NCBI GenBank assembly: GCA_016235495.1
Contig: JACRKH010000021.1
Span: 14,725 to 78,724, forward strand
DNA length: 64,000 bases
Source: Candidatus Woesearchaeota archaeon
Lineage (GTDB): Archaea > Nanobdellota > Nanobdellia > SCGC-AAA011-G17 > GW2011-AR17
Direction of reading: 5' to 3'
Shown here: positions 1-64,000 of the stretch, piece by piece
Layout of the letters: the number at the start of each line of letters is the position of its first letter
Numbering within the stretch: the stretch's first letter is position 1
Position numbers and translations under genes: made by a program
The notes under the pieces: generated by a model
What the model saw: only the letters and a program-made list of their open reading frames with translations
What the model was told of the DNA's origin: nothing
Databases searched by the model: none

Positions 1-1257
1 ACTGCTCTTCACTAAATCAACTTGTTCTTTATAGGAAAGCGCACTCAACTCCTGCATCTGTGCAGCATTCCATCCAGATTCTAGCAAAGGAGCAACATAC
101 TGAGAAATGCCTGGTCCATCCAATCTAAAATGAACGACTACTGCATCTTGCCCATCCCTATTTTCATAACTGAATAATTTTTCTTCCTTTTCTGTTTTTG
201 GAACGCTCAAAGGAACATCTGCATAAATAACATTTTTCTTAGAATCTTTTAATCCAGCATTGCTTGTATCAACATTATGAATTTTATCCCCGTTTGCTTC
301 AATCAAATCAACAACAAGATCATGCAAACCTCTAACCTGTTTTCCAGTCAACTTTCTATATTTTTTTAAAGCATCGGCCTGTTCAGAAGCAGACATACTT
401 TCGACATTATTTTCAGAGATAAATGCAGCAACAGAATACAAGCCCATACCGGAAAGAGGACTGACACTTGCTTGCCTTACAACCTCTTTCTGTTTGTCCT
501 CAGAAGGAACAAGAGGATAATGCACATTCACAGTATGTTGATCATTTTCAATAGGAAGATATGAAGTCAAATCCTTTTTCTCTTCCTCATCATGAACAAA
601 GAAAGCAGATGCCATATCTGGCCCTTGAGGGTAGAAGCGTTCAACCAATACAAAAGCACCTAAACCAATGGCTCCAACAGTGCCAACTCCATAAAGAAGA
701 TCTATCAAAGGCTTTTTCCAAGAATTTGGAGTTCCTCTGCGGCCGTGAAATGTGGGAATAGACTCCAAATGATGAGGGGCAGCTCTTGGAGAAGGAGCAC
801 CCATAAAAACATCTTTTATTCTTGAGCTGCTTTCTACCAGAACTTGTGTAGGAGGAAAAGAAACAATGTGCTGAGCATTATTACTATCACCTTCATGCGT
901 TTCAATATACTCAGGTACTGCCGTCTCGCGTACAGGAGGTAAAGGTTCTAATACCTCTAACTTCTCATCAGTCCCTACATGCGAATAAATCCCGAGATCA
1001 GTATCTCGTGCAGAGGGAACATCAAAAGGATCATGATCTGTTTTAGCTGTTTCAAGACTATTTGGTTTTGCACTCCCAGCAGGAGAATAACTCTCACCAC
1101 GCAAATTTACTTCAGCAGGATTTTCCCCACGAGCAGTAAGTTCAGCAACCATAGCATTTTCTTCATCCCTTCCAGTATCTCTTAGTTGATGTTTAGGATC
1201 AAGAGCTACCGGCCTTCTCCTAGGATAACTATGCACAACCATTGTTTTTTTTGCCAT
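1..1257 (-). CDS. Hypothetical membrane-anchored protein, partial (runs off the window start). The ATG is at 1257-1255 (reverse complement); one predicted TM helix (LIDLLYGVGTVGAIGLGAFVLV).
   Basis: I translated the minus strand by hand. It is open from 1257 to position 1 with no stop, which is why it is missing from the ORF track. No recognisable domain. Confidence 0.4.
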   Translation of the reverse strand, partial: MAKKTMVVHSYPRRRPVALDPKHQLRDTGRDEENAMVAELTARGENPAEVNLRGESYSPAGSAKPNSLETAKTDHDPFDVPSARDTDLGIYSHVGTDEKLEVLEPLPPVRETAVPEYIETHEGDSNNAQHIVSFPPTQVLVESSSRIKDVFMGAPSPRAAPHHLESIPTFHGRRGTPNSWKKPLIDLLYGVGTVGAIGLGAFVLVERFYPQGPDMASAFFVHDEEEKKDLTSYLPIENDQHTVNVHYPLVPSEDKQKEVVRQASVSPLSGMGLYSVAAFISENNVESMSASEQADALKKYRKLTGKQVRGLHDLVVDLIEANGDKIHNVDTSNAGLKDSKKNVIYADVPLSVPKTEKEEKLFSYENRDGQDAVVVHFRLDGPGISQYVAPLLESGWNAAQMQELSALSYKEQVDLVKSS

Positions 1258-1333
1258 TTTCTAATATTCGCACTCTTTCTACTAATTTATAAGTTTTTCC
1301 TTATTAAAATCTTATGCAGAAAAGAACAGAAAC

Positions 1334-1343
1334 CTATATAAAT
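1334..1343 (+). promoter_or_regulatory. Archaeal TATA box (ctatataaat) about 28 nt upstream of tRNA-Asn
   Basis: The sequence motif and its spacing to the tRNA 5' end. The same motif recurs upstream of the other stable-RNA genes. Confidence 0.5.
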
Positions 1344-1370
1344 TGCCCAAAACTTCTCTGCATTTAAGTC

Positions 1371-1473
1371 CCAGTAGCTCAGACTTTTTCAAAATGATGT
1401 GAAAAAGGAGTAACGGTGGAGCACGCGGCTGTTAACCGCGCGGTCGGCGGTTCGATCCCGTCCTGGGACGCTT
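1371..1473 (+). tRNA. tRNA-Asn (anticodon GTT) with a ~30-nt non-canonical intron in the D-loop (about 1388-1417). The mature tRNA is 73 nt and CCA is not encoded.
   Basis: Acceptor gtcccag/ctgggac, D-stem gctc/gagc, anticodon stem cgcgg/ccgcg with loop ctGTTaa, T-arm ggcgg-ttcgatc-ccgtc. The 30-nt insertion between agac and ggtg breaks the D-loop. Confidence 0.65.
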
Positions 1474-1508
1474 ATTTTTCTCTTCAGCACAAAAGAGGGT
1501 AGCAAAAA

Positions 1509-1518
1509 GTTTTATAAA
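1509..1518 (+). promoter_or_regulatory. Archaeal TATA box (gttttataaa) about 27 nt upstream of tRNA-Ile
   Basis: The sequence motif and spacing. Confidence 0.45.
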
Positions 1519-1544
1519 GGATTTAAAATTCCATAGTCCCTATA

Positions 1545-1619
1545 AGGACCCGTAGCTCAGCCTGGCTGGAGCACTCGACTGATAATCGAGAGGTCCTGCG
1601 TTCAAATCGCAGCGGGTCC
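1545..1619 (+). tRNA. tRNA-Ile (anticodon GAT), 75 nt, no intron
   Basis: Acceptor ggacccg/cgggtcc, anticodon stem ctcga/tcgag with loop ctGATaa, T-arm ctgcg-ttcaaat-cgcag, discriminator A. Confidence 0.85.
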
Positions 1620-1623
1620 ACTC

Positions 1624-3204
1624 TTACTCAAAAAACTCAGCATATAATTGTGAGATGACTCTTGTCAAATCACTCTCAGCAACACTGATAGTAACATTGC
1701 TTACTTCACAAGGAGGGCCATAGAGCAAGAGCCTATTTCTTCGCACAGAAATAGTATCTGATTTCAATCTTTCTTGAAGAAACCTACACATATCTTCAAT
1801 AGCTTTTCTATCTCTATGTAAGTGTGTACCAATAGACATAGAATCAATAGTAGTAGAAACTCCATGAATAGGAACCTGCATAGAATCAAAACATTCTGCA
1901 AGTTGGGTGGCAAAACCTTTCTCACTATTCATGCCAAATTTCTCAATATGATAAACAGTCATTTCAGTTGCAGCACCGCCAAGAATAGGGCCATAGGAAG
2001 AAGTAGCAACATGATCAACAACTTCTAGAATGCGTTTTCGCAAAGCATGAGAGTTACTTATTCCTTCACCAACAACAGAAATAAGAGCTTGATCATCTCT
2101 CGTTTCCTGCAGATTACATCTCAATCCAAGATCTTGTTCTAAAGCGTCTCTATCATTTTCTTTATTGTAATATTCCTTTTCTCTAACAGCAAGGGAGATA
2201 AAACCATTATTTGTTGCAATCATATCCAAAGAAATTCCTCTTCTTGAAAATATGTCAAAGATTTCCCTAAAATAAGAACTATCTTTAGGATCTCTTCTGC
2301 AGTTATAAACAACAAATCTTTCCTTATCACTAGAAGCAATTCCTACAATAGCTGGTAAGGTAACATCTCTTTCCGCAACGATGCGTGTTCCAGGATTATC
2401 TGGGGAAAATAGGGATCGTACAACAATAGGAATTTTTTCTCTTCTACACCAAGACATTGCCTCTTCTTGAAGAACTTGGTTTCCTCCATAGGAAAGCTCT
2501 CGTACTTCTCTATAAGTTAATTCCCCAATCTGCTTTGCGTGAGGAACAAACTTAGGATTTGTTGCAAGAATACCTCTTTCTGCTTTAAGATTTCCATACA
2601 CTTTTGCACATAAACTTGCAGCAACAACATCCGCACTAAGATCAGAACCCCCGCTGGGAAGCGTAAGGGTTTGGCCTTGAATACTATTCCCATAAAATCC
2701 CCCCATAACAAAGACATCACAGTTCTCTAAAGAAAAAGGCTCAGTAAAAACATGTCGTACTTTGTTTACTCCTAAAGGTGAATCAATCTGAAGAACTCCT
2801 CTTGCATCAAGCCACTCTGCACGCATACCTTTTGAGTGAAGATAAGTCGCAAACAATTGTGCTTGAAAATGTTCTCCCAGGTAAAGATACTCATCGTCAC
2901 TTCGTGCAAGAGAGAGTGCATTTTCAAATTCTCTCACATCAAAAGAAATCCCTAAAGGCTCAGCAATAGCAGTATACATATCTATAATTCTCTGTTCAGT
3001 ATGTTCACCTCTTGCTCTTCTTCGCAGAAGTTCAGTGACACGAAGATCTTCTTTTGGTTCACCAGAATATGCAGGAGCAGAGACAACAGCAACAGTTTGG
3101 TAGCCCTTTGCAACTCTATCTTCCAAGAAATTTCCTAGCTGTACATAACCTTCTGCAGTTCCGCTGGAAACACCCCCAGATTTATACACTTCAATGTCTC
3201 GCAT
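1624..3204 (-). CDS. lysC: Aspartate kinase-like amino-acid kinase with C-terminal ACT domains
   Basis: Motifs VYKSGGVSSG (compare KFGGTSV), VVVSA, GGSDLSADVVAASL, GILATNP and LTYREVRELSYGGNQVL. The C-terminus has ISVVGEGI ACT-like repeats. It overlaps the upstream DAP-decarboxylase gene by 14 nt. Confidence 0.55.
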   Translation of the reverse strand: MRDIEVYKSGGVSSGTAEGYVQLGNFLEDRVAKGYQTVAVVSAPAYSGEPKEDLRVTELLRRRARGEHTEQRIIDMYTAIAEPLGISFDVREFENALSLARSDDEYLYLGEHFQAQLFATYLHSKGMRAEWLDARGVLQIDSPLGVNKVRHVFTEPFSLENCDVFVMGGFYGNSIQGQTLTLPSGGSDLSADVVAASLCAKVYGNLKAERGILATNPKFVPHAKQIGELTYREVRELSYGGNQVLQEEAMSWCRREKIPIVVRSLFSPDNPGTRIVAERDVTLPAIVGIASSDKERFVVYNCRRDPKDSSYFREIFDIFSRRGISLDMIATNNGFISLAVREKEYYNKENDRDALEQDLGLRCNLQETRDDQALISVVGEGISNSHALRKRILEVVDHVATSSYGPILGGAATEMTVYHIEKFGMNSEKGFATQLAECFDSMQVPIHGVSTTIDSMSIGTHLHRDRKAIEDMCRFLQERLKSDTISVRRNRLLLYGPPCEVSNVTISVAESDLTRVISQLYAEFFE

Positions 3205-4378
3205 ATCGTATCAAATCCTCTGTTGTTTCTCTTTTTCTAATGATAGTATGAATTCCATGAGAGACCATAACTTCTGCTGGCTTTGGCTGTCCATTAAATT
3301 GTGAAGCCATTGCAAAACCATACGCCCCTGCAACTTGTATAGCAAGAATATCTCCTTCATGAACGACAGGCATGTCTCTATCTCTTGCAAAACAATCTGT
3401 GCTTTCGCAAATAGGACCAACAATACTATACTTTTCAGTGAATAATGCAGAAGGATTATTCGCAAGGACAATAGGATGATACGCGCCATACAATGCAGGT
3501 CGAATTAAAGTAGTCATCCCAGCATCAACTCCCACAAATTTCCCTTTCATTGTAGTCACGGTCGTGAGCAAAGTTCCAGCTTCAGCAACAAAATATCTTC
3601 CAGGTTCCATCACGAGATTTGCAGGATACGTAAACACCCTCTTAATGCGCTCAGAAACACTTTTCATATCCAATGCTCTTTCATGTGCTTCATACGGAAC
3701 ACCAAAGCCTCCACCAATATCAATAAACTCAAATTCTATCCCCACTTTATTTCCAATGCGTACAGCAATATCTTGTATAGCTTTTGTCATTTCTTCAAAA
3801 TAAGCTTCATTCATCACACAAGAGCCAGTCATCATATGAATGCCAAAATGAACAATACCATTTTCCTTTGCAAGTCTATATGCTTCAGCAGCTCTTTCTT
3901 CAGTCATGCCAAATTTTGAATCTTCCCCAGCACAGACAATGCCTGGAAATTTTCCTTCTCCAAAACCAGGGTTTACTCTAAAACTAATTTTTCTTGGCAG
4001 ACCAATTTTTTGTAATCTTCTAAAGATAGAAAGATCATCTAGATTGAGAATAATCCCGCTCTCTAAAGCTTTTTTAAGGTCATCATTGCTGGGATTCACT
4101 GCACTATAAATTGACTTCTTCATATCAAAGCCTGCAAGCTCTGCAATTTCTATTTCTGCTTTGGAAGAACAGTCGGCACCTAGCCCCTGTTGTACAACAA
4201 GTTGAAGAATATGTAAATTAGAATTTGCTTTGATAGCATAGCAAATCTTAGCCTGTGGAAAAGCTTCTTTCAGCTCTTGTACACGGCGAAGAATAATTTG
4301 TTTATCATAAACATACAAAGGAGTGCCATATTCTTTTGCCAAATAAACTGCGGAGAGTCCTCCTATCTGTAGTTCCAT
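3191..4378 (-). CDS. lysA: Diaminopimelate decarboxylase-like PLP-dependent (fold type III) decarboxylase
   Basis: It has the YAIKAN PLP-lysine motif, a GGGFG motif and an Orn/DAP/Arg decarboxylase family-2 architecture of about 395 aa. Confidence 0.6.
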   Translation of the reverse strand: MELQIGGLSAVYLAKEYGTPLYVYDKQIILRRVQELKEAFPQAKICYAIKANSNLHILQLVVQQGLGADCSSKAEIEIAELAGFDMKKSIYSAVNPSNDDLKKALESGIILNLDDLSIFRRLQKIGLPRKISFRVNPGFGEGKFPGIVCAGEDSKFGMTEERAAEAYRLAKENGIVHFGIHMMTGSCVMNEAYFEEMTKAIQDIAVRIGNKVGIEFEFIDIGGGFGVPYEAHERALDMKSVSERIKRVFTYPANLVMEPGRYFVAEAGTLLTTVTTMKGKFVGVDAGMTTLIRPALYGAYHPIVLANNPSALFTEKYSIVGPICESTDCFARDRDMPVVHEGDILAIQVAGAYGFAMASQFNGQPKPAEVMVSHGIHTIIRKRETTEDLIRYARH

Positions 4379-4413
4379 AGACTCTCAGAAAATAAAATGA
4401 AATTTAAAAAGTT

Positions 4414-6294
4414 TTAGGAAATGCGGGCACCTAGTTCAATATCCTTTTCTGGAGCAAGAAGTACAACTTTTCCATTCGAAGATGCTGCAAGAAGCATACC
4501 TTTACTTTCCACATCTCTGATAATACTTGGCTGCAGGTTTGTAAACACAATAACATTCTTGTGAAGCAATTCCTTTGGATTGTAATGCTGCCGCAGACCC
4601 GCAACAACCTGCCTCTTTTCTGCTCCCAAGTCGACTTGTAAAACATACAATCTATCTGCATTAGGATGTGCATCAACTTTGACAATCTTTCCAACTTGAA
4701 GTTTCATCTTTTCCCAATCTTTGAAGGAAACAATTCCCATCTCAGAGACAGCTTCTCTTGGAGCTTGCTTCATAGGAAGCGTTTCTTTTTTTACAATAGC
4801 TTTTGTAGGCATTTTTTCTTCCTCCACTCGTGTAAATAAATATCCGACTTTCTGAAGAGTATTATTCCCTAATAATCCAAATTTCAATTCTTTGAAGCTC
4901 TCTTTCTTTTTCATACCTAAAGATGTTTGTATTTTACCGGCAGTCTCCGGCATGAAAGGCTCAATCAAAAGAGAAATCAAACGCAGAGAATCTGCAAGAT
5001 TATACAAAACAATATCTAACTTCTGAGTTTCATTCTTCTTTGCCAGTTCCCAAGGCTGCGTATCATTGATATATTTGTTGCAAATATTTACAAACTTCCA
5101 AATCTCTGCTAAAGCATCATGAAAAGCATACGTATTCATAGAAGCATTTATTTTTTTGAGATTCAATTTCTTACTCAGCACATTTTTATTCACTTGTTTT
5201 ATTTTACCTCTCTGATATTTTTCAATCATGGAAAGCGTTCGTGCATGAAGATTGCTTAGGTCATTCACCAATTCCCCATTGTGCCTCTCGTGCAAAGCCT
5301 TCATAGAAAAAGAGCCATCACTCCCGAAAGGAATTTCTCTTGCGAGAAAATAACGAACACTATCTACAGGGTATTTTTTACAGACTTCCATAGGGTCAAT
5401 AACATTGCTTAAAGACTTGGACATCTTCAAACCACCTTCACCCTGAATAAAGCCATGCACCAATAATCTCTTTGGCGGTTTAATCCCAGCAGAAAAAAGC
5501 ATAGACAGCCAGATGACACTGTGATGCCATAGAATGTCATGCGCAATCATATGCACATCTGCAGGCCAGAACTTCGCATTCTTTCCTTGTGCTGCAGAAG
5601 TATAGTTCAGCAATGCATCAAACCAAACATATGCCCTATGTTGTTTATCAAAAGGAAGCGGAACACCCCAGGTGATATTCTTTCGAGAAATAGAAAGGTC
5701 AGTAATACCTCCCTTCATTCTTCCAAGTAAAAAATCCTGTCTAGATTTAGGAAGAATATAATTCTGTTTTTGGATATATTCTTTTACTTTCTTTTCATAC
5801 TTGGACATCTTGAAGAAATATCCTTCTTCTTCCATCCAAATTGTTGCTTTTCCATGCAAAGGGCATTTTCCATCCTTCAAATCTTTTTCAGTATAGTATG
5901 TTTCACAATCAACACAATACCAGCCTTTATATTTCCCTTTGTAAATGTCTCCCTTGTCATAAACAATCTTCAGTATCTTCTGACAGAACTTTTCATGACT
6001 CTTATCTGTCGTCCGAATAAAAATAGTATGAGATAATTCATACTTCTGTGCAAGCTCAAGAAATAACTTTGAAACTTTATCAACATAAGCCTGCGGACTC
6101 AAGCCTGCAAGAGTAGCAGCTTTCTCCACTTTTTGTCCATGCTCATCTGTGCCTGTGCTAAAAAAGACTTCTTCACCTGCAAGCCTATGCCATCTCGCAA
6201 GAATATCAGAAAGAACACCTGTGTAACAATGTCCCATGTGAGGCTTGCCCGTGGGATAATAAATGGGAGTGGTAATGTAAAACTTTTTACTCAT
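4414..6294 (-). CDS. metG: Methionyl-tRNA synthetase with a Zn knuckle and a C-terminal EMAP/tRNA-binding domain
   Basis: HMGH (HIGH-type) motif, KMSKS, CxxC...CPLHG knuckle, and a C-terminal KVDAHPNADRLYVLQVDLG OB-fold. Confidence 0.9.
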   Translation of the reverse strand: MSKKFYITTPIYYPTGKPHMGHCYTGVLSDILARWHRLAGEEVFFSTGTDEHGQKVEKAATLAGLSPQAYVDKVSKLFLELAQKYELSHTIFIRTTDKSHEKFCQKILKIVYDKGDIYKGKYKGWYCVDCETYYTEKDLKDGKCPLHGKATIWMEEEGYFFKMSKYEKKVKEYIQKQNYILPKSRQDFLLGRMKGGITDLSISRKNITWGVPLPFDKQHRAYVWFDALLNYTSAAQGKNAKFWPADVHMIAHDILWHHSVIWLSMLFSAGIKPPKRLLVHGFIQGEGGLKMSKSLSNVIDPMEVCKKYPVDSVRYFLAREIPFGSDGSFSMKALHERHNGELVNDLSNLHARTLSMIEKYQRGKIKQVNKNVLSKKLNLKKINASMNTYAFHDALAEIWKFVNICNKYINDTQPWELAKKNETQKLDIVLYNLADSLRLISLLIEPFMPETAGKIQTSLGMKKKESFKELKFGLLGNNTLQKVGYLFTRVEEEKMPTKAIVKKETLPMKQAPREAVSEMGIVSFKDWEKMKLQVGKIVKVDAHPNADRLYVLQVDLGAEKRQVVAGLRQHYNPKELLHKNVIVFTNLQPSIIRDVESKGMLLAASSNGKVVLLAPEKDIELGARIS

Positions 6295-6329
6295 GAGTTC
6301 AGAGAGGGAACGCTCTCTTATATACCTTA

Positions 6330-6740
6330 CTAAATGCCAAAATTCTCATTCAAGAAATGAAGCATATTCTGATCTTTAAGGACAGCAAAGAGAATTTTCG
6401 CCTCCTCATAATGTCCAGCATTCATACACTCATGAGCGCAGGCACGTATTCGCTGCTCATCCCTTGTCCATTTATAGAAATAAGAAGCATCTTTGAACCT
6501 TCCTTGACGGCACAAATAATCTCCAGCCTCAAACAATTCTTTTTCATTGCCTGCAAGTCCAAAAGCTTTTCCAGACTCTTCAACTCTTCCTTCCTTGAAC
6601 AGAAGCATGCCTGTTTCTGCCAGCACTTCTGCACGGATATTTGCTGGAACAGCAACGCTATCCACACCCTTTTCCATAAGCATTCGAGTAATAGCTGGAT
6701 ACCCCATACACAAACAAAGAAATCTACCCCTTAAAAGCAT
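6330..6740 (-). CDS. Hypothetical protein. The start is uncertain: the ORF-track start at 6830 would overlap the divergent gene, so an internal Met was chosen.
   Basis: Only an open frame; no recognised domain. Confidence 0.25.
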   Translation of the reverse strand: MLLRGRFLCLCMGYPAITRMLMEKGVDSVAVPANIRAEVLAETGMLLFKEGRVEESGKAFGLAGNEKELFEAGDYLCRQGRFKDASYFYKWTRDEQRIRACAHECMNAGHYEEAKILFAVLKDQNMLHFLNENFGI

Positions 6741-6784
6741 TGTTGCACTTGAAGATAAGTTTATAAAAGCCAGTTTTCCTTTCT

Positions 6785-7612
6785 TTGAACATGGAAGATG
6801 TAGAGAAACTAAGCCAAAAATTAGATACAAAGCTCAGAAAACTCTGCAGGCATGAATATATTCATATCACAGACCGTGGAAATTCAGCAATCTTCATCGC
6901 GATGCACATTGCAAAGAAAATGAACCCACGCCCAGACATTCTTATTCCAGACCAAGGTGGTTGGTTTTCCTACAAGGGCTATCCTCCCTTTTTTAATTTA
7001 AATGTGGTAGAAGTAAAAACAGATTATGGGATTATAGACTTAAAAGATTTGAGAAAGAAAGCAAAAACAGCTTCAGCAATTATTCTTACTTCCTTTGCAG
7101 GTTACTTTGCAGAACAGCCTTTAAGAAAAATAAAAACTGTCTGTAAAAAAGTAGGCTGCTTAGTGATTGAAGACGCAACAGGTGCAATTGGGGATAGTAA
7201 ACTCTGCAATGGAAAATACTCTGATATTATTGTAGGCAGTTTTGGGAAATGGAAGCCAGTAGAATGTGGATATGGGGGCTGGATTTCTATGAACAGCAAA
7301 GAATTCTTTGATTCAGCACGAGAGTCACTCTCCATTACAAAAGTACATCCAAGATTTTACAAGGAAATAGAAAAACCTCTGAGAAAAAACAAACTTAAAA
7401 AACTCCTTGCACTCGCAAACAAAGTTAAAGAAGATTTATCTGGGTTTGAAATTCTTCACAAAGAGAAGAGAGGAATTAATGTAGTAGTAAAATTTGATCC
7501 AAAAATATTACAATACTGTCAGGAAAAATCATACCCTTATGTTCTCTGCCCAAATTATATTCGTGTGAATGAACGTGCAATTTCTATTGAACTAAAACGA
7601 CTAAATTTATAA
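6785..7612 (+). CDS. Short PLP-dependent fold-type-I enzyme (DegT/aminotransferase or desulfurase-like), 275 aa
   Basis: SFGKWKPVECGYGG resembles the SFHxxK...GEGG PLP-lysine region of DegT/DnrJ. The N-terminus has a small-domain-like pattern. It is shorter than canonical family members. Confidence 0.35.
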   Translation: MNMEDVEKLSQKLDTKLRKLCRHEYIHITDRGNSAIFIAMHIAKKMNPRPDILIPDQGGWFSYKGYPPFFNLNVVEVKTDYGIIDLKDLRKKAKTASAIILTSFAGYFAEQPLRKIKTVCKKVGCLVIEDATGAIGDSKLCNGKYSDIIVGSFGKWKPVECGYGGWISMNSKEFFDSARESLSITKVHPRFYKEIEKPLRKNKLKKLLALANKVKEDLSGFEILHKEKRGINVVVKFDPKILQYCQEKSYPYVLCPNYIRVNERAISIELKRLNL

Positions 7613-7638
7613 ATTCTGAATGCTCGCTACACACTACA

Positions 7639-8346
7639 ATGAATTTCATAAAGAAAATTGCAGAGCATAAATATGATGAATGGGTGAAAAAACAATTTAC
7701 TCGATATGGGCGTGGAACATATGAAGGAAAAGCTGTAGTGCAGATCACAAAAGGAACTGCATACAAAATTAACACCAGCTTTGAATTTGCAGGAGAACTC
7801 GCATACCAACTCGCAAATACAATATCCGGAAAAACACATGTGACTGGTGGAATGATTACCTCACAAAAGATAACCAATGAAGCCGGTTTTGAATTTGCAG
7901 GAATGAAACAATTCGCAGGAGTAAAGACCTATCTTATTGACACAGATTTAACAAAACAACAAATTCATTCTTTATTTGAAAAGTTTCCTACAACACTTAT
8001 TTTTCTTTCTTTCAAGACAGATGCAGGGGAAATAAAAACAAAAGTAAAAAATCCTAAATCTACAAAACCAGGAAATAAGGAAACAGAAGAGGAGCCAAAG
8101 GCAGACTTCTGTACATTCAAGACAAAAGATAAAGCTATAATTGATGATTTCACTTTTGACATAAAGAAAGATTTCACAAAACTTTCCCTAGTTCATACTT
8201 TTATTATTGAAGATTTAATAATACCTGGCCAATATAAAAATGATTTTGTTGCCGCTCGTCTCCACGCTATGAGAAAAGGAAACTTAATAAGGGAGATTAC
8301 CCTAGATGGAGAGAAGTCCGTAAAGGAATACAAGCTGGAGGCCTAA
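7639..8346 (+). CDS. Hypothetical protein with an internal FEFAG repeat, 235 aa
   Basis: An open frame with good coding periodicity. It contains the repeated FEFAGELAYQ / FEFAGMKQFAG segments and has no known domain. Confidence 0.4.
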   Translation: MNFIKKIAEHKYDEWVKKQFTRYGRGTYEGKAVVQITKGTAYKINTSFEFAGELAYQLANTISGKTHVTGGMITSQKITNEAGFEFAGMKQFAGVKTYLIDTDLTKQQIHSLFEKFPTTLIFLSFKTDAGEIKTKVKNPKSTKPGNKETEEEPKADFCTFKTKDKAIIDDFTFDIKKDFTKLSLVHTFIIEDLIIPGQYKNDFVAARLHAMRKGNLIREITLDGEKSVKEYKLEA

Positions 8347-8347
8347 T

Positions 8348-8593
8348 GTGGACCTGTGGAACATGGTAAAAAGGGTGATAAAAGCGGTATATGTGTTAGT
8401 TATAGCCCTACTTGAATCGCTGACAGTTTCCTTCTACAAAAATGTCAAGAAGCGCTACGAGAAGCCGAATAATGAATACAGAGAGATTAATGTTCCTAAA
8501 GGCTATAAAGACAAAAAACTCGAGCCAGAATACAAGGACATGTCTGCAAATGGAGAATTCTCAGATTTCAGTGGCTTGCCTGGGTTTAAGTAG
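8348..8593 (+). CDS. Small single-TM membrane protein, 81 aa
   Basis: It has an N-terminal hydrophobic helix (VKRVIKAVYVLVIALLESLTVSF). Its start lies 2 nt after the upstream gene's stop. Confidence 0.3.
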   Translation: MDLWNMVKRVIKAVYVLVIALLESLTVSFYKNVKKRYEKPNNEYREINVPKGYKDKKLEPEYKDMSANGEFSDFSGLPGFK

Positions 8594-8653
8594 TCATTTA
8601 CAAGTAGTAATGAGATAGGAAAGTATATAAAGAGAAAGAAAAGCTATCTCTAG

Positions 8654-9418
8654 ATGAAAGTCGATAAATCTATTCTAAGGGAAATTGATAGGAAGCTTGG
8701 GTACATTAAAGAGAAAGAAGGTTCTGCCTATTTTAATTTAGCCTTTAATAGAAGAAGACAGTTTCTCCGTGCACTTGCAAACTTTCATTCTTCTGCAATA
8801 GAACATCCTGTAGAATCAAGTCTTAGCCTCAAAAAAGGGAGAAGATCACATGAAGCAAGAAAAATCAAAGAAGCAGCAAAAGTTATTCAAAGCGCTTGGC
8901 TTGCTTCAATGAGTTACACAGATATTTTTAATCCAGATATGGTAAAGGCAATGAATTACATGATTCAAAATAACACTCCAAATCCTCCAAAGAACAAATT
9001 AGGTGCTTTCCGTCAGGCAAGAGTAACCTTAGGCTTAAATTTTACCCCTCCTAATTATGTCAAAATACCAGAACTGATGGATTCACTCTATAGAAGAATT
9101 CAAACACAATACGAAGGTGCTGCTCATCCTATTGAAGCATCAATTGAAGCACACTTTGGTATTGCAACAATCCAACCTTTTGGAGATGGAAATAAAAGAA
9201 CTGCTCGTCTGTATCAAGCAAGAATCCTTGATTCAAAAGCTCTCCCCATTCCATACATTCCAGTAGGAGAAAGACTTTTTTACCTTAAACTATTGGAAGA
9301 AGCAGGTTACGCAGCATCAGTACATAAAGATAGAGCCTCTACAGAAGAAACGAACTTCGCGAATTACCTTGCTTCTAGAGTCAATGTTTCTCTAGAATTT
9401 ATTTTGGGAAGAAAATAA
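8654..9418 (+). CDS. Fic/Doc family protein with a non-canonical motif QPFGDGNKRTAR (His replaced by Gln; the NKR is Doc-like)
   Basis: The motif at aa 174-185 (nt 9173-9208) matches HxFx(D/N)GNKR of Doc apart from the CAA (Gln) codon in place of His. Its position in the protein fits a Fic fold. Confidence 0.55.
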   Translation: MKVDKSILREIDRKLGYIKEKEGSAYFNLAFNRRRQFLRALANFHSSAIEHPVESSLSLKKGRRSHEARKIKEAAKVIQSAWLASMSYTDIFNPDMVKAMNYMIQNNTPNPPKNKLGAFRQARVTLGLNFTPPNYVKIPELMDSLYRRIQTQYEGAAHPIEASIEAHFGIATIQPFGDGNKRTARLYQARILDSKALPIPYIPVGERLFYLKLLEEAGYAASVHKDRASTEETNFANYLASRVNVSLEFILGRK

Positions 9419-9420
9419 TC

Positions 9421-9633
9421 TTACTTCACAGCTTCTCTGATATCAGAGGATTTAATGGTCTTTCTCCCAGCATGGTGCGCAAGTCGCAGCGCTTTCTCAC
9501 CAATAACCTGAGCATATTCTTCAAGAACTTCTCTCAGCTTTTCCTTGCCATCATCGGCAACTCTCTCTGCTCCTGCCTTTTTCAGAAGTTTTTCCATCGC
9601 AGCTGCAGGTAAGATTGCTTTTCTCGGAGCCAT
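9421..9633 (-). CDS. Archaeal histone (HMfB-like histone fold), 70 aa
   Basis: MAPRKAILPAAAMEKLLKKAGAERVADDGKEKLREVLEEYAQVIGEKALRLAHHAGRKTIKSSDIREAVK closely matches the archaeal histone consensus (AGAERVSDDA...HAGRKTIK.EDI). I chose the internal Met (M54) of the track ORF as the start. Confidence 0.85.
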   Translation of the reverse strand: MAPRKAILPAAAMEKLLKKAGAERVADDGKEKLREVLEEYAQVIGEKALRLAHHAGRKTIKSSDIREAVK

Positions 9634-9650
9634 AACTCTTTCAAGAGCAT

Positions 9651-9660
9651 AAATATATTT
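9651..9660 (-). promoter_or_regulatory. TATA box (aaatatattt) about 20 nt upstream of the histone ATG, implying a leaderless transcript
   Basis: The sequence motif and spacing. Confidence 0.4.
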
Positions 9661-9902
9661 AAATCCTCCTATTAAACCTATATACTCGAGAATACACAAT
9701 AACGAAATCTTTATAAACAGCCTAATTTTTCTCCAAGGACATGAAAATGCAAACAAAGAATTGCATTTAATACTTAACTTGCGAGAGTTCACACAAAGTG
9801 TCGAACACAGGACAAAGGGTCTTGTTTCTCAAAAAGGCGAGTGCAGGTTCGACGTCTCTAAACCTGCTGTCTGAATAAGACAATTACCGAGTACTGCAAT
9901 AT

Positions 9903-10871
9903 ATGGGACATAAACATCACCCAAGGAGAGGAAGTCTGCAATATTGGCCCCACGTTCGAAGTAGTAAGCATGCTCCTAGAATAAGATCATGGACAGCTTC
10001 TAAAGATAAAAAACTTCTCGGATTCCTAGGATACAAAGTAGGAATGACTCATGTCCTTCTCAAAGAAATTAACCCTAACTCTCCAAGAAAAAATATGGAT
10101 GTCTTCACTCCTGTAACAGTAATTGAATGTCCTCCTCTTAAAACTTATTCTGTTCGTTATTACACACAGAATGAAAATGGTGATCTTGCTCTTACATCTG
10201 AAGTGTTTTCCAAAAAAACAGACAAAGAATTAACAAGAAAATTAAAAATATCTAAGAAAGACAATAAGGCACCAGAACAATTTGATCTTGTAAAAGTCCT
10301 TCTCTACTCTCAACCAAAATTAACGGGGGTAAGAAAGAAGAAGCCAGATATGTTAGAATTTGGTCTTGGAGGAAAAAATCTCCAGGAAAAATCAGAATTT
10401 GCATTATCGCTTCTCGATAAAGAAATAAAAATTTCAGATGTATTTAAGGATGGACAATTCCTTGATGTGCATTCTGTAACAAAGGGAAAAGGTTTCTCCG
10501 GAACAAACAAGAAGTTTGGAGTAAAAAGCCTTCAACACAAATCTGAAAAAGGAACAAGAGGTATCGGTACACTTGGACCATGGCATCCGAATAGAGTAGC
10601 ATACACAGTTGCACAAGCAGGAAAATGGGGATACCACTTAAGAACAGAATATAATAAAGTTGCAGTAAAGATAGGGCATAATCCTAAAGAAATCAATCCT
10701 AAAGGGGGATTTATTAATTATGGTTTTGTAAAGAGTGATTTCATATTAGTGAAAGGATCACTACCAGGAGCAACAAAAAGACCAGTAGGTCTCTCCGAAG
10801 CAATTCGTCCTAAACTAAAATCTCAGTTGAAAACAGTCGCATACATAAGTGTGGAGTCTAAACAAAGATGA
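9903..10871 (+). CDS. rpl3: Ribosomal protein uL3
   Basis: The MGHKHHPRRGSLQYWPHVRS N-terminus is typical of archaeal L3. It is the first gene of the r-protein cluster. Confidence 0.9.
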   Translation: MGHKHHPRRGSLQYWPHVRSSKHAPRIRSWTASKDKKLLGFLGYKVGMTHVLLKEINPNSPRKNMDVFTPVTVIECPPLKTYSVRYYTQNENGDLALTSEVFSKKTDKELTRKLKISKKDNKAPEQFDLVKVLLYSQPKLTGVRKKKPDMLEFGLGGKNLQEKSEFALSLLDKEIKISDVFKDGQFLDVHSVTKGKGFSGTNKKFGVKSLQHKSEKGTRGIGTLGPWHPNRVAYTVAQAGKWGYHLRTEYNKVAVKIGHNPKEINPKGGFINYGFVKSDFILVKGSLPGATKRPVGLSEAIRPKLKSQLKTVAYISVESKQR

Positions 10872-11689
10872 AAGCAGCTCTTGTTCAATTGGATGGAAAG
10901 AAAGGAAAAGAACTTACTCTTCCTAGACAATTCTCTGAAGAGTTTAGACCAGACCTTATCAAAAAAGCTGTATTAGTAGTAAGATCACATAACATTCAAG
11001 CATATGGTACAAGTCCAAATGCAGGAAAAAGGCAATCCTCTTTTATCACAAAGAGAAGAAAAGCATACAAAACAACCTATGGTCGTGGACAATCTCGTAC
11101 TCCAAGAAAAATTCTTTCTCGAAGAGGAATGAATATGTATTATGTTGGTGCCTTTGCGCCGAACACTGTAGGTGGTCGAGTGGCGCATCCTTCTAAAGCA
11201 GAAAGAATATGGGATAGAAAAATGAATATTCAAGAGAGAAGAAAAGCAATAAGAAGTGCTCTCGCAGCAACAATGAATCCAGGCCTAGTAAAAAAGCGTG
11301 GGCATCTTGCCGAGTCTTTCGTTGTAGAAAGCAAAGTTGAAGATATCAAAAAAGCAAAAGAAGTATACACATTCCTTATGAATGCAGGTTTAGAAAAAGA
11401 ACTTGCAAGAATCGCAATTAAAAAAATTAGAGCAGGAAAAGGAAAGAATAGAGGAAGACCTTACAAAAAAAAGAAAGGCCCGCTTTTAGTAGTTTCCAAG
11501 AACTGTGCTCTGCTTCAATCTGCAGCAAACTTACAAGGTGTTGATATCTGTGCAGTAAAAGACTTGAATGCAGAGTTGCTTGCACCAGGAACAGATGCAG
11601 GAAGATTGACTATTTGGTCTGACAAAGCCTTAGAAATTATGGAGAAACAAAATCTTTTTTTCACACAAAAAAAGGAGACTAAGAAATGA
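10868..11689 (+). CDS. rpl4: Ribosomal protein uL4
   Basis: Its position after L3, its length and the archaeal L4 sequence pattern. It overlaps the neighbouring gene by 4 nt. Confidence 0.85.
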   Translation: MKAALVQLDGKKGKELTLPRQFSEEFRPDLIKKAVLVVRSHNIQAYGTSPNAGKRQSSFITKRRKAYKTTYGRGQSRTPRKILSRRGMNMYYVGAFAPNTVGGRVAHPSKAERIWDRKMNIQERRKAIRSALAATMNPGLVKKRGHLAESFVVESKVEDIKKAKEVYTFLMNAGLEKELARIAIKKIRAGKGKNRGRPYKKKKGPLLVVSKNCALLQSAANLQGVDICAVKDLNAELLAPGTDAGRLTIWSDKALEIMEKQNLFFTQKKETKK

Positions 11690-11952
11690 TTGACGACACA
11701 TTTGCAGTATTGAAATATCCTCTTACGACAGAGAAAAATGTGAAGCTCATGCAGAATGAAAACAAACTCGTATTCATAGTTGATAGAAAATCAGACAAAA
11801 TACAAATAAAAAAAGCTGCAGAAGAATTATTCAAAATTAAGGTGGCAAAAGTAACAACAAGTATTTTGCCTTCAGGGCAAAAGAAAGCATACTTAAAGTT
11901 ATCACCAGAAACACCTGCAATGGATGTGGCAACGCAGCTAGGATTGTTATAA
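11686..11952 (+). CDS. rpl23: Ribosomal protein uL23
   Basis: 88 aa at the conserved position. Confidence 0.85.
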   Translation: MIDDTFAVLKYPLTTEKNVKLMQNENKLVFIVDRKSDKIQIKKAAEELFKIKVAKVTTSILPSGQKKAYLKLSPETPAMDVATQLGLL

Positions 11953-11953
11953 A

Positions 11954-12679
11954 ATGGGAAAGAATTTAATCATACAAAGGAGAGGAAGAGGAACTTCCAC
12001 TTATAGAGCACCTAGTCATAGATATTATGGTAAGATTAGTTATAGAAGCTATGATGAAGCAGAAAGAAATGCAGTAACCTATGGAAAAATTGTTGATCTT
12101 CTTGCATGCCCAGGTCATATAGCTCCATTAGCCCAAGTCAAATATGAATCCCAAGAAGAAGTGCTTCTCTCAGCACCATTAAAATTAAAAGTAGGAGATA
12201 TTGTTGCCTCTGGCGCATCGGCTCCTGTACAAATCGGAAATGTTCTCCCTCTAAAAAATATCCCTGAAGGAACAGAAATTTATAATCTTGAATGCCATCC
12301 TGGTGATGGTGGAAAGTTAGTACGAACAGCAGGAGTTTTTGCTCGTGTTATTGGAAAAATGGGTGAAGGAGTATTAGTGCGCCTTCCATCCAAGAAACAA
12401 AAATTATTCGTAGGCGATTGTCGTGCAACCATTGGTGTTATTGCTGGTGATGGAAGAATGGAAAAGCCTTTCTTGAAAGCAGGGAAGCGCATGCATGCAA
12501 TGAGAGCAAGAAATAAACTCTATCCACAAACTTCCGGAGTAGCAATGAATGCTGTAGACCATCCATTTGGATCTGGAAGAGGAAGACATGCAGGGAAACC
12601 TAAGACTGCACCTCGTTGGGCTCCATCTGGGAGAAATGTTGGATTGATAAGAGCAAGAAGAACAGGAAGAAGGAGATAA
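11954..12679 (+). CDS. rpl2: Ribosomal protein uL2
   Basis: A conserved GRNxxGxITxRHxGGGHK-like C-terminus (GSGRGRHAGKPK). Confidence 0.9.
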   Translation: MGKNLIIQRRGRGTSTYRAPSHRYYGKISYRSYDEAERNAVTYGKIVDLLACPGHIAPLAQVKYESQEEVLLSAPLKLKVGDIVASGASAPVQIGNVLPLKNIPEGTEIYNLECHPGDGGKLVRTAGVFARVIGKMGEGVLVRLPSKKQKLFVGDCRATIGVIAGDGRMEKPFLKAGKRMHAMRARNKLYPQTSGVAMNAVDHPFGSGRGRHAGKPKTAPRWAPSGRNVGLIRARRTGRRR

Positions 12680-12680
12680 A

Positions 12681-13079
12681 ATGGCAAAAAAAGACTTTAG
12701 CTATCGTGGAAAAACAATAGAAGAGCTCCAAGCAATGAATACTTCAGAGTTCGTAAAGCTCCTTCCCTCCAGACAAAGAAGAAGCCTCACAAGAGGATTT
12801 TCTGAAATGCAAAAAAGATTGCTTTTAAAAATCAAAAAAACCAAAGAAGGAAAATACAAGAAACCAATAAAGACACATTGTAGAGACATGCTCATCATAC
12901 CAGAAATGTTAGGTGTAAATATTCATGTGCATTCAGGAAAAGCATACTTACAAATAGAAATAATTCCAGAAATGCTTGGAAGGTACTTAGGAGAAATGGT
13001 GCTTACAAGAACAAGAGTGGCGCACTCCGCACCAGGGATAGGAGCAACAAAATCTAGCTCTGCTGCATCAGTGAAATAA
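12681..13079 (+). CDS. rps19: Ribosomal protein uS19
   Basis: Conserved order and sequence. Confidence 0.85.
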   Translation: MAKKDFSYRGKTIEELQAMNTSEFVKLLPSRQRRSLTRGFSEMQKRLLLKIKKTKEGKYKKPIKTHCRDMLIIPEMLGVNIHVHSGKAYLQIEIIPEMLGRYLGEMVLTRTRVAHSAPGIGATKSSSAASVK

Positions 13080-13081
13080 AA

Positions 13082-13558
13082 ATGGAAATGAAACAACATA
13101 CTGCAACTGCAAGAGGAACTAATCTGGGTATTTCATGGAAGTTTGCTGTAGAAGTAGCAAAGTTCATCCAAGGAAGAAAGCTAACAAATGCAAAGAAGAT
13201 CCTTGGAGAAGTACTTGAGAAAAAGACTGCAGTTCCGTTCACAAGATATAATATGGATCTTGGTCACAAGCGTGGTCCAATGGGTCCAGGAAGATATCCC
13301 ATGAAAGCAGCAGAAGAGATATTATCCTTACTCAATTCAGCAGAAATGAATGCAAATAATAAAGGGCTTGATCAGGATAGCTTGTTCGTGTTAAGTGCCA
13401 TGGCAAATAAAGGGAGCACACAAATGCGTGCTGGTCGTCACAGAGGAAGACACGCAAAACGAACACACTTTGTAGTAATCCTTGCAGAAAAAGAGAAAAA
13501 GAGTGCTGAGAAGAAAGAACAAAATAAAACAAAGAAGGGAGAGAAGAAGACCAAATGA
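13082..13558 (+). CDS. rpl22: Ribosomal protein uL22 with a K/E-rich tail
   Basis: Conserved order and sequence. Confidence 0.85.
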   Translation: MEMKQHTATARGTNLGISWKFAVEVAKFIQGRKLTNAKKILGEVLEKKTAVPFTRYNMDLGHKRGPMGPGRYPMKAAEEILSLLNSAEMNANNKGLDQDSLFVLSAMANKGSTQMRAGRHRGRHAKRTHFVVILAEKEKKSAEKKEQNKTKKGEKKTK

Positions 13559-14319
13559 TTGAGCGAAAATTTGTTGCGGAAAAAATGAAAGAGTACCTGG
13601 TAAATCAATATCTCTATAAAGAACTAGGACCAGGAAAATACAGTTCCTTTGAAATAAAAAGAACCCCTCTTGGTGAAAGAATAATCATCTATACTGCTCG
13701 CCCAGGTCTCATCGTAGGAAAAGGTGGAGAAAATATCAAAGATCTTACTCGTGTATTCAAAATGAGATTCAAAATGGAGAATCCTCAAATTGAAGTTGCT
13801 GAAATAGGAAATCCAAGTCTTGATGCACAAACTATGGCAGAACAGATTGTAACTGTTCTTGAAAGATTTGGCCCAAAAAGATTCAAATCTGTAGGATATA
13901 AAACTCTTCAAAGAATTATTGATGCAGGCGCAATGGGTTCAGAAATTGTGATAGGTGGAAGAGGTCTTCCTGGTGCACGTGCGAAATCTTGGAGATTTTA
14001 TGCAGGATACTTAAAAAAATCTGGAGATATCTCCATGTCAAAAGTTGCATATGGGGAGGCGACAGCAAACTTAAATTCTGGAAGTGTGGGAGTAAAAGTA
14101 AAAATCCTTCCACCAAATACTGCCCTTCCAGATAGAATAAATCTCATTGAACAGAAACCTCAAACAATTCAAGTTGAAGAGATAAAAACAGAAGCAGTCA
14201 CTGAAGCTCCTGCAGAAGCAGAAGAAAAACCTAAAAAGAAAGTAGTAAAGAAAAAATCTGCTCCTAAAAAAGTAAAAAAAGAAGAAGCAAAAACGAAAGA
14301 AAATGAAGATCAAGAATAG
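13555..14319 (+). CDS. rps3: Ribosomal protein uS3 (KH domain) with a K-rich C-terminal tail
   Basis: A KH motif (GRPGLIVGKGGENIKDL) and the conserved order. Confidence 0.9.
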   Translation: MIERKFVAEKMKEYLVNQYLYKELGPGKYSSFEIKRTPLGERIIIYTARPGLIVGKGGENIKDLTRVFKMRFKMENPQIEVAEIGNPSLDAQTMAEQIVTVLERFGPKRFKSVGYKTLQRIIDAGAMGSEIVIGGRGLPGARAKSWRFYAGYLKKSGDISMSKVAYGEATANLNSGSVGVKVKILPPNTALPDRINLIEQKPQTIQVEEIKTEAVTEAPAEAEEKPKKKVVKKKSAPKKVKKEEAKTKENEDQE

Positions 14320-14512
14320 TGAACTCCGGAAAATGAATAAAGAAGAGCTCGAGAAAAAGCTCATGGAAGTAAGGAAAGACCTTGTTAAAATAAATGCTCA
14401 AGTAGCCGCAGGTACCATCCCAGAAAATCCTGGAAATGTTAAAAATGTTAAAAAAACTGTAGCAAGGATATTAACAATGATCACGGAGGCTGGCAAGAAA
14501 AGCAATGAGTGA
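14303..14512 (+). CDS. rpl29: Ribosomal protein uL29
   Basis: 69 aa with the ELRKMNKEEL pattern. Confidence 0.8.
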   Translation: MKIKNSELRKMNKEELEKKLMEVRKDLVKINAQVAAGTIPENPGNVKNVKKTVARILTMITEAGKKSNE

Positions 14513-14825
14513 AATTTGCTCTAAATGTGGTTTACCTCAAGAACTCTGTGTTTGCGAATCAATAGCAAAAGAGGAGCAGAAAATTGAGATAAAGCTCGTT
14601 AAGCGAAGGTTTGGAAAACTGATAACAGTTATTTCAGGCATCGATGACAAGACCATCAACATCAAAGAGCTTTCAAAGAAACTCAAATCAAAGCTTGCTT
14701 GCGGAGGAACCTCAAAGGATAAAGTCATTGAACTTCAAGGAGATCACCTCGAGAAAGCAAAAAAATACATCATCGAGGAAGGATTTTCATCAAGTTCAAT
14801 AACCCTCGTGAATGAAACAAGATGA
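14505..14825 (+). CDS. Translation initiation factor SUI1 (aSUI1/eIF1)
   Basis: An N-terminal Zn ribbon (CSKCGLPQELCVC) and the SUI1 core (KRRFGKLITVISGI...CGGTSKD...IELQGDH). Confidence 0.85.
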   Translation: MSEICSKCGLPQELCVCESIAKEEQKIEIKLVKRRFGKLITVISGIDDKTINIKELSKKLKSKLACGGTSKDKVIELQGDHLEKAKKYIIEEGFSSSSITLVNETR

Positions 14826-15082
14826 GATCACCAAAAAACATCTCACGCCATGAACTGATTGGCCTCTGGGTTGTGGTGGTTGATGCACAAAACAAAAGCC
14901 TTCAAGGTCTCGAAGGGGAAATTGTCGATGAGACGAAATCAACTTTGAGAATTAAAACAAAGAATGGAGAAAAATCTGTTTTGAAAAAAGGAGCAGACTT
15001 TAAAGTGAACCTTGACGGCCAAGAAATCATAATCAAAGGAGATATTTTGGTTGGAAGACCAGAAGACCGAATAAAAAAATGA
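14822..15082 (+). CDS. rnp1: RNase P protein subunit Rpp29 (Pop4)
   Basis: HELIGLWVVVVDAQNKSLQGLEGEIVDETKSTLRI matches Rpp29. Its position between SUI1 and S17 is typical of archaea. Confidence 0.8.
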   Translation: MRSPKNISRHELIGLWVVVVDAQNKSLQGLEGEIVDETKSTLRIKTKNGEKSVLKKGADFKVNLDGQEIIIKGDILVGRPEDRIKK

Positions 15083-15411
15083 AAACAAAAACAAAGAATG
15101 TTGGAATGGGAATAGTTTCACCTAGTAAACACTGTGAAGATAAACATTGCCCTTTCCATGGAGACATTCAACTGCACGGAAAAACATTTGTAGGAAGAAT
15201 AATTAAAAAAAATCCTCATAAAACTGTAAATGTAGAGTGGGCAAGAATAGTATTCCTTCCAAAATTCGAGAGATATACAAAAAAGAGATCCCGAGTAAAA
15301 GCACATAATCCTAGTTGCATCGATGCAAATATTGGCGATGAAGTAACAATAATTGAGACAAGACCAATAAGTAAAACAAAGAATTTTGTAGTGGTGGGGA
15401 TTAACAAATGA
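15079..15411 (+). CDS. rps17: Ribosomal protein uS17
   Basis: Conserved order and sequence. Confidence 0.85.
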   Translation: MKTKTKNVGMGIVSPSKHCEDKHCPFHGDIQLHGKTFVGRIIKKNPHKTVNVEWARIVFLPKFERYTKKRSRVKAHNPSCIDANIGDEVTIIETRPISKTKNFVVVGINK

Positions 15412-15809
15412 AAGCATTAAGCGGATTCAAAGTAAGAGGACTGCCAGTAGGTGCAGAAGTTCCTACTTGTGATAACTCTGGAGCAAAAGTTGTAAAAATT
15501 ATTAGTGTTAAAGGGCACAAAACAGTGAGAAGAAGAATTGCTTCAGCAGGGGTTGGTGATCTCATCAAAGCATCCGTAATAAAAGGAAAACCAGAAATGA
15601 GAAAACAAGTAGTCTCCGCAATTGTAGTTCGCCAGAAAAAAGAATACAGACGCCCAAATGGCACAAGAATTAAGTTTGAAGATAATGCTGTCATTGTATT
15701 AAAAGATGATAAAGGAACTCCGAAAGGAACAATTTTCAAAGGTGCAGTTGCAAAAGAAGCTGCAGAAAGATGGCCTGGTATCTCAAAAGTATCCAGCGCA
15801 GTGGTATAA
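15408..15809 (+). CDS. rpl14: Ribosomal protein uL14
   Basis: Conserved order and sequence. Confidence 0.9.
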   Translation: MKALSGFKVRGLPVGAEVPTCDNSGAKVVKIISVKGHKTVRRRIASAGVGDLIKASVIKGKPEMRKQVVSAIVVRQKKEYRRPNGTRIKFEDNAVIVLKDDKGTPKGTIFKGAVAKEAAERWPGISKVSSAVV

Positions 15810-15812
15810 AAA

Positions 15813-16217
15813 ATGAAAAATGAATGGTCAAAAAGTTGGAACGCAAGCATTCGTCCTGCAAAGCAGAGAAAATACAAATACAATGCTCCACTCCACATAA
15901 AACATAATCTCCTATCTGCACATCTCAGCCCAGAGTTGAGAAAAAAGCATGAAACAAGAGCAACAACACTAAGAAAAGGAGACCAGGTAAAGATACTTGC
16001 TGGTCAATTCAGAAAGAAAACTGGAAAGGTTAATAAAGTCCTCATTAAAAATCAAAAGGTATACATCGAGGGGATAGAGACGATCAAGAAAGATGGAAGC
16101 AAAGCATTTGTTCCAATACATCCAAGTAACCTTATGATTACAGAATTAGACCTTGCGGATAAACGAAGAAAGGTCAAGGGTAAAGCAAAGAAAGAAAAGA
16201 AACAGGAGAAAAAATAG
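15813..16217 (+). CDS. rpl24: Ribosomal protein uL24 (KOW) with a K-rich tail
   Basis: A KOW motif, KGDQVKILAGQFRKKTGKV. Confidence 0.85.
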   Translation: MKNEWSKSWNASIRPAKQRKYKYNAPLHIKHNLLSAHLSPELRKKHETRATTLRKGDQVKILAGQFRKKTGKVNKVLIKNQKVYIEGIETIKKDGSKAFVPIHPSNLMITELDLADKRRKVKGKAKKEKKQEKK

Positions 16218-16218
16218 A

Positions 16219-16902
16219 ATGGTCAAAAATCACTTATCTCGCTTGAATGCACCAAAGAGTTGGCCTCTAAAGAGGAAAGGAATAAAATTTGTAACCCGCC
16301 CTAGTGCAGGTCCTCACTCATTAAAGGAATCGACATCATTGTCCTTGGTGCTTACAAACATACTCAAGTACGCTCGTACAAGAAAAGAAGTTAAAAAAAT
16401 ATTAAATGATGGAAAAATCCTGGTAAATGGAAAGCTACAAAAAGATCACACCTTCCCAATAGGGTTATTGGATATAATTTCAATACCAAGTCTAAATGAA
16501 TACTACAGGGTATTCTACAACACATTAGGAAAATTCCAACTTCTTGCATTGAAAGAAGAAGAAAGCGATCTGAGAGTTGTAAGAATAAAAGATAAGTCCG
16601 TTATTGCATATGGAAAGATTCAACTGAACAATACTGATGGTTCAAATATAATCCTCGATAAGAATGCATATGCAACAGGAGACACTTTATTTCTATCCTT
16701 CAAAGATGGAAAAATCAAAGAACACCTTACTCTAGGAAAAGGAATGAGAGTATATATGACTGGTGGAACAAAGAGAGGGGTAGTGGCTACAGTAGAGGAA
16801 TTTAAAGATAAAAATATTATCATAAAAACTGATGGAGAGATATTCGAAACAGCAAAACGATATGCACTTGCAATCGGAAAGCTGCGAACACTTGAGCAAT
16901 GA
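16219..16902 (+). CDS. rps4e: Ribosomal protein eS4
   Basis: The archaeal S4e N-terminus (MVKNHLSRLNAPKSW). I moved the start to the in-frame ATG immediately after the L24 stop. Confidence 0.85.
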   Translation: MVKNHLSRLNAPKSWPLKRKGIKFVTRPSAGPHSLKESTSLSLVLTNILKYARTRKEVKKILNDGKILVNGKLQKDHTFPIGLLDIISIPSLNEYYRVFYNTLGKFQLLALKEEESDLRVVRIKDKSVIAYGKIQLNNTDGSNIILDKNAYATGDTLFLSFKDGKIKEHLTLGKGMRVYMTGGTKRGVVATVEEFKDKNIIIKTDGEIFETAKRYALAIGKLRTLEQ

Positions 16903-17423
16903 ATAAAATGAAAGAAATCGAAGTAGAGAAGCTTACTATGAACATAGGTACAGGAAAACCTGGACCTGAGTTAGAAAAAGCAAAAATCTTACTCAACAAA
17001 CTTACTGGTTTGAAACCTTCAGAAACGATTACAAAGAAAAGAATTCCTACATGGGGTTTAAGACCAAACTTGGTTATTGGATGTAAAGCAACATTAAGGG
17101 GGGAAAAAGCAAATCAGATGCTCACTATACTCTTAGCTGCAAAAGACAAATCTCTTGCTGCCCGTTCATTTGATAATTATGGAAACTTTTCCTTTGGGAT
17201 AAAAGAATACTTAGATGTTTCAACATTAAACTACATTCCAGAGGTGGGAATTATTGGATTTGAAGTTGCAGTAACACTTCAAAGAAAAGGCTTCAGAATA
17301 AAGAGAAGAGGTCTGAAGAAAAGATCTATCCCACAAAGACATGCTATTTCAAAACAAGAAGCAATTGACTTTGCAAAAAAACAATTAGGCATTAATGTGC
17401 TCGAAAAAGAGGAGGAAGAATAA
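16899..17423 (+). CDS. rpl5: Ribosomal protein uL5
   Basis: Conserved order and sequence. Confidence 0.85.
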
Positions 17424-17653
17424 TGACAGCAGGCAACTACAAAAAGGTTTTCAAACAGTTAAAGAATAAGCCTGTGGTAATGAAAAAATTCATAAAACAT
17501 AATGCTCCAAAACCAAGAAAGTTTGGAATAAACTCTAAACCCTGTAAAATTTGCGGAAGGTTGGGTGCTCATATACAAAAATATAAACTCGACATTTGCA
17601 GACAATGCTTTAGAGATAATGCAACAAAATTAGGATTCAGGAAATACTACTAA
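17423..17653 (+). CDS. rps14: Ribosomal protein uS14 (Zn-ribbon type)
   Basis: A CKICGR...CRQCFR motif. Confidence 0.8.
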
Positions 17654-17654
17654 A

Positions 17655-18047
17655 ATGGCAATGAACGATACTTTGGCAGCAGCTTTGAGCAATATACTCA
17701 ATGCAGAGAAAGTTGGAAAACCCTCTTGTATAGTGAAACCTATATCTAAGATCACAAAAGCAGTATTTGATATAATGAAGGAAAATCATTACATAGGAGA
17801 ATACACTATTGTTGACGATGGAAAAGGGGGATACTTTGAAATAAATCTTATAGGTGGAATTAACAAATGTGGAGCAATCAAACCAAGATTCTCTGCAAGA
17901 ATGGAGGAATATGATAAGTTCGAAAAAAGATTCCTTCTATCCAAAGATTTTGGGCTTATGATTGTGTCCACTTCACAAGGGATTATGACACAAATTCAAG
18001 CAAAAGAAAAAAATATTGGGGGGAAGCTCTTAGCTTACATATACTAA
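17655..18047 (+). CDS. rps8: Ribosomal protein uS8
   Basis: Conserved order and sequence. Confidence 0.85.
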   Translation: MAMNDTLAAALSNILNAEKVGKPSCIVKPISKITKAVFDIMKENHYIGEYTIVDDGKGGYFEINLIGGINKCGAIKPRFSARMEEYDKFEKRFLLSKDFGLMIVSTSQGIMTQIQAKEKNIGGKLLAYIY

Positions 18048-18048
18048 A

Positions 18049-18594
18049 ATGATAGAAGAAAAAAGACTGAGGAAGGAGATAATCATTCCTCAAGGTGTTG
18101 AGGTTGAACTAGCTGAGAATTTCACAGTAAAGAAAAATAAAAATGAAATTAGTAAAAGGCTTTTCCATCCTACAGTTGAGTTAAAAAAAGAAGAAGGAAA
18201 AATAGTAATCCACCCTAAAAGATTCACAAAGAGAGAAAAGAAAATAATCAATACATTCCGATCACACATAAGAAATATGTTCAAAGGCGTTCAAGAGCCA
18301 TACGAATACAAATTAAAAATTTGCGCAAGTCACTTTCCTATGACTGTAACAGTTGAAGGAAAAAATCTTATCGTAAAGAATTTCCTTGGAGAAAAAGTTC
18401 CAAGAACAGCAGTAATCTTGCCCAATGCTGAAGTAAAAATTGAAGGGGATGTGATTTTAATCACGTCACCAGATAAAGAAATTGCTGGTCAAACTGCAGC
18501 AAATTTCGAGCAGTGCACAAGAATAACGAACAAGGATAGAAGGATATTTCAGGATGGGATATGGATCATCAAAAAAGGAGACAAAGTGTTTTAA
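18049..18594 (+). CDS. rpl6: Ribosomal protein uL6
   Basis: Conserved order and sequence. Confidence 0.85.
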   Translation: MIEEKRLRKEIIIPQGVEVELAENFTVKKNKNEISKRLFHPTVELKKEEGKIVIHPKRFTKREKKIINTFRSHIRNMFKGVQEPYEYKLKICASHFPMTVTVEGKNLIVKNFLGEKVPRTAVILPNAEVKIEGDVILITSPDKEIAGQTAANFEQCTRITNKDRRIFQDGIWIIKKGDKVF

Positions 18595-19190
18595 TGGTCA
18601 ACCTAAAATCCCTTTTAGAATTGAGAAAAGCAATCAATGCAAAGAAGCCAACCTTCCTGAGACAGGATGCTCATAGAAATAAGAGCCTTGAAAAGAAATG
18701 GAGAAAACCAAATGGTTTGCACTCAAAGATTAGATTAAAAATGCGTGGAAGAAGAGTTATGCCCTCTCCAGGCTATGCCTCTCCGCGTCTCGTAAGAGGA
18801 TTGACTAGAGAAGGTCTTGTGCCACACATGGTAAATAACCTCAAAGACTTGGCTCATTTTGATCCAAAAACAGAGATTGTGGTTATCGCACATGTTGGAG
18901 CAAAGAAAAAAGTTGCAATATTAAAAGTATGTTTAGAAAAGAAATATCCAATTTCACGATTAAAAGCACCTGAGGCTTTCGTCAAAAAAGTAGAAGATAC
19001 TCTTGCTTTGAAGAAAAAGAAGCAGAAAGAGTCTGAGGAAAAGAAAAAGAAATCAAAAGAAGAAAGTTTGAAGAAAGCAAAAGAAACAAAAGAAGAAGAA
19101 AAGAAAGAAACTCCTGCAGAAGAAGGAAAAGAAGAAACAAAGAAAGGAGAAAAGAGCGATAAAATCAAGGTCTTGGAGAAAAAACAATGA
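18594..19190 (+). CDS. rpl32e: Ribosomal protein eL32 with a long K/E-rich C-terminal extension
   Basis: Its start (MVNLKSLLELRK) overlaps the L6 stop in a TAATG arrangement. Confidence 0.8.
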   Translation: MVNLKSLLELRKAINAKKPTFLRQDAHRNKSLEKKWRKPNGLHSKIRLKMRGRRVMPSPGYASPRLVRGLTREGLVPHMVNNLKDLAHFDPKTEIVVIAHVGAKKKVAILKVCLEKKYPISRLKAPEAFVKKVEDTLALKKKKQKESEEKKKKSKEESLKKAKETKEEEKKETPAEEGKEETKKGEKSDKIKVLEKKQ

Positions 19191-19642
19191 ACATATCTAA
19201 CCAAAGAGAAATGAGTGCAAAGATGCTCGGTGTGGGAAAGAGCAAAGTCTGGTTCAATGCAGATCGTATCTCCGAAGTCAAAGAAGCAATTACAAAGCAT
19301 GATATTCGCAGTCTTATCAAGAAAAAAGTAATCCAAAGAAAACCAGAACTGCACAGTTCACGTGTTCGTGCAAGGAAAAGGCTTGTACAAAGAAGAAAAG
19401 GTCGCCAGAAAGGACCAGGAACAAAAAAAGGAACAAGTACATCACGATTAGGGAGAAAAGAAGCATGGATGATTACAGTAAGAGGACAGAGAGCGTTCAT
19501 TAAAGAGCTTCGAGTAAAAGATCACATTACAGTCTTAACATACAGAAACCTTTACTCCAAAGTAAAGGGGGGATATTTCAGAAACAAAAGACACATCAAA
19601 TTATACTTAATTGAGCATAAGCTTGGTCAGGAAAAGAAATGA
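19187..19642 (+). CDS. rpl19e: Ribosomal protein eL19
   Basis: Conserved order and sequence. Confidence 0.85.
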   Translation: MNISNQREMSAKMLGVGKSKVWFNADRISEVKEAITKHDIRSLIKKKVIQRKPELHSSRVRARKRLVQRRKGRQKGPGTKKGTSTSRLGRKEAWMITVRGQRAFIKELRVKDHITVLTYRNLYSKVKGGYFRNKRHIKLYLIEHKLGQEKK

Positions 19643-20136
19643 AAAAAATAAAACTATTACCTTACAGAAGAAAACGTGAAGGAAACACGAACTACAAGAA
19701 GCGTTTGGAGCTCTTAAAGTCAGGAAAGATTCGTGTAGTGGTAAGAAGAACATTAAGAAATATTCTTGTTCAAGCAGTGCAGTATGAAAAGGATGGAGAT
19801 AAAACTCTCTTTTCTACAACAAGTAAAGATCTTAAAAAATATGGCTGGAAAGGCTATGGAAGAAATACTCCTGCAGCATATCTTGTAGGGTATCTCTTTG
19901 GAACAAAAGCAAAGCAGCACAAAGTTGCAGAAGCTATCCTTGATCAGGGTCTTTATGCAACAAGACAAGGAACAATTACCTTTGCTGTTCTCAAAGGAGT
20001 AGTAGACGCAGGACTGCAAGTCCCTCACGATCCTAAAATCTTTCCTAACGAGGAGAGAATTAAAGGAAAGCATATTTCAGAGGATGTAAGCAAAGAATTT
20101 GAAGCAGTAAAAGCAAACATCCAAAAGGTGAAATAA
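19639..20136 (+). CDS. rpl18: Ribosomal protein uL18
   Basis: Conserved order and sequence. Confidence 0.85.
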   Translation: MKKIKLLPYRRKREGNTNYKKRLELLKSGKIRVVVRRTLRNILVQAVQYEKDGDKTLFSTTSKDLKKYGWKGYGRNTPAAYLVGYLFGTKAKQHKVAEAILDQGLYATRQGTITFAVLKGVVDAGLQVPHDPKIFPNEERIKGKHISEDVSKEFEAVKANIQKVK

Positions 20137-20898
20137 ATGGTAGTAAAAAAGAAGAAAGACAGGTTTCATGACCAATCAGAAAGTGGAATTTCCAAGGAAA
20201 AAGGTTTTGATAGAGAAGCATGGAAACCAAAGACAGAGCTTGGAAAGAGAGTAAAGAGTGGAGAAATAGCTACCATAGATGAAATCCTCGATAGAGGCTT
20301 GCAGATTTTGGAGCCTGGGATAGTTGATATGCTCTTGCCAAACCTAAAAGTTGACCTTCTTGAAGTTGGCCAGTCAAAAGGAAAATTCGGTGGAGGAAAG
20401 CGAAGCATCTGGAGACAGACACAGAAAAAATCCAAAGAAGGAAACAAAGCATCCTTTGCAACTATCGCAGTATGTGGCGACGGAAATGGATACGTAGGAA
20501 TTGGCTTTGGAAAAGCAAAAGAAACTGTTCCAGCGAGAGAAAAAGCAACCAGAAAAGCAAAACTCAATATCATAAAGATCAAGAGAGGCTGTGGTTCATG
20601 GGAATGTGGCTGTGGTCAACCGCATTCTATTCCATTTACTGTTTCAGGAAAATCCAGTTCAGCTGAATTCACACTTATGCCTGCTCCAAAAGGAGTAAAA
20701 CTCTGTACAGAAAAAGAGTGTCAGAAAATATTGCGTTTTGCAGGCATCAAGGATCTCTATGGCAAAGCTCGTGGCCAGACAAGAACAAAATTAAATGTTG
20801 TCTATGCTTGCTTTGCAGCATTAAAACAATTAAGTAAAATGAAAGTCAAACCGACGCATGTCAAAACTTTGGGCATAGTTGGAGGAAGGAATGAATAA
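20137..20898 (+). CDS. rps5: Ribosomal protein uS5
   Basis: An S5 dsRBD and C-terminal domain. It contains a Cys cluster, CGSWECGCG. Confidence 0.85.
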   Translation: MVVKKKKDRFHDQSESGISKEKGFDREAWKPKTELGKRVKSGEIATIDEILDRGLQILEPGIVDMLLPNLKVDLLEVGQSKGKFGGGKRSIWRQTQKKSKEGNKASFATIAVCGDGNGYVGIGFGKAKETVPAREKATRKAKLNIIKIKRGCGSWECGCGQPHSIPFTVSGKSSSAEFTLMPAPKGVKLCTEKECQKILRFAGIKDLYGKARGQTRTKLNVVYACFAALKQLSKMKVKPTHVKTLGIVGGRNE

Positions 20899-21364
20899 AA
20901 ATATAGCTGTCATTAGGATTCGTGGAAAAACTGGAGTAAACAAAAAGGTAAGTGACACTCTCTCAATGATGCGCCTCTATAAACAAAATGGCTGTGTCAT
21001 TATCCCTAATAATCCACAATATCTTGGAATGATTAAAAAAGCAAAGGACTACATAACATGGGGAGAAATCGACCATGATACCCTTATGTTGCTTTTTACA
21101 AAGCGAGCAAGAGTTGCAGGGAATAAACCATTGACTGAAGAGTATGTAAAAACACATACAAAAACAGACATAAAAACTTTTATTGCTGAAGTATTTAGTT
21201 GCAAGAGAAAATTAAAAGATGTCCCTGGTCTGAAACTCTACTTTAGATTAAACCCCCCAATAAAAGGATTCGAACGTGCAGGAATAAAGAAACCATTTAG
21301 CATGGGTGGATCCTTAGGATACAGAAAAGAAAGAATAAATGATCTCATCAAGAGGATGCTCTAA
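20891..21364 (+). CDS. rpl30: Ribosomal protein uL30
   Basis: The MNKNIAVIRIRG start. Confidence 0.8.
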   Translation: MNKNIAVIRIRGKTGVNKKVSDTLSMMRLYKQNGCVIIPNNPQYLGMIKKAKDYITWGEIDHDTLMLLFTKRARVAGNKPLTEEYVKTHTKTDIKTFIAEVFSCKRKLKDVPGLKLYFRLNPPIKGFERAGIKKPFSMGGSLGYRKERINDLIKRML

Positions 21365-21365
21365 A

Positions 21366-21791
21366 ATGAAACGAACAACACCAAAAAGAAAAACCAAAGG
21401 ATTTCGTGGTTCTATGACTCATGGATGGGGCAGTAAAAAGAAACACAGAGGAAAAGGTTCTCATGGTGGAAAAGGAATGGCTGGGACAGGAAAAAGAGCA
21501 GACACAAAAAAGCCAACAATCATAAACCTCTACGGAAACAGCTACTTTGGAAGGCATGGTTTCGTTGTTCCTGGAGCAAAAGCGTACAAGGCTATCAACC
21601 TAAAAGATGTAGCAGTCCTTGCAGAAAAAAATGCTCTCAAAGAAATCAACTTAGAAGATTTTGGCTATCAAAAATTATTGGCAACTGGAAATATTCATTC
21701 AGCATTAAAAATCACAGTCGCAATGGCTTCTGAGAGTGCAATAGAAAAGGTTAAAAATGCTGGCGGCCAAGTTATTCTCAGTGAAGAATAG
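21366..21791 (+). CDS. rpl15: Ribosomal protein uL15
   Basis: An N-terminal G/K-rich stretch. Confidence 0.8.
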   Translation: MKRTTPKRKTKGFRGSMTHGWGSKKKHRGKGSHGGKGMAGTGKRADTKKPTIINLYGNSYFGRHGFVVPGAKAYKAINLKDVAVLAEKNALKEINLEDFGYQKLLATGNIHSALKITVAMASESAIEKVKNAGGQVILSEE

Positions 21792-21805
21792 GGAGAGCGA
21801 AACAG

Positions 21806-23212
21806 ATGTCTTTGATGGATACAATTTTAATGAACCTTCCAGAGGTAAAAGCGCCTCTGCAAAAGAAACTAGCCTTCAAAGATAAATTAAAATGGACATT
21901 AATCATTCTCGTCGCATTCTTCCTCTTAGGTCTCATTCCTTTATATGGCCTCGGAGAAAACTCTCTTTCACAATTTGAATTCTTATCCATTATCCTTGGA
22001 GCAAGTTTTGGTTCAATAATTTCTCTTGGAATTGGACCACTCGTAACGGGTTCTATCGTCCTCCAGCTCTTGAATGGATCTGGGCTGGTAAAATTTGATT
22101 TAACAACACATGAAGGAAAGAAAAAATTCCAAGGCATACAGAAAATATTATCTTTATTTTTCATTCTCTTTGAAGCAGGCATTTATGTTTTTATGGGTGG
22201 TCTCTCACCTTCACTCGCACTAGACCCAACACAATTTAGAACCATGCAGCTCATCCTTATTTTGCAGCTCGTTATTGGTGGTATACTCATCATGTTCATG
22301 GATGAAATTATCAGCAAGTGGGGTTTTGGTTCAGGAATTTCACTCTTCATCGCAGCAGGAGTTGCATCAGAAGTAGTGATCAGAGCATTTAGTCCATTAA
22401 CAACTGCAGGGGCATGGGCATTTGGAAGCTCACAGGCGCCCGTCGGGAAAGTATGGGTTCTCATAGAATCGCTTGCAAGCCAGAACCCAACAGGTGCAGC
22501 ATTGGCATTCGCAGCCATAATCGCAACGCTGCTCATCTTCTTCCTTGCAGTTTACTTGCAATCAATGAAAGTAGAAATTCCTTTATCCTTTGGAAGAATT
22601 CGTGGGCATGGAATTCGCTGGCCATTGCAATTCTTGTACACATCAAACATTCCTGTGATTCTCATCGCAGCACTGCTTGCAAATGTTCAGTTGTGGGCAA
22701 GGCTTTTAGAAAAATGGGGGCATCCCTTGTTAGGATTATACTCCGGATCAACACCAATATCTGGCTTTGTCCTTTGGGTTACCCCGCAAAATATTGTGCA
22801 AAATATTATTACAGGAAATGTAACAGCAGTAAGCTTTGGCTATGCAGCAGTCTATATGGCATTCATGATCATAGGCTCCATTGTCTTTGGAATTTTCTGG
22901 GTGCAGACCTCTGGAATGGATGCATCAAGCCAGGCAAAACAAATGCTTGCCTCAGGACTGCAGATTCCTGGATTTAGAAGAGACCAAAGAGTGCTTGAAG
23001 CAATTCTCAGTAGATACATTTTCCCATTGACAGTTATGGGTGGAGCAACAGTCGGTTTCCTTGCAGCTGGTGCAGACCTCATGGGTGCATTAACGAGAGG
23101 AACAGGTCTTCTTCTTGCAGTGATGATCGTCTATAAGTTGTATGAAGAAATTGCAAACCAGCACATGATGGATATGCACCCAGCGCTTGCAAAGATGATG
23201 GGGAAGCAATAA
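21806..23212 (+). CDS. secY: Preprotein translocase subunit SecY
   Basis: A 10-TM pattern and its position after L15. Confidence 0.9.
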   Translation: MSLMDTILMNLPEVKAPLQKKLAFKDKLKWTLIILVAFFLLGLIPLYGLGENSLSQFEFLSIILGASFGSIISLGIGPLVTGSIVLQLLNGSGLVKFDLTTHEGKKKFQGIQKILSLFFILFEAGIYVFMGGLSPSLALDPTQFRTMQLILILQLVIGGILIMFMDEIISKWGFGSGISLFIAAGVASEVVIRAFSPLTTAGAWAFGSSQAPVGKVWVLIESLASQNPTGAALAFAAIIATLLIFFLAVYLQSMKVEIPLSFGRIRGHGIRWPLQFLYTSNIPVILIAALLANVQLWARLLEKWGHPLLGLYSGSTPISGFVLWVTPQNIVQNIITGNVTAVSFGYAAVYMAFMIIGSIVFGIFWVQTSGMDASSQAKQMLASGLQIPGFRRDQRVLEAILSRYIFPLTVMGGATVGFLAAGADLMGALTRGTGLLLAVMIVYKLYEEIANQHMMDMHPALAKMMGKQ

Positions 23213-23248
23213 GCAAAGCTTATAAATAAAAACTCTTCTTCTAAATCA

Positions 23249-23692
23249 ATGAGCTTTACATCATTCTTAGATCCCATCCTTGGTCCATTAATGGGCATAC
23301 CAGCACCATGGAACATTCTTCTCCTGAGTTTTCTTCTTACAGTAGTCATTACTTTGGTCTATAAATTTGCTACCGATCAGAAAATGATGAAAGAGCTGAA
23401 AGACGAAATAAAACAAATTCAGAAAGAAATGAAAGAATTCAAAAACTATCCTGATAAAATAATGGATCTTCAAAAGCGTGCATGGGAAAAAACAATGAAA
23501 CAATTTATGCACAGCTTGAAGCCGACATTGATAACATTCATTCCTATATTAATTATATTCGGCTGGATGAGAACTTATTATACTTCTATAGGAAACCCTC
23601 CTGTACTTTTTGGTCTTGGCTGGATATGGATATACATCGTGAGTTCAATACTCTTTAGTATTCTCTTGAGAAAATTACTCAAAGTGCATTAA
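23249..23692 (+). CDS. DUF106/EMC3/YidC-like membrane protein (a candidate archaeal Oxa1-type insertase)
   Basis: Three TM helices with a charged coiled-coil between TM1 and TM2. This gene follows secY in many archaea. Confidence 0.45.
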   Translation: MSFTSFLDPILGPLMGIPAPWNILLLSFLLTVVITLVYKFATDQKMMKELKDEIKQIQKEMKEFKNYPDKIMDLQKRAWEKTMKQFMHSLKPTLITFIPILIIFGWMRTYYTSIGNPPVLFGLGWIWIYIVSSILFSILLRKLLKVH

Positions 23693-24180
23693 GAACTAAA
23701 ACTTCCTATTTCTGCATGAAGAATATCAAAAACTTTTTTCACATCAGCTGTTTTCAATTTTACAGAATGCGTTCGAAGCCCAATATTAAAAGTACTTTCA
23801 GTATTTTCAAAAATACCAACATCCACAAACAGAGGAATACTTTCTTTATGCCCAAAAGGAGGAACAGCACCAATCTCACAGCCGGTTTTCTCCATCACTT
23901 CTTCTGCTGTAGCCATTCTGATTTTGCCTTTTGACCATCCTTTTTTTTCTGCAACAGCTTTCATATTAACTTTTTTGTCTGCAGAAACATCCACAACAAG
24001 CCAGTCATTGCCATTAGTGAGCACAATTGCTTTAATGCCTTGTTTCAGTGCAAAACCTCTCGTGCGTGCAGCATCTTCACTTGTAACAACAGCCTCATGC
24101 TCTAAATAAGTGACAGAAATTCTATATTGAGAAAAAAATGCATGTATCCCTTCAACTTCAGCGATGCCCATAGAAGACAT
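23689..24180 (-). CDS. YbaK/ProX-type aminoacyl-tRNA deacylase
   Basis: A GAVPPFGH motif. I chose the internal Met at 24180, which has a tttataat TATA box just upstream on the minus strand. Confidence 0.6.
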   Translation of the reverse strand: MSSMGIAEVEGIHAFFSQYRISVTYLEHEAVVTSEDAARTRGFALKQGIKAIVLTNGNDWLVVDVSADKKVNMKAVAEKKGWSKGKIRMATAEEVMEKTGCEIGAVPPFGHKESIPLFVDVGIFENTESTFNIGLRTHSVKLKTADVKKVFDILHAEIGSFSS

Positions 24181-24305
24181 GACTAGTACTAGAATTATAA
24201 ATCTTTCCGAGAAAGTTATGGTTCTATAAAAACTCATTAGGTTCTAATAAATACCTATTAGTAACCAAAAAGTTTATATAGCTCTTAGTAGTACCAAGTC
24301 TCAGA

Positions 24306-24896
24306 ATGAATACAAAAAAATTAGATAATGTCAAATTAATAGAGTTAAATGAAGCATATCAAAAAATACTCTACTGGTTTTTCTCCTTTCCAAATACACC
24401 TATTGGACTTAATGATCTCAGCGCAGCCACACAAATTTCTAAAACCACTGCAAAAAAGATTGTAAATAGCCTGGAAAAAGAGAGATTTTTAGATAAAAAG
24501 ATTTATGGAAAAACTTGGATTATAACTTGTAATCAAAGTCATGAGTTTAATCGTACCAAAAAAATAGTTTTTAATTTAAATATGGTTTTTGATACATACT
24601 TAGGGGGATTAAGAGAGGATATTTTAAATTTAGTAGGAAATCCTAAGGTAGCAATTCTTTTTGGAAGCTATAGAAAAGGTGATGATAATGATAAAAGTGA
24701 TATTGATATAGCTGTAGAAATAGCAGGAAATACGGATTTAAAAATAATACACTTGGGAAAAATATCCGAGTTTGGATACAGAAGGGATGTTCCAGTGAAT
24801 GTTCATATATTTTCAAGAAATAAAATAGATATTAATTTATTCTCAAATATTGCAAATGGTATTGTATTAGAAGGCTTTTTAGAGGTGAGAACATGA
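24306..24896 (+). CDS. Minimal nucleotidyltransferase (MNT) with an N-terminal wHTH: the antitoxin component of a HEPN-MNT module
   Basis: GSYRKGDDNDKSDIDIAV matches the Pol-beta NTase GS...DxD motif. It overlaps the downstream HEPN gene by 4 nt. Confidence 0.7.
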   Translation: MNTKKLDNVKLIELNEAYQKILYWFFSFPNTPIGLNDLSAATQISKTTAKKIVNSLEKERFLDKKIYGKTWIITCNQSHEFNRTKKIVFNLNMVFDTYLGGLREDILNLVGNPKVAILFGSYRKGDDNDKSDIDIAVEIAGNTDLKIIHLGKISEFGYRRDVPVNVHIFSRNKIDINLFSNIANGIVLEGFLEVRT

Positions 24897-25297
24897 GATA
24901 TAAACGTCCGGACAAAAAAAATGCTCTGAGTATATTACAAGCATCAGAAAGAGATCTAAAATACACCAATACTTTAACACTTTCAGAAGACTCAAGTTCG
25001 ACAATTATAAGAAATATTTATGAATGCTTTAGAATGTTGGGGGATTCTCTGCTGGTTGCAAAAGGGATTGAATCAGAGGATCATCTCAAGCCTATTCAAG
25101 AACTTATGAACTTAAAAGTAAAAACAGAAAGACCCTTGTTGCTCATAGACAACTTGCGGAGATTAAGGCATAATATTAATTATTATGGATATAGGCCAAG
25201 CTTAGATGAAGCCAAAGAGATAAAAGCCCTGGCAAAAAGCCTATTCGAACCATTGAAGAAGGAAGTTCTTAGAAGTATTCATAGCACTTCTGAATAG
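24893..25297 (+). CDS. HEPN-domain protein (the toxin component)
   Basis: A C-terminal LRRLRHNINYYGY, which is an R-x(n)-H HEPN-like motif followed by NxxYYG. It is paired with the MNT gene. Confidence 0.6.
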   Translation: MRYKRPDKKNALSILQASERDLKYTNTLTLSEDSSSTIIRNIYECFRMLGDSLLVAKGIESEDHLKPIQELMNLKVKTERPLLLIDNLRRLRHNINYYGYRPSLDEAKEIKALAKSLFEPLKKEVLRSIHSTSE

Positions 25298-25353
25298 TAT
25301 TTTCTTCAAAGTCGAAAGAAAGCTTTATAAAGACCTATTTTTTCTCCTTATCC

Positions 25354-25614
25354 ATGGAATTAAAGCATAAGAATCGAACTTTTCGAAGAGTGCAAGTAAA
25401 GCTCTCAAATAAGGTTGTAACACACTACAAAAAGAGAAATCCTGCAAAGGCGCAATGTGGAGAATGTGGAAAAGAGCTGCATGGTGTCCCAAGAGCAAGG
25501 GCTGTAGTGATGCAGAATATTCCTAAGACAAAGAAAAGGCCTGAAAGACCATATGGTGGTGTCCTTTGTTCTCGCTGTATGCGTAACAAAATGATTGCAA
25601 AGGCTCGAGCATAA
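25354..25614 (+). CDS. rpl34e: Ribosomal protein eL34
   Basis: A CGECGKEL...CSRC zinc ribbon and the eL34 pattern. Confidence 0.85.
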   Translation: MELKHKNRTFRRVQVKLSNKVVTHYKKRNPAKAQCGECGKELHGVPRARAVVMQNIPKTKKRPERPYGGVLCSRCMRNKMIAKARA

Positions 25615-25683
25615 TCTCTTGTTGTGGCAAAAGAAGCTTGTATGGCGACATAAAGCAGATAAGACAAGAAGGAGAAAACAAAA

Positions 25684-26058
25684 ATGTTAGAAATTGGAAC
25701 AATATGTATGAAAATAGCAGGCAGAGATGCCGGAAAGACAGCAGTCATTATTGATATTCTAGAAGGACCCTACGTTCTTATTGATGGTGAAGTACGAAGA
25801 AGAAAATGCAACATTCGCCACATAGAGCCAATGGGCAAAAAAATTGAAATAAAGAAAAATGCTTCCCATGCTGATGTTCTTAAAGCACTTGGAATAAAAG
25901 AAGAGAAGAAAAAGAAAGAGAAAAAAGAAAAAGCTTCTCGCCCAAGAAAAATAAAAATAAAGACAGCTACAGAAGAGAAAGCAAAGCCAAAAAAGGAAAA
26001 AGCTCCTAAAGAAAAAGTAGTAGCGAAAGAAAAAGCTCCCAAGGCGAAGAAAGCATAA
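25684..26058 (+). CDS. rpl14e: Ribosomal protein eL14 (KOW) with a K/E/A-rich tail
   Basis: IGTICMKIAGRDAGKTAVII is the KOW region. Confidence 0.8.
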   Translation: MLEIGTICMKIAGRDAGKTAVIIDILEGPYVLIDGEVRRRKCNIRHIEPMGKKIEIKKNASHADVLKALGIKEEKKKKEKKEKASRPRKIKIKTATEEKAKPKKEKAPKEKVVAKEKAPKAKKA

Positions 26059-26459
26059 TGGACGCACAGCCAGATTTTCAGTTGCAGGAATTACAGCAGA
26101 CAATACAGCAGATCCGACAGCAGCTTCACATGCTTCGCCAGCAAAAGCAGGAACTCGAGCAAGTATCCGAAGCAATTGCAGAAATGAAAAAAACCAAAAA
26201 TGGTCATGAGCTTCTTATTCCTCTAGGTGCAGGGGTTTTTACAAAAGCAAAAGTATCCGAAAATAAAACAATCATTCTCAATGTAGGCGCGCAAATCGCA
26301 GTAGAAAAAGATATTTCTTCAGCAGAGGATCTCATAGGAAAGCAGCTGCAGGAGCTTACAGCAATTGAAGCATCCATGAACGAAGAGTTGGCGCACGTGT
26401 CACAGCAGTTCCAGTTTCTCCAGATGTCCCAAGCCGCAAATTCTCCGGAAAAAGAGTAA
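26058..26459 (+). CDS. pfdA: Prefoldin alpha subunit
   Basis: Coiled-coil, beta-hairpin (LIPLGAGVFTKAKV), coiled-coil architecture. Confidence 0.75.
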   Translation: MDAQPDFQLQELQQTIQQIRQQLHMLRQQKQELEQVSEAIAEMKKTKNGHELLIPLGAGVFTKAKVSENKTIILNVGAQIAVEKDISSAEDLIGKQLQELTAIEASMNEELAHVSQQFQFLQMSQAANSPEKE

Positions 26460-26496
26460 ATAAATCTTTAAATAGTAACTTCTGTTCTACAGATGC

Positions 26497-29385
26497 ATGG
26501 ATGCATTCCTAGAGTTCTATTCGAGAAAAGAGATACAGGAAGCAATACTTTCTATTTGTGAAGATAGAGAAGTCGCCCCTCGATATAATCAAGGATTCGG
26601 CAGAAGGCCGGATATTATTCAGTATCCAGGGGATATTCTAGAGATGGCAAAAAAAGGTGCGACATCCTTTCACATATCTGAAGAGCGCTGGAATAGTCCT
26701 TTGGATCTCAAGCCAGGCATGGCAAAGAAAGATCTTGATGAAAATAGAAAAGGTTGGGATCTTTGCCTTCCTGATTTTGAGAAGATTCATATTATTGAAG
26801 ATGGCCACCTTAAACAGGTTCAAATTGATTATTTAAATAAATTTAAAGGCAAACAAATAGGGGAAGGGGAGTATCTTTTAAATAAAGACATAAAAATTCT
26901 AAGCCTTAACCCTAAAGATTATAAAATCCAACTTGAGAAAGTTACAAAATTCTATATACGAGAGAAAAGACCCCAAGAAAAAGTATTTAAATTAACAGTC
27001 GAAGATGGGAGAATAGCATGGGTAAGCGAAGATCATCCTTTACTGGTTTTCACAAAGGAAGGAATGAAAGAAAAAGTTGCAAAGAGAATAACTTCTGAAG
27101 ATTATCTTATTATAAGCACAAAAATCCCTTCTCAATTCAAATCCCAAGAATATAACCTATTAGATGAAATTTACAAAAAGAAGGAAAGATTTTCTTATAT
27201 GGTTGGGAAAACAATCTTAGTGAACAAATTTTTAATTAAAAACAACAAAAATAATAAGCTGCAAATAAAATCAACAATATCAAAGTATCTTGGTAAGCGG
27301 GGAATACCTATTAATTTTTTTCCTCTTTCAATAAAAAAGCAAAACCTTAGCATAGGAATGAGGCATTGTAAGAATTTTATACCTTCTAGAATAGACTTGA
27401 CGAGGGATTTTGGGTTCTTAGTAGGTATATATCTTGCTGAGGCAGCATCAGGAGGAACTCGTATAGAATTTGCATTGCATCTTAAAGAAAGAGATATAGC
27501 TGAAAGAATAATTTCGATAATTAATAAAACTTTTTCTACACATTTCCTAGCAGAATCTTGTATAGAGCAAAATCAAGAAAATGGCATTCGTGTGAGGATA
27601 AATAGCAAATTATTAGATACAATATTTGTAGACATATTGGCTCTTGGGAAATTAGCATACCACAAAAAAATTCCTTCATGGATATTCAACGCAAATACCT
27701 CTTTTATAGATGGTTTACTTGAGGGTTATTTTGTTGGAGGTGGGCATTCAAGACTAGACTCCAATGGAAAAAGCCTTACCTTTAGCGTTATAAGTGTGAG
27801 CAAGGATCTAATAGAAGGAATATCTTTATTACTCCAAATCAAAGGCATAAATTATAAGATAAGAAAAGATCTCCCTCCTCAAAAAGGAGGTAAAGGTAAG
27901 CATAAAAGGAATATCCTTGCTATTTGTGGAGAAAAAGATATATCCTTGTTATATCAATCTTGCCCAGAGATATTCTTAAGAAAAAGATTATATCTCACTA
28001 GAAAGATTATAAATCATCCTTCATTACATGAAAAGTATCCTCCATTTTTTGATAAAACTAAAGTTACCTATAAATATCTAAAAAATGAAGTTCAAAGAGT
28101 TAACTTTCTTAGAGCTATACGCACTAAGGCAAGGGTAAATGAAAAACTAGCAAAAATAGCCGCAAATTCACATCTATCTAAGATTATGAAGAGCAATGTT
28201 TTTCCCATTCGTTGTAAGAAAATTGAAGAGTTTTCCTATAAAGGGCTTCTCTATGATATCCAAACAGAAAAGAATCATAATTTTCTTCAAGGTGATGGAA
28301 TTTTTTCACATAATTGTTTAGACATAGACACCCCTTATTGGGATTATGCAAAATGGACTGCATACTACCTTGTTGAAGCCCTCAAATTTCATGATGTTAA
28401 AAGTATTTCTATAAAATTCTCTGGAGGAAAAGGCTGGCATATTCTTGTTCCCTTTGAAGCATTCCCTGATGAAGTGAATGGAATAAAAACAAAAAATCTT
28501 TTTCCTGAAGGCCCAAGAATAATTACTGCATACCTAGAAAATATGATTCGTGAAATGCTCACAAATAAAATTTTAGAGAAAGAAGACATCGCCACAATTT
28601 GCCAAAAGACAGGCAAAAAAAGAGCAGAGATAATGAAAGACAACAAATTTGATCCCTTTTCGCTCATAGAAATAGACACAGTGCTTATTTCAAACAGGCA
28701 TTTATTTCGTGCACCATTCTCCATGCATGAAAAATCAGGATTAGTTTCTATTCCCATACTTCTAAATCATATTCTCGATTTTGACAAACGAGAAGCAGAG
28801 CCAAAGAATGTAAAAAAAATTCTTCCCTTCTTGGAAAGAGAAAAAGTAAAAGGCGATGCAAAAAGCCTCATTATCCAAGCATTCGATTGGTGGGGGAAAG
28901 CCCATGCAAAGACAGGTCCAGATAGTATAGCAGCAGAAAAACAAGAATATTATCTTCCCAAGTCCGCAATAATCGAGGCCTATTTCCCTGAATGCATAAA
29001 GAAAATGCTTTCCAATAACCTCGCAGATGGAAAAAAGCGTGCATTATTTGTTTTAGTAAATTTCCTAAACCACATGGGCTGGAGAGAAGAAGATATAAAA
29101 AAGCGCCTTCTAGACTGGAATAGCAAACAGCCTAGTCCTCTACCTCCTTCCTACATTCTTGGACAGCTTTCCTGGCACAAAAAACAGAAAGAGCATATTT
29201 TGCCGCCAAACTGCTCAAATAAAGCATATTATCAGGATATGGGCCTAGCTTGTCCTCCTGCAGTCTGTGCAAGGTACAAAAACCCTGTGAATTGTGCAGT
29301 CCAAACAGAACGCAGAGCAAGAGAAGCAGAGGCTCGGCAGAAGCCCAAAAAAGAGTTGAAAAAGCCTGAAACCAAGCCTTTATAA
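26497..29385 (+). CDS. priS: DNA primase small subunit PriS interrupted by a large intein, with a Cys-rich C-terminal extension
   Basis: Extein motifs GATSFHISEERW, LCLDIDTPYWDYAKW (DxD) and FSGGKGWHILVPFEAF (SGGRGYH). The 517-aa insertion carries intein blocks. Confidence 0.8.
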   Translation: MDAFLEFYSRKEIQEAILSICEDREVAPRYNQGFGRRPDIIQYPGDILEMAKKGATSFHISEERWNSPLDLKPGMAKKDLDENRKGWDLCLPDFEKIHIIEDGHLKQVQIDYLNKFKGKQIGEGEYLLNKDIKILSLNPKDYKIQLEKVTKFYIREKRPQEKVFKLTVEDGRIAWVSEDHPLLVFTKEGMKEKVAKRITSEDYLIISTKIPSQFKSQEYNLLDEIYKKKERFSYMVGKTILVNKFLIKNNKNNKLQIKSTISKYLGKRGIPINFFPLSIKKQNLSIGMRHCKNFIPSRIDLTRDFGFLVGIYLAEAASGGTRIEFALHLKERDIAERIISIINKTFSTHFLAESCIEQNQENGIRVRINSKLLDTIFVDILALGKLAYHKKIPSWIFNANTSFIDGLLEGYFVGGGHSRLDSNGKSLTFSVISVSKDLIEGISLLLQIKGINYKIRKDLPPQKGGKGKHKRNILAICGEKDISLLYQSCPEIFLRKRLYLTRKIINHPSLHEKYPPFFDKTKVTYKYLKNEVQRVNFLRAIRTKARVNEKLAKIAANSHLSKIMKSNVFPIRCKKIEEFSYKGLLYDIQTEKNHNFLQGDGIFSHNCLDIDTPYWDYAKWTAYYLVEALKFHDVKSISIKFSGGKGWHILVPFEAFPDEVNGIKTKNLFPEGPRIITAYLENMIREMLTNKILEKEDIATICQKTGKKRAEIMKDNKFDPFSLIEIDTVLISNRHLFRAPFSMHEKSGLVSIPILLNHILDFDKREAEPKNVKKILPFLEREKVKGDAKSLIIQAFDWWGKAHAKTGPDSIAAEKQEYYLPKSAIIEAYFPECIKKMLSNNLADGKKRALFVLVNFLNHMGWREEDIKKRLLDWNSKQPSPLPPSYILGQLSWHKKQKEHILPPNCSNKAYYQDMGLACPPAVCARYKNPVNCAVQTERRAREAEARQKPKKELKKPETKPL
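26764..28314 (+). mobile_element. Intein (517 aa) with a LAGLIDADG homing-endonuclease domain, inside priS
   Basis: It starts at Cys (tgc, 26764) and ends at HN (aat, 28312-28314) followed by Cys. Block B is VSEDHPLLVF. LAGLIDADG-like motifs are LVGIYLAEAASGG and IDGLLEGYFVGGGHS. The terminal block is LLYDIQTEKNHNF...GIFSHN. Confidence 0.8.
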
Positions 29386-29400
29386 AGAGGCTCTATTCGA

Positions 29401-29736
29401 ATGTATAATATGACATTTGATGATAATACAGCAAGGAGAGCACTGCAGATAGTTTCTCCAGAGATAACACTTGAAGGAACAGAAACTGCAGAAAAAGTAG
29501 AATCATTGCTAGAAAAAGCAATAGAAAATAACTTTTCTCATCTTTTAAGAATCTGGAAACAAAGAGGAGAAGTTTCCTTGATGTCTCTCATTTACAATCT
29601 TCCTGCGAGCGATAGATTTAGAGAATCAGTAGAAGAATACGAAAATGTAGTCTATGCAGCCGCAGCTGTAGTACTTCAAAGAAATGATTTTACCTATAAT
29701 CAAGAAAGATCAACCTGGTATTACAACAAAGCTTAA
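29401..29736 (+). CDS. Hypothetical protein, 111 aa
   Basis: An open frame between priS and the Cas4-like gene. Confidence 0.3.
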   Translation: MYNMTFDDNTARRALQIVSPEITLEGTETAEKVESLLEKAIENNFSHLLRIWKQRGEVSLMSLIYNLPASDRFRESVEEYENVVYAAAAVVLQRNDFTYNQERSTWYYNKA

Positions 29737-29760
29737 GAAAGAGCTTTTATTCTTAAAACT

Positions 29761-30582
29761 ATGATTAGTGTCACAGACCTTACTTCGTACATGTATTGTT
29801 CGAGAAAATTATACTTTACAAAAGTCTTAAGAATTCGTGAAAAACCAAAAGAAAAAACAATCAAAGGAACCATTAAGCATCAAGTCTATGATTTGGTAGG
29901 AAGAGAGAACAAAAATATTATTCTGGATTTTACTGCAAAAGAATCTCTGGAAGAATTAGAAATGCGTTTTCGTCGAGTATACTATAAAACATTAATGTTC
30001 TGCATTCAGAGAGCAAAATCGGACTTAGAAGCACAGAAGCTAAAAATGCTTGAACTCTATCAGGAACTCTGGCCATTTTTTTTAGAAGAAGCAAAAGAAC
30101 AAAGTTCTTTCTTTTTTCAATTTGCACAGGAAAAAAATTGTTATGGAGAACAGCTTTGGTTAGCACTTCCCAAAGCAGTATCTGAGCTAAGAATTGTTTC
30201 AGAAAATCTTCGCTTGGTTGGTGTAGTGGATAAACTAGAACTGGAAAAAGATTTCACTCCTGTGGAAATAAAAACAGGAAAAGCACCTAAAGATGGAGTC
30301 TGGAAAGATAACATGGTGCAGCTTGGTGCCTACATGCTTCTTCTCAGCGAACATTATGGCAAAGAAATTAAGGAAGGCTTTATCGACTATAAAGCGATCA
30401 ACGAACGCAGAAAAATCACCATGAATCCTTTTCTCAAAGATGAAATTATAGCATTGATAGACCGAGTCCACATACTTCTCACACAAAAGGAACTTCCTGA
30501 AAAAACCAAAGATGAATGGAAGTGCAAAATATGTGGGATTCGAGAGGAATGCTTCAAAGAAGAAAAGCCAAAAGCTTTATAA
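29761..30582 (+). CDS. Cas4-like / DUF83 RecB-family nuclease with a 4Fe-4S cluster
   Basis: An N-terminal Cys (YMYCSRKLYF) plus a C-terminal C-x2-C-x5-C (CKICGIREEC). Nuclease motifs are VDKLE...VEIKTGK and QLGAYMLLL. Confidence 0.7.
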   Translation: MISVTDLTSYMYCSRKLYFTKVLRIREKPKEKTIKGTIKHQVYDLVGRENKNIILDFTAKESLEELEMRFRRVYYKTLMFCIQRAKSDLEAQKLKMLELYQELWPFFLEEAKEQSSFFFQFAQEKNCYGEQLWLALPKAVSELRIVSENLRLVGVVDKLELEKDFTPVEIKTGKAPKDGVWKDNMVQLGAYMLLLSEHYGKEIKEGFIDYKAINERRKITMNPFLKDEIIALIDRVHILLTQKELPEKTKDEWKCKICGIREECFKEEKPKAL

Positions 30583-30584
30583 AT
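30575..30584 (+). promoter_or_regulatory. TATA box (ctttataaat) about 22 nt upstream of the 5S rRNA
   Basis: Identical to the TATA motif upstream of tRNA-Tyr. Confidence 0.5.
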
Positions 30585-30603
30585 GCCAGATTAATTCTCT
30601 AAG

Positions 30604-30724
30604 CTGTGAGCGGCCATAGTGGCCTGGTACCACCTGTTCCCATTTCGAACACAGAAGTGAAATAGGCCGACGTTCCGTTGCTGTACTGCATTAAATGCGG
30701 GAAACTCGGTTCGCTGCTCCACCT
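30604..30724 (+). rRNA. rrf: 5S ribosomal RNA, stand-alone
   Basis: GCGGCCATAGTGGCC...CCATTTCGAACACAGAAGTGAAATAGGCCGAC...GTACTGCATTAAATGCGGGAAACTCGG matches the 5S consensus (loop C/helix III motif, GTACTG). The 5' and 3' ends pair (gagcggc/gctgctc). A T-run terminator follows. Confidence 0.8.
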
Positions 30725-30789
30725 TTTATTTTTTTAACTGGTACTCAAGCATAGCAATTCTTTTAAGTATTCTTTCTCCAAACAAAGAA

Positions 30790-31986
30790 ATGCTCTTCGC
30801 ACATTTCTCAGATTGCCATGTAGGTGGATGGAAAGAGGAAAAACTCAAAGATTTGAATATGCAATGTTTTAAGCGTGCAATTGCTTTGGTCATTGAAAAG
30901 CAAGTTGACTTCCTTCTCATCTCTGGAGACCTTTTCAACACAGCCCTGCCACAGATAGACTATATAAAAGAATGCACTTCTGAATTAAAAAAACTCAAAG
31001 ATAAAAACATTCCGGTCTATATGATTGCAGGCTCTCACGATTACTCTCCTAGTGGAAAAACTATGTTAGATGTTCTCGAAAAAGCAGGGCTCATTATGAA
31101 TGTCATGCAGTTCAATGAAGATGGCACATTAAAATTCACTGAAGATAAATCTGGAGCAAAAATTACAGGCATGCTCGGAAAGAAAGGAGGCTTAGAAATC
31201 AGTGACTATGAAACACTAAACACAAAAAGTCTCGAAGAAGAACAAGGCTTCAAAATTTTTATGTTCCACACTGCTATCAATGAATTCAAACCGCAGGGTC
31301 TCGAAGATATGCCAGGTGCAGCCCTTGCGACACTGCCCAACAACTTCCATTATTACGCAGGCGGGCATGTGCACTACATTTTCCAAAAGAATTTCGGGCA
31401 AGGAGTCCTCACTTTTCCCGGCGCACTCTTTCCAAACAACTTCAAAGAAATGGAAGAGTGGCAGAACGGCGGTGTCTACTTTGTCAATGAAAAAACAGAA
31501 TGGAACTATGTTCCCATTAGATTAAAAGAAGTGGTTACATTTAGTCTCGATGTATCAAATCTCAGTCCTGAACAAGCCACAGCAAAAATAATTGAAGAAA
31601 TAAAAAAGAAAGACACGAAAGATGCAATTGTAACCCTCCGTGTGAAAGGAGAGATTGATGGAAAGACTGCTGATCTGAACTTTAAAGAGATTATGGAACA
31701 TTTACAAGGGGCTTATTTTGTATTAAAGAACACAGCAAAGCTGCAGTCAAAATCAACACAAGAAATAACTATGAAGCTTGGGACAATAGAAGAGATCGAG
31801 CAAGAAATTCTTCAAGAATCAAAACAAGAAATCCCACTTAAAGATTTTTCGAAAGAAAAAGAAGATGCTTTTACCATAGATCTCATACAACTTCTCAACA
31901 AAGAAAAGGAAGATGGAGAAAAAGTAGCAGATTTTGAAAAGAGAATAATCTCGGAAGCAGTGAAGGTGCTGGAAATTGAGAATTAA
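30790..31986 (+). CDS. mre11: Mre11 DNA double-strand-break repair nuclease
   Basis: Phosphoesterase motifs HFSDCHVG, GDLF and GSHD. Confidence 0.85.
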   Translation: MLFAHFSDCHVGGWKEEKLKDLNMQCFKRAIALVIEKQVDFLLISGDLFNTALPQIDYIKECTSELKKLKDKNIPVYMIAGSHDYSPSGKTMLDVLEKAGLIMNVMQFNEDGTLKFTEDKSGAKITGMLGKKGGLEISDYETLNTKSLEEEQGFKIFMFHTAINEFKPQGLEDMPGAALATLPNNFHYYAGGHVHYIFQKNFGQGVLTFPGALFPNNFKEMEEWQNGGVYFVNEKTEWNYVPIRLKEVVTFSLDVSNLSPEQATAKIIEEIKKKDTKDAIVTLRVKGEIDGKTADLNFKEIMEHLQGAYFVLKNTAKLQSKSTQEITMKLGTIEEIEQEILQESKQEIPLKDFSKEKEDAFTIDLIQLLNKEKEDGEKVADFEKRIISEAVKVLEIEN

Positions 31987-34027
31987 CAAAATTAAACTAG
32001 AGAATATTCGAAGTTATGTCTCTCAAGAAATTATTTTTCCCGAGGGGAAAGTACTGCTTTGGGGGAACATAGGCTCTGGCAAGAGCAGTATTCTCCACGC
32101 AATAGACTTTGCTCTCTTCGGTCTGCAGCGCTCTGAACTCGCAGGTGCATCACTCTTAAGAAATGGCACTGATGAAGGCACTGTAGAACTCTTCTTCTCC
32201 ATTGACGAAAAGGACTATGTGATAAAAAGAACCCTAAAAAGATCAAAATCTGCAGTCACACAAGATGCAGGATATATTATTCGCAATGGAATAAAGGAAG
32301 AAAAGACAGCAATAGAGCTCAAACAAATAGTTTTAGAATTACTCCATTATCCCAAAGACCTCATTACCAAAAACAAGACTCTTATTTATCGTTACACAGT
32401 CTACACACCGCAGGAGGAAATGAAAACAATCCTTCTTGGAAGCAAGGAAGAAAGACTGGACACTTTAAGAAAAGTATTTGCCGTGGACAAGTACAAAAGA
32501 ATCAAAGAAAATGTCAAAATTATTGTTTCAGATATGAAAGAAAAGAAAAAACTCTATGAAGGCGCAACAGTAGACATACAAGAGAAAATTATCGATAAAG
32601 AAAAAAAATCCCAAGAAAAAATTATCCTTGAGAAAAAACTCACAGAAATACTCATCCCATTAGAAGAACTAAGCAAAATGGTTCAGACAAAAAAAGAAGA
32701 GCTTATACTCCTTGAGGGAAAACGAGAAGAGATTCTCAAAGAAAAACGAGAACTATTTCTTTGGGAAATCGAGTGCAAAAATAAACTAAAAGAAAAAGAA
32801 GAAACAGAACAAAAAATATCTCTTCTCCAACAAGAAATAGTTATTTTAGAGAAGGAAAACCTAGAAACTCCTGATGTAAAAGAGAGTCTTTCAAAAGGAA
32901 ATGAATTGCTCACAGGAAAAGAAAAAGAGCTTCGTGAAATTCTTAACAAAATCCAAGATTGTAAAACCAGGAAAGCTCATGCACTTCTTATCAAACAAAA
33001 GGTAGAGAGTCTTGAGAAATGCCCCACATGTCAGCAGAAAGTTTCGCCTGAACACAAGCATAATATTATCGAAAAAACAAATGCAGAAACGCAAAATCAT
33101 GATAGTGAAATAGCCATTCTCGAAAAGAATCAGCAAACTAGAGAAGAAGAAATGAGAGATCTCCGGGGAGAAATAGATTTACTTCGGAAAAAAGAAAGCG
33201 AAGCAGCAATAAACCTAATGAAAAAGCAGCAACTGCTTAAAAAACGGGGAGAGTGTTTTGAGCTTATGGAAAAACTAACAGGAAATAAAAAATCCCAAGA
33301 GGAACTGAACACAAAAATAGCGGAAGCAAAGGAAAAACAGAAAGATACAGAAACATTAGAAATTTTATACATTGCAAACAAACAAGAAGCAGAACAGCTC
33401 CAGAACAAATATCACACACTCAACCTAGAAAAGGCAACAGTAACTGCAACACTGAACCATTATACACAGACCCTCAATCAATTAACAGAGGAAATTCAAA
33501 AGAAACTAATATTAAGAGAGAAAAAAGAATACCTCAATAAAATTCAATTCTGGTTAACAGATTCCTTCACGCCCTTGTTAGATACAATGGAAAAAAACAT
33601 CCTCTTCAAAGTGCATGCAGAATTCAACAGCCTCTTTGAAAAATGGTTTTCTATACTTATCGACAACCAAAGCCTGCAAATGAGTTTGGATGAAGACTAC
33701 TCCCCAAAAATTCTGCAGAATGACTATGATATCGAGTATGAATATCTTTCTGGTGGAGAGAAAACAGCAGGTGCCTTGGCATACAGATTAGCATTGAACC
33801 AAGTTATTAACAACATGAACACAGGAATAAAAACGAATGACCTCTTAATATTAGACGAACCAACAGATGGCTTTAGTCACGAACAATTAGACCGATTAAA
33901 GATTCTCATGGAAGAAATAAACATTCCACAAATAATTCTTGTCAGTCATGAGGCGCAGATAGAATGCTTTGCTGATCACATTCTTCGCTTTGAAAAACAA
34001 AACCATATCACAAGCCTTGTATCCTAA
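31976..34027 (+). CDS. rad50: Rad50 ATPase
   Basis: Walker A (GNIGSGKSS), long coiled-coil, zinc hook (CPTCQQ), signature (SGGEKTAGALA) and Walker B (LILDEP). It overlaps mre11 by 11 nt. Confidence 0.85.
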   Translation: MRINKIKLENIRSYVSQEIIFPEGKVLLWGNIGSGKSSILHAIDFALFGLQRSELAGASLLRNGTDEGTVELFFSIDEKDYVIKRTLKRSKSAVTQDAGYIIRNGIKEEKTAIELKQIVLELLHYPKDLITKNKTLIYRYTVYTPQEEMKTILLGSKEERLDTLRKVFAVDKYKRIKENVKIIVSDMKEKKKLYEGATVDIQEKIIDKEKKSQEKIILEKKLTEILIPLEELSKMVQTKKEELILLEGKREEILKEKRELFLWEIECKNKLKEKEETEQKISLLQQEIVILEKENLETPDVKESLSKGNELLTGKEKELREILNKIQDCKTRKAHALLIKQKVESLEKCPTCQQKVSPEHKHNIIEKTNAETQNHDSEIAILEKNQQTREEEMRDLRGEIDLLRKKESEAAINLMKKQQLLKKRGECFELMEKLTGNKKSQEELNTKIAEAKEKQKDTETLEILYIANKQEAEQLQNKYHTLNLEKATVTATLNHYTQTLNQLTEEIQKKLILREKKEYLNKIQFWLTDSFTPLLDTMEKNILFKVHAEFNSLFEKWFSILIDNQSLQMSLDEDYSPKILQNDYDIEYEYLSGGEKTAGALAYRLALNQVINNMNTGIKTNDLLILDEPTDGFSHEQLDRLKILMEEINIPQIILVSHEAQIECFADHILRFEKQNHITSLVS

Positions 34028-34081
34028 ATATAGTTTCAATCTAACAAAAAGTATTTAAATCTACAAACAATAAGAGCCCTC

Positions 34082-35545
34082 ATGAAAAGAGGCATATTCA
34101 TAGTTCTACTCGTAGTAGTACTCTGTTCTGCAATCACACTGGCAGAAGAAGGCATATCTATCTCAGAAATCAACGCATCAAAACAAGTTGAGCCGGGGCA
34201 GACTGCAGTCTTCAACCTTCTTCTCACAAATGATGGGTCAAAGGAATACACTGTGCAGATACAAGGCGACCCCTATGTTGGTCTTCCATCCAGTGACTTT
34301 GATTACCTCTTTATCAACCCAACCATTATTACTCTCACTGGCCACGAACAAAAAGAAATTACAGTATCCACAAAACTAAAATCAACAGTTCTCCGTCAGA
34401 AAAGATACAAAACATATGTGACTGCAACTGCACTCAATCATGATGGGGTTTCAGCAACATATGATTTAGAAGTCTTCGCAATGCCTCCGCAGAGTGCAAT
34501 AACCATTTCTCTTCCAAGCCCGGAAACAAAAGTAGGCCCTGGTGGAATATTCGCATTAAAAATGACTTTAAAGAACAATCTGCAGGACAACTTGCACAAT
34601 ATTGATGTTCATGTGACCAGTGACCTGTTTAACGACCAGCAGACCATAGAACTCTTTAAAGGCCAGTCAAAAGATTTAGAATTTGCTCTTCCCATCTCCA
34701 AAGATGCAGCGCCAAAATCCTACTCCTACAATGTAAGAATTTATTTTGACAAAGAACTGCAGGGAAGCAATCAAGGAACAATTACTGTCGATGAGAATCT
34801 AAATGTTTCACAGCACACAGAAACAAGTTCTGGTTTCTTGTACACAGAACGAAAAACAACATTCATTAACAATGGAAATGTAGAAGTCAGCGATTCCTAT
34901 TTTGAGGAGCCATCAACAATAGCAGCCTGGTTCACATCCTATTCCTTGGATCCAAACTATGATGATGAGCTGGGAAGGCCAACATGGACCTTTACTATTT
35001 CCCCAAGCCAGTCCATAACCATTACAAGCAAAGAAGACTATAGATCATTGCTTTTTGGTATCATTGCACTTATACTCTTGGGAATCATTGCATATTATCT
35101 TTTCATAAAAAGAGTAACAGTAAGAAAAGAAGTATTCAAACTCAAATACAGCGTTGATGGGGTGTCAGATTTCAAAGTGCTCTTGCATGTGAAAAACAGT
35201 ACAAACAAACCAATAAAAGATGTTACTATCATTGATGTACTTCCTAAACTCATCCAGCCGAAGACCAACTTTGGAACCTTGCATCCAAGTGGCATTGAGC
35301 GCGGGGACAAAGGGATTCGTATGATGTGGAAGATTCCAGAGCTGGTAAATGGTGAAGAAAGAGTAATCTCCTATGAAGTAGAAGCACAGTTCAAAGTGAT
35401 TGGAGAAATTACCCTGCCAAATGCAACAGTCAAATACAAGAACAAATCTGGAAGAATCATCCATGTTCGTTCTAATAGTGTCAACTTCCTCTCTGGCATT
35501 GCCGAGACAGTAAAGAAAAGATTTAGGAAAAAGCAGAAAGAATAA
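34082..35545 (+). CDS. Secreted/surface protein with a signal peptide, beta-rich ectodomain, one TM helix and a C-terminal domain
   Basis: A signal peptide (MKRGIFIVLLVVVLCSAITLA) and an internal TM (LLFGIIALILLGIIAYYLFI). Confidence 0.5.
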   Translation: MKRGIFIVLLVVVLCSAITLAEEGISISEINASKQVEPGQTAVFNLLLTNDGSKEYTVQIQGDPYVGLPSSDFDYLFINPTIITLTGHEQKEITVSTKLKSTVLRQKRYKTYVTATALNHDGVSATYDLEVFAMPPQSAITISLPSPETKVGPGGIFALKMTLKNNLQDNLHNIDVHVTSDLFNDQQTIELFKGQSKDLEFALPISKDAAPKSYSYNVRIYFDKELQGSNQGTITVDENLNVSQHTETSSGFLYTERKTTFINNGNVEVSDSYFEEPSTIAAWFTSYSLDPNYDDELGRPTWTFTISPSQSITITSKEDYRSLLFGIIALILLGIIAYYLFIKRVTVRKEVFKLKYSVDGVSDFKVLLHVKNSTNKPIKDVTIIDVLPKLIQPKTNFGTLHPSGIERGDKGIRMMWKIPELVNGEERVISYEVEAQFKVIGEITLPNATVKYKNKSGRIIHVRSNSVNFLSGIAETVKKRFRKKQKE

Positions 35546-35546
35546 A

Positions 35547-36005
35547 ATGGATATTGCTAGGGGTAAACCCGCGGGTAAAAAACAAAAAGTAGTCTTGTCC
35601 AAAATTTGGGGATGGACAATCTTAATAGCATTAGTTCTTTTGGATGCGTTTCTCGATGTAATTTTTACAAAAGGAAAGGGGCTTGAAAGTCCAGTGTGGA
35701 AGCCAATAGCAAATCTACTAGGAGTAAGCAATCCTCTTTTTTTAACCCCTCTTGTTATAATAATATTCTATTTTGGAGTTAAAGGTGGGGCTTGGTTATC
35801 TGAAAAAGTAGATAAAATCCCAGCTCAAACCGAAGAATTAGTCTTAACAACCATGGTTATTGTCTATGGTGTTTTTGACTTGTGGCTCATTTCAGTTTAT
35901 CTCTTTAATTTTACATTATTCAAAAATCATTATTATTTAATTCCAATACTTATTACAATTGGAATAGCTTATAGCTGGTGGGCTGAAAATAAATTAAAAA
36001 AATAA
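35547..36005 (+). CDS. Small 4-TM membrane protein
   Basis: Hydrophobicity pattern. Its start is 2 nt after the upstream stop. Confidence 0.4.
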   Translation: MDIARGKPAGKKQKVVLSKIWGWTILIALVLLDAFLDVIFTKGKGLESPVWKPIANLLGVSNPLFLTPLVIIIFYFGVKGGAWLSEKVDKIPAQTEELVLTTMVIVYGVFDLWLISVYLFNFTLFKNHYYLIPILITIGIAYSWWAENKLKK

Positions 36006-36116
36006 AAAATCAACTCAGAGAGCACTTAGCCCCTCCTTTCTGCAGGGCTTAACCACATTGGCAAACTTTGCCTAACACAAAAAACCCAGACAATGTAGCA
36101 ATAAGCAGGGAGCAAA

Positions 36117-36126
36117 CTTTATAAAT
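36117..36126 (+). promoter_or_regulatory. TATA box (ctttataaat) about 24 nt upstream of tRNA-Tyr
   Basis: The sequence motif and spacing. Confidence 0.5.
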
Positions 36127-36149
36127 CGCCACTTTTTTAACTTAGCTAC

Positions 36150-36275
36150 CCCCACGTAGCTTAATGGTTTGAGCACTTGGCTGTAGATAAATTCCCCTTT
36201 TGACACTGCAAAGCAGAGGATGAAATAAGGGTAGCTGAACCCGAGAGGTTCCTGGTTCGAGTCCGGGCGTGGGGA
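36150..36275 (+). tRNA. tRNA-Tyr (anticodon GTA) with a ~53-nt canonical-position intron (about 36188-36240)
   Basis: Acceptor ccccacg/cgtgggg (C1:G72, the archaeal Tyr identity pair), D-arm gctt..gagc, anticodon stem cttgg/ccgag with loop ctGTAga, T-arm cctgg-ttcgagt-ccggg, discriminator A. Confidence 0.7.
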
Positions 36276-36292
36276 CTTATTATTCTAAGAGG
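36197..36292 (+). repeat. Direct-repeat copy 1 (part of the tRNA-Tyr intron, the 3' exon and 17 nt downstream)
   Basis: About 95 bp, matching 37333-37426 with about 5 mismatches or indels. Confidence 0.8.
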
Positions 36293-36308
36293 GAAAGAGT
36301 TGCTCTTT

Positions 36309-36737
36309 CTAGAAAATCATACCCTTTAATGAAGGATAGAGCTTTTTCAGAAATGCTAAGACTTTATCTGCATATTCCTTATTGAAAATAGTCCCATAAT
36401 ATTTTATCCCATTTCTATTATATCTTAGTTCATTCATAAACCTTAATTCTGGCTCAGAAAACTGAAGAATTGTTAAATAGGAAACCTCTGCTTCATGAGA
36501 ACTCTTTGAGGCATATCCATCAAGAAGCATTTTTCCACGGATAATCTCAATAAGGATATCATAAGAAGAATCAATAATAAAATTAGGAGAGATTTTTTCT
36601 TTAGGAATTTTCTCTAAGGCTATTTCTAAGAATGCTTTCTTTTCTTGTGCCTCTTCAAGTAAAGATAAAGCTCTGGCTCTGTTTGAAGACTGTTTTGTGA
36701 CAATCCCCTCTTTTAGGAACTCCTCAAATACTTTCAT
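36309..36737 (-). CDS. HEPN-domain protein (toxin), paralogue of 24893-25297
   Basis: A C-terminal LRYNRNGIKYYG, the same R..N.YYG motif as the first HEPN. Confidence 0.6.
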   Translation of the reverse strand: MKVFEEFLKEGIVTKQSSNRARALSLLEEAQEKKAFLEIALEKIPKEKISPNFIIDSSYDILIEIIRGKMLLDGYASKSSHEAEVSYLTILQFSEPELRFMNELRYNRNGIKYYGTIFNKEYADKVLAFLKKLYPSLKGMIF

Positions 36738-37282
36738 AACTCTATTGCTCCATTAATTGTTATTCCATTAAGAATATTATTCAATAAGTGCTTGTCTATT
36801 CTTTTGAAAAAGTCATAAAAATTGATATTTATTTCTCGTTCTAATTTTTTCTCAAAAGCTTCTAAATTTATTTCTTTCTGTTTTGCTCCTATTACTGCTA
36901 TATCAATATCAGATCTTATTGTATCTTCCCCCCATGCATAAGAGCCAAACAATATAATGGTTGTACCAGGGAATTTCTTGCTCAGCTCTTCTACTAGCTT
37001 TGATTCATAAAGAAGTTTTATATTATTAGCCCTTTTTAAGCCGTGTATTAAAATATTATCTTCATTTAATGAAATGGAAAGCCTTTTTGTTTCTTTATTT
37101 TTGATGACTTTTATATAATCTTCCTTTTCTAAATTTCTTAATGCCTTTCCAATCCCTGGCTGTGAAACGTTTAATGCTACTGCTAGAGCCCTTGCTGTAA
37201 ATACCTCCCCTTTTCTTATGAAAAGAAAATTGAGTACTTCCTGTTCTAATATTGTTAACTGGAGTTTATACATAGTAACCAT
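36734..37282 (-). CDS. MNT nucleotidyltransferase with wHTH (antitoxin), paralogue of 24306-24896
   Basis: A GSYAWGEDTIRSDIDIAV motif and a 4-nt overlap with the HEPN gene. Confidence 0.7.
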   Translation of the reverse strand: MVTMYKLQLTILEQEVLNFLFIRKGEVFTARALAVALNVSQPGIGKALRNLEKEDYIKVIKNKETKRLSISLNEDNILIHGLKRANNIKLLYESKLVEELSKKFPGTTIILFGSYAWGEDTIRSDIDIAVIGAKQKEINLEAFEKKLEREININFYDFFKRIDKHLLNNILNGITINGAIEL

Positions 37283-37332
37283 AGCTTAGTAATATAATCT
37301 GTAGTTTATATACCTTTCTATGAGATTATAGC

Positions 37333-37426
37333 TCTTTTGACGCTGCAAAGCAGAGGATGAAATAAGGGTAGCTGAACCCGAGAGCTTCCTGGTTCGAGTC
37401 CTGGCGTGGGGCTTATTATTCTAAAG
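37333..37426 (+). repeat. Direct-repeat copy 2: a partial tRNA-Tyr copy (intron part plus 3' exon) lacking the 5' exon
   Basis: ttttgacgctgcaaagcagaggatgaaataagggtagctgaacccgagagcttcctggttcgagtcctggcgtggggcttattattctaa. Confidence 0.8.
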
Positions 37427-37428
37427 AA

Positions 37429-37776
37429 CTACAGCATTTTCAAATCGCCAGTAATGCTGTCAATCTTCTTCTCGCTATCCGGACCAATTGCCAAGCAGGT
37501 CACAGTTGGCTTATTGAACACAGTCTTGCCCGCATCGGTAATCAGTGCAGTGACTAAGCCAGCCTCTTCCGCCATTTTCTTGTACTTCATCATTTCTCGC
37601 AAATCAGTGACTTTCAGAGAAACTTTTTTCATGCCTTCTTTTCTCCATTCTTTCACTGCTTCTTTCGTCGACGCTAAAGTCGCTTCCACTGCAGCATGCG
37701 CCACCTGAACAGAAAGTTTCCCTTTCTCCATCTTCAAGTCCATACGCACGAGAATAACCTGCTTCATAAATATCAA
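37429..37776 (-). CDS. pth2: Peptidyl-tRNA hydrolase, archaeal type
   Basis: A KQVILVRMDLKMEKGKLSVQVAHAAV motif. Confidence 0.85.
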   Translation of the reverse strand: MIFMKQVILVRMDLKMEKGKLSVQVAHAAVEATLASTKEAVKEWRKEGMKKVSLKVTDLREMMKYKKMAEEAGLVTALITDAGKTVFNKPTVTCLAIGPDSEKKIDSITGDLKML

Positions 37777-37845
37777 GAAAGATTCAAATTATATAAATAT
37801 TTCCAAAAAGTTTATATTCTATTACAACTTACAAAAAAAGTATAA

Positions 37846-39573
37846 ATGAAAAAGATTTCAGTCTTCATAATCACATGCTTCTTGCTTTCTGCAAGCTTTG
37901 CAAGTGCAAATGTACTGAGTAGCGGATGGAATTTTTTAATAACAGGATATGATGTTGTAGAGGAAAGCCCTGCGCCGAGTGGAGACACAGGAACAAGCCC
38001 TGTACCGAGTGACACGATAGCTCCACAGCCTTCTGTATCACAACCCGTTGCAGACCAACAACCCCAACAGCCAGATCAATCTCAACAGCCCCAGCAGTTT
38101 CAAGACCAAAATCAATGCCAGCCTGATCAACCATGTTTTCAAAATCAGCCTAGTCAATCCCAAGAGGGTCAACGGTTCCAGCAGCAAGATCAATCTCAAC
38201 AACCCCAGCAGTTTCAAGACCAAAGGGAATTTAATCAAGGTCAAGAGCAACTCATGCAATTTAATCAGCAAAGACAGCAGCAGCGGCAGAATTGTCCCTC
38301 TGAAGACCAAATAAATCAAATGATTTCTGGCTGTAACCAGCACGGAGGAAACTGGATAAGAAATACAGATCCAAGCGGGTGTACATTCATAGATTGTTCT
38401 TTTAGTGGTGGAAGTCAGCAAGGGCAATTCCAAGGAGCTCCGCAATTTAATCAGCAAGGCCAGTTTGCTCAGCAGCCAGCGCCAACTTGTCGTATAAATG
38501 GAGTAGAGACTCCAGGTGCATGCAGTAATTTTGGAGGAGGACAGCAGGGTCAGTTCCAAGGGGCTCCACAATTTGGCCAGCAAGATCCATTCAGTGGACA
38601 AGCATGTCAAAGCAAAGAGGAAGCAGATCAACAAGCACAAACCTGTGCACAAATAGGCGCACAGCCCATTGCCTCCCCAGGGCAGAATGGTTGTGCTCCG
38701 ATAATTACTTGTAGCCAGAGTGGAAAAGGCGGTTTAAGTTATGATCAATATCAACAAGGTCAACAAGCATTTGAGAGTGGACAAATAGATTCTGTGCAAG
38801 TTCTTGAGGCAATACTAAAAATGGATAGTTTAAAAATCCAAATAAGCAATACACAAAAACAAATGCAGGACATCGCAAATTATTATGAAAGTCAAGGTGA
38901 CTCCGCATCAGCAGCAAGCTACAACAATGCAGCAGACATATTGAGCCAAGTTGCATCAAAGATAGATGAACAGAAGCAAGTTCTGAAAGATGCAGTTTCT
39001 GCAGGGACATTGGATTATGAAACCATTTTCCAAATCAGGTCAGACTTACAATACTCTGTTGATGAACTTATGAACCAAGTAATAAGTGCACTTCTCGGCG
39101 TAGAATACACGGGAATAAGTGGGCAGGCAGGAGAGCTTGAATGTGGCAGCAATGGACTCTGCTTCCAGAATGATTTCAGAGAATGTGCAGCAGGTGCAAC
39201 CTTTAGTCCAGAATCAGGCATATCAATAACTATTTCCGGAGTAGGAAGTGATGATAGCTGTGGATTGCAGGTTTCTGGGCCATTTGGTCAAGCAACCTGT
39301 AATGTCCCTAATTACAGATTCGCACAGTTAAGCAAAGAGGCAATCATGCCCTACTGTGAAGGTTTGCCGGACATGAGTCAAGGACAAGACCAAAATCCTA
39401 GCGAGAATTTTCAAGAACAAGATTCATTCCAGCAGCAAGCTGAAGGAGTAGAGCCTGTAGAGCCTGTAGAACCAATACAGCCAGTAGAACCAGCACCACA
39501 GCCAGCAGAATCCATCTCCCAGGAGCCTACATCAACGCCAGCCCCTGAAGAAACAACACAAGGAGGAGCATAA
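37846..39573 (+). CDS. Secreted Gln/Pro-rich repeat protein with a Cys-containing C-terminal domain and a PVEP-repeat tail
   Basis: A signal peptide, repeated DQSQQPQQFQDQ and GGxQQGQFQGAPQF units, and PVEPVEPVEPIQPVEP at the C-terminus. Confidence 0.55.
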   Translation: MKKISVFIITCFLLSASFASANVLSSGWNFLITGYDVVEESPAPSGDTGTSPVPSDTIAPQPSVSQPVADQQPQQPDQSQQPQQFQDQNQCQPDQPCFQNQPSQSQEGQRFQQQDQSQQPQQFQDQREFNQGQEQLMQFNQQRQQQRQNCPSEDQINQMISGCNQHGGNWIRNTDPSGCTFIDCSFSGGSQQGQFQGAPQFNQQGQFAQQPAPTCRINGVETPGACSNFGGGQQGQFQGAPQFGQQDPFSGQACQSKEEADQQAQTCAQIGAQPIASPGQNGCAPIITCSQSGKGGLSYDQYQQGQQAFESGQIDSVQVLEAILKMDSLKIQISNTQKQMQDIANYYESQGDSASAASYNNAADILSQVASKIDEQKQVLKDAVSAGTLDYETIFQIRSDLQYSVDELMNQVISALLGVEYTGISGQAGELECGSNGLCFQNDFRECAAGATFSPESGISITISGVGSDDSCGLQVSGPFGQATCNVPNYRFAQLSKEAIMPYCEGLPDMSQGQDQNPSENFQEQDSFQQQAEGVEPVEPVEPIQPVEPAPQPAESISQEPTSTPAPEETTQGGA

Positions 39574-39575
39574 AA

Positions 39576-39758
39576 ATGAGAAAAAAAATACTAGCAATAT
39601 TTTTCATTCTTTGCCTTCTGTTTGTACTAACTGCATGCAGTTCTCAAAAGACAACGATAAAATCTGATGAACAAGCAGTAGCTTCGATACAAGATGTAAG
39701 CAAAGATGTGTCTGGTATTTCTAGTTCTTTGAAAGATATTAATAATAATCTAGGCTAG
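39576..39758 (+). CDS. Small lipoprotein (lipobox LTAC), 60 aa
   Basis: A signal peptide plus a lipobox Cys. Confidence 0.35.
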   Translation: MRKKILAIFFILCLLFVLTACSSQKTTIKSDEQAVASIQDVSKDVSGISSSLKDINNNLG

Positions 39759-39764
39759 AATTTT

Positions 39765-40811
39765 TTATTTCACATGCAGCTCTATAACATCTTCATCCAT
39801 CAGCTCATGCTCTAATCCTACTTTCTGCCCAGCATGTTTTGCACTTGGGCCCCAGATGCGTGCATACTTAAATCGCTTAAAAAAATCTTTGTGAATCATT
39901 CGAGCAAGGGTTTTAATCGTATCCCCGCCATGCAGTGCAACAGGAGGCCAGTCTTTATTTTTCCCTAAACTTTTCGTATACACTTTAATCAAATTTAATG
40001 CCTGAAAGACATTATCCTTAAATGCATCTAATCCCTTTCCTGTTTTTGCAGAAATTCCTTCCCCTCGTATATCAGCCTTAGTAGGAATAATCAGCAAAGG
40101 AAGATACACAATGGATTCATTCAGTATATCTGCAAGGTCTTCAATAGTGACAGTTTCAAATGCAGTAACAATAGCATTGTGGTAGCCATTTGCAGTAAGA
40201 ATTTCTATAGCCTCCTTCTGAGTAAAAGAAAAATATTTTTTTCCTAAGAACTCAATTCCTCCCATGCCAGTTTTTTTAATAGTAATCTTAGGCCGCTCGG
40301 CATTGAGTTTAATCTGTCCTTTTTCAAATTCATCATAAAGAAGTTCTAACTGTTTTTCTTTGTTCTGGGTATTATCAATGAGAAAAACAACCAAATCAGC
40401 ACTGCGAATCACACTGAACAGAGATGGTCCATCACCCTTATACGCATAATCCTTAAAGAAAGCAGGCAGTTCAATAATTTGAATATTAATTCCCTTATAA
40501 TCCATGATGCCAAACTCTGGTTTTGTCGTGGTAAATTTATATTCAGCAATCAAAGGTTTTGCATTGGTCAGCGCAGCAAGCAGACTGGACTTTCCAGCAT
40601 TAGTCACAGAAGCAAGAATCACCTGTGCAGCTCCTTCTCGCTTTACAGAGAGTGTATTTCCCTTCCCGCCCTTTGCAGTTGTTCTGTTTTTCTCTAACTG
40701 CGAACGAAACTTTGCAAGCCTCTGTTTGATTCCTGCACGAAGCGTCTCGCTCCCTTTGTGATTTGGTGCAGTTCTGAGCATTTCCTCCAGAGCACTAATT
40801 CTCGCAGACAT
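39765..40811 (-). CDS. Developmentally regulated GTP-binding protein (DRG, Obg family) with a TGS domain
   Basis: A G1 motif (VTNAGKSSLL) and a C-terminal TGS (IKVYTK...HGGDTIKTLARMIHKDF). I chose the start at MSARISALEE; the track ORF extends 32 codons further upstream to 40907. Confidence 0.75.
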   Translation of the reverse strand: MSARISALEEMLRTAPNHKGSETLRAGIKQRLAKFRSQLEKNRTTAKGGKGNTLSVKREGAAQVILASVTNAGKSSLLAALTNAKPLIAEYKFTTTKPEFGIMDYKGINIQIIELPAFFKDYAYKGDGPSLFSVIRSADLVVFLIDNTQNKEKQLELLYDEFEKGQIKLNAERPKITIKKTGMGGIEFLGKKYFSFTQKEAIEILTANGYHNAIVTAFETVTIEDLADILNESIVYLPLLIIPTKADIRGEGISAKTGKGLDAFKDNVFQALNLIKVYTKSLGKNKDWPPVALHGGDTIKTLARMIHKDFFKRFKYARIWGPSAKHAGQKVGLEHELMDEDVIELHVK

Positions 40812-40951
40812 AGTCTCAGCTTCGTTGTATTTCTTTTCTGCTTTGAAATATTCAGGTTTTGCATTGATGGGCATACTTTTGAAAAAGGAAATGCCTTTTA
40901 AAAGCATTTTGCCCCCAAAGTTATTTAAACAAAAACAGCCCCAAAAGGGCT

Positions 40952-41482
40952 ATGGCGATACTTGCATACCAGTCAGACATCCTGACCAGCATTGTTGCAG
41001 GGGTGCTGATACTTGGTTTTGGCATTCTTGTAGGAAATCTCATTGCAGTAGTTTCAAGAAAAGCCCTGCAGAGTTTTGAAATAGACAGACTTCTCCAGGA
41101 TATAGGGGTTCGCTTTCCTTTTGAAGAATTCTTCAGCTCGCTTCTCAGGTACATTGTCTACATTGCTGCATTGATTCTCGGCCTCACTTTTTTAGGGCTT
41201 GAGAAAATATTCCTTTACATCATCCTTTTCATTCTCCTGGGGCTTTTCATAGTCTTTATTCTCTTTTCCTTGAAAGACTTTATCCCCAATGCATTCGCAG
41301 CATTCATCATTCAGTTCAAACAGAAACTTAAGAAAGGGGATATCATACAGATTGATACTATCGAAGGAAAAATTATTCACATGGATATGCTGGAAATACA
41401 AGTAAGAAGTGCAGACAACGAAGTAGTCGTCATTCCAAACATTCTCGTGCAGAAATCGCTTATTACAAAGAAGAAAAAGTAA
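40952..41482 (+). CDS. Mini MscS-type mechanosensitive channel, 176 aa
   Basis: Three TM helices plus the MscS beta-domain motif TIEGKIIHMDMLEIQVRSADNEVVVIPN. Confidence 0.55.
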   Translation: MAILAYQSDILTSIVAGVLILGFGILVGNLIAVVSRKALQSFEIDRLLQDIGVRFPFEEFFSSLLRYIVYIAALILGLTFLGLEKIFLYIILFILLGLFIVFILFSLKDFIPNAFAAFIIQFKQKLKKGDIIQIDTIEGKIIHMDMLEIQVRSADNEVVVIPNILVQKSLITKKKK

Positions 41483-42388
41483 TTAATAAATAACTACAAG
41501 CACTGCAAGACACCACAAAGCAATTCCAGTTATTAATCTTGTATCTTTATAAAAATACTCTGGGCTTCTTGCTATAACAGATGCACTTTCGACAAGGAAA
41601 AGATAGCGGAGGATCACATAAAATGCAAAAGGCAGCGTGTAAATCAAATGAGGGTACACACTCAAAAAAGAATAGAGGCTGTAGGACATAAGCAAGGCAG
41701 TAGTTGCAACGGCCATAAGCATTCCAGTTATATTTTCTCCATAAGAAGCTAAAACTTTCTTATGCACAGGAGCTTTTTCTTCCAGGAATTTATATTCAGC
41801 TCTTCTCTTTCCCACAGCAATAAAGAAGCTCAAAAAGAAAGTACAGACAATCAGCCAAGGGCTTATTCGTACATGAAGGACATACGCACCTGCAGCTGCA
41901 CGAAGAACAAAATTCACTGCAATAAACAGAGTATCTGCAAAAAGCTCCTCTTTGAAATACACCGAATACAGCAAAGTCAAGAAGAAAAATAAGAGAAGTA
42001 TAAGAAAGAAAGAGAAAGATAATACTATTCCAATGCTCAGAGAAACAACAGCAAGAATGCCAGCAAGAGTACCAGCAGTCCACAGAGAGATTTTACCAGA
42101 AGCCAATGGTCTTTCCTTTTTCTCTGGATGCACTTTATCTTTTTCTCTATCAATAATATCATTAATGATATAATTCACAGAAGACATCATACATAAAGCA
42201 AAAAACGCAAGAATACTCAAAAGAATACTTTTTTCATCAGTAGCAAGCCCTACAAAAACCAAAGGAAGAAACACGAGAAGGTTCTTATACCATTGCCTAA
42301 CACGAAAAAGCTGGATAAGCATACGAAAAAAATAAAATCTGTTTATATAAACACTCAGCCTCTCCAAAATATATCCCTTATTAAGCAT
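41483..42388 (-). CDS. UbiA-family prenyltransferase (a candidate DGGGP synthase)
   Basis: An NDIIDREKD Asp-rich motif and multiple TM helices. Confidence 0.6.
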   Translation of the reverse strand: MLNKGYILERLSVYINRFYFFRMLIQLFRVRQWYKNLLVFLPLVFVGLATDEKSILLSILAFFALCMMSSVNYIINDIIDREKDKVHPEKKERPLASGKISLWTAGTLAGILAVVSLSIGIVLSFSFFLILLLFFFLTLLYSVYFKEELFADTLFIAVNFVLRAAAGAYVLHVRISPWLIVCTFFLSFFIAVGKRRAEYKFLEEKAPVHKKVLASYGENITGMLMAVATTALLMSYSLYSFLSVYPHLIYTLPFAFYVILRYLFLVESASVIARSPEYFYKDTRLITGIALWCLAVLVVIY

Positions 42389-42434
42389 ATTCAGTAAGGA
42401 ATAATATTAAAAGGAAGAATAGAGCAGAGAACAT

Positions 42435-42824
42435 ATGCATAGAAAAAGCTTGGAAAGCATAGAAAGATGTCTTAAGAACATTAATATTTTTATCTCAAGA
42501 AATAATACTCTCATAGAGCTCTTTTTTCTTATACTTTATTCTCTTGAACAAGTATTCTTAATTTATTTTACTTTAAAACAACAAACACACTTAGAATATA
42601 CCATCTCTCTTTTTATAGTAATCTTTCTATTTACCTTCGCATTGCAGAAAATATGCATGGAAATGAGAATAAAATACTTAGAGCGACTCCTTCAAGATAC
42701 AATCTCAGAAAAAGACCACATTTATAAGGAAAGTAGAGAAATACACGAAAATACTATCTCTTTAAAGAAAGATTTAAATAAATCAGAATCTAAGAAAAAA
42801 GGAGGAAAACAAAAAGATGAGTGA
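42435..42824 (+). CDS. Hypothetical membrane protein
   Basis: Open frame plus hydrophobic segments. Confidence 0.3.
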   Translation: MHRKSLESIERCLKNINIFISRNNTLIELFFLILYSLEQVFLIYFTLKQQTHLEYTISLFIVIFLFTFALQKICMEMRIKYLERLLQDTISEKDHIYKESREIHENTISLKKDLNKSESKKKGGKQKDE

Positions 42825-43002
42825 TGCCGAATTCATTAAAGAGTTGGAAAAAGTCATAGAAAAGAATACCCTATCTATGAAGAAGATTGAGGAAAGCAAT
42901 AAGAAAATAAATGAAAATTTTAAGAAGATATTAGCCATTCTCTAGAACATTCAAGCCTTTTCCAGCACAACATTAATAAAGAATCACTTCTAAATAAAGC
43001 CC

Positions 43003-43506
43003 ATGAAAAAGATTGCCTTGCTTATACTTGTACTAGTATTCGTAACAGCATGCACAACACAGAAGGAAACAACAATGAACAGCGCAGATATTCTTATAGA
43101 AACAAATAAAGGAAATTTTAGCATTGCATTATATGATGACACACCTATAACAAAAGCAAACTTCATCTCGTTAGTTCAATCACAATTCTATGATGGCTTG
43201 ACATTCCATAGGTATGAACCTGGCTTCGTTATCCAAGGTGGAGACCCAAATGGTGATGGCACTGGTGGCAGTGAGAAAACAATTCCCTTAGAAATTGTTT
43301 CAGGAAAATCACACAGTAGAGGAACAGTAGGTATGGCTCGCTCTTCTGATCCAAACAGTGCAAGCTCTCAGTTCTTCGTTAACCTAGTAGACAATACATT
43401 CCTAGATAATCAATATACAGTCTTCGGGGAAGTCACTGAAGGTATGGATGTAGTGGATTCTCTCAGAGCTGGGGATAAAATGATAAAAGTAGAAATAATT
43501 TCTTAA
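43003..43506 (+). CDS. Cyclophilin-type peptidyl-prolyl isomerase, lipoprotein
   Basis: A lipobox (VTAC) and FHRYEPGFVIQGGDP. Confidence 0.8.
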   Translation: MKKIALLILVLVFVTACTTQKETTMNSADILIETNKGNFSIALYDDTPITKANFISLVQSQFYDGLTFHRYEPGFVIQGGDPNGDGTGGSEKTIPLEIVSGKSHSRGTVGMARSSDPNSASSQFFVNLVDNTFLDNQYTVFGEVTEGMDVVDSLRAGDKMIKVEIIS

Positions 43507-43616
43507 TACCCTTCTCAGAAAAATAAATAATTATTTAAGGCGCTATAAAGTAATTCAAAAGTTTTATATAAGCATTATGTGTATTAAATATATTAAATAA
43601 TAACTGTGGAAATAAA

Positions 43617-43856
43617 ATGGCAACAATAACCCTTTCAGTTCCTGAGGAACTCAAGCTTGAAATGGATAAATCTAAGTTTATTAATTGGTCTGCGGTTGCA
43701 CGTGAGGCAATCAAGACAAAAGTGATGCAATTAAAAATTCTTAACTCCATTGCAGCAAAATCAGAGTTGACAGAAAAAGATGCAATTGAAATTGGAAGAA
43801 AAATTAAGAAGAGTATGCATCAGAAGTACCAGAAAGAATATCCTAGGCCACAGTAG
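43617..43856 (+). CDS. RHH/VapB-like antitoxin
   Basis: A small protein with an N-terminal beta-strand and helices (ATITLSVPEELKLEMDK), directly upstream of a PIN gene. Confidence 0.45.
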   Translation: MATITLSVPEELKLEMDKSKFINWSAVAREAIKTKVMQLKILNSIAAKSELTEKDAIEIGRKIKKSMHQKYQKEYPRPQ

Positions 43857-44263
43857 ATGGATCTTGTTATTGATGCTAATATAGTTATTTCTACCATAAT
43901 AGCTCTCCAAGGAAAGACACGTGAGTTGCTTTTTCATGAAGATATTCATTTATTTGCACCAGAGTTTTTGTTGGAAGAATTTGCTAAGCATAGAAAAGAA
44001 ATACTTCAAAAATCTAAACTCCAAGATGAAGATCTTCAACTGGCCCTGAGTTTAATTTCTACAAGGATAAATTTCATCCCTTTTTCCGACATAGAAAAAT
44101 ATGTCTTTTCTGGAAGCTAAGCCCAGACCCAGATGTTGTAGAGTATTTTGCATTGGCACTAAAATTAAATTTTCCCATATGGACCAATGATAAGCTTTTG
44201 AAACAGCAAAGAGTGGTGAAGATCTATTCAACTTCAGAATTATTAAAAGATTTTAATCTCTGA
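43857..44263 (+). pseudogene. PIN-domain (VapC-like) toxin gene disrupted by a -1 frameshift near 44110-44120
   Basis: The N-terminal part (MDLVIDANIVIS...) stops at 44120. The C-terminal part (PDPDVVEYFALALKLNFPIWTNDKLL...) continues in the +2 frame to the TGA at 44263. Confidence 0.55.
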
Positions 44264-44269
44264 AAACTT

Positions 44270-45259
44270 CTAATACCCCCCAGGGTGTGCAAGATGCCAT
44301 TCCCATGCACTGCGAATAATATCTTTAATCCTGTACTGTGCTTTCCAGCCTAATTCATTTTTTATTTTTACTGATGAAGCAACTAAAACAGGAGGATCTC
44401 CTTCTCGTCTTGCACTCTCATGCACAGTAAAATCTTTCCCAGTAACTTCTTTGCAGACTTTAATAATTTCTCGGACAGAATAGCCCTTTTCAGAGCCTAA
44501 GTTATAAACTCCAGACCTTCCATTCTCCAAAGATTCTAAAGCAAGAATATGCGCATCTGCTAGATCTAAAACATGTACATAATCCCTAACACAGGTGCCA
44601 TCCTCTGTTTCATAATCTGTACCATAAATAGAAACACCTTCTCTTTTTCCTAATGCAGCATGAAGAGCCAAAGGAATCAAATGTGTCTCCGGCTTGTGAT
44701 CTTCTCCAACGCCATAGGCAGCACCAGCAGCATTAAAATATCGTAATGCAACATATTTGATGCCAAAGGCTTCATCATACACTTGCAAAGCCTTCTCAAA
44801 TAAATACTTCGTAAGCCCATAAGGGTTAATTGGTGCTTGTCGTACCCCTTCATGAATAGGGATCTCATGAACATCACCATAAGTTGCACAGGAAGAAGAA
44901 AAAACCATTTTTTTCACATGATTATTTTTAAGACATTCTAAGAAACTCATACTTTTTCTCAAATTATTCTCAAAATACAATGCAGGATCTTCAACGGATT
45001 CCCCCACATAGGCATAGGCAGCAAAATGAATCACACCATCAATAGAATAATCCTGAAGAAGCTTATTTACTTTTCTTTCATCAGCAATATCCCCTTCAAC
45101 AAATTGTGCCTGAGATGGAATAGATTGTCTATGCCCTCGAGAGAGATTGTCATAAATAAGAACATGATAGCCTTTCTCCAGAAGTCTTCGAGAAACAATG
45201 CTTCCAATATAGCCAGCTCCTCCAGTGACAAGAATAGTTTTCACACTTTTAAACTTCAA
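44270..45259 (-). CDS. galE: UDP-glucose 4-epimerase (SDR family)
   Basis: VTGGAGYIGS and YxxxK (YGLTKY). Confidence 0.8.
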   Translation of the reverse strand: MKFKSVKTILVTGGAGYIGSIVSRRLLEKGYHVLIYDNLSRGHRQSIPSQAQFVEGDIADERKVNKLLQDYSIDGVIHFAAYAYVGESVEDPALYFENNLRKSMSFLECLKNNHVKKMVFSSSCATYGDVHEIPIHEGVRQAPINPYGLTKYLFEKALQVYDEAFGIKYVALRYFNAAGAAYGVGEDHKPETHLIPLALHAALGKREGVSIYGTDYETEDGTCVRDYVHVLDLADAHILALESLENGRSGVYNLGSEKGYSVREIIKVCKEVTGKDFTVHESARREGDPPVLVASSVKIKNELGWKAQYRIKDIIRSAWEWHLAHPGGY

Positions 45260-45290
45260 AAAGAGATTTATAAGGCTTGTGGATGCACAT

Positions 45291-46079
45291 TTATCCTATT
45301 ACAGAAGTCTTAATCCCTTCCCTGCAGGAGCACTCTGTAAACTGAATCTTTGGCAGCACATCCTTCAAGAGCATCTTCACTCGTTCTGCATTCTCATGCA
45401 TCACGCGAAGCACTTCATCAATAGTCACATGCGCAGTACCCTCTCTCCAGCAATCAAAGTCAGTGCTCATTGCAATAGCAGCATAACAGATGCCAGCTTC
45501 ACGCGCTAACACCACTTCAGGCACACTACTCATGTTAATAATATGCCCTCCCCATGCACGAAACATATGCGACTCAGCACGAGTAGAAAATCTTGGCCCT
45601 TCAATGGTCACCACAGTCCCGCTTCGGTGCGCAACAATATGTAATGCATCAGCACTCTCTCCAAATAAATTTTTTAATTTCCCACAGAAAGGATCCGCCA
45701 TAGGAATATGACAGACTTTGTTTGTATCATAAAAAGTCTGCGCTCGTTTTGTGGTTCTGTCAATGAACTGATCAGGAAAAACAAGATGCCCAGGAGCAAT
45801 ATCTTCTCGTAAAGAACCTACTGCAGTGGTCGCAATGATATGCGTGCATCCTAATTCTTTCAAAGCCCAGATATTCGCACGATAATTCACATGTGATGGC
45901 ATAATCTGATGCTTCTTTCCATGCCGTGCAAGGATAGCAACCTCAACACCATTCAATCTGCCTTGTGTAATCGAAGAAGAAGCCTGTCCATACGGAGTGA
46001 CGACATCAACTACTTCATAATTTTCCAGCAATTTTGGATCATCAAGTCCAGAACCACCAATAATCCCTACTTTTACCAT
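45291..46079 (-). CDS. 5'-methylthioadenosine / purine nucleoside phosphorylase
   Basis: PNP/MTAP family pattern (IIGGSG..., [25 protein letters not shown]). Confidence 0.75.
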
Positions 46080-46116
46080 CTTCTTTATTTTTTACTCAGT
46101 ATTTAAAAGAATTCTG

Positions 46117-47034
46117 TTACTGCTGTACTATCTTAAATCCCACAGAATCAATATGTTCAAAGCCATAATCCAAGCGTATCCATCCATCATACTGCTTTTG
46201 ATTCCCAATCAACAAATTCGTACCAATATTTTCAATCTTACAGCTTGCTTCAGCAGTATATTTTCCATTCTCAAATTTCAACATCCCGCAATCTTGTGCT
46301 TTGCCAAACAAAATCACAGAAAGAGGAAGAGAAACAGAAGTGATACTTGGATCCTGTGCCAATACGCAGGTATTACTTGTGGTATCAGCAACAGCAATCA
46401 ATCGCTCATTTGCTCGTGCAGACAAAGAAGCCTTTACACGCAGTCTCATCGTCACAGAATTGCTTCCCACAGCACTGAGTTCCTCAGTCACAGAATCAAT
46501 CTGCACTGGAGCGGAAGAAGAGCTTGTCAAAATATTTCCTGTACTTGTACAGCTGGTATCAGTAAAAGGATCCGTTGTAATGCAGGCGCTAAAAGGCCCA
46601 TAAGTAGTATAGGCATACCTGTTATATACAGTTGCATGCTGTTCTCCTGTTGCACTCTTTGAAACAAAAGCTGTAGGGAATTCTATCTGCGTACTCTGAA
46701 AGTTAGCATCATGGGTATCATCAAGAGTAATATAATAACTCTGGCAGTTGCAGCTGCCTAAACTTCCAAAAACATTTGCATCCAACCCAGTCTCACAGAC
46801 TTCAGCATTGGAAACGCTCGACTCTCCAGCATCAACAAGCCCTACAGAAACAAGCAGCCTGTCGCCGCCATACACATTTCCTTCATTGCTAGGAGAATTG
46901 ATAGTACTCACAACACCTGCACTGCCTCCACTGCAATCAGGAGGGCATGCAGTTGCAGTTTTCTCAGTCGTCTGCGTGCTGCATGCAGCAATAAAGAAGA
47001 TACTCAACAACAAAAGAAAGATTATTTTTTTCAT
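46117..47034 (-). CDS. Secreted lipoprotein, hypothetical
   Basis: A signal peptide plus a lipobox (IAAC). Confidence 0.45.
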   Translation of the reverse strand: MKKIIFLLLLSIFFIAACSTQTTEKTATACPPDCSGGSAGVVSTINSPSNEGNVYGGDRLLVSVGLVDAGESSVSNAEVCETGLDANVFGSLGSCNCQSYYITLDDTHDANFQSTQIEFPTAFVSKSATGEQHATVYNRYAYTTYGPFSACITTDPFTDTSCTSTGNILTSSSSAPVQIDSVTEELSAVGSNSVTMRLRVKASLSARANERLIAVADTTSNTCVLAQDPSITSVSLPLSVILFGKAQDCGMLKFENGKYTAEASCKIENIGTNLLIGNQKQYDGWIRLDYGFEHIDSVGFKIVQQ

Positions 47035-48317
47035 GCAACTAGACTCGCTCCTGCAGCTTTGATAGTAACAGTCTCTTGTTTCTTTTTCACTTTATATACA
47101 TACTTGGCATCGACTACATAGTTCTTCGTCACATAAGGTGCTTCAGCAAAAATATTTGGATCAATTGCCAGCCAGCACTGGAAGCTATGCAATCCTGCTT
47201 GCCCAAAGAAGGCATTATTTTGAACATAATTGACAAAGATTTGATCCTTAATTCCTGCATCAACATTATACTCTGTTCCATCTCTGCTTCTTCCTGTTTC
47301 AATGAAAGGACAGCTTAAACTTGGAGCGCCATTCAGATCGCTATTCAAAGTAACTCCCTCAGGAAGTGTTAAAGTTAAATCATCAAGGGAGCTAATGCTG
47401 CCGCCCCATTCATTCTTCAGTGTAATGCCTACAGTATTGTAAGAAGAAGTATCACCGCTTCGCACGACAACAGGCTGTCCCTCAGTTCCTTCCCCGCCAA
47501 CACCAATGCCTATGCTTATTGGTTCTCCATTATAGGTGGCAAGCAAGTCTTTTGCCTTGACATTCAGATTATACGCATCAAAGAAATCTTTCGTACCTAA
47601 TTGATCAGCAACAGTGCCTGGGATCATATACACAGGAATGCTTGCATCCTTTGTTTCAGTTTGGAAAGAGAAACTTCCAAAAATGCTGTAAGGCCCATTT
47701 AAATCTGCAGTATCAGTCCCATGGATTCTGCAAAGAACACTTGTCCCTTTTCGTACAGTCATCTGTTCTGCAGGAATAATCTTTCCAAGAACTTCTACAT
47801 CTTTCGTTTTATTAAAACTGCAAAAGAAATCTGCAGTATAACTTACCCCGCTCGGAACATTGTCAAAAGAAATATCATACTTCAAATCAAAATCTTGCCC
47901 AGCAGGTATTTCTTGACCAGCAATAGAAGTAAATGCCTTAAGGTCGATGCCATTCTTCGTACTGGAAGTATTTATCTTGCTGGAAAAATAATCCCCTGAG
48001 CCAGTTGCAAAAATTTCTGCAAAGAAATTGCTAATAGGATCAAAAGCAAAACTCTTAATAAAATCCCATCCAGACTGCAGCGCTCTTTTCCCTGCATCAC
48101 TACTAAAATAGCCTAAAGCAAAAATTCCTCCAACAAGCAAAACAAAAATAACCGTGACAATCAGTAAAGTATTTTTCCCATGCTGTGCACCTGCTGCAGC
48201 ACCAGATCGTAAGGAATCATAAGTGCTATTTTTATTACTAGAAAGAATTTCTCCTCTTCTTTTGAAAGACAAATCTTGCAAAATTTTCCTGCGTGCAGAA
48301 GCCTTAAACCACCCCAT
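47031..48317 (-). CDS. Membrane-anchored extracellular protein, hypothetical
   Basis: An N-terminal TM after a short cytoplasmic segment. It overlaps the downstream lipoprotein gene by 4 nt. Confidence 0.45.
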   Translation of the reverse strand: MGWFKASARRKILQDLSFKRRGEILSSNKNSTYDSLRSGAAAGAQHGKNTLLIVTVIFVLLVGGIFALGYFSSDAGKRALQSGWDFIKSFAFDPISNFFAEIFATGSGDYFSSKINTSSTKNGIDLKAFTSIAGQEIPAGQDFDLKYDISFDNVPSGVSYTADFFCSFNKTKDVEVLGKIIPAEQMTVRKGTSVLCRIHGTDTADLNGPYSIFGSFSFQTETKDASIPVYMIPGTVADQLGTKDFFDAYNLNVKAKDLLATYNGEPISIGIGVGGEGTEGQPVVVRSGDTSSYNTVGITLKNEWGGSISSLDDLTLTLPEGVTLNSDLNGAPSLSCPFIETGRSRDGTEYNVDAGIKDQIFVNYVQNNAFFGQAGLHSFQCWLAIDPNIFAEAPYVTKNYVVDAKYVYKVKKKQETVTIKAAGASLVA

Positions 48318-48361
48318 AGGAAACAGATAAGCTTATGAATATTTAAATCTTTTTAGTAAGA

Positions 48362-48661
48362 ATGGTCTTAGATTTCTGTACAGAGGGTATTATTCGTTTA
48401 TTTGCAGTAATCTTAAGATTTGCTCTTACCCACTGGGGTTGGACAATTGTATTCATCATTGCAGTATACCTTGCAGCCAAACTTATCTCTAAATTGGGGT
48501 TGAAGATATTTGAATTTTCTGGAATAATGTTCATTGTATACTTCCCTATACTCATCATTCTCATGTTTAGTGCATTAATCCTCGGATTTTACATTGCATC
48601 ATGGTTTTCTGGAGCGCCAGTCTGTTCCCTAGTCGATGAATTCAGCCGCTGGTTCATATAG
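48362..48661 (+). CDS. Small 3-TM membrane protein
   Basis: Hydrophobicity. Confidence 0.3.
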   Translation: MVLDFCTEGIIRLFAVILRFALTHWGWTIVFIIAVYLAAKLISKLGLKIFEFSGIMFIVYFPILIILMFSALILGFYIASWFSGAPVCSLVDEFSRWFI

Positions 48662-48710
48662 ATATTCCAACATAACAAAACTTTAAATTTCCTTTCCTAT
48701 AGCAAAGAGT

Positions 48711-50159
48711 ATGAAATTGCTTTTCATCTGTCTATTTTCTCTATTTCTTGTAGCCTGCACAAGCCAAACAGAACAAGCAGACCCCTATGCCGCACAATTT
48801 AATTTTACCTATACCACTTCTGTATACAATCTCACCCTGGAGTATAACAACATAACGGACCCCTTCGCACAGGGTGACGCACTATTAATAGAAGCAAGAA
48901 TACACAACACCGATCCAAGAACAGCAATCCCTTACTACAAAAAAGCTCTACAAACAGCAAGCCCTGAAGAAAAGGCGCTGCTCTATGAAAGCATTGCATC
49001 GATTGAAAACAAAAGAGAATATTACTGGACTTCTTATTTTATTTGGAAACAGCTCGGCAATGATTTTCATGCACAAACAGATTGGTATCTGCTCTATGGC
49101 CTTGACCCTCCATACAAAGCAGATATATACGAACTACCTTCTCCTTATTTTGCAACCTCCAAGAATGCAACAGAAATCACAATAGGAGAAACATCATTCA
49201 CACTCAATAAAAGTGATATTCTTATCTCACAGGTAGATCGAGTGACGAGAGACTGGCTTTCTTCACAACTGCAAAACCCAGAAACAAATAATCTTTTAAC
49301 AGTATTCTCAGAAAAATATGATGTAGAAAATATTGGCTGGCATGAAGGAGGGAGAATAACACAGTACAAAAAAGAAACGAATCTCACACACATCCCAGCA
49401 ACAGGAACTTTAGTGAGAAAAATCAATGGAACATGGTATGCGGCAAATGAAAATGGAACATTCATGTTTGATGTGCCTATAGACAAGGTAGAATACCCTA
49501 CAACAAGATTCTTCAATGAAAATCTTGGAATGATTATTGATACGCATGGAGTAAACATGCTCGTAGAACAGGCTATCAATGACAATGCCACAGTAGTCAT
49601 GGCCTGCTGTGACCATATTGGAAAAATAAAAGCAGCATTATATCTCAATGAAAGAGGAATAAAAGTCATTTGCAATACGGATAAATACCTCCCTCTTGCT
49701 TTGGGGCAGACAAATACAACACTTGGCTCAGCACCATTTTATCCTCGGGGAAACACACTTCTTTTTGGGAATCAGTCCATAAATATAAGTCTCAATGAGA
49801 AGATTATTGTACTGAATGCAACAGAAAAATATGGGCTTAGCTACTATGCAACACCAACTATTTACTTTACAACATTGCAAAAGAGAACTTTACTGCCATT
49901 AGATATGTATTATATCAATATAGACAATTACAATCAAATGCAAAAAGTAGTGAACAAAGCACACGAAGAAAATGCTTCAGTCATCGCAGCACGAGTCTAC
50001 AATGAAGATGATTATAGTGTTCTAAGCGCATGGTTGCAGGAAAATGAAAGCAATAGGCTCATACTCTTCCACTCAGAAGCATACCCTTATGGTTATTTAC
50101 TTCTAAGAAATTACCCTAAACAAATTACTTTTGATGATATTATGCCAAAATTTAAGTAA
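48711..50159 (+). CDS. Secreted lipoprotein, hypothetical, 482 aa
   Basis: A signal peptide plus a lipobox (VACTSQ). Confidence 0.45.
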   Translation: MKLLFICLFSLFLVACTSQTEQADPYAAQFNFTYTTSVYNLTLEYNNITDPFAQGDALLIEARIHNTDPRTAIPYYKKALQTASPEEKALLYESIASIENKREYYWTSYFIWKQLGNDFHAQTDWYLLYGLDPPYKADIYELPSPYFATSKNATEITIGETSFTLNKSDILISQVDRVTRDWLSSQLQNPETNNLLTVFSEKYDVENIGWHEGGRITQYKKETNLTHIPATGTLVRKINGTWYAANENGTFMFDVPIDKVEYPTTRFFNENLGMIIDTHGVNMLVEQAINDNATVVMACCDHIGKIKAALYLNERGIKVICNTDKYLPLALGQTNTTLGSAPFYPRGNTLLFGNQSINISLNEKIIVLNATEKYGLSYYATPTIYFTTLQKRTLLPLDMYYINIDNYNQMQKVVNKAHEENASVIAARVYNEDDYSVLSAWLQENESNRLILFHSEAYPYGYLLLRNYPKQITFDDIMPKFK

Positions 50160-50205
50160 AGTTTAAATATAACAAACACTCCAAAAGATATATCAGGGCT
50201 CTAAA

Positions 50206-51126
50206 ATGAAAAAATTAATTTTCCTAACAATGTTGGTGTCGATGATTCTTCTTTCATCACTAAGTCTAGCATCAGAGCAATTTGATTGTAAGGAAACTGG
50301 TGATGTTGGGAATGACCCTCTCACAGATGGGAGTGTGACACTCACCAATGCAAGCGTGACAAATCGAATTGAATATGATTCCTGTTCCATAAATATAACC
50401 TTTGGGTATTCCTATAGGACGGAATATTCCTGTGATTCTAAAGATGTAAGAATAAAGAACTACTATTGTGATGGCTGTACAAACTCCTCTGTATGCGACA
50501 CTGCTATTGATACAATAACAAACTATGCAAGTGAAACTGATGGAGGAAATTATCCATTAATACCAGGAAGTCTTGCAAAGACAGTGCTTCTTACAACAAA
50601 CCCAAGCGGAAAAAGATATTCTACAAAGGAATTCATCTTTGATAAATGTTCCTCAGCAGAGAAATTAACAGAAGTTGCAATAGAGAAAACAGCGCTTATC
50701 AAAGGAAATTACACCTGTTCCTCAATAAACGCAAGCTATTCCTGCATAACAGGAACATGGGGTGGATTCTGTGGAACAGCCTGCACAAGCGATGCTGATT
50801 GTGAAATAGGCTCTTGCGACACAAATGCTAATTCAGTAACCAAAGGAAGCTGCCAAGGAGATGCAATAAGAGTTATAGAAGTTCCAAAAACAGCAACGGC
50901 ATGCACCATAGGCGGAACAGAATGTTCTTCAGGTGCAGTGTGCTCTGAAGAAACTCTAACCTGCGTAGCAGAACAGAATACAAACACTGAAAGTGCAACA
51001 ACAAGTACACCCAGTAAAGCAGACACCGAAACTTCAAGTTCTAGTTCCTCTGAGTCAAAAGAAGTATTTACGACAAGCACAGAAAGTTTCTGGACAAGAT
51101 TTTGGAACTGGTTGTTTGGAAAATAG
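50206..51126 (+). CDS. Secreted Cys-rich protein, hypothetical
   Basis: A signal peptide, many Cys residues and a Ser/Thr-rich tail. Confidence 0.45.
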   Translation: MKKLIFLTMLVSMILLSSLSLASEQFDCKETGDVGNDPLTDGSVTLTNASVTNRIEYDSCSINITFGYSYRTEYSCDSKDVRIKNYYCDGCTNSSVCDTAIDTITNYASETDGGNYPLIPGSLAKTVLLTTNPSGKRYSTKEFIFDKCSSAEKLTEVAIEKTALIKGNYTCSSINASYSCITGTWGGFCGTACTSDADCEIGSCDTNANSVTKGSCQGDAIRVIEVPKTATACTIGGTECSSGAVCSEETLTCVAEQNTNTESATTSTPSKADTETSSSSSSESKEVFTTSTESFWTRFWNWLFGK

Positions 51127-51176
51127 ATATTCTCCCTTCTATTTTTTTTTAAATTATTTCTGAATCATTTGAAAGA

Positions 51177-52514
51177 ATGAACAAAAAGCTCTTCATAGTC
51201 CTATTTCTCTCTCTCATAGCAAGAATAGCCTACCTTTTCACAGTAAAAGACCTCTGGTGGGACGCAGCAGTCTATCTCTCTATGAGCAAATACTTCCTCT
51301 CTGCAGGGCATCTCGGTCTCTGGGAGCCCATTCGCCCCCTGCTCTGGCCATTCCTGCTCAGTTATGCATACCTTCTGCACATCCCTGCAACACTTTGGGG
51401 TGAGATACTCAGTACACTATTCTCCCTAGGCTGCATTTATCTTACCTACAAAATTGCAGAAAAACTCTTTGACAAGAAAGTAGCCTTTCTTTCATCCTTC
51501 CTATTAAGTTTTACATGGATATTTTTCTTTTTCAATGCACGTTTATACACAGAAATACCCGCAGTTTTTTTTGCACTGGCAGCATATTATTACTTTCTCA
51601 AAGACAAACCCTTAGAAACAGGAATCTGTGCAGCTTTAGCATTCCTTACAAAATTTCCTGAAGGCTTGATCATAATCATCTTTGCTTTGTTCTGGATAAA
51701 ATCATTCAAGAAACTCTTTTTTCTTTCTGTAGGTTTTATTGCACTTCTAATCCCCTATCTTACATTCAATTACTTTGCATACGGCTCCCCTATTGCAACG
51801 CTTTTCTTTGCACAGGAATTCCTGAAGTATGCAGGCATATGGATTTTTAAGCAGCCTTGGTATTATTATCCGCTTGAAATAATAAAACAGAATTTCTTAT
51901 ACCTTTTTGCAATACCTGGTTTTTATATTGCATGGAGAAAAAGAAGATATGAACTAGCCCTCATCATACTTGCCTCATTGCTGTACTTCTCCAGCATGGC
52001 GCATAAGGAGATTCGCTTTGCAATACTCTTCCTTCCCTTCCTTGCAATCCTCGCAGCACTGGGCTACAGACAACTTTTCAAAGACAAAATAATTTTCATT
52101 ATTATTATCTTAATCATAGGAGTTGTCCATCTTCAGTTTGATGCAGGAGCAAGCAACTCTTATTTCACATATTTTGAAGGAAAAAATATTTCTGGGGAGA
52201 TTCTTGCAGCAAATCCTCTTACAGCATATTATGCGGAGAAAGAAATAACAATGATGTACTATCCTTGGTTCAATGCATCACAAGGAGAGTACTGGCTTAT
52301 GTACATTAAAGAAAAACAGCCAGACTATGTTTCTCTAGACACTTGTGAAGGAGGATTTATTTGCCCACTAGATGAGAATGCTTGTGAAGAAAAAAGGCTG
52401 CAGATTATTTCTTACTTGGATATAAACTACACAAAAGTTTTTGAGAATGGCTGGTCAAAATGTCAATATTTTATTTACAAATCAGAAGCAAGTAACACCT
52501 TAACCTCTTCATAA
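51177..52514 (+). CDS. GT-C-fold membrane glycosyltransferase (PMT/ArnT/GT39-like)
   Basis: Multi-TM with an ArnT/PMT-like N-terminal pattern. Confidence 0.5.
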   Translation: MNKKLFIVLFLSLIARIAYLFTVKDLWWDAAVYLSMSKYFLSAGHLGLWEPIRPLLWPFLLSYAYLLHIPATLWGEILSTLFSLGCIYLTYKIAEKLFDKKVAFLSSFLLSFTWIFFFFNARLYTEIPAVFFALAAYYYFLKDKPLETGICAALAFLTKFPEGLIIIIFALFWIKSFKKLFFLSVGFIALLIPYLTFNYFAYGSPIATLFFAQEFLKYAGIWIFKQPWYYYPLEIIKQNFLYLFAIPGFYIAWRKRRYELALIILASLLYFSSMAHKEIRFAILFLPFLAILAALGYRQLFKDKIIFIIIILIIGVVHLQFDAGASNSYFTYFEGKNISGEILAANPLTAYYAEKEITMMYYPWFNASQGEYWLMYIKEKQPDYVSLDTCEGGFICPLDENACEEKRLQIISYLDINYTKVFENGWSKCQYFIYKSEASNTLTSS

Positions 52515-53134
52515 GAAGTATAACCCTCCCTTTTTTCTTTGCCATTAACAATGATAGTTGGACTTGTGGTAATATTATAATAGATTTTAACTGTGGAAAT
52601 GGCGCTATCTCCTGCAAAATTCTGGTTTATAGAGAATACATCAACACTTCCATTAGCTTCATTAGCAACCCTATCTAAAACATACCCCTGAAGAGCAGAT
52701 TGTGAATCTTCAGGATCATAGAAATAAAGGATAACATCATTTTTAATATGACATTTATCTTTGAGCTCATTAAACTGAGTATAACCTTTAATCTCCAAAA
52801 GGAAATAACGTCTTGCAAGATATTTAAATTCCGCATCTTGGAAAATATTTTTTTGTTCATAGGATTCCAAAGTCTGCCCCAATTGAATTAACTCAGAGGA
52901 AATTTGAGCAAGCCTTGGTTCAGCAAAACTACAATCATCACCCCCTGCAAAACTATCCAGAAAATTCTGTTCAATAAGAAAACTCTCTGTATCCAACTCA
53001 TTTGTTCGAAGATCATCAGAGACATCCTGGGATCGATACTTATCTAAATTCCAGCCCAATAATAACCCTGCTCCAAATACAAGAATGCTAATAAGTAAAG
53101 TAGTAAGGAATATCTGTTTTGAAAATCCTACCAT
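52475..53134 (-). CDS. Membrane-anchored protein with a thioredoxin-fold-like C-terminus (DsbA-like), but no CxxC
   Basis: An N-terminal TM and a C-terminal SPTIIVNGK pattern. Confidence 0.3.
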   Translation of the reverse strand: MVGFSKQIFLTTLLISILVFGAGLLLGWNLDKYRSQDVSDDLRTNELDTESFLIEQNFLDSFAGGDDCSFAEPRLAQISSELIQLGQTLESYEQKNIFQDAEFKYLARRYFLLEIKGYTQFNELKDKCHIKNDVILYFYDPEDSQSALQGYVLDRVANEANGSVDVFSINQNFAGDSAISTVKIYYNITTSPTIIVNGKEKREGYTSYEEVKVLLASDL

Positions 53135-54366
53135 TTCTTCCTCGCTCGAAACAATTCTTTATACACTGCAGTCATCCAGTGGCAGGATCGCATGACTGGA
53201 TATACAGTTAAGTATGCTGCCAATGCCAAGGGGAACCGCCATCTCTCTTTTAAGTTTTTATGTGCCAAATGGTAGATAAAAAGAGCAATACAAAAAGAAA
53301 TTGCAATAGGGAAGTAAATAGTCAGATTTATACCCAAGAAAAATTCTTTTACGCCGGGAATGTGGCCATCCAGAATATACAATGGCCCTAAATGAAAAAC
53401 CTTTAGAATTATTCCATATAATCTTTGACCAAAAGTAAAAGCCAACAAGCTAAACATAATAATAACAGTACCCACAGAAATAATATTCAAAGGATATTGA
53501 AAACTTCCAAGTATCCCATATTTCTTTTTGAAGAGCATCCCCTTATACTTCATATTGTTATAAATAAATCCTCTAAACCATCGCACCCTTTGCTTCCAAA
53601 GTGATGTAAATGTAGCAGGAGCCTTCGTGTAATTAACTGCTTCCTTTGCAAGCTTAATGCTATACCCATGATAGCGCAATCGCATAGCCATCTCAAGATC
53701 CTCCGTGATATTATGCTCATCAAATCCACCATATCTATCAAATATTTCTTTTCTGTACACACTAAGCGCACCAGGAGTAACATGCAGTGTATCAATCTTT
53801 GACATAAGCCCTCGGGTAAATGTCGCAAAGATATATTCCAAATGTTGTATCTTTTCATAAATTGTCTGTGGAGAATAAACCTTAATAGTGCTTATCACTG
53901 CACCAACATCCTTATCCCCAAAATAAGGAACCATATGCCCCAGAGCATCACTCATGACAATGGTATCAGCATCAACACAGGCGACAAACTCTCCATTGGC
54001 CTTACGCAGCCCTTCATTGAATGCATGCGCTTTCATATCCCCGCCATGCCTTTCCTTATAAGCAAGAATAATATGCTCAGAAGGATATTGCGCAATAAGC
54101 TGCCTCGCAATGGAAGAAGTTTTATCTGAAGAGCCATGGTCTACAATAATAATTTCTTTCTTATCAAGAGGATAATCAAGTGTAATCAAGGAGTGTACTG
54201 TTTTCCAAAGTCCTTTTTCCTCGTTATAAGCAGGGACAATGAAGCTAACCTTAGGAAATTCTTGCAAAGCCTTTGGCTTTTCCTCTCTAAGAGAAATAAC
54301 ATGCAGCCAGAATATCCCTACATACAAGCCTATGAAAGATACCCCCCAAATAAACCATCCTATCAT
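53128..54366 (-). CDS. Family-2 glycosyltransferase, processive polysaccharide-synthase type
   Basis: FIVPAYNEE, IIIVDHGSSD, DADTI and QRVRWFRG (QxxRW) motifs, with a C-terminal TM bundle. Confidence 0.7.
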   Translation of the reverse strand: MIGWFIWGVSFIGLYVGIFWLHVISLREEKPKALQEFPKVSFIVPAYNEEKGLWKTVHSLITLDYPLDKKEIIIVDHGSSDKTSSIARQLIAQYPSEHIILAYKERHGGDMKAHAFNEGLRKANGEFVACVDADTIVMSDALGHMVPYFGDKDVGAVISTIKVYSPQTIYEKIQHLEYIFATFTRGLMSKIDTLHVTPGALSVYRKEIFDRYGGFDEHNITEDLEMAMRLRYHGYSIKLAKEAVNYTKAPATFTSLWKQRVRWFRGFIYNNMKYKGMLFKKKYGILGSFQYPLNIISVGTVIIMFSLLAFTFGQRLYGIILKVFHLGPLYILDGHIPGVKEFFLGINLTIYFPIAISFCIALFIYHLAHKNLKERWRFPLALAAYLTVYPVMRSCHWMTAVYKELFRARKKW

Positions 54367-55799
54367 GCACTAACCTTCCAAATTTCTACTCCATCTTTAT
54401 CATAGATTCTATTAAAGCTTTTGGTGTACTGCAGTATAAAAAGGAGGCCATCAGTATCATAGTCCCATAGCTTATTTTTCATGCTGGAATCAATCCATAC
54501 ATAGCGAATATCATACTTTGCAAATAATTCACTGGTTCTATTCAGATCTCTCGATGCAAACAATTCCTGAGAATCACGAAGCCTTTCCTTAGAGTCAGGG
54601 GCAAAAACATAATTCTCATCCATAACATTTTCATGTCCGGATGAAGTAATCCATGACCCCTTGCTATAATCACTAAACACAACACCAGATTCCTGTTCAG
54701 CAAGGAAGGCTATAGCTTCCAGCTCTGCTTCATTCGGTTCTGTGTTGAGAATAGTATTCATTTGTGAAATAGCTGAGAAAACAAACCCCGAAAGAATCAC
54801 TAAAAGAATAAAATAATGATAATATTCGTGAGTCCATTTCCTTTCAGCAAGAAAAATAAATCCCTTTGCAGCAAGAATAATGAGAAAGAGGTTAAGGACA
54901 AGACTGCTTTCCGGAATAAAAAAAGCAAGAGTAAGGAAAAGCAAGACACTAAAGAAAATAAAAAGATGTTCATATTTTTCTCCCCAGAATAAAAGTATAC
55001 CTAATGCTCCCAAGAGGGATATAAAAATGCTCAGCCCATAAGCGCTTCCAAGATCATAAAATAAGGAACCAAGGAGATGGAAATTTCCTCCTTGTACAAG
55101 ATCAATTTGTTGCGGGAGTCCGGCCTTGTAAAAGATATATCCATAATAAAGCCCTGTGACAAGAATAGAGAATAATAGAAGGATAAAAAATAATTTTTTT
55201 CTATCTTTTCGTACAAAGAAGCTATAGAAGCAGAGTAGCAAAAGAAACAAACCTGTAACAATAAGATTAAAGAGTGGTAAAACGAGCACAATAGGAATAA
55301 CCCAAAACTTAAACTTCTTCTCTATAAACAAATAAAACCCGGCAAGTGAGAGGAAGAATGCAATAAATAAACTATTTGTGAAACTAAAGAGATAAATAAA
55401 AGAAGGGGAAAGGATAAACAAAAGTAAGCTGAGATAAATAAAAGTAGCATCCTTGCTAAAATGTTTAAGTATCCTTTCAACAAGTAAAACACTGAGAATC
55501 CCCAATAAAAAAGGAAGTACAACGAGAAGCACACTCGGTGTAGCACTTAACACCAGACCGGTGCCCCATGGGTAGGCAGCAAACCTCCCGCCAAAGCTGA
55601 GAGGATCATACAAAGAATGCAAACTCGCAATTCGGGAATAAAAGAAAGGCTCTGTGCCAATCAAAGGCCCTTTAAGCAGAGGGACAACTAAGAGAAGTAC
55701 GGTACAGAGTGCTAAAAGCACATACCTAACATACCACTTTGTAAATAGTTGCAAATCCATTCTTGAATACTTCCTGGAAGCAATTTTCATCGCTTGCAT
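54363..55799 (-). CDS. Large multi-TM membrane protein with a C-terminal soluble domain (putative GT-C / glycosylation)
   Basis: Paralogous to the next gene; the two share C-terminal motifs (YDIRYVWIDSSMK...VEIWKV versus YGVQYVYFSDKTK...ATIYKVV). Confidence 0.4.
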   Translation of the reverse strand: MQAMKIASRKYSRMDLQLFTKWYVRYVLLALCTVLLLVVPLLKGPLIGTEPFFYSRIASLHSLYDPLSFGGRFAAYPWGTGLVLSATPSVLLVVLPFLLGILSVLLVERILKHFSKDATFIYLSLLLFILSPSFIYLFSFTNSLFIAFFLSLAGFYLFIEKKFKFWVIPIVLVLPLFNLIVTGLFLLLLCFYSFFVRKDRKKLFFILLLFSILVTGLYYGYIFYKAGLPQQIDLVQGGNFHLLGSLFYDLGSAYGLSIFISLLGALGILLFWGEKYEHLFIFFSVLLFLTLAFFIPESSLVLNLFLIILAAKGFIFLAERKWTHEYYHYFILLVILSGFVFSAISQMNTILNTEPNEAELEAIAFLAEQESGVVFSDYSKGSWITSSGHENVMDENYVFAPDSKERLRDSQELFASRDLNRTSELFAKYDIRYVWIDSSMKNKLWDYDTDGLLFILQYTKSFNRIYDKDGVEIWKVSA

Positions 55800-57192
55800 A
55801 TTTTAATTCACGCACATCATAAAGAGCTTTAGTCTTATCGGAGAAATAAACATATTGAACTCCATAATTATCTAAAGCTTTCTTTGCCTTGACAACAGAC
55901 TCTGTCGTAAATATAGTTTGGACATCTAAGATTCTACTGTCTGCTCGAAGAAATTCTGTATCTATAACATTTGTCCGGTCTGCAATAGAAATAATAAGAT
56001 TCCCTTCATAAGCATTTGCAGCAATGACACTATCATGGGCTGTATTAAATTTAATCCAATGTAAAGCCTCAATTTCTGCAGGAGTAACTCCTGTATGTAC
56101 CACTTTCAGCGCGCTTGTCGTCGAAGGAATAAGTAAAGTTGTCACAGTGAGAATAATAAAAATGCTTATAATCAATTTACTTTTTTTTGCAATTTTTGTA
56201 AGGGGTAAATATTCCATAATTTTTGCCATACTGACTGCAGAGACAATGCAAAGTATAATCGCAAGAAATATAATCCCATCCCTGAACGCAATAATACGCA
56301 ATAAGAGCAGACTAAAATCCGCAGCAAGCACTGCGCTAAGCAAAATCATAACCCTGCTCTTTCTTTTGTAAAGAATGAATCCAGCAACACCTAATAGTAA
56401 AGGAATGACACCAACACTAGCAACAGTTTCAAAGAGATTAAAATTCTGGAAAATCTGCCCATAAAGTTCTAAAGGTAAATTTCCCCAAATCGTTGCAAGT
56501 CCTTGTTTAAGATAAAGTTGTTTATAGAGGATAAGATTGACAAGGAGAAAAAAAACGACAAAAAGACCCATACCATCTACTTCCTCTCTTTTCAAGGTTA
56601 AGGATTCAGCAAATATGAGAATTCCAAAAAATAAAAGAGTGAAAAGCATAAGTAAATTCAAAGGCTGCAGTAAAACAAGAATAATAACAGAAGCAAAGAA
56701 CCACATTTTTTTTCTTTCAATCTCCAGAAGAAAATACAAAGTAAGAAGAAAGAGTGGCACAAATACGCTTAGAATAGAAATCTGATTTATGGTTGCTCCA
56801 ATGAAACTAGGAATAAAAGCACTGAGCAACGCTGCAAAGAGTGAGGCATATTCATTCTGAGTAAGCTCCTTTGCAAGAAGATAAACAATAAAAACAATAC
56901 TGCTCGCAAGCAAGGCAGGAAGTAATTTATAGACCACAACATCCGGAAGCGTGGAATTAAAGAAAGCAAGAAAGTAATGAAAGACATGCGTATTAAGAAT
57001 AATATTCCCTCCATAACTTTGGGGATCATAGATCAAGGGAAAAAAATGTTGAAGAATATATTTTGAGTGTCTGAGATTAAAATAAGCCTCATCACTGCTG
57101 TAAAAAGGAACACGAAACAAAAACAGAAGACGAAAACCGAATGCCACAAGAAAAGTCAAGAATAAAATGAGATGCTCTCTTTTGATTCCCAT
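55726..57192 (-). CDS. Large multi-TM membrane protein, a paralogue of the previous gene (putative GT-C)
   Basis: The first loop has SSDEAYFNLRH, which resembles the D-x-x-Y-x-x-x-R loop of STT3/AglB-type enzymes. No WWDYG motif is present. Confidence 0.4.
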   Translation of the reverse strand: MGIKREHLILFLTFLVAFGFRLLFLFRVPFYSSDEAYFNLRHSKYILQHFFPLIYDPQSYGGNIILNTHVFHYFLAFFNSTLPDVVVYKLLPALLASSIVFIVYLLAKELTQNEYASLFAALLSAFIPSFIGATINQISILSVFVPLFLLTLYFLLEIERKKMWFFASVIILVLLQPLNLLMLFTLLFFGILIFAESLTLKREEVDGMGLFVVFFLLVNLILYKQLYLKQGLATIWGNLPLELYGQIFQNFNLFETVASVGVIPLLLGVAGFILYKRKSRVMILLSAVLAADFSLLLLRIIAFRDGIIFLAIILCIVSAVSMAKIMEYLPLTKIAKKSKLIISIFIILTVTTLLIPSTTSALKVVHTGVTPAEIEALHWIKFNTAHDSVIAANAYEGNLIISIADRTNVIDTEFLRADSRILDVQTIFTTESVVKAKKALDNYGVQYVYFSDKTKALYDVRELKYASDENCFQEVFKNGFATIYKVVC

Positions 57193-57193
57193 T

Positions 57194-57916
57194 TTATCTG
57201 CCAAAATCATCAGCATCAAGACTAAGAAGGACTTCGTGAGGGCTTCTCTCTACTTCCAAACCCTCATTTGTTGCAGTGACTGCCTCCTCTTTCTCACTGG
57301 TATTTTTCTTTTTTCTTACCAGTTTTATTTCTTTATCCTTCTTTTCTTCTTCAGGAGCAGGAGTTTCTTCTTGAGGAGTATCCTTCACTGGAGCTTCAGA
57401 GACATCGCTCAGTTTTTCCTGCCTTTCCATAACATCCTGCATCTTCTGTTTCATATTTGCTTCAATGACATCGAAATATTCAAAGAATTTAGGGGCAAGT
57501 TTCAATGTTCTTGTTCTTCCATGCTTTTCAGAAGCAATAAATTCAATATCTTTCAAATGATGAATATGATCATAAGCAGTATTCCCGCGCATTTTAATAA
57601 TATCAGACTGCAGTATAGGCTGTTTGTATGCAATCAAAGCAAGAGTAGCTTGTGTTGGAGCATCCAACTCTGCACCGCTTAAAAGCTTTGTAGAAAGATG
57701 ATTGTACTGCTTTTTTATATTGAGCCTATACTTTCCATCTTCACAAAAAATCTCAAGACCTCCCAGCCTATTTTGATACTCCTTCATAAGCTCATGCATA
57801 GCATCCTTGAGAGAGCCAACACTGCCAATGTTGCAGAACTGTGCAATTTCCTCCAAACTCATTGCCTTCCCAGTAATAAAGAGCACCGCTTCTATCTTAT
57901 TTTTAATTTCCTGCAT
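57194..57916 (-). CDS. scpB: Segregation and condensation protein B (ScpB)
   Basis: Tandem wHTH (IEAVLFITGKAMSLEEIAQ...) and an acidic tail. Confidence 0.7.
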   Translation of the reverse strand: MQEIKNKIEAVLFITGKAMSLEEIAQFCNIGSVGSLKDAMHELMKEYQNRLGGLEIFCEDGKYRLNIKKQYNHLSTKLLSGAELDAPTQATLALIAYKQPILQSDIIKMRGNTAYDHIHHLKDIEFIASEKHGRTRTLKLAPKFFEYFDVIEANMKQKMQDVMERQEKLSDVSEAPVKDTPQEETPAPEEEKKDKEIKLVRKKKNTSEKEEAVTATNEGLEVERSPHEVLLSLDADDFGR

Positions 57917-58035
57917 AGTTCCTTTGAGGCAAAGATTATTTAAAAATCTTCTGATTATATGGAGAAATAGAAAGAAAGCCTATCCTGCAAAAAAGCCTGG
58001 AAAAGCTTATATAAAAGGAGTTTACAATAAAAATC

Positions 58036-58701
58036 ATGAAATTCTATGAAATAAAACCTGGATTGCGAGGCATAGAAAATATTGCAGGGCAGCCAGTAAC
58101 TTTTTCAGAACTCTATGGAACAAGAATTTGGGATCCAAGTTACACAGAAGGTCTCAATATTCTCACTGCTACAAGAACATTCTGCCTCCATGCACCAGGA
58201 AGAAGATTCAAAGTTTCAGATACATTTCCCTGGAGGATGCTCCATCCAAAATATTTAGATAGAGCTTCATTTGGAGAAAAATCAGTTGTTTCAATAATGG
58301 AAGAAGAATATGCAACAGCTGAGGGAGCAGAATTTATACTTATCCACCCTATTGACTTTCCAAGAGAAACCTATGCTCTCCCTATAAATCATTTCATTAA
58401 CCCTAGGCTCACAAAAGAAGAGCTCACAAAGATAGCCTCGCCAATAGAAAGAGGTCTAGGAAGAAAAGAGGCCTTGGATCATAAAGTTCTTTTCTCCCTT
58501 CTTGAAGAGAATAGTGATATTGTAAAAGAAGTTGTAGAGTATGCATTTGCCCATAATACTTCTGGGTCGCTTCCATTAGAAATAACAATCAAGGATGCAG
58601 GTTGTTATGGAGCAACAATGTTTGCAACGACAGGGTATAGTGAAGGTTTTAGAATAACAAACCAATCATTTAAAGAAAAACTTCTATTTTTTATTCCTTA
58701 A
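58036..58701 (+). CDS. Hypothetical protein, 221 aa
   Basis: An open frame with no recognised domain. Confidence 0.35.
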   Translation: MKFYEIKPGLRGIENIAGQPVTFSELYGTRIWDPSYTEGLNILTATRTFCLHAPGRRFKVSDTFPWRMLHPKYLDRASFGEKSVVSIMEEEYATAEGAEFILIHPIDFPRETYALPINHFINPRLTKEELTKIASPIERGLGRKEALDHKVLFSLLEENSDIVKEVVEYAFAHNTSGSLPLEITIKDAGCYGATMFATTGYSEGFRITNQSFKEKLLFFIP

Positions 58702-60185
58702 CTCAAAGCAAAACGCAGAATTGCAGCAATCTTTCCAATATCCCTCAGCTGTTCACCTTCGCTCGTATCAGTGCTGATAATAAAAAGTTCCGCACCTGAC
58801 TGCTCTGCAACTTCCTCGAAATGATCAACCTTCTCATCATCCATAGACTCAGAGACAAGCAATGTATGCACAGCACCCATTTCTAAAGCCCGGCTCACTT
58901 CTGCCTCGCCATAAGCAACTTTTTCAGGCTCTGTTGCAAGCAGCTTGAAAAACTTGCTCATAATCTCCCTCTCTTCGGTAATAGCTTCCTTCGCAAGAGC
59001 ATCCTTGCTTTTCTCGACGAGCTCTCGCAGTCCAAAATCTCCTGTATAGCTCAGATCCTGAATGCTGACCACTTTCCTTTTTAACTGCTCATTCAAAAAA
59101 CCTTCATCAATAAAATGATTTTTCGTCATACCTGGCCCGCCAAGAAGTATTCCTTTTAATTCTTTAACCTCAAGAAAAGCTTTGTTCGCTGCTTCGCTAA
59201 TTCTATTAAAAAATTCTTTTGTCGCCTCTTCCCTTATTCTTGCAAATCTCTGAGCAGAATTATGCACAACAATTCCTTCAGCGATAAAATTTTCATTCTC
59301 TACTTTTATATCAATAAGCCTCATAGTTTTATCTTCAACAACAATTTTTTTTATGACTTCTCCCTTGCCATCATCATTGAGAAGCATCATTCCTTCTCGA
59401 AGTTCTTCGGCAGCTTTAGTTGTACCATCCTCTAAGAAGAAAAGATGATTTGCAGATGCAGTTATTGCTTCAGAAGCAGTAATCACATAAATTTTATTTT
59501 TTGTGACATCCCATTTCTCCAAAACTTTACTGGGAACAAAATCTTTTTTTGTAAAATCATAACTTAATACCATATCTCCAATTTCAAGATCTTCCAGAGG
59601 AACCCACTGCCCATCATCAAGACAAACCGCAGTTTCCGGATGTAAACACTGCCCTCCAGCCCTTGTCTTTCCAGGAACAGCAGAAGTCAGTTCAGTAACC
59701 TGCTGAATTTGTGTCCCTTTGAGAAAACCAATATTCCCTTCTCTTTTATCAAGAACAATAAGTCCATAAGTCTCCCGTACATCCATCATTTCTTTCAAGA
59801 CCTCAAGAATAAAAGTTTGGTCGCAGCGATACAATCGTATACGCAGCGGCTGAGGAGGCTCAATGCTGAATACCTGAATGTCTGTTTTTCCTTCTTTATC
59901 AGAAATATTCCCTGAAAATACAGCAAGCCCATTCTCAGGAGTTTTCTTAAACAGCCGCAGATGTCGAATCATTCTTTCTAAAGAATCAATAACATGTAGC
60001 TGTGTTGTTTTATCTTTAATGTTTGATGCAGTACCCTGCTCCTGTGCAAGATGTTGAATAATTTTAATAAGTTCATAGCCAGCAGGGACATACACAGAAA
60101 CAAGCTCAGTATGTCTCCCTCTAATATTTTGCAAGCTGCGTACAAAACGCTTCAATTTTTGTTTTTCTTTGGTGCTTATCTGCAT
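58698..60185 (-). CDS. prf1: Peptide chain release factor aRF1 interrupted by a mini-intein after the GGQ motif
   Basis: An eRF1 domain-1 NIKS-like (TASNIKD), GGQ at aa 177-179, and eRF1 domain 3 in the C-terminus. Confidence 0.85.
   Translation of the reverse strand: MQISTKEKQKLKRFVRSLQNIRGRHTELVSVYVPAGYELIKIIQHLAQEQGTASNIKDKTTQLHVIDSLERMIRHLRLFKKTPENGLAVFSGNISDKEGKTDIQVFSIEPPQPLRIRLYRCDQTFILEVLKEMMDVRETYGLIVLDKREGNIGFLKGTQIQQVTELTSAVPGKTRAGGQCLHPETAVCLDDGQWVPLEDLEIGDMVLSYDFTKKDFVPSKVLEKWDVTKNKIYVITASEAITASANHLFFLEDGTTKAAEELREGMMLLNDDGKGEVIKKIVVEDKTMRLIDIKVENENFIAEGIVVHNSAQRFARIREEATKEFFNRISEAANKAFLEVKELKGILLGGPGMTKNHFIDEGFLNEQLKRKVVSIQDLSYTGDFGLRELVEKSKDALAKEAITEEREIMSKFFKLLATEPEKVAYGEAEVSRALEMGAVHTLLVSESMDDEKVDHFEEVAEQSGAELFIISTDTSEGEQLRDIGKIAAILRFALS
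59259..59648 (-). mobile_element. Mini-intein (130 aa, HINT domain only) in aRF1 immediately after GGQ
   Basis: The extein KTRAGGQ is followed by CLHPETAVCLDDGQ (block A), then ...EGIVVHN, then Ser. Its size leaves no room for an endonuclease domain. Confidence 0.8.
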
Positions 60186-60224
60186 GGTATTTCCTTTTAT
60201 TTTTCATGATATATAAGAGTATTG

Positions 60225-62612
60225 CTAAATTATAATGCTCAATTTATTCCCAAAACTTATTTTTTCAGCTTTGGTGACAGCCTTAAAATCATCAATAAAA
60301 CCCGCAACATCTTTTTCATTCATTGGTAGAATAATTTCCTTGACATTTTCTTTCAAAGAAAGATTTCTTTCTGATTTTGCTTTTCGCACAAGAGAAATAA
60401 TTTCAATAATTTCATCACCCTTCTTTTCTATATCCTTTTCTATTAATTTTTTATCCGCGATTGGCCAGGATTCAAGGTGAATAGATTTCTTTTCTTTGAA
60501 AACACTTTGATAAATTTCTTCAGTAACATAAGGCATAAGTGGAGCAAACATTTTCAATAAATCCAATAAACACTGTGAAAGAGTATACTGCGCTGAAGCC
60601 TTTGCTTCTTTTCCTCTTGCATCTGAGTTGTAGAGTCTATCTTTAACAATTTCGAGATACAAATCACAGAATGTAATCCAAAAGAATTTTTCTGTTTCAG
60701 ATTTCACTTTAGAATATTCATAAATCTCAAAATTTTCTGTATTTGCTACAATAAGTTTTTGCAGTTTAGAGAGCATCCATACATCAAATGCTTCCATTTT
60801 TCCTTTCTTCCCATTAAAATCAGCAAACTGAGGAACACAGAACCGCGTTGCATTCCAAAGCTTGGTAATTGTTTTCTGCCCTGTAAACAAATCTTTCTCA
60901 AGATATCGCAAATCATCACCGAGCTTCGATCCTGCTGCCCAGAATCGCAGAGCATCAGCAGGATATTTCTTCAACACTTCCCCAGGCTCTATAGTATTGC
61001 CCTTAGATTTATGCATAGATTCCCCCTTGGGATCAAGCACATGCCCAGAGATAACAATATTTTTCCATGGAGCTTTTCCCTCATGGTAGACACCTTGTAC
61101 AATAGTATAGAAAGCCCAAGTTCGAATGATATCATGTGCCTGTGGTCTGAGACTGCAAGGATACATTTTCTCAAAATCAATATCATATCCTTTGTCTTTC
61201 GCCCAATTGAGTATAATCTGCGGGCTCACACTAGAAGTTGCCCAAGTATCCATAACATCTTTCTCACCTTCAAACTCTTGTGAACCACAGGAGCATTTTC
61301 CTTTTGGCTTTGCTGCTAAAGGATCAACAGGCAGTTGATTTTTATCAGCAACAAGAACATTGCCGCACTTTTTACAATTCCACACAGGAAAAGGAACACC
61401 AAAATGTCTCTGACGAGAAATGCACCAGTCCCAACCTAATCCCTCAATCCAGTGCTCGTACCGAGTGCGCATAAATTCTGGATGCCAAGAAATCTTTTTT
61501 CCTGCTGCAATAAATCTTTCTTTATTCTCTAAAATTTTAATGAACCATTGTTTCGTGCTAAGAAATTCAATTTCTGTTCCGCATCGCTCATGCACATTTA
61601 CAGTATGTCGAATAGCCTTCTTTGTCACAAGCAGTTTTTCTTTTTCCAAATCATGAAGAATTTCTCGTCGGGCATCTTTAATCTTCAACCCTTCATATTT
61701 CCCAGCAAGAGCATTCATTTTTCCATCACGGGTAAAAACAACTCTTGGGCTTAATTGTCTTCTATTGACAGCCTCAACATCATTCTTATCTCCATAACTG
61801 CAAATCATCAATATCCCTGTTCCTTTTTCCATCTGAACCGAAGGATCAGGGAATATAGGAACACTATGATGAAATAAAGGAACTATTGCACTCTTTTCTA
61901 AAAGGTGGGTATATCTTTTATCATTAGGATGTACAAATATTGCAACACAGGCGGCAAGTAACTCAGGTCTTGTTGTTGCAATAATAATCTTTTCTCCATT
62001 TTCAACAGTAAAATAAATATCATTGAAAGTAGAATCAAAATCTTTATCTTCTAAATCTGCCTGCGCAATAGCAGTCTGGCACTGGACACACCACATGCTT
62101 GGTGCAATGTGTTGGTAAACTAAATCTTTTTGATATAAATCTAAGAAAGATAACTGCGAAGTTTTGATAGAATGTGCATCAATGGTAGAGTATGCCTCAG
62201 AAAAGTCACAGCTCATCCCAATAATTTTCCAGTCATTGATAAAATCAGGTTTAATTTCTTTTATAGTTTTGTCACAGAGCGCAACAAACTCAGCTCTGCT
62301 CATCTTTGTAGATTTTACATTTTTTAATTTTTCAACAAGCCTTTCTGTAGGCAGACCATTATCATCAGTGCCAAAAGGATAAAACACATTTTCTCCCTTC
62401 ATTCTATGGTATCGTGCAATAAAATCCTGCTGGCTATAAGAGAATGCATGCCCAATATGCATTTTCCCAGAAACAGTTGGTGGGGGGGTATCAATAGCAT
62501 AAAGTTTTTTCTTAGAGTTTTTATCAAACTTGTAAATGCCTTCCCTCTCCCAATATGCTCTCCACTTTGCCTCAGATGCACAAGAGTCATACTTTTCAGC
62601 AAGTTCTTTCAT
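60225..62612 (-). CDS. valS: Class I aminoacyl-tRNA synthetase, most likely valyl-tRNA synthetase
   Basis: HIGH (PPPTVSGKMHIGHA), ISRQ and KMSKS-like (MHKSKGN) motifs. The 795-aa size fits a compact ValRS better than IleRS or LeuRS. Confidence 0.6.
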   Translation of the reverse strand: MKELAEKYDSCASEAKWRAYWEREGIYKFDKNSKKKLYAIDTPPPTVSGKMHIGHAFSYSQQDFIARYHRMKGENVFYPFGTDDNGLPTERLVEKLKNVKSTKMSRAEFVALCDKTIKEIKPDFINDWKIIGMSCDFSEAYSTIDAHSIKTSQLSFLDLYQKDLVYQHIAPSMWCVQCQTAIAQADLEDKDFDSTFNDIYFTVENGEKIIIATTRPELLAACVAIFVHPNDKRYTHLLEKSAIVPLFHHSVPIFPDPSVQMEKGTGILMICSYGDKNDVEAVNRRQLSPRVVFTRDGKMNALAGKYEGLKIKDARREILHDLEKEKLLVTKKAIRHTVNVHERCGTEIEFLSTKQWFIKILENKERFIAAGKKISWHPEFMRTRYEHWIEGLGWDWCISRQRHFGVPFPVWNCKKCGNVLVADKNQLPVDPLAAKPKGKCSCGSQEFEGEKDVMDTWATSSVSPQIILNWAKDKGYDIDFEKMYPCSLRPQAHDIIRTWAFYTIVQGVYHEGKAPWKNIVISGHVLDPKGESMHKSKGNTIEPGEVLKKYPADALRFWAAGSKLGDDLRYLEKDLFTGQKTITKLWNATRFCVPQFADFNGKKGKMEAFDVWMLSKLQKLIVANTENFEIYEYSKVKSETEKFFWITFCDLYLEIVKDRLYNSDARGKEAKASAQYTLSQCLLDLLKMFAPLMPYVTEEIYQSVFKEKKSIHLESWPIADKKLIEKDIEKKGDEIIEIISLVRKAKSERNLSLKENVKEIILPMNEKDVAGFIDDFKAVTKAEKISFGNKLSIII

Positions 62613-62766
62613 TCAAAATTTTTAACTTCCGCATCTTTAAAAGCTTTTTTGTCCCTCTCTTGTTCCAGAATCTATATAAATAGTCACTTAACTAGCTTAA
62701 ACCCTAGAATTTTTATCGAAACTATGCAAGCATAAATTAATAAATCTTCTTCGCCCTATATTTTTT

Positions 62767-64000
62767 ATGGGAGCTCATTTGATATCATTAACAGAAAAGA
62801 TTATTCATTTGAATCAAAGGCAAATTGCTATTCTCAGAGACTTTGAGTACCGCCAGAAATTCTTTGCTCGTCACAAACAAGAAGTAGATGCACTCGTAAA
62901 TGCAGCAGAACAGCTTATTCACAAGCCTACACCAAAAATATATAGAATACTGCAAGCACATGTCACAGCCTTGCAAGTTCTCATGAGCACTTCATTGCGT
63001 TACCTCTCTCAGGAAGAACTAGAACGTGATGAAACAAATCTTCTCTCTGAAGAAAGAACAGCAGACACAAATGCACTTCGTATGTTGGAGACAGACTACA
63101 CAGAACTTTGGCAGAATCTTAAACAATTGCATGAGGGAGAAGTAAAATCTTCATTAATGCTTTATCTGATTGATCTTCAGAAAGAAGAGGATGATGTAAA
63201 AAAAGAGCAGAGCATAAATAAAGAATTACAAAAGATTCTTGCAAATTTAGAAGGGCTTATTGAAGAAGAAAAAAACCTTCTTGAGGATGAATTGAATATT
63301 CTCCATCAAAAATTTAATTTTTCTCTTAATCAACTTGACGAGACAAAGAAAGCAGAACTCAGTTCAGCAGCAGAATCTATTGTCCATGTGGCAGAAAGTT
63401 TAAGAAATCTTATAGAGAGAGAAAATGGCCGGTTTATACAGCCGCTTCGTGCATTCACTTCACAGAAATATGCTCTGAATCAAAGGATTCTCCGTACAGT
63501 AAGCAGGAAAGTCATAACCCTGGGCATGATAAAAAGAGATCTTGCAGAATTAAAGCCTCTGCAGGCAGAACAATACATGGAACAGCTATTTGAACACTAT
63601 CAACAATTTGAACCCACTGCGGTAACATATTTTCTTCGTTTTAAACGTTTTATGGGAAGAAAGACCAAAGAAAAAACAATGAAAGAAGAACAGCTTATAA
63701 GAGAAGGAATAGCAGTGCACAAGACAAGAGCGCAATATGACTCACTAGGAATGTTGAACAGAAAATATGGTGACGAACTGCTTACAGAAAGAATCAAACT
63801 TGCACTCACAAAGGGGGAAGAGATATTCATTCTTCTCATAGATGCAGACAAGTTCAAAGAAATAAATGATACCTATGGCCACCATACTGGAGATATAGTT
63901 CTCATGGCAATTTCATCGATAGCACAGGAAAGCATTGGAGAAAAAGACACTTTCTTTCGCTGGGGGGGTGAAGAATTTATAGTTCTTTTTAACTCTATTA
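62767..64000 (+). CDS. Signal-transduction protein with an N-terminal coiled-coil region and a C-terminal GGDEF (diguanylate cyclase) domain; partial, runs off the window end
   Basis: I translated the frame by hand. It is open from the ATG at 62767 to 64000. The C-terminus reads YDSLGMLNRKYGDE...ILLIDADKFKEINDTYGHHTGDIVL...FFRWGGEEFIVLF, the GGDEF consensus with a GGEEF active site. It is missing from the ORF track because it has no stop. Confidence 0.7.
   Translation, partial: MGAHLISLTEKIIHLNQRQIAILRDFEYRQKFFARHKQEVDALVNAAEQLIHKPTPKIYRILQAHVTALQVLMSTSLRYLSQEELERDETNLLSEERTADTNALRMLETDYTELWQNLKQLHEGEVKSSLMLYLIDLQKEEDDVKKEQSINKELQKILANLEGLIEEEKNLLEDELNILHQKFNFSLNQLDETKKAELSSAAESIVHVAESLRNLIERENGRFIQPLRAFTSQKYALNQRILRTVSRKVITLGMIKRDLAELKPLQAEQYMEQLFEHYQQFEPTAVTYFLRFKRFMGRKTKEKTMKEEQLIREGIAVHKTRAQYDSLGMLNRKYGDELLTERIKLALTKGEEIFILLIDADKFKEINDTYGHHTGDIVLMAISSIAQESIGEKDTFFRWGGEEFIVLFNSI

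Follow-up and report, generated by a model that had tools for sequence, protein, structure and literature searches.

The window, a 64-kb stretch of DNA from a Candidatus Woesearchaeota archaeon, carries on its forward strand a functional tRNA-Tyr(GUA) gene (36150..36275) with a C1–G72 pair and discriminator A73. The gene is detected by Rfam (RF00005, 47.6 bits) and by ARAGORN in intron mode, and is missed by ARAGORN in default mode. Its 5′ exon (36150-36186) is followed, in the anticodon loop, by a 53-nt intron (36187..36239, forward strand). The splice junction has an ambiguity of 2 nt, and the intron coordinates given by ARAGORN are 36185-36237. A homologous intron occupies the same position in seven Woesearchaeota tRNA-Tyr genes, and compensatory changes are present in the intron helix. 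A sequence comparison of the spacer preceding the gene (36006-36106) gave an apparent likeness to another genome, L022, which has no BLAST support and was set aside.

A segment that begins within this intron is present a second time about 1 kb downstream. Copy 1 (36197..36288, forward strand, 92 nt) is part of the working tRNA gene and consists of the last 43 nt of the intron (intron nt 11-53), the 3′ exon, and a T-rich trailer. Copy 2 (37334..37424, forward strand, 91 nt) differs from it by three substitutions (copy 1/copy 2: A/G at 36204/37341, G/C at 36249/37386, and G/T at 36266/37403) and by one indel, discriminator A36275 being missing from copy 2. The left edge of the repeat thus lies 10 nt inside the intron, and not at the crossover position in the anticodon loop or T loop, and the right edge lies 13 nt beyond the tRNA. 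When homology extending to the left of 36197 toward the anticodon was tested in the orphan copies of the window and of a sister species, it was not significant (p = 0.19 and 0.39). An earlier note on this DNA had reported the recurrence, which is real, but had set the second copy at 37333-37426 and the shared trailer at 17 nt, whereas exact alignment gives the bounds above and a trailer of 13 nt after the tRNA end. Its observations that the second copy lacks a 5′ exon and that the duplicated block crosses the intron-exon junction agree with our alignment.

The two copies share an exact 44-nt core (36205..36248, forward strand, equal to 37342-37385). A 40-mer taken from this core occurs exactly twice in the window, compared to no occurrence in 100 shuffles, and exact-match scans of IMG/VR and JGI metagenomes with shorter parts of the core found no occurrence elsewhere. 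The presence of exactly two repeat copies in the 64-kb window disfavors a multi-copy dispersed element. Logan assemblies from the same organism break exactly at the core, and the DNA between the copies appears there as its own 1,167-nt unitig. Such a pattern might suggest a circular form or an unoccupied site, but the assembly k-mer length (k = 31) and the repeat explain it fully, and it carries no information on either. Also rejected were a 26-nt and an adjoining 14-nt similarity, located in a 152-aa ORF, to the tRNA end and to the anticodon and intron start; there is no surrounding tRNA-like sequence, and we attribute both to chance.

Between the copies lies a unit of 1,045 bp (36289..37333, reverse strand) that comprises a promoter/operator region, two genes, and a 20-nt tail. 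The upstream gene (36734..37282, reverse strand) encodes a 182-aa protein with a winged-helix domain and a minimal nucleotidyltransferase (MNT) domain, as judged by Pfam matches to NTP_transf_2 (5.4e-11), Polbeta, and MarR_2. Its GSx10DxD motif reads GSYAWGEDTIRSDID in the translation, and 848 homologs were found. The match to the NCBIfam MntA family (6.9e-8, 32 bits) falls under the family cut-off of 60. The MNT gene overlaps by 4 nt a downstream gene (36309..36737, reverse strand) for a 142-aa protein that was assigned to the HEPN fold by fold comparison only; a profile search of PDB sequences with the family alignment gave no significant match. This protein carries the motif R108-x4-Y113-Y114-G115 (R108-N-G-I-K-Y113-Y114-G115) in place of Rx4H. 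In an alignment of 46 sequences, R105, Y113, Y114, and G115 are invariant, and R108 is nearly invariant. H81, E82, and E84 also vary hardly at all. The HEPN protein is a putative toxin and the MNT protein a putative antitoxin and autoregulator, and the pair may be an addiction module of the toxin-antitoxin type, although the canonical Rx4H motif is missing from the toxin.

The left end of the cassette (37283..37333, reverse strand), read from sequence, holds a BRE/TATA element (TATA at 37307-37314) and an operator-like sequence, and it likely acts as the promoter of the MNT-HEPN operon. The layout GAAAG-ATATATAAAC-palindrome-ATG found there recurs in 10 other cassettes. Non-coding DNA within the unit amounts to 33 and 51 nt (84 nt in total), and there is no ORF or fragment of a recombinase. 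The unit and the window ORFs scanned contain neither a tyrosine recombinase or integrase nor intI. The earlier note had likewise seen only a HEPN-MNT pair and no integrase between the copies, and our ORF and Pfam analysis, which finds the promoter and the two genes alone, bears this out. The unit also differs in composition from its surroundings, with a GC content of 30.6% against a window mean of 37.3 ± 2.6% that places it in the lowest 0.9% of window tiles.

Six related Woesearchaeota genomes lack the unit (L003, L004, L006, L007, L008, and L023). In these genomes the repeated segment is present once, with matching flanks on both sides, and an intron-bearing tRNA-Tyr gene lies directly beside pth2, which is the empty site that the earlier note had described. 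The gene order S487–tRNA-Tyr–pth2 is found in five of them, all GTDB genomes, and tRNA-Tyr–pth2 in L023, the nearest empty-site relative, whose tRNA-Tyr exons have the same sequence as those of the window. The intron is present in all of these relatives and therefore predates the insertion. In the window, pth2 (peptidyl-tRNA hydrolase; 37429..37767, reverse strand; Pfam PTH2, 5.6e-37) is the conserved chromosomal neighbor that marks the ancestral site.

A sister species (86-91% nucleotide identity) carries the same insertion at the same location with the same left repeat boundary. Between the two species, dS is 0.47 for the MNT gene and 0.56 for the HEPN gene, compared to 0.44 and 0.91 for flanking genes, and both cassette genes are under purifying selection (omega of 0.10 and 0.13, respectively). 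Because the cassette is shared at one site and has diverged about as much as the chromosome, the insertion is old, vertically inherited, and functional, rather than a recently mobile element, and it happened in the common ancestor of these two Woesearchaeota species. In the sister genome, a GNAT gene on the opposite strand begins in the outer flank of the orphan copy. This gene and the 152-aa ORF of the window are lineage-specific insertions beside the locus, and neither is accompanied by a long duplication. The A/G difference at 36204/37341 was considered as a mark of element-derived sequence and was dropped, since the sister species has G in both copies.

Copy 2 is an orphan that starts in the 3′ part of the intron and runs through the 3′ exon into the trailer; in addition to the loss of A73 it has a U-U mismatch in the T stem. 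Its place is the ancestral one: 4 nt separate it from the stop codon of pth2, and in most empty-site relatives the real tRNA is within about 10 nt of that codon. Compared with L023 and the sister species, the three changes in its exon are derived. The orphan copy is conserved far beyond neutral DNA: the copies of the two species are 94% identical versus 72-73% for adjoining non-coding DNA, with 5 differences in 80 aligned columns against a neighboring non-coding divergence of 27-28% (binomial p about 1.5e-6). The trailer has species-specific states (CTTATTA vs CTTTTA) that are common to both copies within a species, which may point to gene conversion between the copies.

One reading of this conservation is that the orphan copy is kept for a function of its own, as a 3′ tRNA half (an incipient split tRNA), as a terminator or 3′ end native to pth2, or as part of the cassette operator. 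The low divergence and the placement next to pth2 would fit such a role. However, an intact tRNA-Tyr gene is present, the orphan has no 5′ partner sequence, its T stem is mismatched and the identity base A73 has been lost in the window, and the BRE side of the adjoining promoter would drive the MNT operon away from the copy. A split tRNA 3′ half would have a promoter of its own and a leader pairing with the transcript of a 5′ half, and the genome would lack an intact gene for that tRNA, unlike the arrangement here. The species-specific trailer states point instead to gene conversion as a possible cause of the conservation. We therefore consider a separate function of the orphan very improbable.

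The cassette family was surveyed at 54 metagenomic loci, each with both cassette genes and no less than 150 nt of flanking sequence on either side. Strong direct repeats (86-100% identity) bracket the cassette at six of these loci, with lengths of 193, 138, 100, 92, 32, and 22 nt, and weaker repeats of the same geometry are present at three or four more. Tight bracketing is thus found at no fewer than 6 to 10 of the 54 loci, by repeats of about 21-193 nt, and only about 11-20% of family members have flanking repeats. In most loci, the upstream repeat copy ends 44-83 nt before the MNT start codon (51 nt in the window), and the downstream copy starts 0-20 nt past the HEPN stop codon (20 nt in the window). 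When mock 1-kb units were placed elsewhere in the same loci, such repeats were seen in 8 of 1118 placements (Fisher’s exact test against 6 of 54, p = 1.6e-5). The five control places that gave these repeats are themselves small accessory units, among them a Fic gene and another NTase/HEPN pair.

The repeats in the survey are locus-specific and are not derived from tRNA genes. They duplicate, for example, the 3′ end of dnaK, the 3′ ends of upstream ORFs, the promoter and 5′ end of a gene for a 259-aa protein, or the 5′ end of a PD-(D/E)XK-type gene, and one intact copy of the duplicated gene is always kept at the repeat-flanked loci. Genomes with an empty site are known for the tRNA-Tyr locus, and at the survey loci the repeats may conceivably have existed before the cassette arrived. 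ORF calling, from which loci L046, L082, and L096 were left out, found only the two cassette genes between the repeats elsewhere. At one locus (L075), ARAGORN reported a tRNA-Ile with a 1302-nt intron across the cassette; this is a false positive whose 3′ half lies inside the HEPN gene. Because the same cassette boundaries occur at non-tRNA targets, the tRNA gene seems to be one of many possible targets and not a dedicated att site.

DNA similarity among cassettes at unrelated loci extends from about position -45 relative to the MNT start codon to the HEPN stop codon. The similarity ends at fixed points, and the cassette is therefore a discrete unit; the boundaries of the unit in the window coincide with the extent of this similarity. 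A special case is provided by L054/L055, in which four copies of a 60-nt repeat enclose three different NTase/HEPN pairs. Three cassettes that share one 60-nt target and the same boundaries look like the product of a site- or homology-directed process rather than of random insertion.

We also searched for mobile relatives of the insertion. The core was not found by exact matching in IMG/VR (29-mer and 21-mer) or in JGI metagenomes (21-mer), a BLAST search of the region against PLSDB gave no match, and no relatives of the MNT protein were found on viral contigs. The exact-match scans and the PLSDB search likewise gave no sign of a circular or excised form or of a free attP. The earlier note had proposed looking for integrases with the same att core elsewhere; the viral, metagenome, and plasmid collections searched gave no match to this core.

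Given these observations, we favor, with slightly better than even confidence, the view that the 1.05-kb MNT-HEPN cassette entered behind tRNA-Tyr by insertion with long target duplication and not by recombination of attP with attB by a tRNA-Tyr-specific integrase. The insert is a gene unit and nothing else, well below 20 kb; it is flanked by repeats longer than 30 bp; the empty site carries the segment in single copy; and the repeat, with two copies in the 64-kb window, is not a dispersed one. These are the features by which Furuta et al. (2010) recognized such events. A separation from site-specific recombination is less clear-cut here: the unit and the window ORFs scanned lack an integrase, and family members carry non-tRNA duplications, yet integrases prefer tRNA 3′ parts such as the one targeted at this locus. 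The flanking copies of local genes at related cassettes suggest that these units move without a tRNA-specific integrase, and an integrase was probably absent at the time of insertion. Thus, the earlier interpretation of the repeats as attL and attR stands insofar as an insertion has duplicated the 3′ part of tRNA-Tyr, and is weakened by cassettes with the same boundaries that are bracketed by non-tRNA duplications.

The most serious competitor of this interpretation is classical integration. A larger virus or plasmid with a tRNA-Tyr-derived attP and a tyrosine recombinase would have produced attL, with the rebuilt tRNA gene, and attR, with the orphan, and internal deletions would then have spared the toxin-antitoxin pair whose loss is harmful. 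The 3′ part of a tRNA is the classical tyrosine-integrase target, a rebuilt gene facing an orphan 3′ fragment across the insert is the expected outcome, and a 92-bp identity block is within the usual range. Archaeal elements are known in intron-containing tRNA genes (PMC6563490, PMC3293823), the GC content of the cassette is foreign-like, and a dS of about 0.5 leaves time for decay, such that an element reduced to its toxin-antitoxin pair would look alike. However, the 1,045 bp are filled by two intact genes and their 33 and 51 nt of non-coding DNA, with no integrase or remnant of one, and random deletion would have to reproduce by chance the very ends that the cassette has at non-tRNA sites. 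Moreover, the repeat begins inside the intron and not in the anticodon loop, with no significant homology further left, and the att core is missing from the viral, metagenome, and plasmid collections searched. We regard this course of events as unlikely, albeit with a probability that is far from negligible.

A different possibility is that the cassette is an active mini-element without an integrase, resembling bacterial cis-mobilisable elements, that is excised and re-integrated in trans by a tRNA-Tyr-specific integrase encoded elsewhere. This proposal is close to the minimal mobile cassette targeting tRNA-Tyr that the earlier note had offered. The unit is compact and has its own promoter, and the repeat copies are 94-96% alike compared to 72-73% for the surrounding non-coding DNA. 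Excision and re-integration would shuffle the differences between copies, however, and not erase them. The same location and left boundary in two species, together with a cassette dS equal to that of the chromosome, indicate vertical inheritance without turnover. Also, no second copy, other site, or attP-like junction was found in the window, IMG/VR, or the JGI metagenomes, and no integrase is among the window ORFs scanned. Therefore, we consider mobilization in trans to be improbable.

Long target duplication could have proceeded as follows. A naked addiction module that encodes neither transposase nor integrase would enter the chromosome through two joints separated by tens to hundreds of bases. 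The duplication would come from an event of the repair or replication type, through staggered joints or a template switch. At the tRNA-Tyr locus, the duplicated target is the 92 bp from the end of the intron through the 3′ exon to the terminator-like trailer, and one flank now has an intact tRNA gene while the other has the orphan fragment. In a second stage, the two copies may recombine homologously, and gene conversion would keep the orphan tRNA-like. A circle that pops out with one repeat copy could insert again, by a single crossover, at the corresponding site of a related genome. If the repeats recombined and the cassette was lost, the toxin-antitoxin pair would select against the outcome. 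To our knowledge, no mechanism for long target duplication has been established in any organism.

We tentatively extend this scheme to other units, although with somewhat less than even confidence. The wHTH-MNT/HEPN cassettes, and probably other small toxin or defense units of DPANN archaea, may be autonomous mobile modules that enter genomes without an integrase or transposase and create target duplications that vary in length from about 20 to 200 bp. The resulting repeats would support conversion, tandem accretion as seen at L054, and possibly excision and re-entry. The tRNA-Tyr locus would then represent a fossil of such an event, with its orphan held by conversion.

How toxin-antitoxin and restriction-modification modules move between genomes without a transposase is a long-standing question. 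Long target duplication has never been explained mechanistically, and has been tied tentatively to the DNA breaks made by the restriction enzyme itself. In DPANN archaea, RNase-fold toxin-antitoxin cassettes leave this footprint both at the ends of many protein genes and at a tRNA gene with an intron. Confirmation would make the process independent of DNA-cutting cargo and would mean that it is not confined to bacteria. Because the ends of the cassettes are sharply defined, the dozens of natural events in this family might be used to derive rules for the junctions. In addition, the tRNA-Tyr locus demonstrates that an intron gives a tRNA gene no protection from insertion and that an orphan tRNA fragment can persist almost unchanged while synonymous sites accumulate roughly 0.5 substitutions each. 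Models of how tRNA fragments and split tRNA genes arise are affected by both findings.

The two genes of the cassette resemble the type VII HepT/MntA systems, in which the MNT gene likewise lies upstream of, and overlaps, the gene for a HEPN-fold protein. The GSx10DxD motif is shared, and the structural neighbors include HepT-MntA complexes. However, the MNT protein examined herein has an N-terminal winged helix and scores below the MntA cut-off, and its partner has Rx4YY instead of Rx4HxY, such that the canonical motif (Rx4-6H with the AMPylated tyrosine) is absent. Purifying selection on both genes would be indirect support for a toxin that the MNT protein neutralizes. Bacterial cis-mobilisable elements (CIMEs) arise by deletion from integrative elements that are known at the same site and encode an integrase, and like them the cassette presents cargo without recombination genes between att-like direct repeats. 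We know of no parent element of this kind for the tRNA-Tyr cassette. Integron cassettes differ in that they terminate in attC, a structured imperfect palindrome, and lie beside intI/attI, whereas the repeat here is a copy of a host tRNA, or elsewhere of adjacent gene ends, and no intI was seen.

The resemblance to archaeal elements integrated in tRNA genes (SSV-type, pNOB8-type, and thaumarchaeal; PMC6563490, reviewed in PMC8371274) is more extensive. In these, too, repeats of a tRNA 3′ part bracket foreign DNA and one side carries the rebuilt tRNA, the targets include tRNA genes with introns (10 such cases are described from Thaumarchaeota; PMC6563490), and the cargo often comprises toxin-antitoxin genes. 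An integrase is encoded by those elements, split in the SSV type and intact in the pNOB8 type, and the smallest reported is 2.6 kb with its integrase included. The unit described here shares the tRNA 3′-part repeats, but spans 1,045 bp without a tyrosine recombinase, and the same cassette is also found with non-tRNA duplications. In Caldiarchaeum subterraneum, a tRNA-Thr fragment and a 1.8-kb insertion (Sugahara et al. 2012, PMC3293823) similarly involve an intron-bearing archaeal tRNA gene and a fragment about 1-2 kb from the intact gene, and this case has been considered as a way for tRNA genes to acquire introns and become split. There, however, the fragment is a 5′ one, the insert encodes a recombinase, and the intron is thought to have been brought by the element, whereas at the tRNA-Tyr locus the intron is older and a recombinase is absent.

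The closest parallel is provided by the restriction-modification units for which insertion with long target duplication was described from comparisons of bacterial genomes (Furuta, Abe & Kobayashi 2010, PMC2853133), a screen in which no archaeal case passed. The cassette differs from those units in its DPANN archaeal host, its intron-bearing tRNA target, and an ancient insertion that is fixed in two species. Its cargo is also distinct, in that the MNT/HEPN pair with its RNase-fold toxin is not a DNA-cutting restriction system, and therefore the role in double-strand breakage that was proposed for restriction cargo is not applicable. Nevertheless, in both cases a small addiction-type unit without a transposase or integrase lies between repeats of more than 30 bp that duplicate the local target. 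Both also share a related empty site that aligns with the repeat, a repeat length that varies from case to case, an atypical GC content of the insert, and several targets that overlap the 3′ ends of genes.

The tRNA-Tyr(GUA) gene of this Woesearchaeota (DPANN) genome, which in GTDB is closest to Candidatus Woesearchaeota MAGs and whose window proteins carry NCBI locus tags HZA98_016xx, lies at 36150-36275 and has a 53-nt intron in its anticodon loop (Rfam 47.6 bits; ARAGORN intron mode, which is needed, as the default bacterial run misses the gene). An earlier note on this DNA had claimed that the 3′ part of the gene is directly repeated. Exact alignment bears this out: positions 36197-36288 (copy 1) recur at 37334-37424 (copy 2) with 3 substitutions, 1 indel, and a 44-nt identical core, a 40-mer of which occurs exactly twice in the window and in none of 100 shuffles. 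The repeat comprises intron nucleotides 11-53, the 3′ exon, and a T-rich trailer of 13 nt, and so the extent first proposed (copies of ~95 bp with 17 nt of downstream flank) needs correction. Copy 2 indeed lacks a 5′ exon, and it also carries a U-U mismatch in the T-stem and has lost discriminator A73. Because the copy-1 states are also found in the tRNA-Tyr gene of the nearest empty site (L023) and in the orphan copy of a sister species, the three changes in copy 2 represent derived decay.

The intron is older than the insertion, given that all seven tRNA-Tyr genes compared have a homologous intron, with compensatory changes in its helix. The intron motif RGAUGAAA (36218-36226; columns 70-78 of intron alignment A3) is conserved in 7/7 Woesearchaeota genes. 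Its version in locus L007, GAUGAUGA, is box C-like, and the window intron ends with a box D-like CUGA. These RNAs may carry a box C/D-like or K-turn element, for which no Rfam family scored above threshold.

The 1,045 bp between the copies (36289-37333, minus strand) contain two overlapping genes and almost nothing else. There is no room for a recombinase, consistent with the statement in the earlier note that no integrase remains there. The upstream gene (36734-37282, minus strand) encodes a winged-helix protein with an MNT nucleotidyltransferase domain (Pfam NTP_transf_2, 5e-11, plus Polbeta and MarR_2) that matches NCBIfam MntA below the family cut-off. The second gene belongs to a HEPN-like family with the motif R-x4-Y-Y-G rather than the R-x4-H of canonical HEPN toxins. 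Invariant or near-invariant positions in the family alignment (A2) are R105, R108, N109, Y113, Y114, and G115, together with the stretch H81-E82-A83-E84. Since the His of Rx4H is absent and other residues are conserved, the chemistry of this family may differ from that of HepT RNases. Thus, the HEPN-MNT pair reported previously stands in fold and architecture, but judged by its predicted catalytic motif it does not belong to the HepT/MntA type VII systems. The unit also stands apart in base composition, a comparison proposed earlier, with a GC content (30.6%) that places it among the lowest 0.9% of window tiles of the same size.

Pairs of this kind are very common in DPANN archaea (848 MNT and 128 HEPN-like homologs). 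The window itself carries a second, distant pair at 24306-25297, composed of a wHTH-MNT protein (196 aa, 29% identity) and a HEPN-like protein (134 aa, motif LRRLRHNINYYG). It lies between ribosomal-protein genes, has no flanking repeats, and is very poor in GC (28% in its MNT gene). Other addiction-type genes in the window are an RHH and PIN_2 pair at 43617-44120 (Logan gene calls) and a Fic/DOC protein gene at 8654-9418. The closest cassette outside the window organism and its sister species (L022; HEPN 79% aa identity, MNT gene truncated) adjoins a homolog of window gene 23249-23692. The backbone of that genome has only ~68% nucleotide identity, which suggests that the cassette has moved horizontally between lineages.

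Related genomes provide the empty site. Five GTDB Woesearchaeota genomes carry the gene order Rad50, S487, tRNA-Tyr (with a homologous intron), and pth2 with no cassette. In these, the neighboring GTPase has 57-67% aa identity and the tRNA ends ~10 nt from the pth2 stop. Likewise, pth2 follows tRNA-Tyr in L023, which has the closest pth2 outside the sister species (71% identity) and whose tRNA-Tyr exons match those of copy 1 exactly. The search for tRNA-Tyr directly followed by pth2 was therefore successful, and the proposed insertion with duplication of the tRNA 3′ part is upheld.

The sister species, assembled from SRA runs SRR13554772, -73, -76, and -77 (backbone 86-91% identical to the window), carries the same cassette at the same place (87-89% nt identity), with a tRNA-Tyr 3′ copy on each side and an identical left repeat boundary. 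Values of dS between the two species are 0.47 for MNT and 0.56 for HEPN, compared to 0.44 for S487 and 0.91 for pth2 in the flanks, and omega values of 0.10 (MNT) and 0.13 (HEPN) indicate purifying selection on both cassette genes. Because the dS values match those of the flanks and both genes are under purifying selection, the insertion was a single event that predates the species split, followed by vertical inheritance as a working pair. By these comparisons the insertion is ancient, fixed, and not currently mobile, which speaks against the earlier suggestion of a minimal mobile cassette that targets tRNA-Tyr.

The surroundings went on changing after the insertion. The window acquired a 559-bp segment between the S487 stop and the tRNA-Tyr promoter (35548-36106), which neither the sister species (L026, L027) nor any outgroup has and which holds a 152-aa membrane ORF (35547-36005, GC 33%) with no family match. 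The sister species has a GNAT acetyltransferase gene of 150 aa, lacking in the window and outgroups, between the orphan copy and pth2, with its 3′ end overlapping the pth2 end (L025 (rc) ~60-500; L010; L024). No long duplication was found around either the 559-bp segment or the GNAT insertion. Since this sister-only gene sits there as well, the tRNA-Tyr/pth2 spacer is a recurrent insertion spot. Beyond it, the gene for a 575-aa secreted Q-rich protein adjoins pth2; its imperfect 47-nt repeats, both tandem and dispersed (38056-38224), encode QQPQQFQDQ-type motifs. An ORF running off the window end (62767-64000) encodes a GGDEF diguanylate-cyclase domain (Pfam 3e-24). Such a domain is unusual in archaea, above all in DPANN genomes.

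The orphan copy is, by sequence comparison, far too well conserved for neutral DNA. Only 5 of 80 aligned columns differ between window and sister (94% identical), compared to an identity of only 72-73% for the non-coding DNA immediately beside the cassette genes (binomial p ~1.5e-6). Moreover, the orphan and working copies in the window genome have only 4 differences despite a dS of ~0.5 since insertion. Because both copies share the same species-specific trailer states (CTTATTA in the window, CTTTTA in the sister), these data point to concerted evolution through gene conversion from the constrained tRNA gene. Alternatively, and with low probability, constraint may act on the orphan copy itself, which could serve, for instance, as an operator or as the 3′ end of pth2.

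Searches for an integrase or a free element were negative. No integrase or recombinase was found among the other window ORFs scanned. The att core was not found by exact-match scans with core parts of 21-29 nt in IMG/VR or JGI metagenomes, nor by BLAST of the whole region against PLSDB, and the MNT family was not found on IMG/VR contigs. Logan assemblies of the window organism break at the 44-nt core, but such a break is expected from k = 31 and carries no information on excision.

The first few homologous loci examined had neither a tRNA nor flanking repeats. We surveyed 80 JGI metagenome loci. In the 54 that contain both genes and extend 150 nt or more beyond them in either direction, the 350 nt upstream of the MNT start were compared to the 350 nt that follow the HEPN stop. 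Six of these loci have strong direct repeats (193, 138, 100, 92, 32, and 22 nt; 86-100% identity), and three or four more have weaker repeats with the same geometry. None is tRNA-derived and the repeats differ from locus to locus, with one copy always residing within an intact local gene. The repeated segments come from the last codons of a dnaK-like gene (here the cassette separates dnaK from dnaJ), from ORFs upstream of the cassette (their 3′ ends), from a 259-aa gene (its promoter and first ~28 codons), and from a PD-(D/E)XK-type gene (its 5′ end). The last of these occurs in L054 and L055, where a 60-nt repeat present four times separates three different NTase/HEPN pairs. In L054 (499-4101), these wHTH-NTase/HEPN pairs are in tandem with copies spaced 1.1-1.25 kb apart, and the ~60-nt copy before each pair matches the PD-(D/E)XK-type gene behind the array at its 5′ end. 

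Most of these loci share the geometry of the window, with an upstream copy that stops 44-83 nt short of the MNT start (51 nt in the window) and a downstream copy that begins 0-20 nt past the HEPN stop (20 nt in the window). A conserved BRE/TATA promoter and a palindromic operator-like sequence are predicted between the upstream repeat and the MNT start. Between cassettes at unrelated loci, DNA similarity begins at about −45 relative to the MNT start and ends at the HEPN stop, and therefore the cassette is a discrete unit. When a mock 1-kb unit was placed elsewhere in the survey loci and window, 8 of 1118 placements had comparable repeats (Fisher's exact test against 6/54, p = 1.6e-5). These correspond to five places on DPANN metagenome contigs, each of which is a small accessory unit in its own right with direct repeats of 70-194 nt on both sides (L035 637-1931; L068 2669-3892; L067 5325-6960; L033 7909-9299; L032 2665-4260). 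Among them are another NTase/HEPN pair, a gene for a 298-aa Fic-domain protein (by sequence motif), a 280- and 103-aa pair, a 391-aa gene, and a small-ORF cluster.

Our first-ranked reading, favored with somewhat better than even confidence, is insertion with long target duplication, the type described by Furuta, Abe & Kobayashi (PMC2853133). We rank it first because cassette boundaries are identical at tRNA and non-tRNA targets, which favors one common process. By the operational criteria of that study, the window exhibits a complete addiction-type unit that lacks a mobility gene and is flanked by a repeat >30 bp, and relatives have the empty site. An integrase could instead have inserted a larger element that later decayed to the toxin-antitoxin pair, a second-ranked and rather doubtful scenario. 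A tRNA target also suits integrase action, a caveat raised in PMC2853133, and archaeal elements are documented in intron-containing tRNA genes (PMC6563490; PMC8371274; PMC3293823). However, the documented tRNA elements carry integrases, the smallest reported being 2.6 kb, and the shared cassette ends again favor a single process. The attL/attR interpretation of the earlier note is weakened for the same reason, as cassettes with these boundaries are flanked elsewhere by repeats of non-tRNA gene ends. The tRNA thus probably served as an incidental target, not as a dedicated att site.

Under long target duplication, a fragment with promoter, MNT, and HEPN genes would have been joined into the chromosome through two staggered joints (here by 92 bp). 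Filling in of staggered breaks could produce this, as could a template switch in the course of replication or repair. The target gene would then be intact on one side, with an orphan fragment left on the other. Survival would be limited to events that spare the target gene and keep the cassette whole, which could account for the bias toward gene ends and for cassette boundaries that are close to minimal. The repeats would later serve as substrates for homologous recombination, wherein cassette deletion would be opposed by the toxin-antitoxin pair and gene conversion would be tolerated. Because three different cassettes share one 60-nt target in L054, the data suggest that a duplicated target lets further cassettes enter by homology, perhaps via a popped-out circle carrying one repeat copy.

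Several known systems resemble parts of this arrangement. The cassette is similar to HepT/MntA type VII in fold and architecture, but distinct in catalytic motif. The L054 arrangement is similar to an integron array, but its repeats come from a host gene. The archaeal tRNA-integrated elements reported bear integrases and span at least 2.6 kb, whereas the window unit has 1,045 bp and no recombinase. The long-target-duplication group of PMC2853133 was found in several bacteria, mostly naturally competent, and for every type of restriction-modification system; no archaeal case passed the screen of Furuta et al. This kind of insertion is poorly understood, and here it probably involves a toxin-antitoxin cassette, an archaeal host, and an intron-bearing tRNA gene as target.

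Follow-up and report, generated by a model that had tools for sequence, protein, structure and literature searches.

The 64-kb stretch of woesearchaeal DNA analysed here (hereafter the window) carries on its reverse strand a gene for the release factor aRF1, which is interrupted by a mini-intein directly after the GGQ motif. The features of this gene are listed below with the evidence for each; invariance refers to an alignment of 110 mini-inteins from aRF1.

58698..60185, minus strand: gene of the aRF1 precursor, with 495 codons and a stop codon, comprising N-extein, mini-intein and C-extein (ORF list, HMMs).
59649..60185, minus strand: N-extein, aa 1-179, with aRF1 domain 1 and the start of domain 2, ending in ...KTRAGGQ (4af1 alignment).
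59649..59657, minus strand: GGQ peptidyl-tRNA hydrolysis motif, aa 177-179, GGA GGG CAG (direct DNA reading).
59259..59648, minus strand: class-1 mini-intein, HINT domain only, 130 aa, precursor aa 180-309 (PF14890, TIGR01445, TIGR01443, AlphaFold2, Foldseek).
59646..59648, minus strand: Cys1, the block A nucleophile (Cys180), TGT (direct DNA reading; invariant in 110/110).
59445..59456, minus strand: block B, S65-A-N-H68, the Ser variant of TxxH (S65 and H68 invariant in 110/110).
59259..59312, minus strand: blocks F and G, D113 ... N120-F121 ... V128-H129-N130; N130 is the terminal Asn, which would cyclise (D113, F121, V128, H129 and N130 invariant in 110/110).
59256..59258, minus strand: +1 Ser, the C-extein nucleophile, aa 310, TCT (direct DNA reading; Ser at every junction found).
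58698..59258, minus strand: C-extein, aa 310-495 plus stop, with the remainder of aRF1 domain 2 and domain 3 (4af1 alignment).

The host protein is a class-I release factor of the aRF1/eRF1 type: it scores above the threshold of the equivalog HMM TIGR03676 (aRF1_eRF1; 402.8 bits, cut-off 234.7, E 1.4e-120), contains the three eRF1 domains, all above their Pfam cut-offs (eRF1_1, eRF1_2 and eRF1_3; PF03463, PF03464 and PF03465), and possesses the GGQ motif as well as a stop-codon-recognition motif of the NIKS type in domain 1, namely NIKD at aa 55-58 of the precursor (NIK at aa 55-57). It is 100% identical to MBI5797610.1, which bears the NCBI name 'hypothetical protein HZA98_01760 [Candidatus Woesearchaeota archaeon]'. 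The best PDB matches of the precursor in a phmmer search are the aRF1 structures 4af1 and 3agk. Residues 6-179 of the query correspond to residues 12-187 of Halobacterium aRF1 (4af1), the last motif being GGQ, and residues 310-453 to residues 188-331, the first residues being SAQRFARLR; the extein neither lacks nor repeats a residue at the junction. The C-extein aligns to residues 188-413 of 4af1. Removal of the insert leaves an extein of 365 aa, gap-free against the solved aRF1 (GGQ/SAQRFAR) and of the same length as intein-free relatives. The first-pass annotation had proposed a 495-aa aRF1 ORF and, upon removal of the insert, a normal GGQ-SAQRF continuation of 365 aa; the former is borne out by the 403-bit match to TIGR03676 and the three eRF1 domains, and the latter by the 4af1 alignment and the intein-free relatives. 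A phmmer search with the extein found no second aRF1 among the ORFs of at least 60 aa in the 64-kb window.

Direct reading of the DNA gives an intein segment of exactly 390 nt, i.e. 130 codons, which reads CLHPETAVCLDDG...IVVHN and is followed by the extein sequence SAQRFARIREE. The upstream junction of the precursor is AGGQ-CLHPETAVCLDDGQ... and the downstream one ...VVHN-SAQR, with the terminal His-Asn encoded by CAT AAT at 59264..59259. Hence, the -1 extein residue is Gln179 of the GGQ motif itself and the +1 residue is Ser310; the initial claim of a 130-aa insert directly after GGQ, with an HN end followed by Ser, holds to the base. The isolated 130 aa match the curated profiles PF14890 (Intein_splicing; 42.9 bits, cut-off 35.8), TIGR01445 (intein_Nterm; 28.5 bits, cut-off 24.5) and TIGR01443 (intein_Cterm; 21.8 bits, cut-off 15.6), all above threshold; a chance resemblance is thereby ruled out. 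PF07591 (PT-HINT) also matches, at 34.9 bits, since the HINT fold is common to both. An HMM search found no match to any homing-endonuclease family in the window intein, and as it also comprises only 130 aa, it is a mini-intein and not a full-size homing intein. Class 1 inteins are characterized by Cys or Ser at position 1, T/S-x-x-H in block B, Asp in block F, a His-Asn end and Ser, Thr or Cys at +1; class 3 inteins lack the Cys1/Ser1 nucleophile and have a Trp(B)-Cys(F:4)-Thr(G) triplet. The window intein belongs to class 1, with Cys1, SxxH, the block F Asp, His-Asn, the +1 Ser, the HINT fold and HMM scores above threshold. Class 3 is ruled out: Cys1 is present, block F has Asp113 and not Cys, and block G reads V-H-N. 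With a GC of 0.344 versus 0.40-0.42 and a GC3 of 0.215 versus 0.31-0.38, the intein has a somewhat higher AT content, a mild difference that at 390 nt is uninformative as to a recent foreign origin.

An AlphaFold2 model built with a 41-sequence alignment (pLDDT 98.1, pTM 0.89) was used in place of the model from the single intein sequence, which was unusable (pLDDT 50.9). Foldseek recovered 61 PDB matches to it at E<=1e-3, the top ones listed being inteins, BIL domains and Hedgehog HINT domains, with a TMq of 0.83-0.92 to solved mini-inteins and BIL domains, such as: gp41-1 (0.83, at 30-31% identity), NpuDnaB (0.86), SspDnaB (0.89) and Mtu RecA (0.84-0.87). The intein profile likewise matched PDB entries with E-values down to 1e-17; its alignment to 6y75, a solved structure of BIL2, places S65 opposite the Thr of 'TVNH'. 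Together with the HMM matches and the catalytic residues, the model upholds the original description of a HINT-only mini-intein devoid of an endonuclease. The element resembles the mini-inteins of cyanophage-like gp41-1 (6qaz), Npu and Ssp DnaB (4o1r, 1mi8), Mtu RecA (3ifj) and Spl DnaX (7cfv) in its size (~125-140 aa) and HINT fold, with a TMq of 0.82-0.89 at 22-31% identity, and has in common with them Cys1, the block B xxH, the block F Asp, the His-Asn end and the lack of an endonuclease. It differs from them in its location in aRF1 directly after GGQ, in SxxH rather than TxxH, and in a W46 and K50 of its own. Moreover, several of the solved mini-inteins were engineered by endonuclease deletion or are halves of split inteins, whereas the aRF1 intein is natural and contiguous.

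Across the 110 aligned mini-inteins, C1, S65, H68, D113, F121, V128, H129 and N130 are invariant, in contrast to an overall column identity of only ~50%. W46 is also invariant in the family and K50 nearly so; the block B Ser in place of the usual Thr is found throughout. At position 67 the window copy has Asn and 106/110 relatives have Asp; as active inteins with TxNH exist alongside those with TxDH, Asn67 is not counted against activity. Position 9, a Cys in the window copy, is variable, with Glu, Asn and Leu commonest, and a Cys1-Cys9 disulfide acting as a redox trap is ruled out for that reason. Distances between inteins are correlated with those between exteins (r=0.76; Mantel 0/500), the intein evolving ~1.5 times faster than the extein.

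The aRF1 intein is not peculiar to this genome but forms a large family across the DPANN archaea. A GGQ/C junction is present in 120/120 of the best-matching homologous clusters, so that at least 120 protein clusters are occupied. Among loci retrieved from GTDB species-representative genomes by means of an alignment of closer inteins including the junctions, the GGQ site is occupied in 77/79; the occupied taxa are Woesearchaeota, Nanoarchaeota, Nanohaloarchaea and Iainarchaeum. The occupants of this one site are of three kinds: minis of 127-151 aa; a decaying form of 275 aa with one LAGLIDADG_3 remnant; and LAGLIDADG forms of 420-507 aa, each with two LAGLIDADG_3 stretches and some (L060 and L054, the latter a nanohaloarchaeal intein of 499 aa) also with a Cro/C1-type HTH_3 domain. 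In the full-size forms the endonuclease region stands in place of residues ~91-109 of the minis. The HINT cores of these larger forms share 41-52% identity with the minis; other HINT proteins, mostly in other hosts, are 26-45% identical (mostly ~30%). Intein-free aRF1 relatives (n=55) measure 349-379 aa (mostly 361-367) and read GGQ/S. In two pairs of occupied and empty alleles the exteins are 95-99% identical (the same at 346/364 and 361/363 residues, respectively) and the alleles differ only by exact removal of the element; the 361/363 pair is the weaker evidence of the two, because its source has no contigs on record. The ~50 nearest extein relatives of the window aRF1 all have a mini-intein, the nearest empty allele being 68% identical.

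In these respects the family parallels the archaeal LAGLIDADG inteins, such as those of PriS (in this very window) and of PolB, RFC, MCM, RadA, aIF2 and VMA, as surveyed by Novikova et al. 2016 (PMC4760082). Both are lodged in the most conserved catalytic motif of a gene that is essential and single-copy, with a patchy presence and a course of invasion, fixation, endonuclease decay and loss; the window aRF1 intein differs in that its endonuclease is lost and its host is a core translation factor. The PriS ORF (26497..29385, plus strand) carries a 517-aa LAGLIDADG intein at 26764..28314, and BLASTP between the two inteins yields only a 22-residue match in blocks F/G (E=0.096). The earlier suggestion of a second intein in the window, of another class, stands. 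The two differ in size class and are not closely related, and a common origin is unsupported by BLASTP. An hmmsearch with the family profile found no further HINT domain of the aRF1-intein family in window ORFs of at least 60 aa.

We interpret the element, with high confidence, as a canonical class-1 mini-intein at Gln179/Ser310 of aRF1, left over from a homing cycle. Translation would yield the 495-aa precursor, in which the GGQ loop should miss the peptidyl-transferase centre, because the 130-aa HINT domain directly follows GGQ; the precursor is accordingly expected to be inactive. That splicing occurs is suggested by the invariance of the catalytic residues. It would begin with an N-S acyl shift at Gln179-Cys180, helped by Ser65 and His68 of block B, followed by trans-esterification onto the hydroxyl of the +1 Ser310; Asn309 would then cyclise, helped by His308, releasing the intein, and an O-N shift would create the Gln-Ser peptide bond of a 365-aa aRF1 reading ...AGGQSAQRFAR.... 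As for its origin, the ancestor was probably a LAGLIDADG homing intein targeting the highly conserved GGQ-coding DNA. Its endonuclease, at mini residues ~91-109, would since have been deleted, and the remaining mini-intein inherited vertically and fixed in this clade. Precise loss of the intein may be rare, and if imprecise it would abolish a catalytic motif that is essential.

One alternative, which we regard as unlikely, is that a splicing-competent mini-intein has been retained as a conditional switch responding to redox, temperature, salt or nutrients, with the amount of release factor being tuned post-translationally; the unspliced precursor might then compete for the ribosomal A site. 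The intein does persist without an endonuclease across the clade, having co-diverged with its host to ~55-60% extein identity, and its site inside the catalytic motif implies that the activities of precursor and product should differ sharply. Conditional splicing is also documented for other archaeal inteins (RadA; Topilina et al. 2015, as cited in PMC4760082). However, no sensor is indicated, and the second Cys (C9), a potential disulfide partner of Cys1, is not conserved. A simpler explanation of persistence is that an imprecise deletion inside GGQ would be lethal, and the empty alleles common in sister lineages indicate that the intein is dispensable. A specific form, in which this woesearchaeal clade has retained the endonuclease-free intein as a co-opted switch on translation termination, with splicing at the GGQ loop dependent on an environmental or host-association cue, is similarly improbable. 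As the stop-codon-recognition and aEF1alpha-binding domains are kept, the precursor could be a catalytically dead competitor at stop codons; if so, reduced-genome symbionts could throttle protein release globally or promote readthrough.

Still less probable is a degenerate, non-splicing HINT insertion tolerated by aRF1 as a permanent extra domain. The indirect nature of the evidence for splicing, the NCBI 'polymorphic toxin-type HINT' names of some homologues and the unusual Asn67 would all be compatible with it. Against this, 110 divergent copies that are otherwise only ~50% conserved show no variation in the catalytic residues or the +1 Ser, a pattern that nothing but selection for splicing would be expected to produce. 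A permanent 130-aa domain on the Gln of GGQ is also hard to reconcile with a loop that enters the peptidyl-transferase centre, as is established for the structure of eRF1, and the empty alleles differ by exact removal of the element alone. A BIL or pretoxin HINT domain, which cleaves or rearranges without ligating its flanks, is scarcely credible. The compact HINT fold is indeed the same, BIL structures from Tetrahymena (BIL2; 6y75/6tmm) and Clostridium thermocellum (2lwy) rank among the best structural and profile matches, PF07591 matches at the score given above, and the top non-aRF1 matches in a 50%-identity library are multi-HINT proteins. The multi-HINT proteins, however, owe their ranks to several summed domains of only 27-32% identity. 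BIL and pretoxin HINT domains are situated in the variable parts of proteins that are non-essential and often secreted, outside conserved motifs of essential ones, and usually lack a +1 nucleophile, whereas the aRF1 insert interrupts an essential protein at a motif that is conserved universally, has Cys1, His-Asn and the +1 Ser, and is accompanied by endonuclease-bearing relatives at the identical site and by precise empty alleles.

While the aRF1 element is an ordinary intein in kind, and brings no change to the concept of intein function, our search turned up no paper on an intein at this site of this host protein. The full-text literature (subscription journals and InBase being outside the scope of the search) yielded no description of a natural aRF1/eRF1 intein: papers pairing an intein with a release factor concern engineering, genetic-code expansion or unrelated subjects. 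aRF1 is not mentioned in the main text of the census of Novikova et al. 2016 (PMC4760082), and the release-factor survey of Burroughs & Aravind 2019 contains no natural aRF1/eRF1 intein; the surmise of the first-pass annotation that the insertion site might be undescribed is therefore not contradicted by these sources. Separately, a paper on Bodo saltans virus mentions inteins and eRF1, each in its own context. With the aRF1 intein, the range of intein hosts is extended to the class-I release factor, with the catalytic GGQ as the site. Translation-core proteins are under-represented in this range; the census states that they 'contain few inteins' (PMC4760082).

With endonuclease-bearing, decaying, mini and empty alleles, all stages of the homing cycle are represented at one site, and its well over a hundred natural variants offer a convenient system for intein persistence in the reduced genomes of DPANN archaea. 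For protein engineering, the family also supplies natural mini-inteins that are compact (~130 aa) and flanked by Gln(-1) and Ser(+1). TIGR03676 belongs to the marker set of archaeal phylogenomics, so that 130-500 aa of unmasked insert could disturb DPANN marker alignments. There is a consequence for annotation as well: intein-bearing aRF1s are not recognised as such in public databases, where they are entered as 'hypothetical protein' or 'polymorphic toxin-type HINT domain-containing protein', whereas their intein-free counterparts are named 'peptide chain release factor aRF-1'.

The 64-kb window contains only one aRF1 ORF. Its 495-aa product, identical to the NCBI 'hypothetical protein' MBI5797610.1 of a Candidatus Woesearchaeota MAG, is a release factor interrupted by a textbook class-1 mini-intein. 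The whole precursor matches TIGR03676, the NCBIfam equivalog for aRF1/eRF1, at 402.8 bits (cut-off 234.7), as well as Pfam eRF1 domains 1, 2 and 3, and has the NIKD stop-codon-recognition motif at residues 55-58. The gene and its junction codons, the latter read directly in the DNA, are:

58698..60185, minus strand: aRF1 precursor ORF, 495 aa
59657..59649, minus strand: GGA GGG CAG, Gly-Gly-Gln
59648..59646, minus strand: TGT, Cys, first intein residue
59264..59259, minus strand: CAT AAT, His-Asn, intein end
59258..59256, minus strand: TCT, Ser, the +1 residue

Given these codons at both junctions, the insert at 59259..59648 is exactly 130 codons, running from CLHPETAVCLDDG to IVVHN and followed by SAQRFARIREE; the coordinates and length in the first-pass annotation are thus exact. 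Its further claim, that removal yields GGQ-SAQRFARIREE and an extein of 365 aa, is likewise borne out: in a search of PDB sequences, precursor residues 6-179 pair with 12-187 of the solved Halobacterium aRF1 (4af1), ending in GGQ, and residues 310-453 pair with 188-331, starting with SAQRFARLR. As the two flanks are adjacent in 4af1, no aRF1 residue is missing or duplicated. An assembly artefact is ruled out as the source of the insert by more than 100 independent assemblies.

The isolated 130 aa pass the curated cut-offs of three intein profiles: PF14890 (Intein_splicing; 42.9 vs 35.8), TIGR01445 (N-terminal region; 28.5 vs 24.5) and TIGR01443 (C-terminal region; 21.8 vs 15.6). No endonuclease domain was found by Pfam/NCBIfam profile search, in agreement with the earlier description of a HINT-only mini-intein. 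AlphaFold2 gave a pLDDT of 51 from the single sequence; a usable all-beta model (pLDDT 98.1, pTM 0.89) was built from an alignment of 41 homologous mini-inteins. Foldseek with this model recovers 61 PDB matches (E<=1e-3), the best listed being inteins, BIL domains and Hedgehog HINT domains. TMq is 0.90-0.92 for Tetrahymena BIL2 and for the Clostridium BIL, 0.89 for SspDnaB, 0.86 for NpuDnaB, 0.84-0.87 for Mtu RecA and 0.83 for gp41-1 (identity 30-31%). A profile of the same alignment finds the same PDB chains, with E-values down to 3e-17.

Searching the full precursor against a 5.8-billion-protein collection gave 3969 matches. Among the 120 clusters listed (identity 100% down to 50%), Cys directly follows GGQ in every one, and His-Asn then Ser is present in all 115 in which the C-terminal junction was found by pattern. 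Across 110 aligned mini-inteins C1, S65, H68, D113, F121, V128, H129 and N130 are invariant; W46, K50, F71, A80, L83, N120 and A123 are at least 96% conserved, and the remaining columns mostly about 20-70%. The invariant set coincides exactly with the residues used in class-1 splicing: the Cys of block A, the S/T-x-x-H of block B, the Asp of block F and the His-Asn of block G. Residue 67 of the window intein, within block B SANH (59445..59456, minus strand), is the sole Asn in the set, the relatives having Asp (106/110) or Glu (3); active inteins include both TxNH and TxDH. Cys9 of the window intein is not conserved among the relatives, and hence a conserved disulfide between Cys1 and Cys9 was discounted. 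In base composition the intein is more AT-rich than the flanking exteins (GC 0.344 vs 0.397 and 0.422; GC3 0.215 vs 0.313 and 0.376).

Because the catalytic residues are invariant in an otherwise fast-evolving domain and the host gene is essential, we infer that the intein splices. Splicing would follow the standard class-1 route: an N-S acyl shift at Gln179-Cys180, trans-esterification to Ser310, cyclisation of Asn309 with assistance from His308, and an O-N shift, giving mature aRF1 with the sequence AGGQSAQRF. In eRF1-type factors the Gln of GGQ must enter the peptidyl-transferase centre; as this Gln is joined directly to the HINT domain, the precursor would, from established eRF1 structure-function knowledge, not be expected to catalyse peptide release. 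An insertion that does not splice is hard to reconcile with this position in GGQ or with the conservation pattern. That the intein is conditional and regulates aRF1 is improbable.

Scanning a single genome for each GTDB species, with patterns that took in the C-terminal junction (VHNSAQRF), yielded 113 relatives; 79 loci (L001-L079) were fetched and an intein was readable between GGQ and S-x-x-R-F in 77. L001-L053 (L051, with no readable junction, left out) are minis of 130-151 aa, most of their records bearing the titles Candidatus Woesearchaeota or Nanoarchaeota and one that of Iainarchaeum. Large forms of 431-507 aa with two LAGLIDADG_3 stretches lie within L054-L079 (L062 left out for the same reason), and their titles as deposited name Nanohaloarchaea in seven cases and Thaumarchaeota in one; the title 'Methanosarcinales' on several TPA bins is probably wrong. 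L063 (Candidatus Woesearchaeota B54_G15) has a 275-aa intein with a single LAGLIDADG_3 remnant, which looks like an endonuclease in mid-decay between the full-size and mini forms. Globally aligned, L054 has its endonuclease region in place of mini residues ~91-109, and the HINT cores of large forms are 41-52% identical to those of the minis. Some full-size forms (L054:1501-1818 region, L060) have a Cro/C1-type HTH_3 at intein residues ~127-183, upstream of the two LAGLIDADG motifs, which presumably gives the homing endonuclease an additional DNA-binding module; in a full-protein search five clusters of 782-784 aa carry PF14528. In a 50%-identity library the 150 best-matching HINT proteins share only 26-45% (mostly ~30%) identity with the window intein; they include ten more aRF1s in which GGQ is followed by Cys. 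The top non-aRF1 matches (P0121, P0123, P0128, P0135) are long proteins of unusual architecture, whose tandem HINT domains, three to five of them, are followed by a Tim44-like domain.

Searches with the predicted spliced 365-aa aRF1 show the ~50 nearest extein relatives to be all intein-bearing. Among aRF1s that lack the intein the closest is P0271, with 68% identity and a length of exactly 365 aa. The 175 proteins collected include 55 without an intein, every one of which reads GGQ|S. Elsewhere in the family, two pairs differ grossly only by the exact element: P0115 (420-aa intein) and the empty P0291 (extein identity 346/364), and P0090 (130-aa intein) and the empty P0289 (361/363), the latter carrying less weight because its source has no contigs on record. 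In the 111 proteins that carry minis, distances between inteins correlate with those between exteins (Pearson 0.76, reached by 0/500 Mantel permutations), the intein diverging ~1.5 times faster. The empty alleles and this correlation are consistent with a classical homing cycle, in which an endonuclease-bearing intein would invade and become fixed, its endonuclease decay, and the resulting mini-intein be inherited vertically and now and then be lost precisely; within the clade of the window copy the mini-intein appears to have reached fixation. A BIL or pretoxin-HINT domain, the latter being the type of name NCBI gives some homologues, is contradicted by the +1 Ser, the interruption of an essential conserved motif, the relatives that carry endonucleases at this very site and the precise empty alleles.

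What is new about this intein is the protein that hosts it and the site it occupies there; plentiful as it is in public DPANN data, it has apparently gone unrecognised. The suggestion that the site may be undescribed holds for the open full-text literature searched, including a 2016 intein census and a 2019 release-factor survey: none of it turned up a natural intein hosted by aRF1 or eRF1. NCBIfam has dedicated exception models, marked 'intein-containing', for RtcB and for a radical-SAM protein; these are the only intein-specific models that the precursor matched, and no such model for aRF1 is among its NCBIfam matches. NCBI names intein-bearing aRF1s 'hypothetical protein' or 'polymorphic toxin-type HINT domain-containing protein' (P0009, P0015, P0064, P0272, P0299 and others exemplify the gap), and intein-free relatives 'peptide chain release factor aRF-1'.

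The second intein of the window, noted in the first reading, and the neighbours of aRF1 are:

26764..28314, plus strand: PriS (DNA primase small subunit) intein, 517 aa, LAGLIDADG_3, inside ORF 26497..29385
57194..57916, minus strand: ScpB, neighbour of aRF1 on one side
60225..62612, minus strand: class-I aminoacyl-tRNA synthetase, neighbour on the other side

The PriS intein is confirmed; its junctions read KGWDL|CLPDFEK and GIFSHN|CLDIDTPYW, placing it just before an Asp-x-Asp stretch (CLDID). Sequence comparison of the two inteins, proposed earlier, found no significant similarity outside blocks F and G. A 221-aa ORF without a Pfam match (58036..58701, plus strand) converges on aRF1, with 4 bases (58698..58701) of overlap at the aRF1 stop codon, and two long ORFs (54363..55799 and 55726..57219, minus strand) likewise have no Pfam match.

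What the first reader, a model, noticed from the sequence alone, without database searches (positions are those of the whole stretch)
62767..64000. A GGDEF diguanylate cyclase gene in an archaeal genome, missed by the ORF track
The + strand is open from the ATG at 62767 to the end of the window (411 or more codons, checked codon by codon). The last ~90 residues match the GGDEF domain closely. The NRKYGDE linker, the D-x-D-x-F-K-x-IND-x-x-GH-x-x-GD metal and substrate motif, and an intact RWGGEEF active site are all present. The N-terminal ~300 aa are helical or coiled-coil with no TM helix, suggesting a cytoplasmic sensor. Every other marker in the window is archaeal (histone, eL/eS ribosomal proteins, PriS, aRF1, Pth2). 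To my recollection c-di-GMP signalling domains are essentially absent from archaea, so an apparently active GGDEF here would be either a rare horizontal acquisition from bacteria or evidence of c-di-GMP (or another cyclic dinucleotide) signalling in this lineage.
Basis: partly seen in the sequence, partly recalled or inferred. Interest (0 to 1): 0.75.

Follow-up and report, generated by a model that had tools for sequence, protein, structure and literature searches.

The report
Native diguanylate cyclase in Woesearchaeota
The window ends in a real, selectively maintained gene for a c-di-GMP-making enzyme that belongs to a small family found only on DPANN (Woesearchaeota-type) archaeal contigs, which gives a concrete protein for testing whether this "bacterial" second messenger also exists in archaea.

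Summary
The + strand is open from the ATG at 62767 to the window end (411 codons). The full protein is 516 aa, GenBank MBI5797612.1, already named "diguanylate cyclase [Candidatus Woesearchaeota archaeon]".

It is neither a chimera nor a recent bacterial import:
- An independent assembly spans the junction with 100% identity.
- Codon usage and GC3 are typical of the window.
- Orthologues sit between ValRS and TrpRS on at least four other archaeal contigs, where housekeeping neighbours are 68-79% identical and the GGDEF protein only 30-42%.
- dN/dS against an 86%-identical orthologue is 0.13.

The protein belongs to a family of about 20 clusters (at 50% identity). All share a roughly 320-aa helical N-terminal module with no Pfam match. 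Every looked-up context longer than 2 kb is archaeal. The catalytic residues are invariant in all 19 aligned members, and about half keep an RxxD product-inhibition site, which the window protein has lost.

No EAL, HD-GYP, PilZ or c-di-GMP riboswitch was found in about 70 kb. Best reading: a cytoplasmic, dimerising, GTP-specific diguanylate cyclase native to this lineage. Activity, signal and receptors are untested. The catalytic domain is ordinary; the setting and N-terminal module are not.

The parts
62767..64000 (+). 5' 80% (codons 1-411 of 516) of the GGDEF protein gene, equal to GenBank MBI5797612.1. The gene ends 318 nt beyond the window.
   Evidence: Open frame. 100% identical to the 516-aa P0001. 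L081 continues the window with 100% nucleotide identity.
62767..63732 (+). N-terminal helical module (aa 1-322). It consists of long antiparallel helices, has no TM segment and no Pfam family, and is specific to this archaeal family.
   Evidence: AF2 helices 2-52, 56-86, 89-118, 125-182, 192-245 and 283-322. No Pfam or NCBIfam hit. phmmer over 1.84 billion representatives finds 23 proteins, 21 of them this family (19 of ~430-540 aa plus 3 fragments), the other a spurious repeat protein. KD maximum 0.88.
63613..63732 (+). Predicted stalk helix (aa 283-322) leading straight into the GGDEF domain. It is the likely dimerisation and signal-transmission element.
63733..64000 (+). First half of the GGDEF catalytic domain (aa 323-411).
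63841..63894 (+). Metal and substrate motif D359-x-D361-x-F-K364-x-x-N367-D368-x-x-G-H-x-x-G-D376. These correspond to PleD D327, N335 and D344 at a constant offset of 32.
   Evidence: Sequence. D359, D361, F363, K364, N367, G375 and D376 are invariant in all 19 aligned family members and in 68 mixed GGDEF sequences.
63958..63978 (+). R398-W-G-G-E-E-F404 active-site (A-site) loop. The I-site position five residues upstream reads GEKD, not RxxD.
   Evidence: Sequence. R398 and GGEE are invariant in the family.
62613..62766 (.). Divergent intergenic region between ValRS and the GGDEF gene. It holds an A/T-rich box at 62732-62745, centred about 29 nt before the ATG, which is a candidate archaeal TATA box for a leaderless or short-leader mRNA (inference).
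   Evidence: The 41 nt before the ATG are 40/41 identical in the orthologous locus L097, although dS between the genes is 0.57 (sequence).
60225..62612 (-). Valyl-tRNA synthetase, the conserved upstream syntenic anchor.
   Evidence: ORF. ValRS lies next to the GGDEF orthologue in L081, L082, L083 and L092 and is 68-73% identical.

Best explanation
The ORF encodes a soluble, cytoplasmic diguanylate cyclase that is a native, vertically inherited gene of a Woesearchaeota-type (DPANN) archaeon. Proposed mechanism: two subunits pair through the long stalk helix (aa 283-322) and the helical N-terminal module. This brings two GTP-loaded GGDEF half-sites together to make c-di-GMP. The N-terminal module sets the register or geometry of the stalk in response to an unknown cytoplasmic ligand or protein partner. 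This particular protein has lost the RxxD I-site, so it is not feedback-inhibited by product in the usual way.

Shown here: the domain identity, the intact catalytic residues, the archaeal context, the conservation and the purifying selection.

Inferred: dimerisation through the stalk, c-di-GMP as the product, the sensory role of the N-terminal module, and the existence of downstream receptors.
For: Domain identity:
- PF00990 at 86 bits and TIGR00254 at 83 bits.

Catalytic inventory, complete and invariant or nearly so in 19 family members:
- D359, D361, K364, N367, D376, R398 and GGEE400-403 are invariant.
- K501 is nearly invariant (at least 90%) and R505 is conserved in most members (K in two).
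- The guanine-specifying Asp (D376, equivalent to PleD D344) is kept, so there is no Hypr-type Ser.

Genuine archaeal locus:
- The independent Logan assembly L081 is 100% identical across 62000-64000 and continues into TrpRS and an archaeal SbcD-related phosphoesterase.
- RSCU distance ranks 4th closest of 61 genes. GC3 is 0.299 against a window mean of 0.297. The tetranucleotide profile is typical.
- All other window genes with a domain-diagnostic family match are archaeal-type, and none is specifically bacterial.

Vertical retention:
- The order ValRS | (small ORF) | GGDEF | TrpRS | ... | phosphoesterase recurs in L082, L083, L085 and L092.
- Neighbours are 58-79% identical while the GGDEF orthologues are 30-42% identical.
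- More remote family members lie next to TBP, MCM, RFC and IleRS, or next to a HerA-like gene, a Mre11-like gene, AspRS and Translin.

Selection:
- dN/dS is 0.13 overall, 0.12 for the N-terminal part and 0.14 for GGDEF, with dS 0.57.
- An RxxD I-site is present in 10 of 18 full-length members, which argues that the family's product is c-di-GMP.
Against: - No enzymatic data exist.
- No EAL, HD-GYP, PilZ or c-di-GMP riboswitch was found in the 64-kb window plus 6 kb downstream. A complete signalling circuit is therefore not shown, and the rest of the genome could not be examined.
- c-di-GMP has never been detected in any archaeon (PMC8646023, PMC10249747).
- The GGDEF domain carries a family-specific helical insertion (about aa 432-487) of unknown effect.
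- The DxLT-G-L-xNR turn is one residue shorter here (DSL-GMLNR).
- The small neighbouring protein that accompanies most family members is missing from this locus.
- The N-terminal fold matches only generic helical bundles, so the signal is unknown.
Confidence: 0.72

Rival explanations
1. Assembly chimera or bin contamination: a bacterial GGDEF fragment was joined to archaeal DNA at about 62.6-62.8 kb.
For: GGDEF proteins are overwhelmingly bacterial. Outside the family, every hit that carries an organism name is bacterial. Galperin et al. raised exactly this concern for draft archaeal genomes (PMC5847659).
Against: A second assembler (Logan, SRR12113407) gives the identical junction and continues into archaeal genes. 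The same junction, ValRS then GGDEF then TrpRS, occurs in at least four other metagenomes from diverged organisms. Codon usage, GC3 and tetranucleotides are indistinguishable from the rest of the window. The N-terminal 320 aa have no bacterial homologue.
Confidence: 0.02
2. The GGDEF domain is retained but does not act as a diguanylate cyclase. It could make another nucleotide product (for example 3',3'-cGAMP as Hypr GGDEFs do, or a linear or mixed dinucleotide). It could also act as an NTP-binding or NTP-hydrolysing regulatory domain, with no c-di-GMP signalling in the organism.
For: No PDE, receptor or riboswitch for c-di-GMP was seen in about 70 kb. c-di-GMP has not been detected in archaea (PMC8646023, PMC10249747). 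There is a family-specific insertion in the domain. The fifth motif residue varies (GGEEF, I, V or M) in some members.
Against: The guanine-specifying N367 and D376 and all metal- and phosphate-binding residues are strictly conserved. The Hypr signature (Ser or Thr in place of the PleD D344 equivalent) is absent. Half the family keeps RxxD at the canonical spacing, and that site binds c-di-GMP. The domain superposes on active DGCs at 1.8-2.4 A.
Confidence: 0.15
3. A recent horizontal transfer of a bacterial DGC into this single genome, carried as a passenger gene of no lineage-level significance.
For: The ultimate origin of the GGDEF domain is presumably bacterial. GGDEF-only trees do not resolve the family as a clade.
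Against: Positional orthologues exist in relatives whose ValRS and aRF1 are only 68-79% identical. The gene is fully ameliorated. The closest bacterial GGDEF domains are only 33-38% identical by BLASTP (up to about 45% over trimmed alignment columns). dN/dS is 0.13. The N-terminal module is found only on archaeal contigs.
Confidence: 0.05

Closest known systems
Bacterial stalk-helix/coiled-coil diguanylate cyclases (C. crescentus DgcB 6ttr, P. aeruginosa SiaD 7e6g, WspR, PleD)
   Different: All equivalog scores are far below cut-off (SiaD 84 bits against 290). The N-terminal 320 aa are unrelated to REC, PAS, GAF, Cache or SiaD's N-terminus (no Pfam hit). There is an extra helical hairpin after the A-site helix. 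This protein has no I-site. The host is an archaeon.
GGDEF proteins previously noted in archaea: Methanocella arvoryzae CAJ37382; REC plus inactivated GGDEF in 'Ca. Micrarchaeum acidiphilum'; more than 300 unvalidated BLAST hits in Asgard and DPANN MAGs
   Same: They are GGDEF domains on DNA assigned to archaea (PMC5847659; PMC8646023).
   Different: Those reports are census entries whose authenticity was left open. The Micrarchaeum proteins have inactivated motifs. Here the active site is intact and the gene is shown to be syntenic, ameliorated and under purifying selection.
Archaeal c-di-AMP system (DacZ diadenylate cyclase, Haloferax volcanii)
   Same: It is the cyclic-dinucleotide second-messenger system described as experimentally studied in archaea (PMC8646023, PMC12699388). 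It is therefore the functional analogue.
   Different: It has an unrelated fold (DAC domain) and a different nucleotide. No homology is claimed.

Membership tests
GGDEF domain / diguanylate cyclase (Pfam PF00990, TIGR00254) | Profile-HMM score above the curated threshold | tested here: met
   PF00990 scores 86 bits against 23.8 on the truncated window ORF. TIGR00254 scores 83 bits against 37.4.
GGDEF domain / diguanylate cyclase (Pfam PF00990, TIGR00254) | Intact GG[DE]EF A-site with the preceding Arg | tested here: met
   R398-W-GGEEF404. R398 and GGEE are invariant in 19 family members.
GGDEF domain / diguanylate cyclase (Pfam PF00990, TIGR00254) | Mg2+-binding Asp, guanine-binding Asn and Asp (PleD D327, N335, D344; numbering recalled from the PleD literature) | tested here: met
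   D359, N367 and D376 sit at a constant offset of 32 from PleD numbering. They are invariant.
GGDEF domain / diguanylate cyclase (Pfam PF00990, TIGR00254) | C-terminal phosphate-binding Lys and Arg (PleD K442, R446) and a complete domain | tested here: met
   This part lies beyond the window but is present in the full protein: ADEALYEAK501GTGR505N. K501 is nearly invariant and R505 is conserved in most members.
GGDEF domain / diguanylate cyclase (Pfam PF00990, TIGR00254) | GGDEF fold (beta-alpha-alpha-beta-beta-alpha-beta core) | tested here: met
GGDEF domain / diguanylate cyclase (Pfam PF00990, TIGR00254) | Conversion of 2 GTP to c-di-GMP by a dimer | not testable with these tools
   This needs enzyme assays. 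A stalk helix suited to dimerisation is only predicted.
GGDEF domain / diguanylate cyclase (Pfam PF00990, TIGR00254) | RxxD allosteric I-site five residues before GG[DE]EF (common but not defining) | tested here: not met
   The window protein reads GEKD. RxxD is present in 10 of 18 other family members.
Hypr GGDEF (3',3'-cGAMP synthases) | Ser or Thr replacing the guanine-specifying Asp (PleD D344 equivalent) | tested here: not met
   D376 is retained in all members.
Complete c-di-GMP signalling module | A c-di-GMP phosphodiesterase (EAL PF00563 or HD-GYP) | tested here: not met
   None was found among all 72 other window ORFs of at least 80 aa or among the genes downstream on L081.
Complete c-di-GMP signalling module | A known receptor (PilZ, c-di-GMP-I or -II riboswitch) | tested here: not met
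   There is no PilZ hit in the same scans. Rfam at gathering threshold on the window, L081 and L082 gives only 5S rRNA and tRNAs.
Known anti-phage defence systems (PADLOC) | Match to a defence-system protein model | tested here: not met
   No hit for the GGDEF protein or the small partner.

The most novel reading that the evidence does not exclude
DPANN (Woesearchaeota-type) archaea run a genuine c-di-GMP pathway built from a lineage-specific cyclase family and non-canonical partners. In this reading, the roughly 170-aa protein that sits immediately next to the cyclase gene in most family loci acts as its regulator or as a new type of c-di-GMP effector. That protein has no Pfam, PDB or PADLOC match and only 7 relatives among 5.8 billion proteins. 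Turnover would be carried out by something other than EAL or HD-GYP. This would be the first c-di-GMP signalling system in the domain Archaea.
Probability: 0.35. Interest if true: 0.85.

Novelty: new variant of a known kind. Interest (0 to 1): 0.6.

Why it matters
Reviews up to 2023 state that c-di-GMP has not been described in archaea and that diguanylate cyclases are almost exclusively bacterial (PMC10249747). Census papers left open whether GGDEF hits in draft archaeal genomes are contamination (PMC5847659, PMC10086821).

This locus answers the authenticity question for one family by computation. It also supplies a specific, soluble 516-aa protein (MBI5797612.1) that could be expressed and assayed directly. 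If active, it extends c-di-GMP signalling to a third of the prokaryotic tree's deep diversity. It then raises the question of what the messenger controls in ultra-small, probably host-dependent cells that lack the known receptors.

Tried and rejected
- **Genome-contig scan.** The scan with the 411-aa ORF was swamped by the DKFKEIND pattern. It returned only bacterial GGDEF loci and not the source genome.
- **Metagenome-contig scan.** The scan with the N-terminal alignment used low-complexity patterns and confirmed nothing.
- **Full GGDEF domain search.** Only bacterial or unnamed hits at 33-38% identity were returned, so no donor could be named.
- **Neighbour-joining trees of the GGDEF domain alone.** With 243-244 sequences, three trimmings and bootstrap, the family was never recovered as a clade (support 0). 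The domain is too short and saturated. Common ancestry therefore rests on the shared N-terminal module, architecture and synteny. An earlier run that showed monophyly used an incomplete member set and is not relied upon.
- **afdb50 fold search.** The library was unavailable.
- **Pfam, PDB-sequence and PADLOC searches of the small partner protein.** All were empty.
- **Partner protein near the window gene.** A six-frame hmmsearch found no copy in the window, L081 or L092.
- **Syntenic Metallophos phosphoesterase as a candidate PDE.** This was set aside. It matches an archaeal SbcD-related family (TIGR00024), and the whole region is syntenic anyway.

Full report
**1. The observation**

Translating 62767-64000 in frame gives 411 codons without a stop. 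The mechanical ORF list does not show it because ORFs that run off the source are not listed. "Missed by the ORF track" is therefore an edge effect.

- Pfam scores residues 323-409 as GGDEF: PF00990, E = 3.2e-24, 86 bits against a gathering score of 23.8, profile positions 2-89 of 161.
- NCBIfam TIGR00254 agrees at 83 bits against 37.4. All named equivalog models (SiaD, PleD, DgcN and others) fall far below their cut-offs.

**2. The whole gene**

A protein search returns a 516-aa protein that is 100% identical over the 411 residues (P0001). It is GenBank MBI5797612.1, "diguanylate cyclase [Candidatus Woesearchaeota archaeon]", on a 79-kb contig.

An independent Logan assembly of run SRR12113407 (L081, 18.6 kb) is identical to the window over 62000-64000 and extends it by 6 kb. 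The missing C-terminus completes the domain: ISVSAGLAG and ADEALYEAK501GTGR505N.

Compared with solved GGDEF domains there is an insertion around aa 432-487. The model shows it as an extra helical hairpin.

**3. The DNA is archaeal and the junction is real**

All 72 other ORFs of at least 80 aa in the window were scanned against Pfam. They include:
- an archaeal histone, eS4, eL32, eL19, aIF1/SUI1 and RNase P p29;
- a Sec61-type SecY and an EMC3/YidC-like protein;
- an intein-containing PriS, Mre11/Rad50, PTH2 and an intein-containing aRF1;
- ValRS and MetRS.

Rfam adds a 126-nt (intron-containing) tRNA that ARAGORN does not call.

The GGDEF ORF has GC 0.37 and GC3 0.299 against a window mean of 0.297 ± 0.052. 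Its synonymous-codon profile is the 4th closest of 61 genes to the rest of the window. Its tetranucleotide profile is unremarkable.

**4. Conserved position in diverged relatives**

| Locus | Source | Gene order |
|---|---|---|
| L082 | Logan SRR22387819 | ValRS(-), 165 aa, GGDEF, TrpRS, ..., SbcD-related phosphoesterase(-), 216 aa |
| L083 | 37-kb JGI contig | GT2, two unknown ORFs, ScpB, 233-aa ORF, aRF1 with intein, ValRS, 166 aa, GGDEF, TrpRS, ..., phosphoesterase (same 20-kb order as the window) |
| L085 | NCBI GCA_964532745.1 | 5' partial ORF, 167 aa, GGDEF, TrpRS, 374-aa ORF(-), phosphoesterase(-) |
| L092 | JGI | ValRS(-), GGDEF, TrpRS, phosphoesterase(-), 204 aa |
| L084 | Logan | 193 aa, GGDEF, phosphoesterase |

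Across these loci ValRS is 68-73% identical, aRF1 79% and the phosphoesterase 51-73%. The GGDEF protein in the same slot is only 30-42% identical. The gene has therefore been in place since well before these organisms diverged, and it evolves faster than housekeeping genes.

Against the 86%-identical orthologue (L097), Nei-Gojobori dN/dS is 0.13 (dS 0.57). The two halves are alike: 0.12 for the N-terminal part and 0.14 for GGDEF.

The last 41 nt before the ATG are 40/41 identical between the two loci. They include an A/T-rich box centred about 29 nt upstream. I read this as a candidate archaeal TATA element for a leaderless or short-leader mRNA; this is an inference.

GGDEF and TrpRS are separated by only 24-45 nt on the same strand in five loci. 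Co-transcription is plausible but untested.

**5. A family, not a singleton**

The N-terminal 320 aa were searched by phmmer against 1.84 billion representatives. There were 23 hits at E ≤ 1e-3, of which 10 had E ≤ 1e-30. One is a spurious repeat protein (P0250); the other 22 are 19 proteins of about 430-540 aa with the same N-terminal-module-plus-GGDEF architecture and three shorter fragments.

Remote members (23-28% identity) lie in other archaeal contexts:
- TBP(-) | GGDEF | 175 aa | CARDB/PKD protein | IleRS, with MCM and RFC nearby. This is on a 149-kb contig of GCA_974502265.1, on GCA_018653605.1 ("archaeon") and on several marine metagenome contigs.
- HerA-like | GGDEF | 175 aa | Mre11-like, with AspRS, Translin and OapB/C nearby, on GCA_041599235.1.

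Every look-up that returned flanking genes showed an archaeal context. One (L089, 1.8 kb) had no informative neighbours.

In the 19-sequence alignment D359, D361, F363, K364, N367, G375, D376, R398 and G400-G401-E402-E403 are invariant. D368, G371, H372, K501 and G504 are at least 90% conserved. The fifth motif residue is F, I, V or M.

Ten of 18 full-length members have RxxD exactly five residues before GGEEx, which is the canonical product-inhibition site. The window protein (GEKD) and its closest relatives have lost the Arg. Retention of a c-di-GMP-binding site in half the family is indirect evidence that c-di-GMP is the product.

**6. Structure**

With the family alignment AF2 gives mean pLDDT 83.
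- Helices 2-52, 56-86, 89-118, 125-182 and 192-245 form the N-terminal module.
- Two short helices follow, then a 40-residue helix (283-322) that runs into a confidently modelled GGDEF domain.

Hydropathy excludes TM segments. The likely mechanism is the common one for stalk-helix DGCs: a parallel dimer whose helix register, set by the N-terminal module, controls whether the two half-sites meet. Dimerisation and the input signal are inferred, not shown.

**7. What is missing**

No EAL, HD-GYP or PilZ domain and no c-di-GMP riboswitch occur in the window or the 6 kb beyond it. The rest of the genome could not be inspected.

No bacterial donor can be named. The best non-family GGDEF domains are 33-38% identical, and domain-only NJ trees are unresolved.

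**8. A conserved neighbour seen elsewhere**

Most family loci carry a 165-193-aa ORF directly beside the cyclase gene. It lies upstream in L082-L085 and downstream in L087, L088 and L093-L096. The two positional classes are homologous (BLASTP E = 1e-10 to 1e-16) and share the motif PxSTPRNxPYxxTGRE...NLPNALH.

This protein has no Pfam, PDB-sequence or PADLOC match. It has only seven relatives in 5.8 billion proteins, and each one looked up was again next to a roughly 505-aa GGDEF gene. It is absent from the window, L081 and L092. It is a candidate regulator or effector for the family, but it is not part of this locus.

**9. Comparison with the literature**

- Galperin et al. 2018 found a single GGDEF domain in complete archaeal genomes. 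They left bacterial-type proteins in draft genomes as possibly contamination (PMC5847659).
- Braun et al. 2021 detected no c-di-GMP in H. volcanii or S. acidocaldarius, but noted more than 300 GGDEF BLAST hits in Asgard and DPANN (PMC8646023).
- Römling 2022 wrote that the presence "need[s] to be confirmed in archaeal contigs" (PMC10086821).
- A 2023 review states that c-di-GMP has not been described in archaea (PMC10249747).

My literature searches found no paper describing this family.

**10. Verdict**

The catalytic domain is an ordinary GGDEF and the gene is already labelled as such in GenBank, so this is not a new kind of enzyme.

Three things are new:
- the demonstration that it is a bona fide, selectively maintained archaeal gene;
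- the definition of a family, found so far only on archaeal contigs, with an undescribed N-terminal module and a family-specific insertion;
- the associated small protein.

Interest is moderate to high (0.6). It turns "is there c-di-GMP in archaea?" into a one-protein experiment.

Noticed in passing
L082:866-1363, L083:9461-9961, L084:1373-1954, L085:1091-1594 (upstream of GGDEF); L087:9537-10064, L088:2432-2959, L093:6001-6522, L094:5530-6051, L096:2743-3267 (downstream): A family of proteins of about 170 aa sits immediately next to this GGDEF family in most loci, with the motif PxSTPRNxPYxxTGRE...NLPNALH. It has no Pfam, PDB or PADLOC match and only 7 relatives in 5.8 billion proteins. It is absent from the window, L081 and L092. 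It is a possible partner or effector.
   Followed up: partly
window 58698-60185 (-): aRF1 is interrupted by a mini-intein (Hint/Intein_splicing, about aa 177-309). The orthologue on L083 carries one too.
   Followed up: partly
window 26497-29385 (+): The primase small subunit PriS (962 aa) carries a large intein with a LAGLIDADG homing-endonuclease domain.
   Followed up: no
window 36150-36275 (+): Rfam calls a tRNA spanning 126 nt (model positions 1-71), which implies an intron of about 50 nt. ARAGORN does not report it.
   Followed up: partly
window 30606-30722 (+): A lone 5S rRNA gene lies between a Cas4-like PD-(D/E)XK nuclease (29761-30582) and Mre11/Rad50 (30790-34027), away from any 16S or 23S.
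   Followed up: no
window 24306-25297 (+) and 36309-37282 (-): There are two wHTH plus nucleotidyltransferase (NTP_transf_2) genes. Each overlaps a small ORF with no Pfam match (134 and 142 aa). They look like MNT/HEPN-type toxin-antitoxin pairs. A Fic gene (8654-9418) and a PIN gene (43857-44120) are also present.
   Followed up: no
window 53128-57219 (-); L083:1-3965: A PgaC/chitin-synthase-like GT2 (412 aa) is followed by two ORFs of about 480-500 aa with no Pfam match. The block is syntenic in L083 and lies 8 kb from the GGDEF gene. Bacterial c-di-GMP often controls such synthases, but no link is shown here.
   Followed up: no
L081:11590-12702 vs L082:3034-4140, L083:11603-12709, L085:3225-4343, L092:4620-5711: The TrpRS in the conserved slot after GGDEF is 72% identical to the window organism's in L085, but only 39-47% identical in L082, L083 and L092, even though ValRS is about 70% identical. 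The best-matching NCBIfam sub-models also differ. This suggests in-place replacement by a different TrpRS type.
   Followed up: partly
L081:14248-14928 (-) and orthologues in L082-L085, L092: An archaeal SbcD-related Metallophos phosphoesterase (TIGR00024) is always 1-3 genes downstream of the GGDEF gene, and directly adjacent in L084. This is probably synteny only, but it is the only phosphoesterase near the cyclase.
   Followed up: no
L090:640-1440 (-): A remote relative's contig carries a second, short (266-aa) GGDEF protein besides the family member. At least some of these archaea therefore encode more than one GGDEF protein.
   Followed up: no
L081:12683-13828 (-): A free-standing LAGLIDADG-like ORF (381 aa; weak homing-endonuclease hit in PADLOC) is inserted between TrpRS and VapB. 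It is in this genome only, among the syntenic loci.
   Followed up: no
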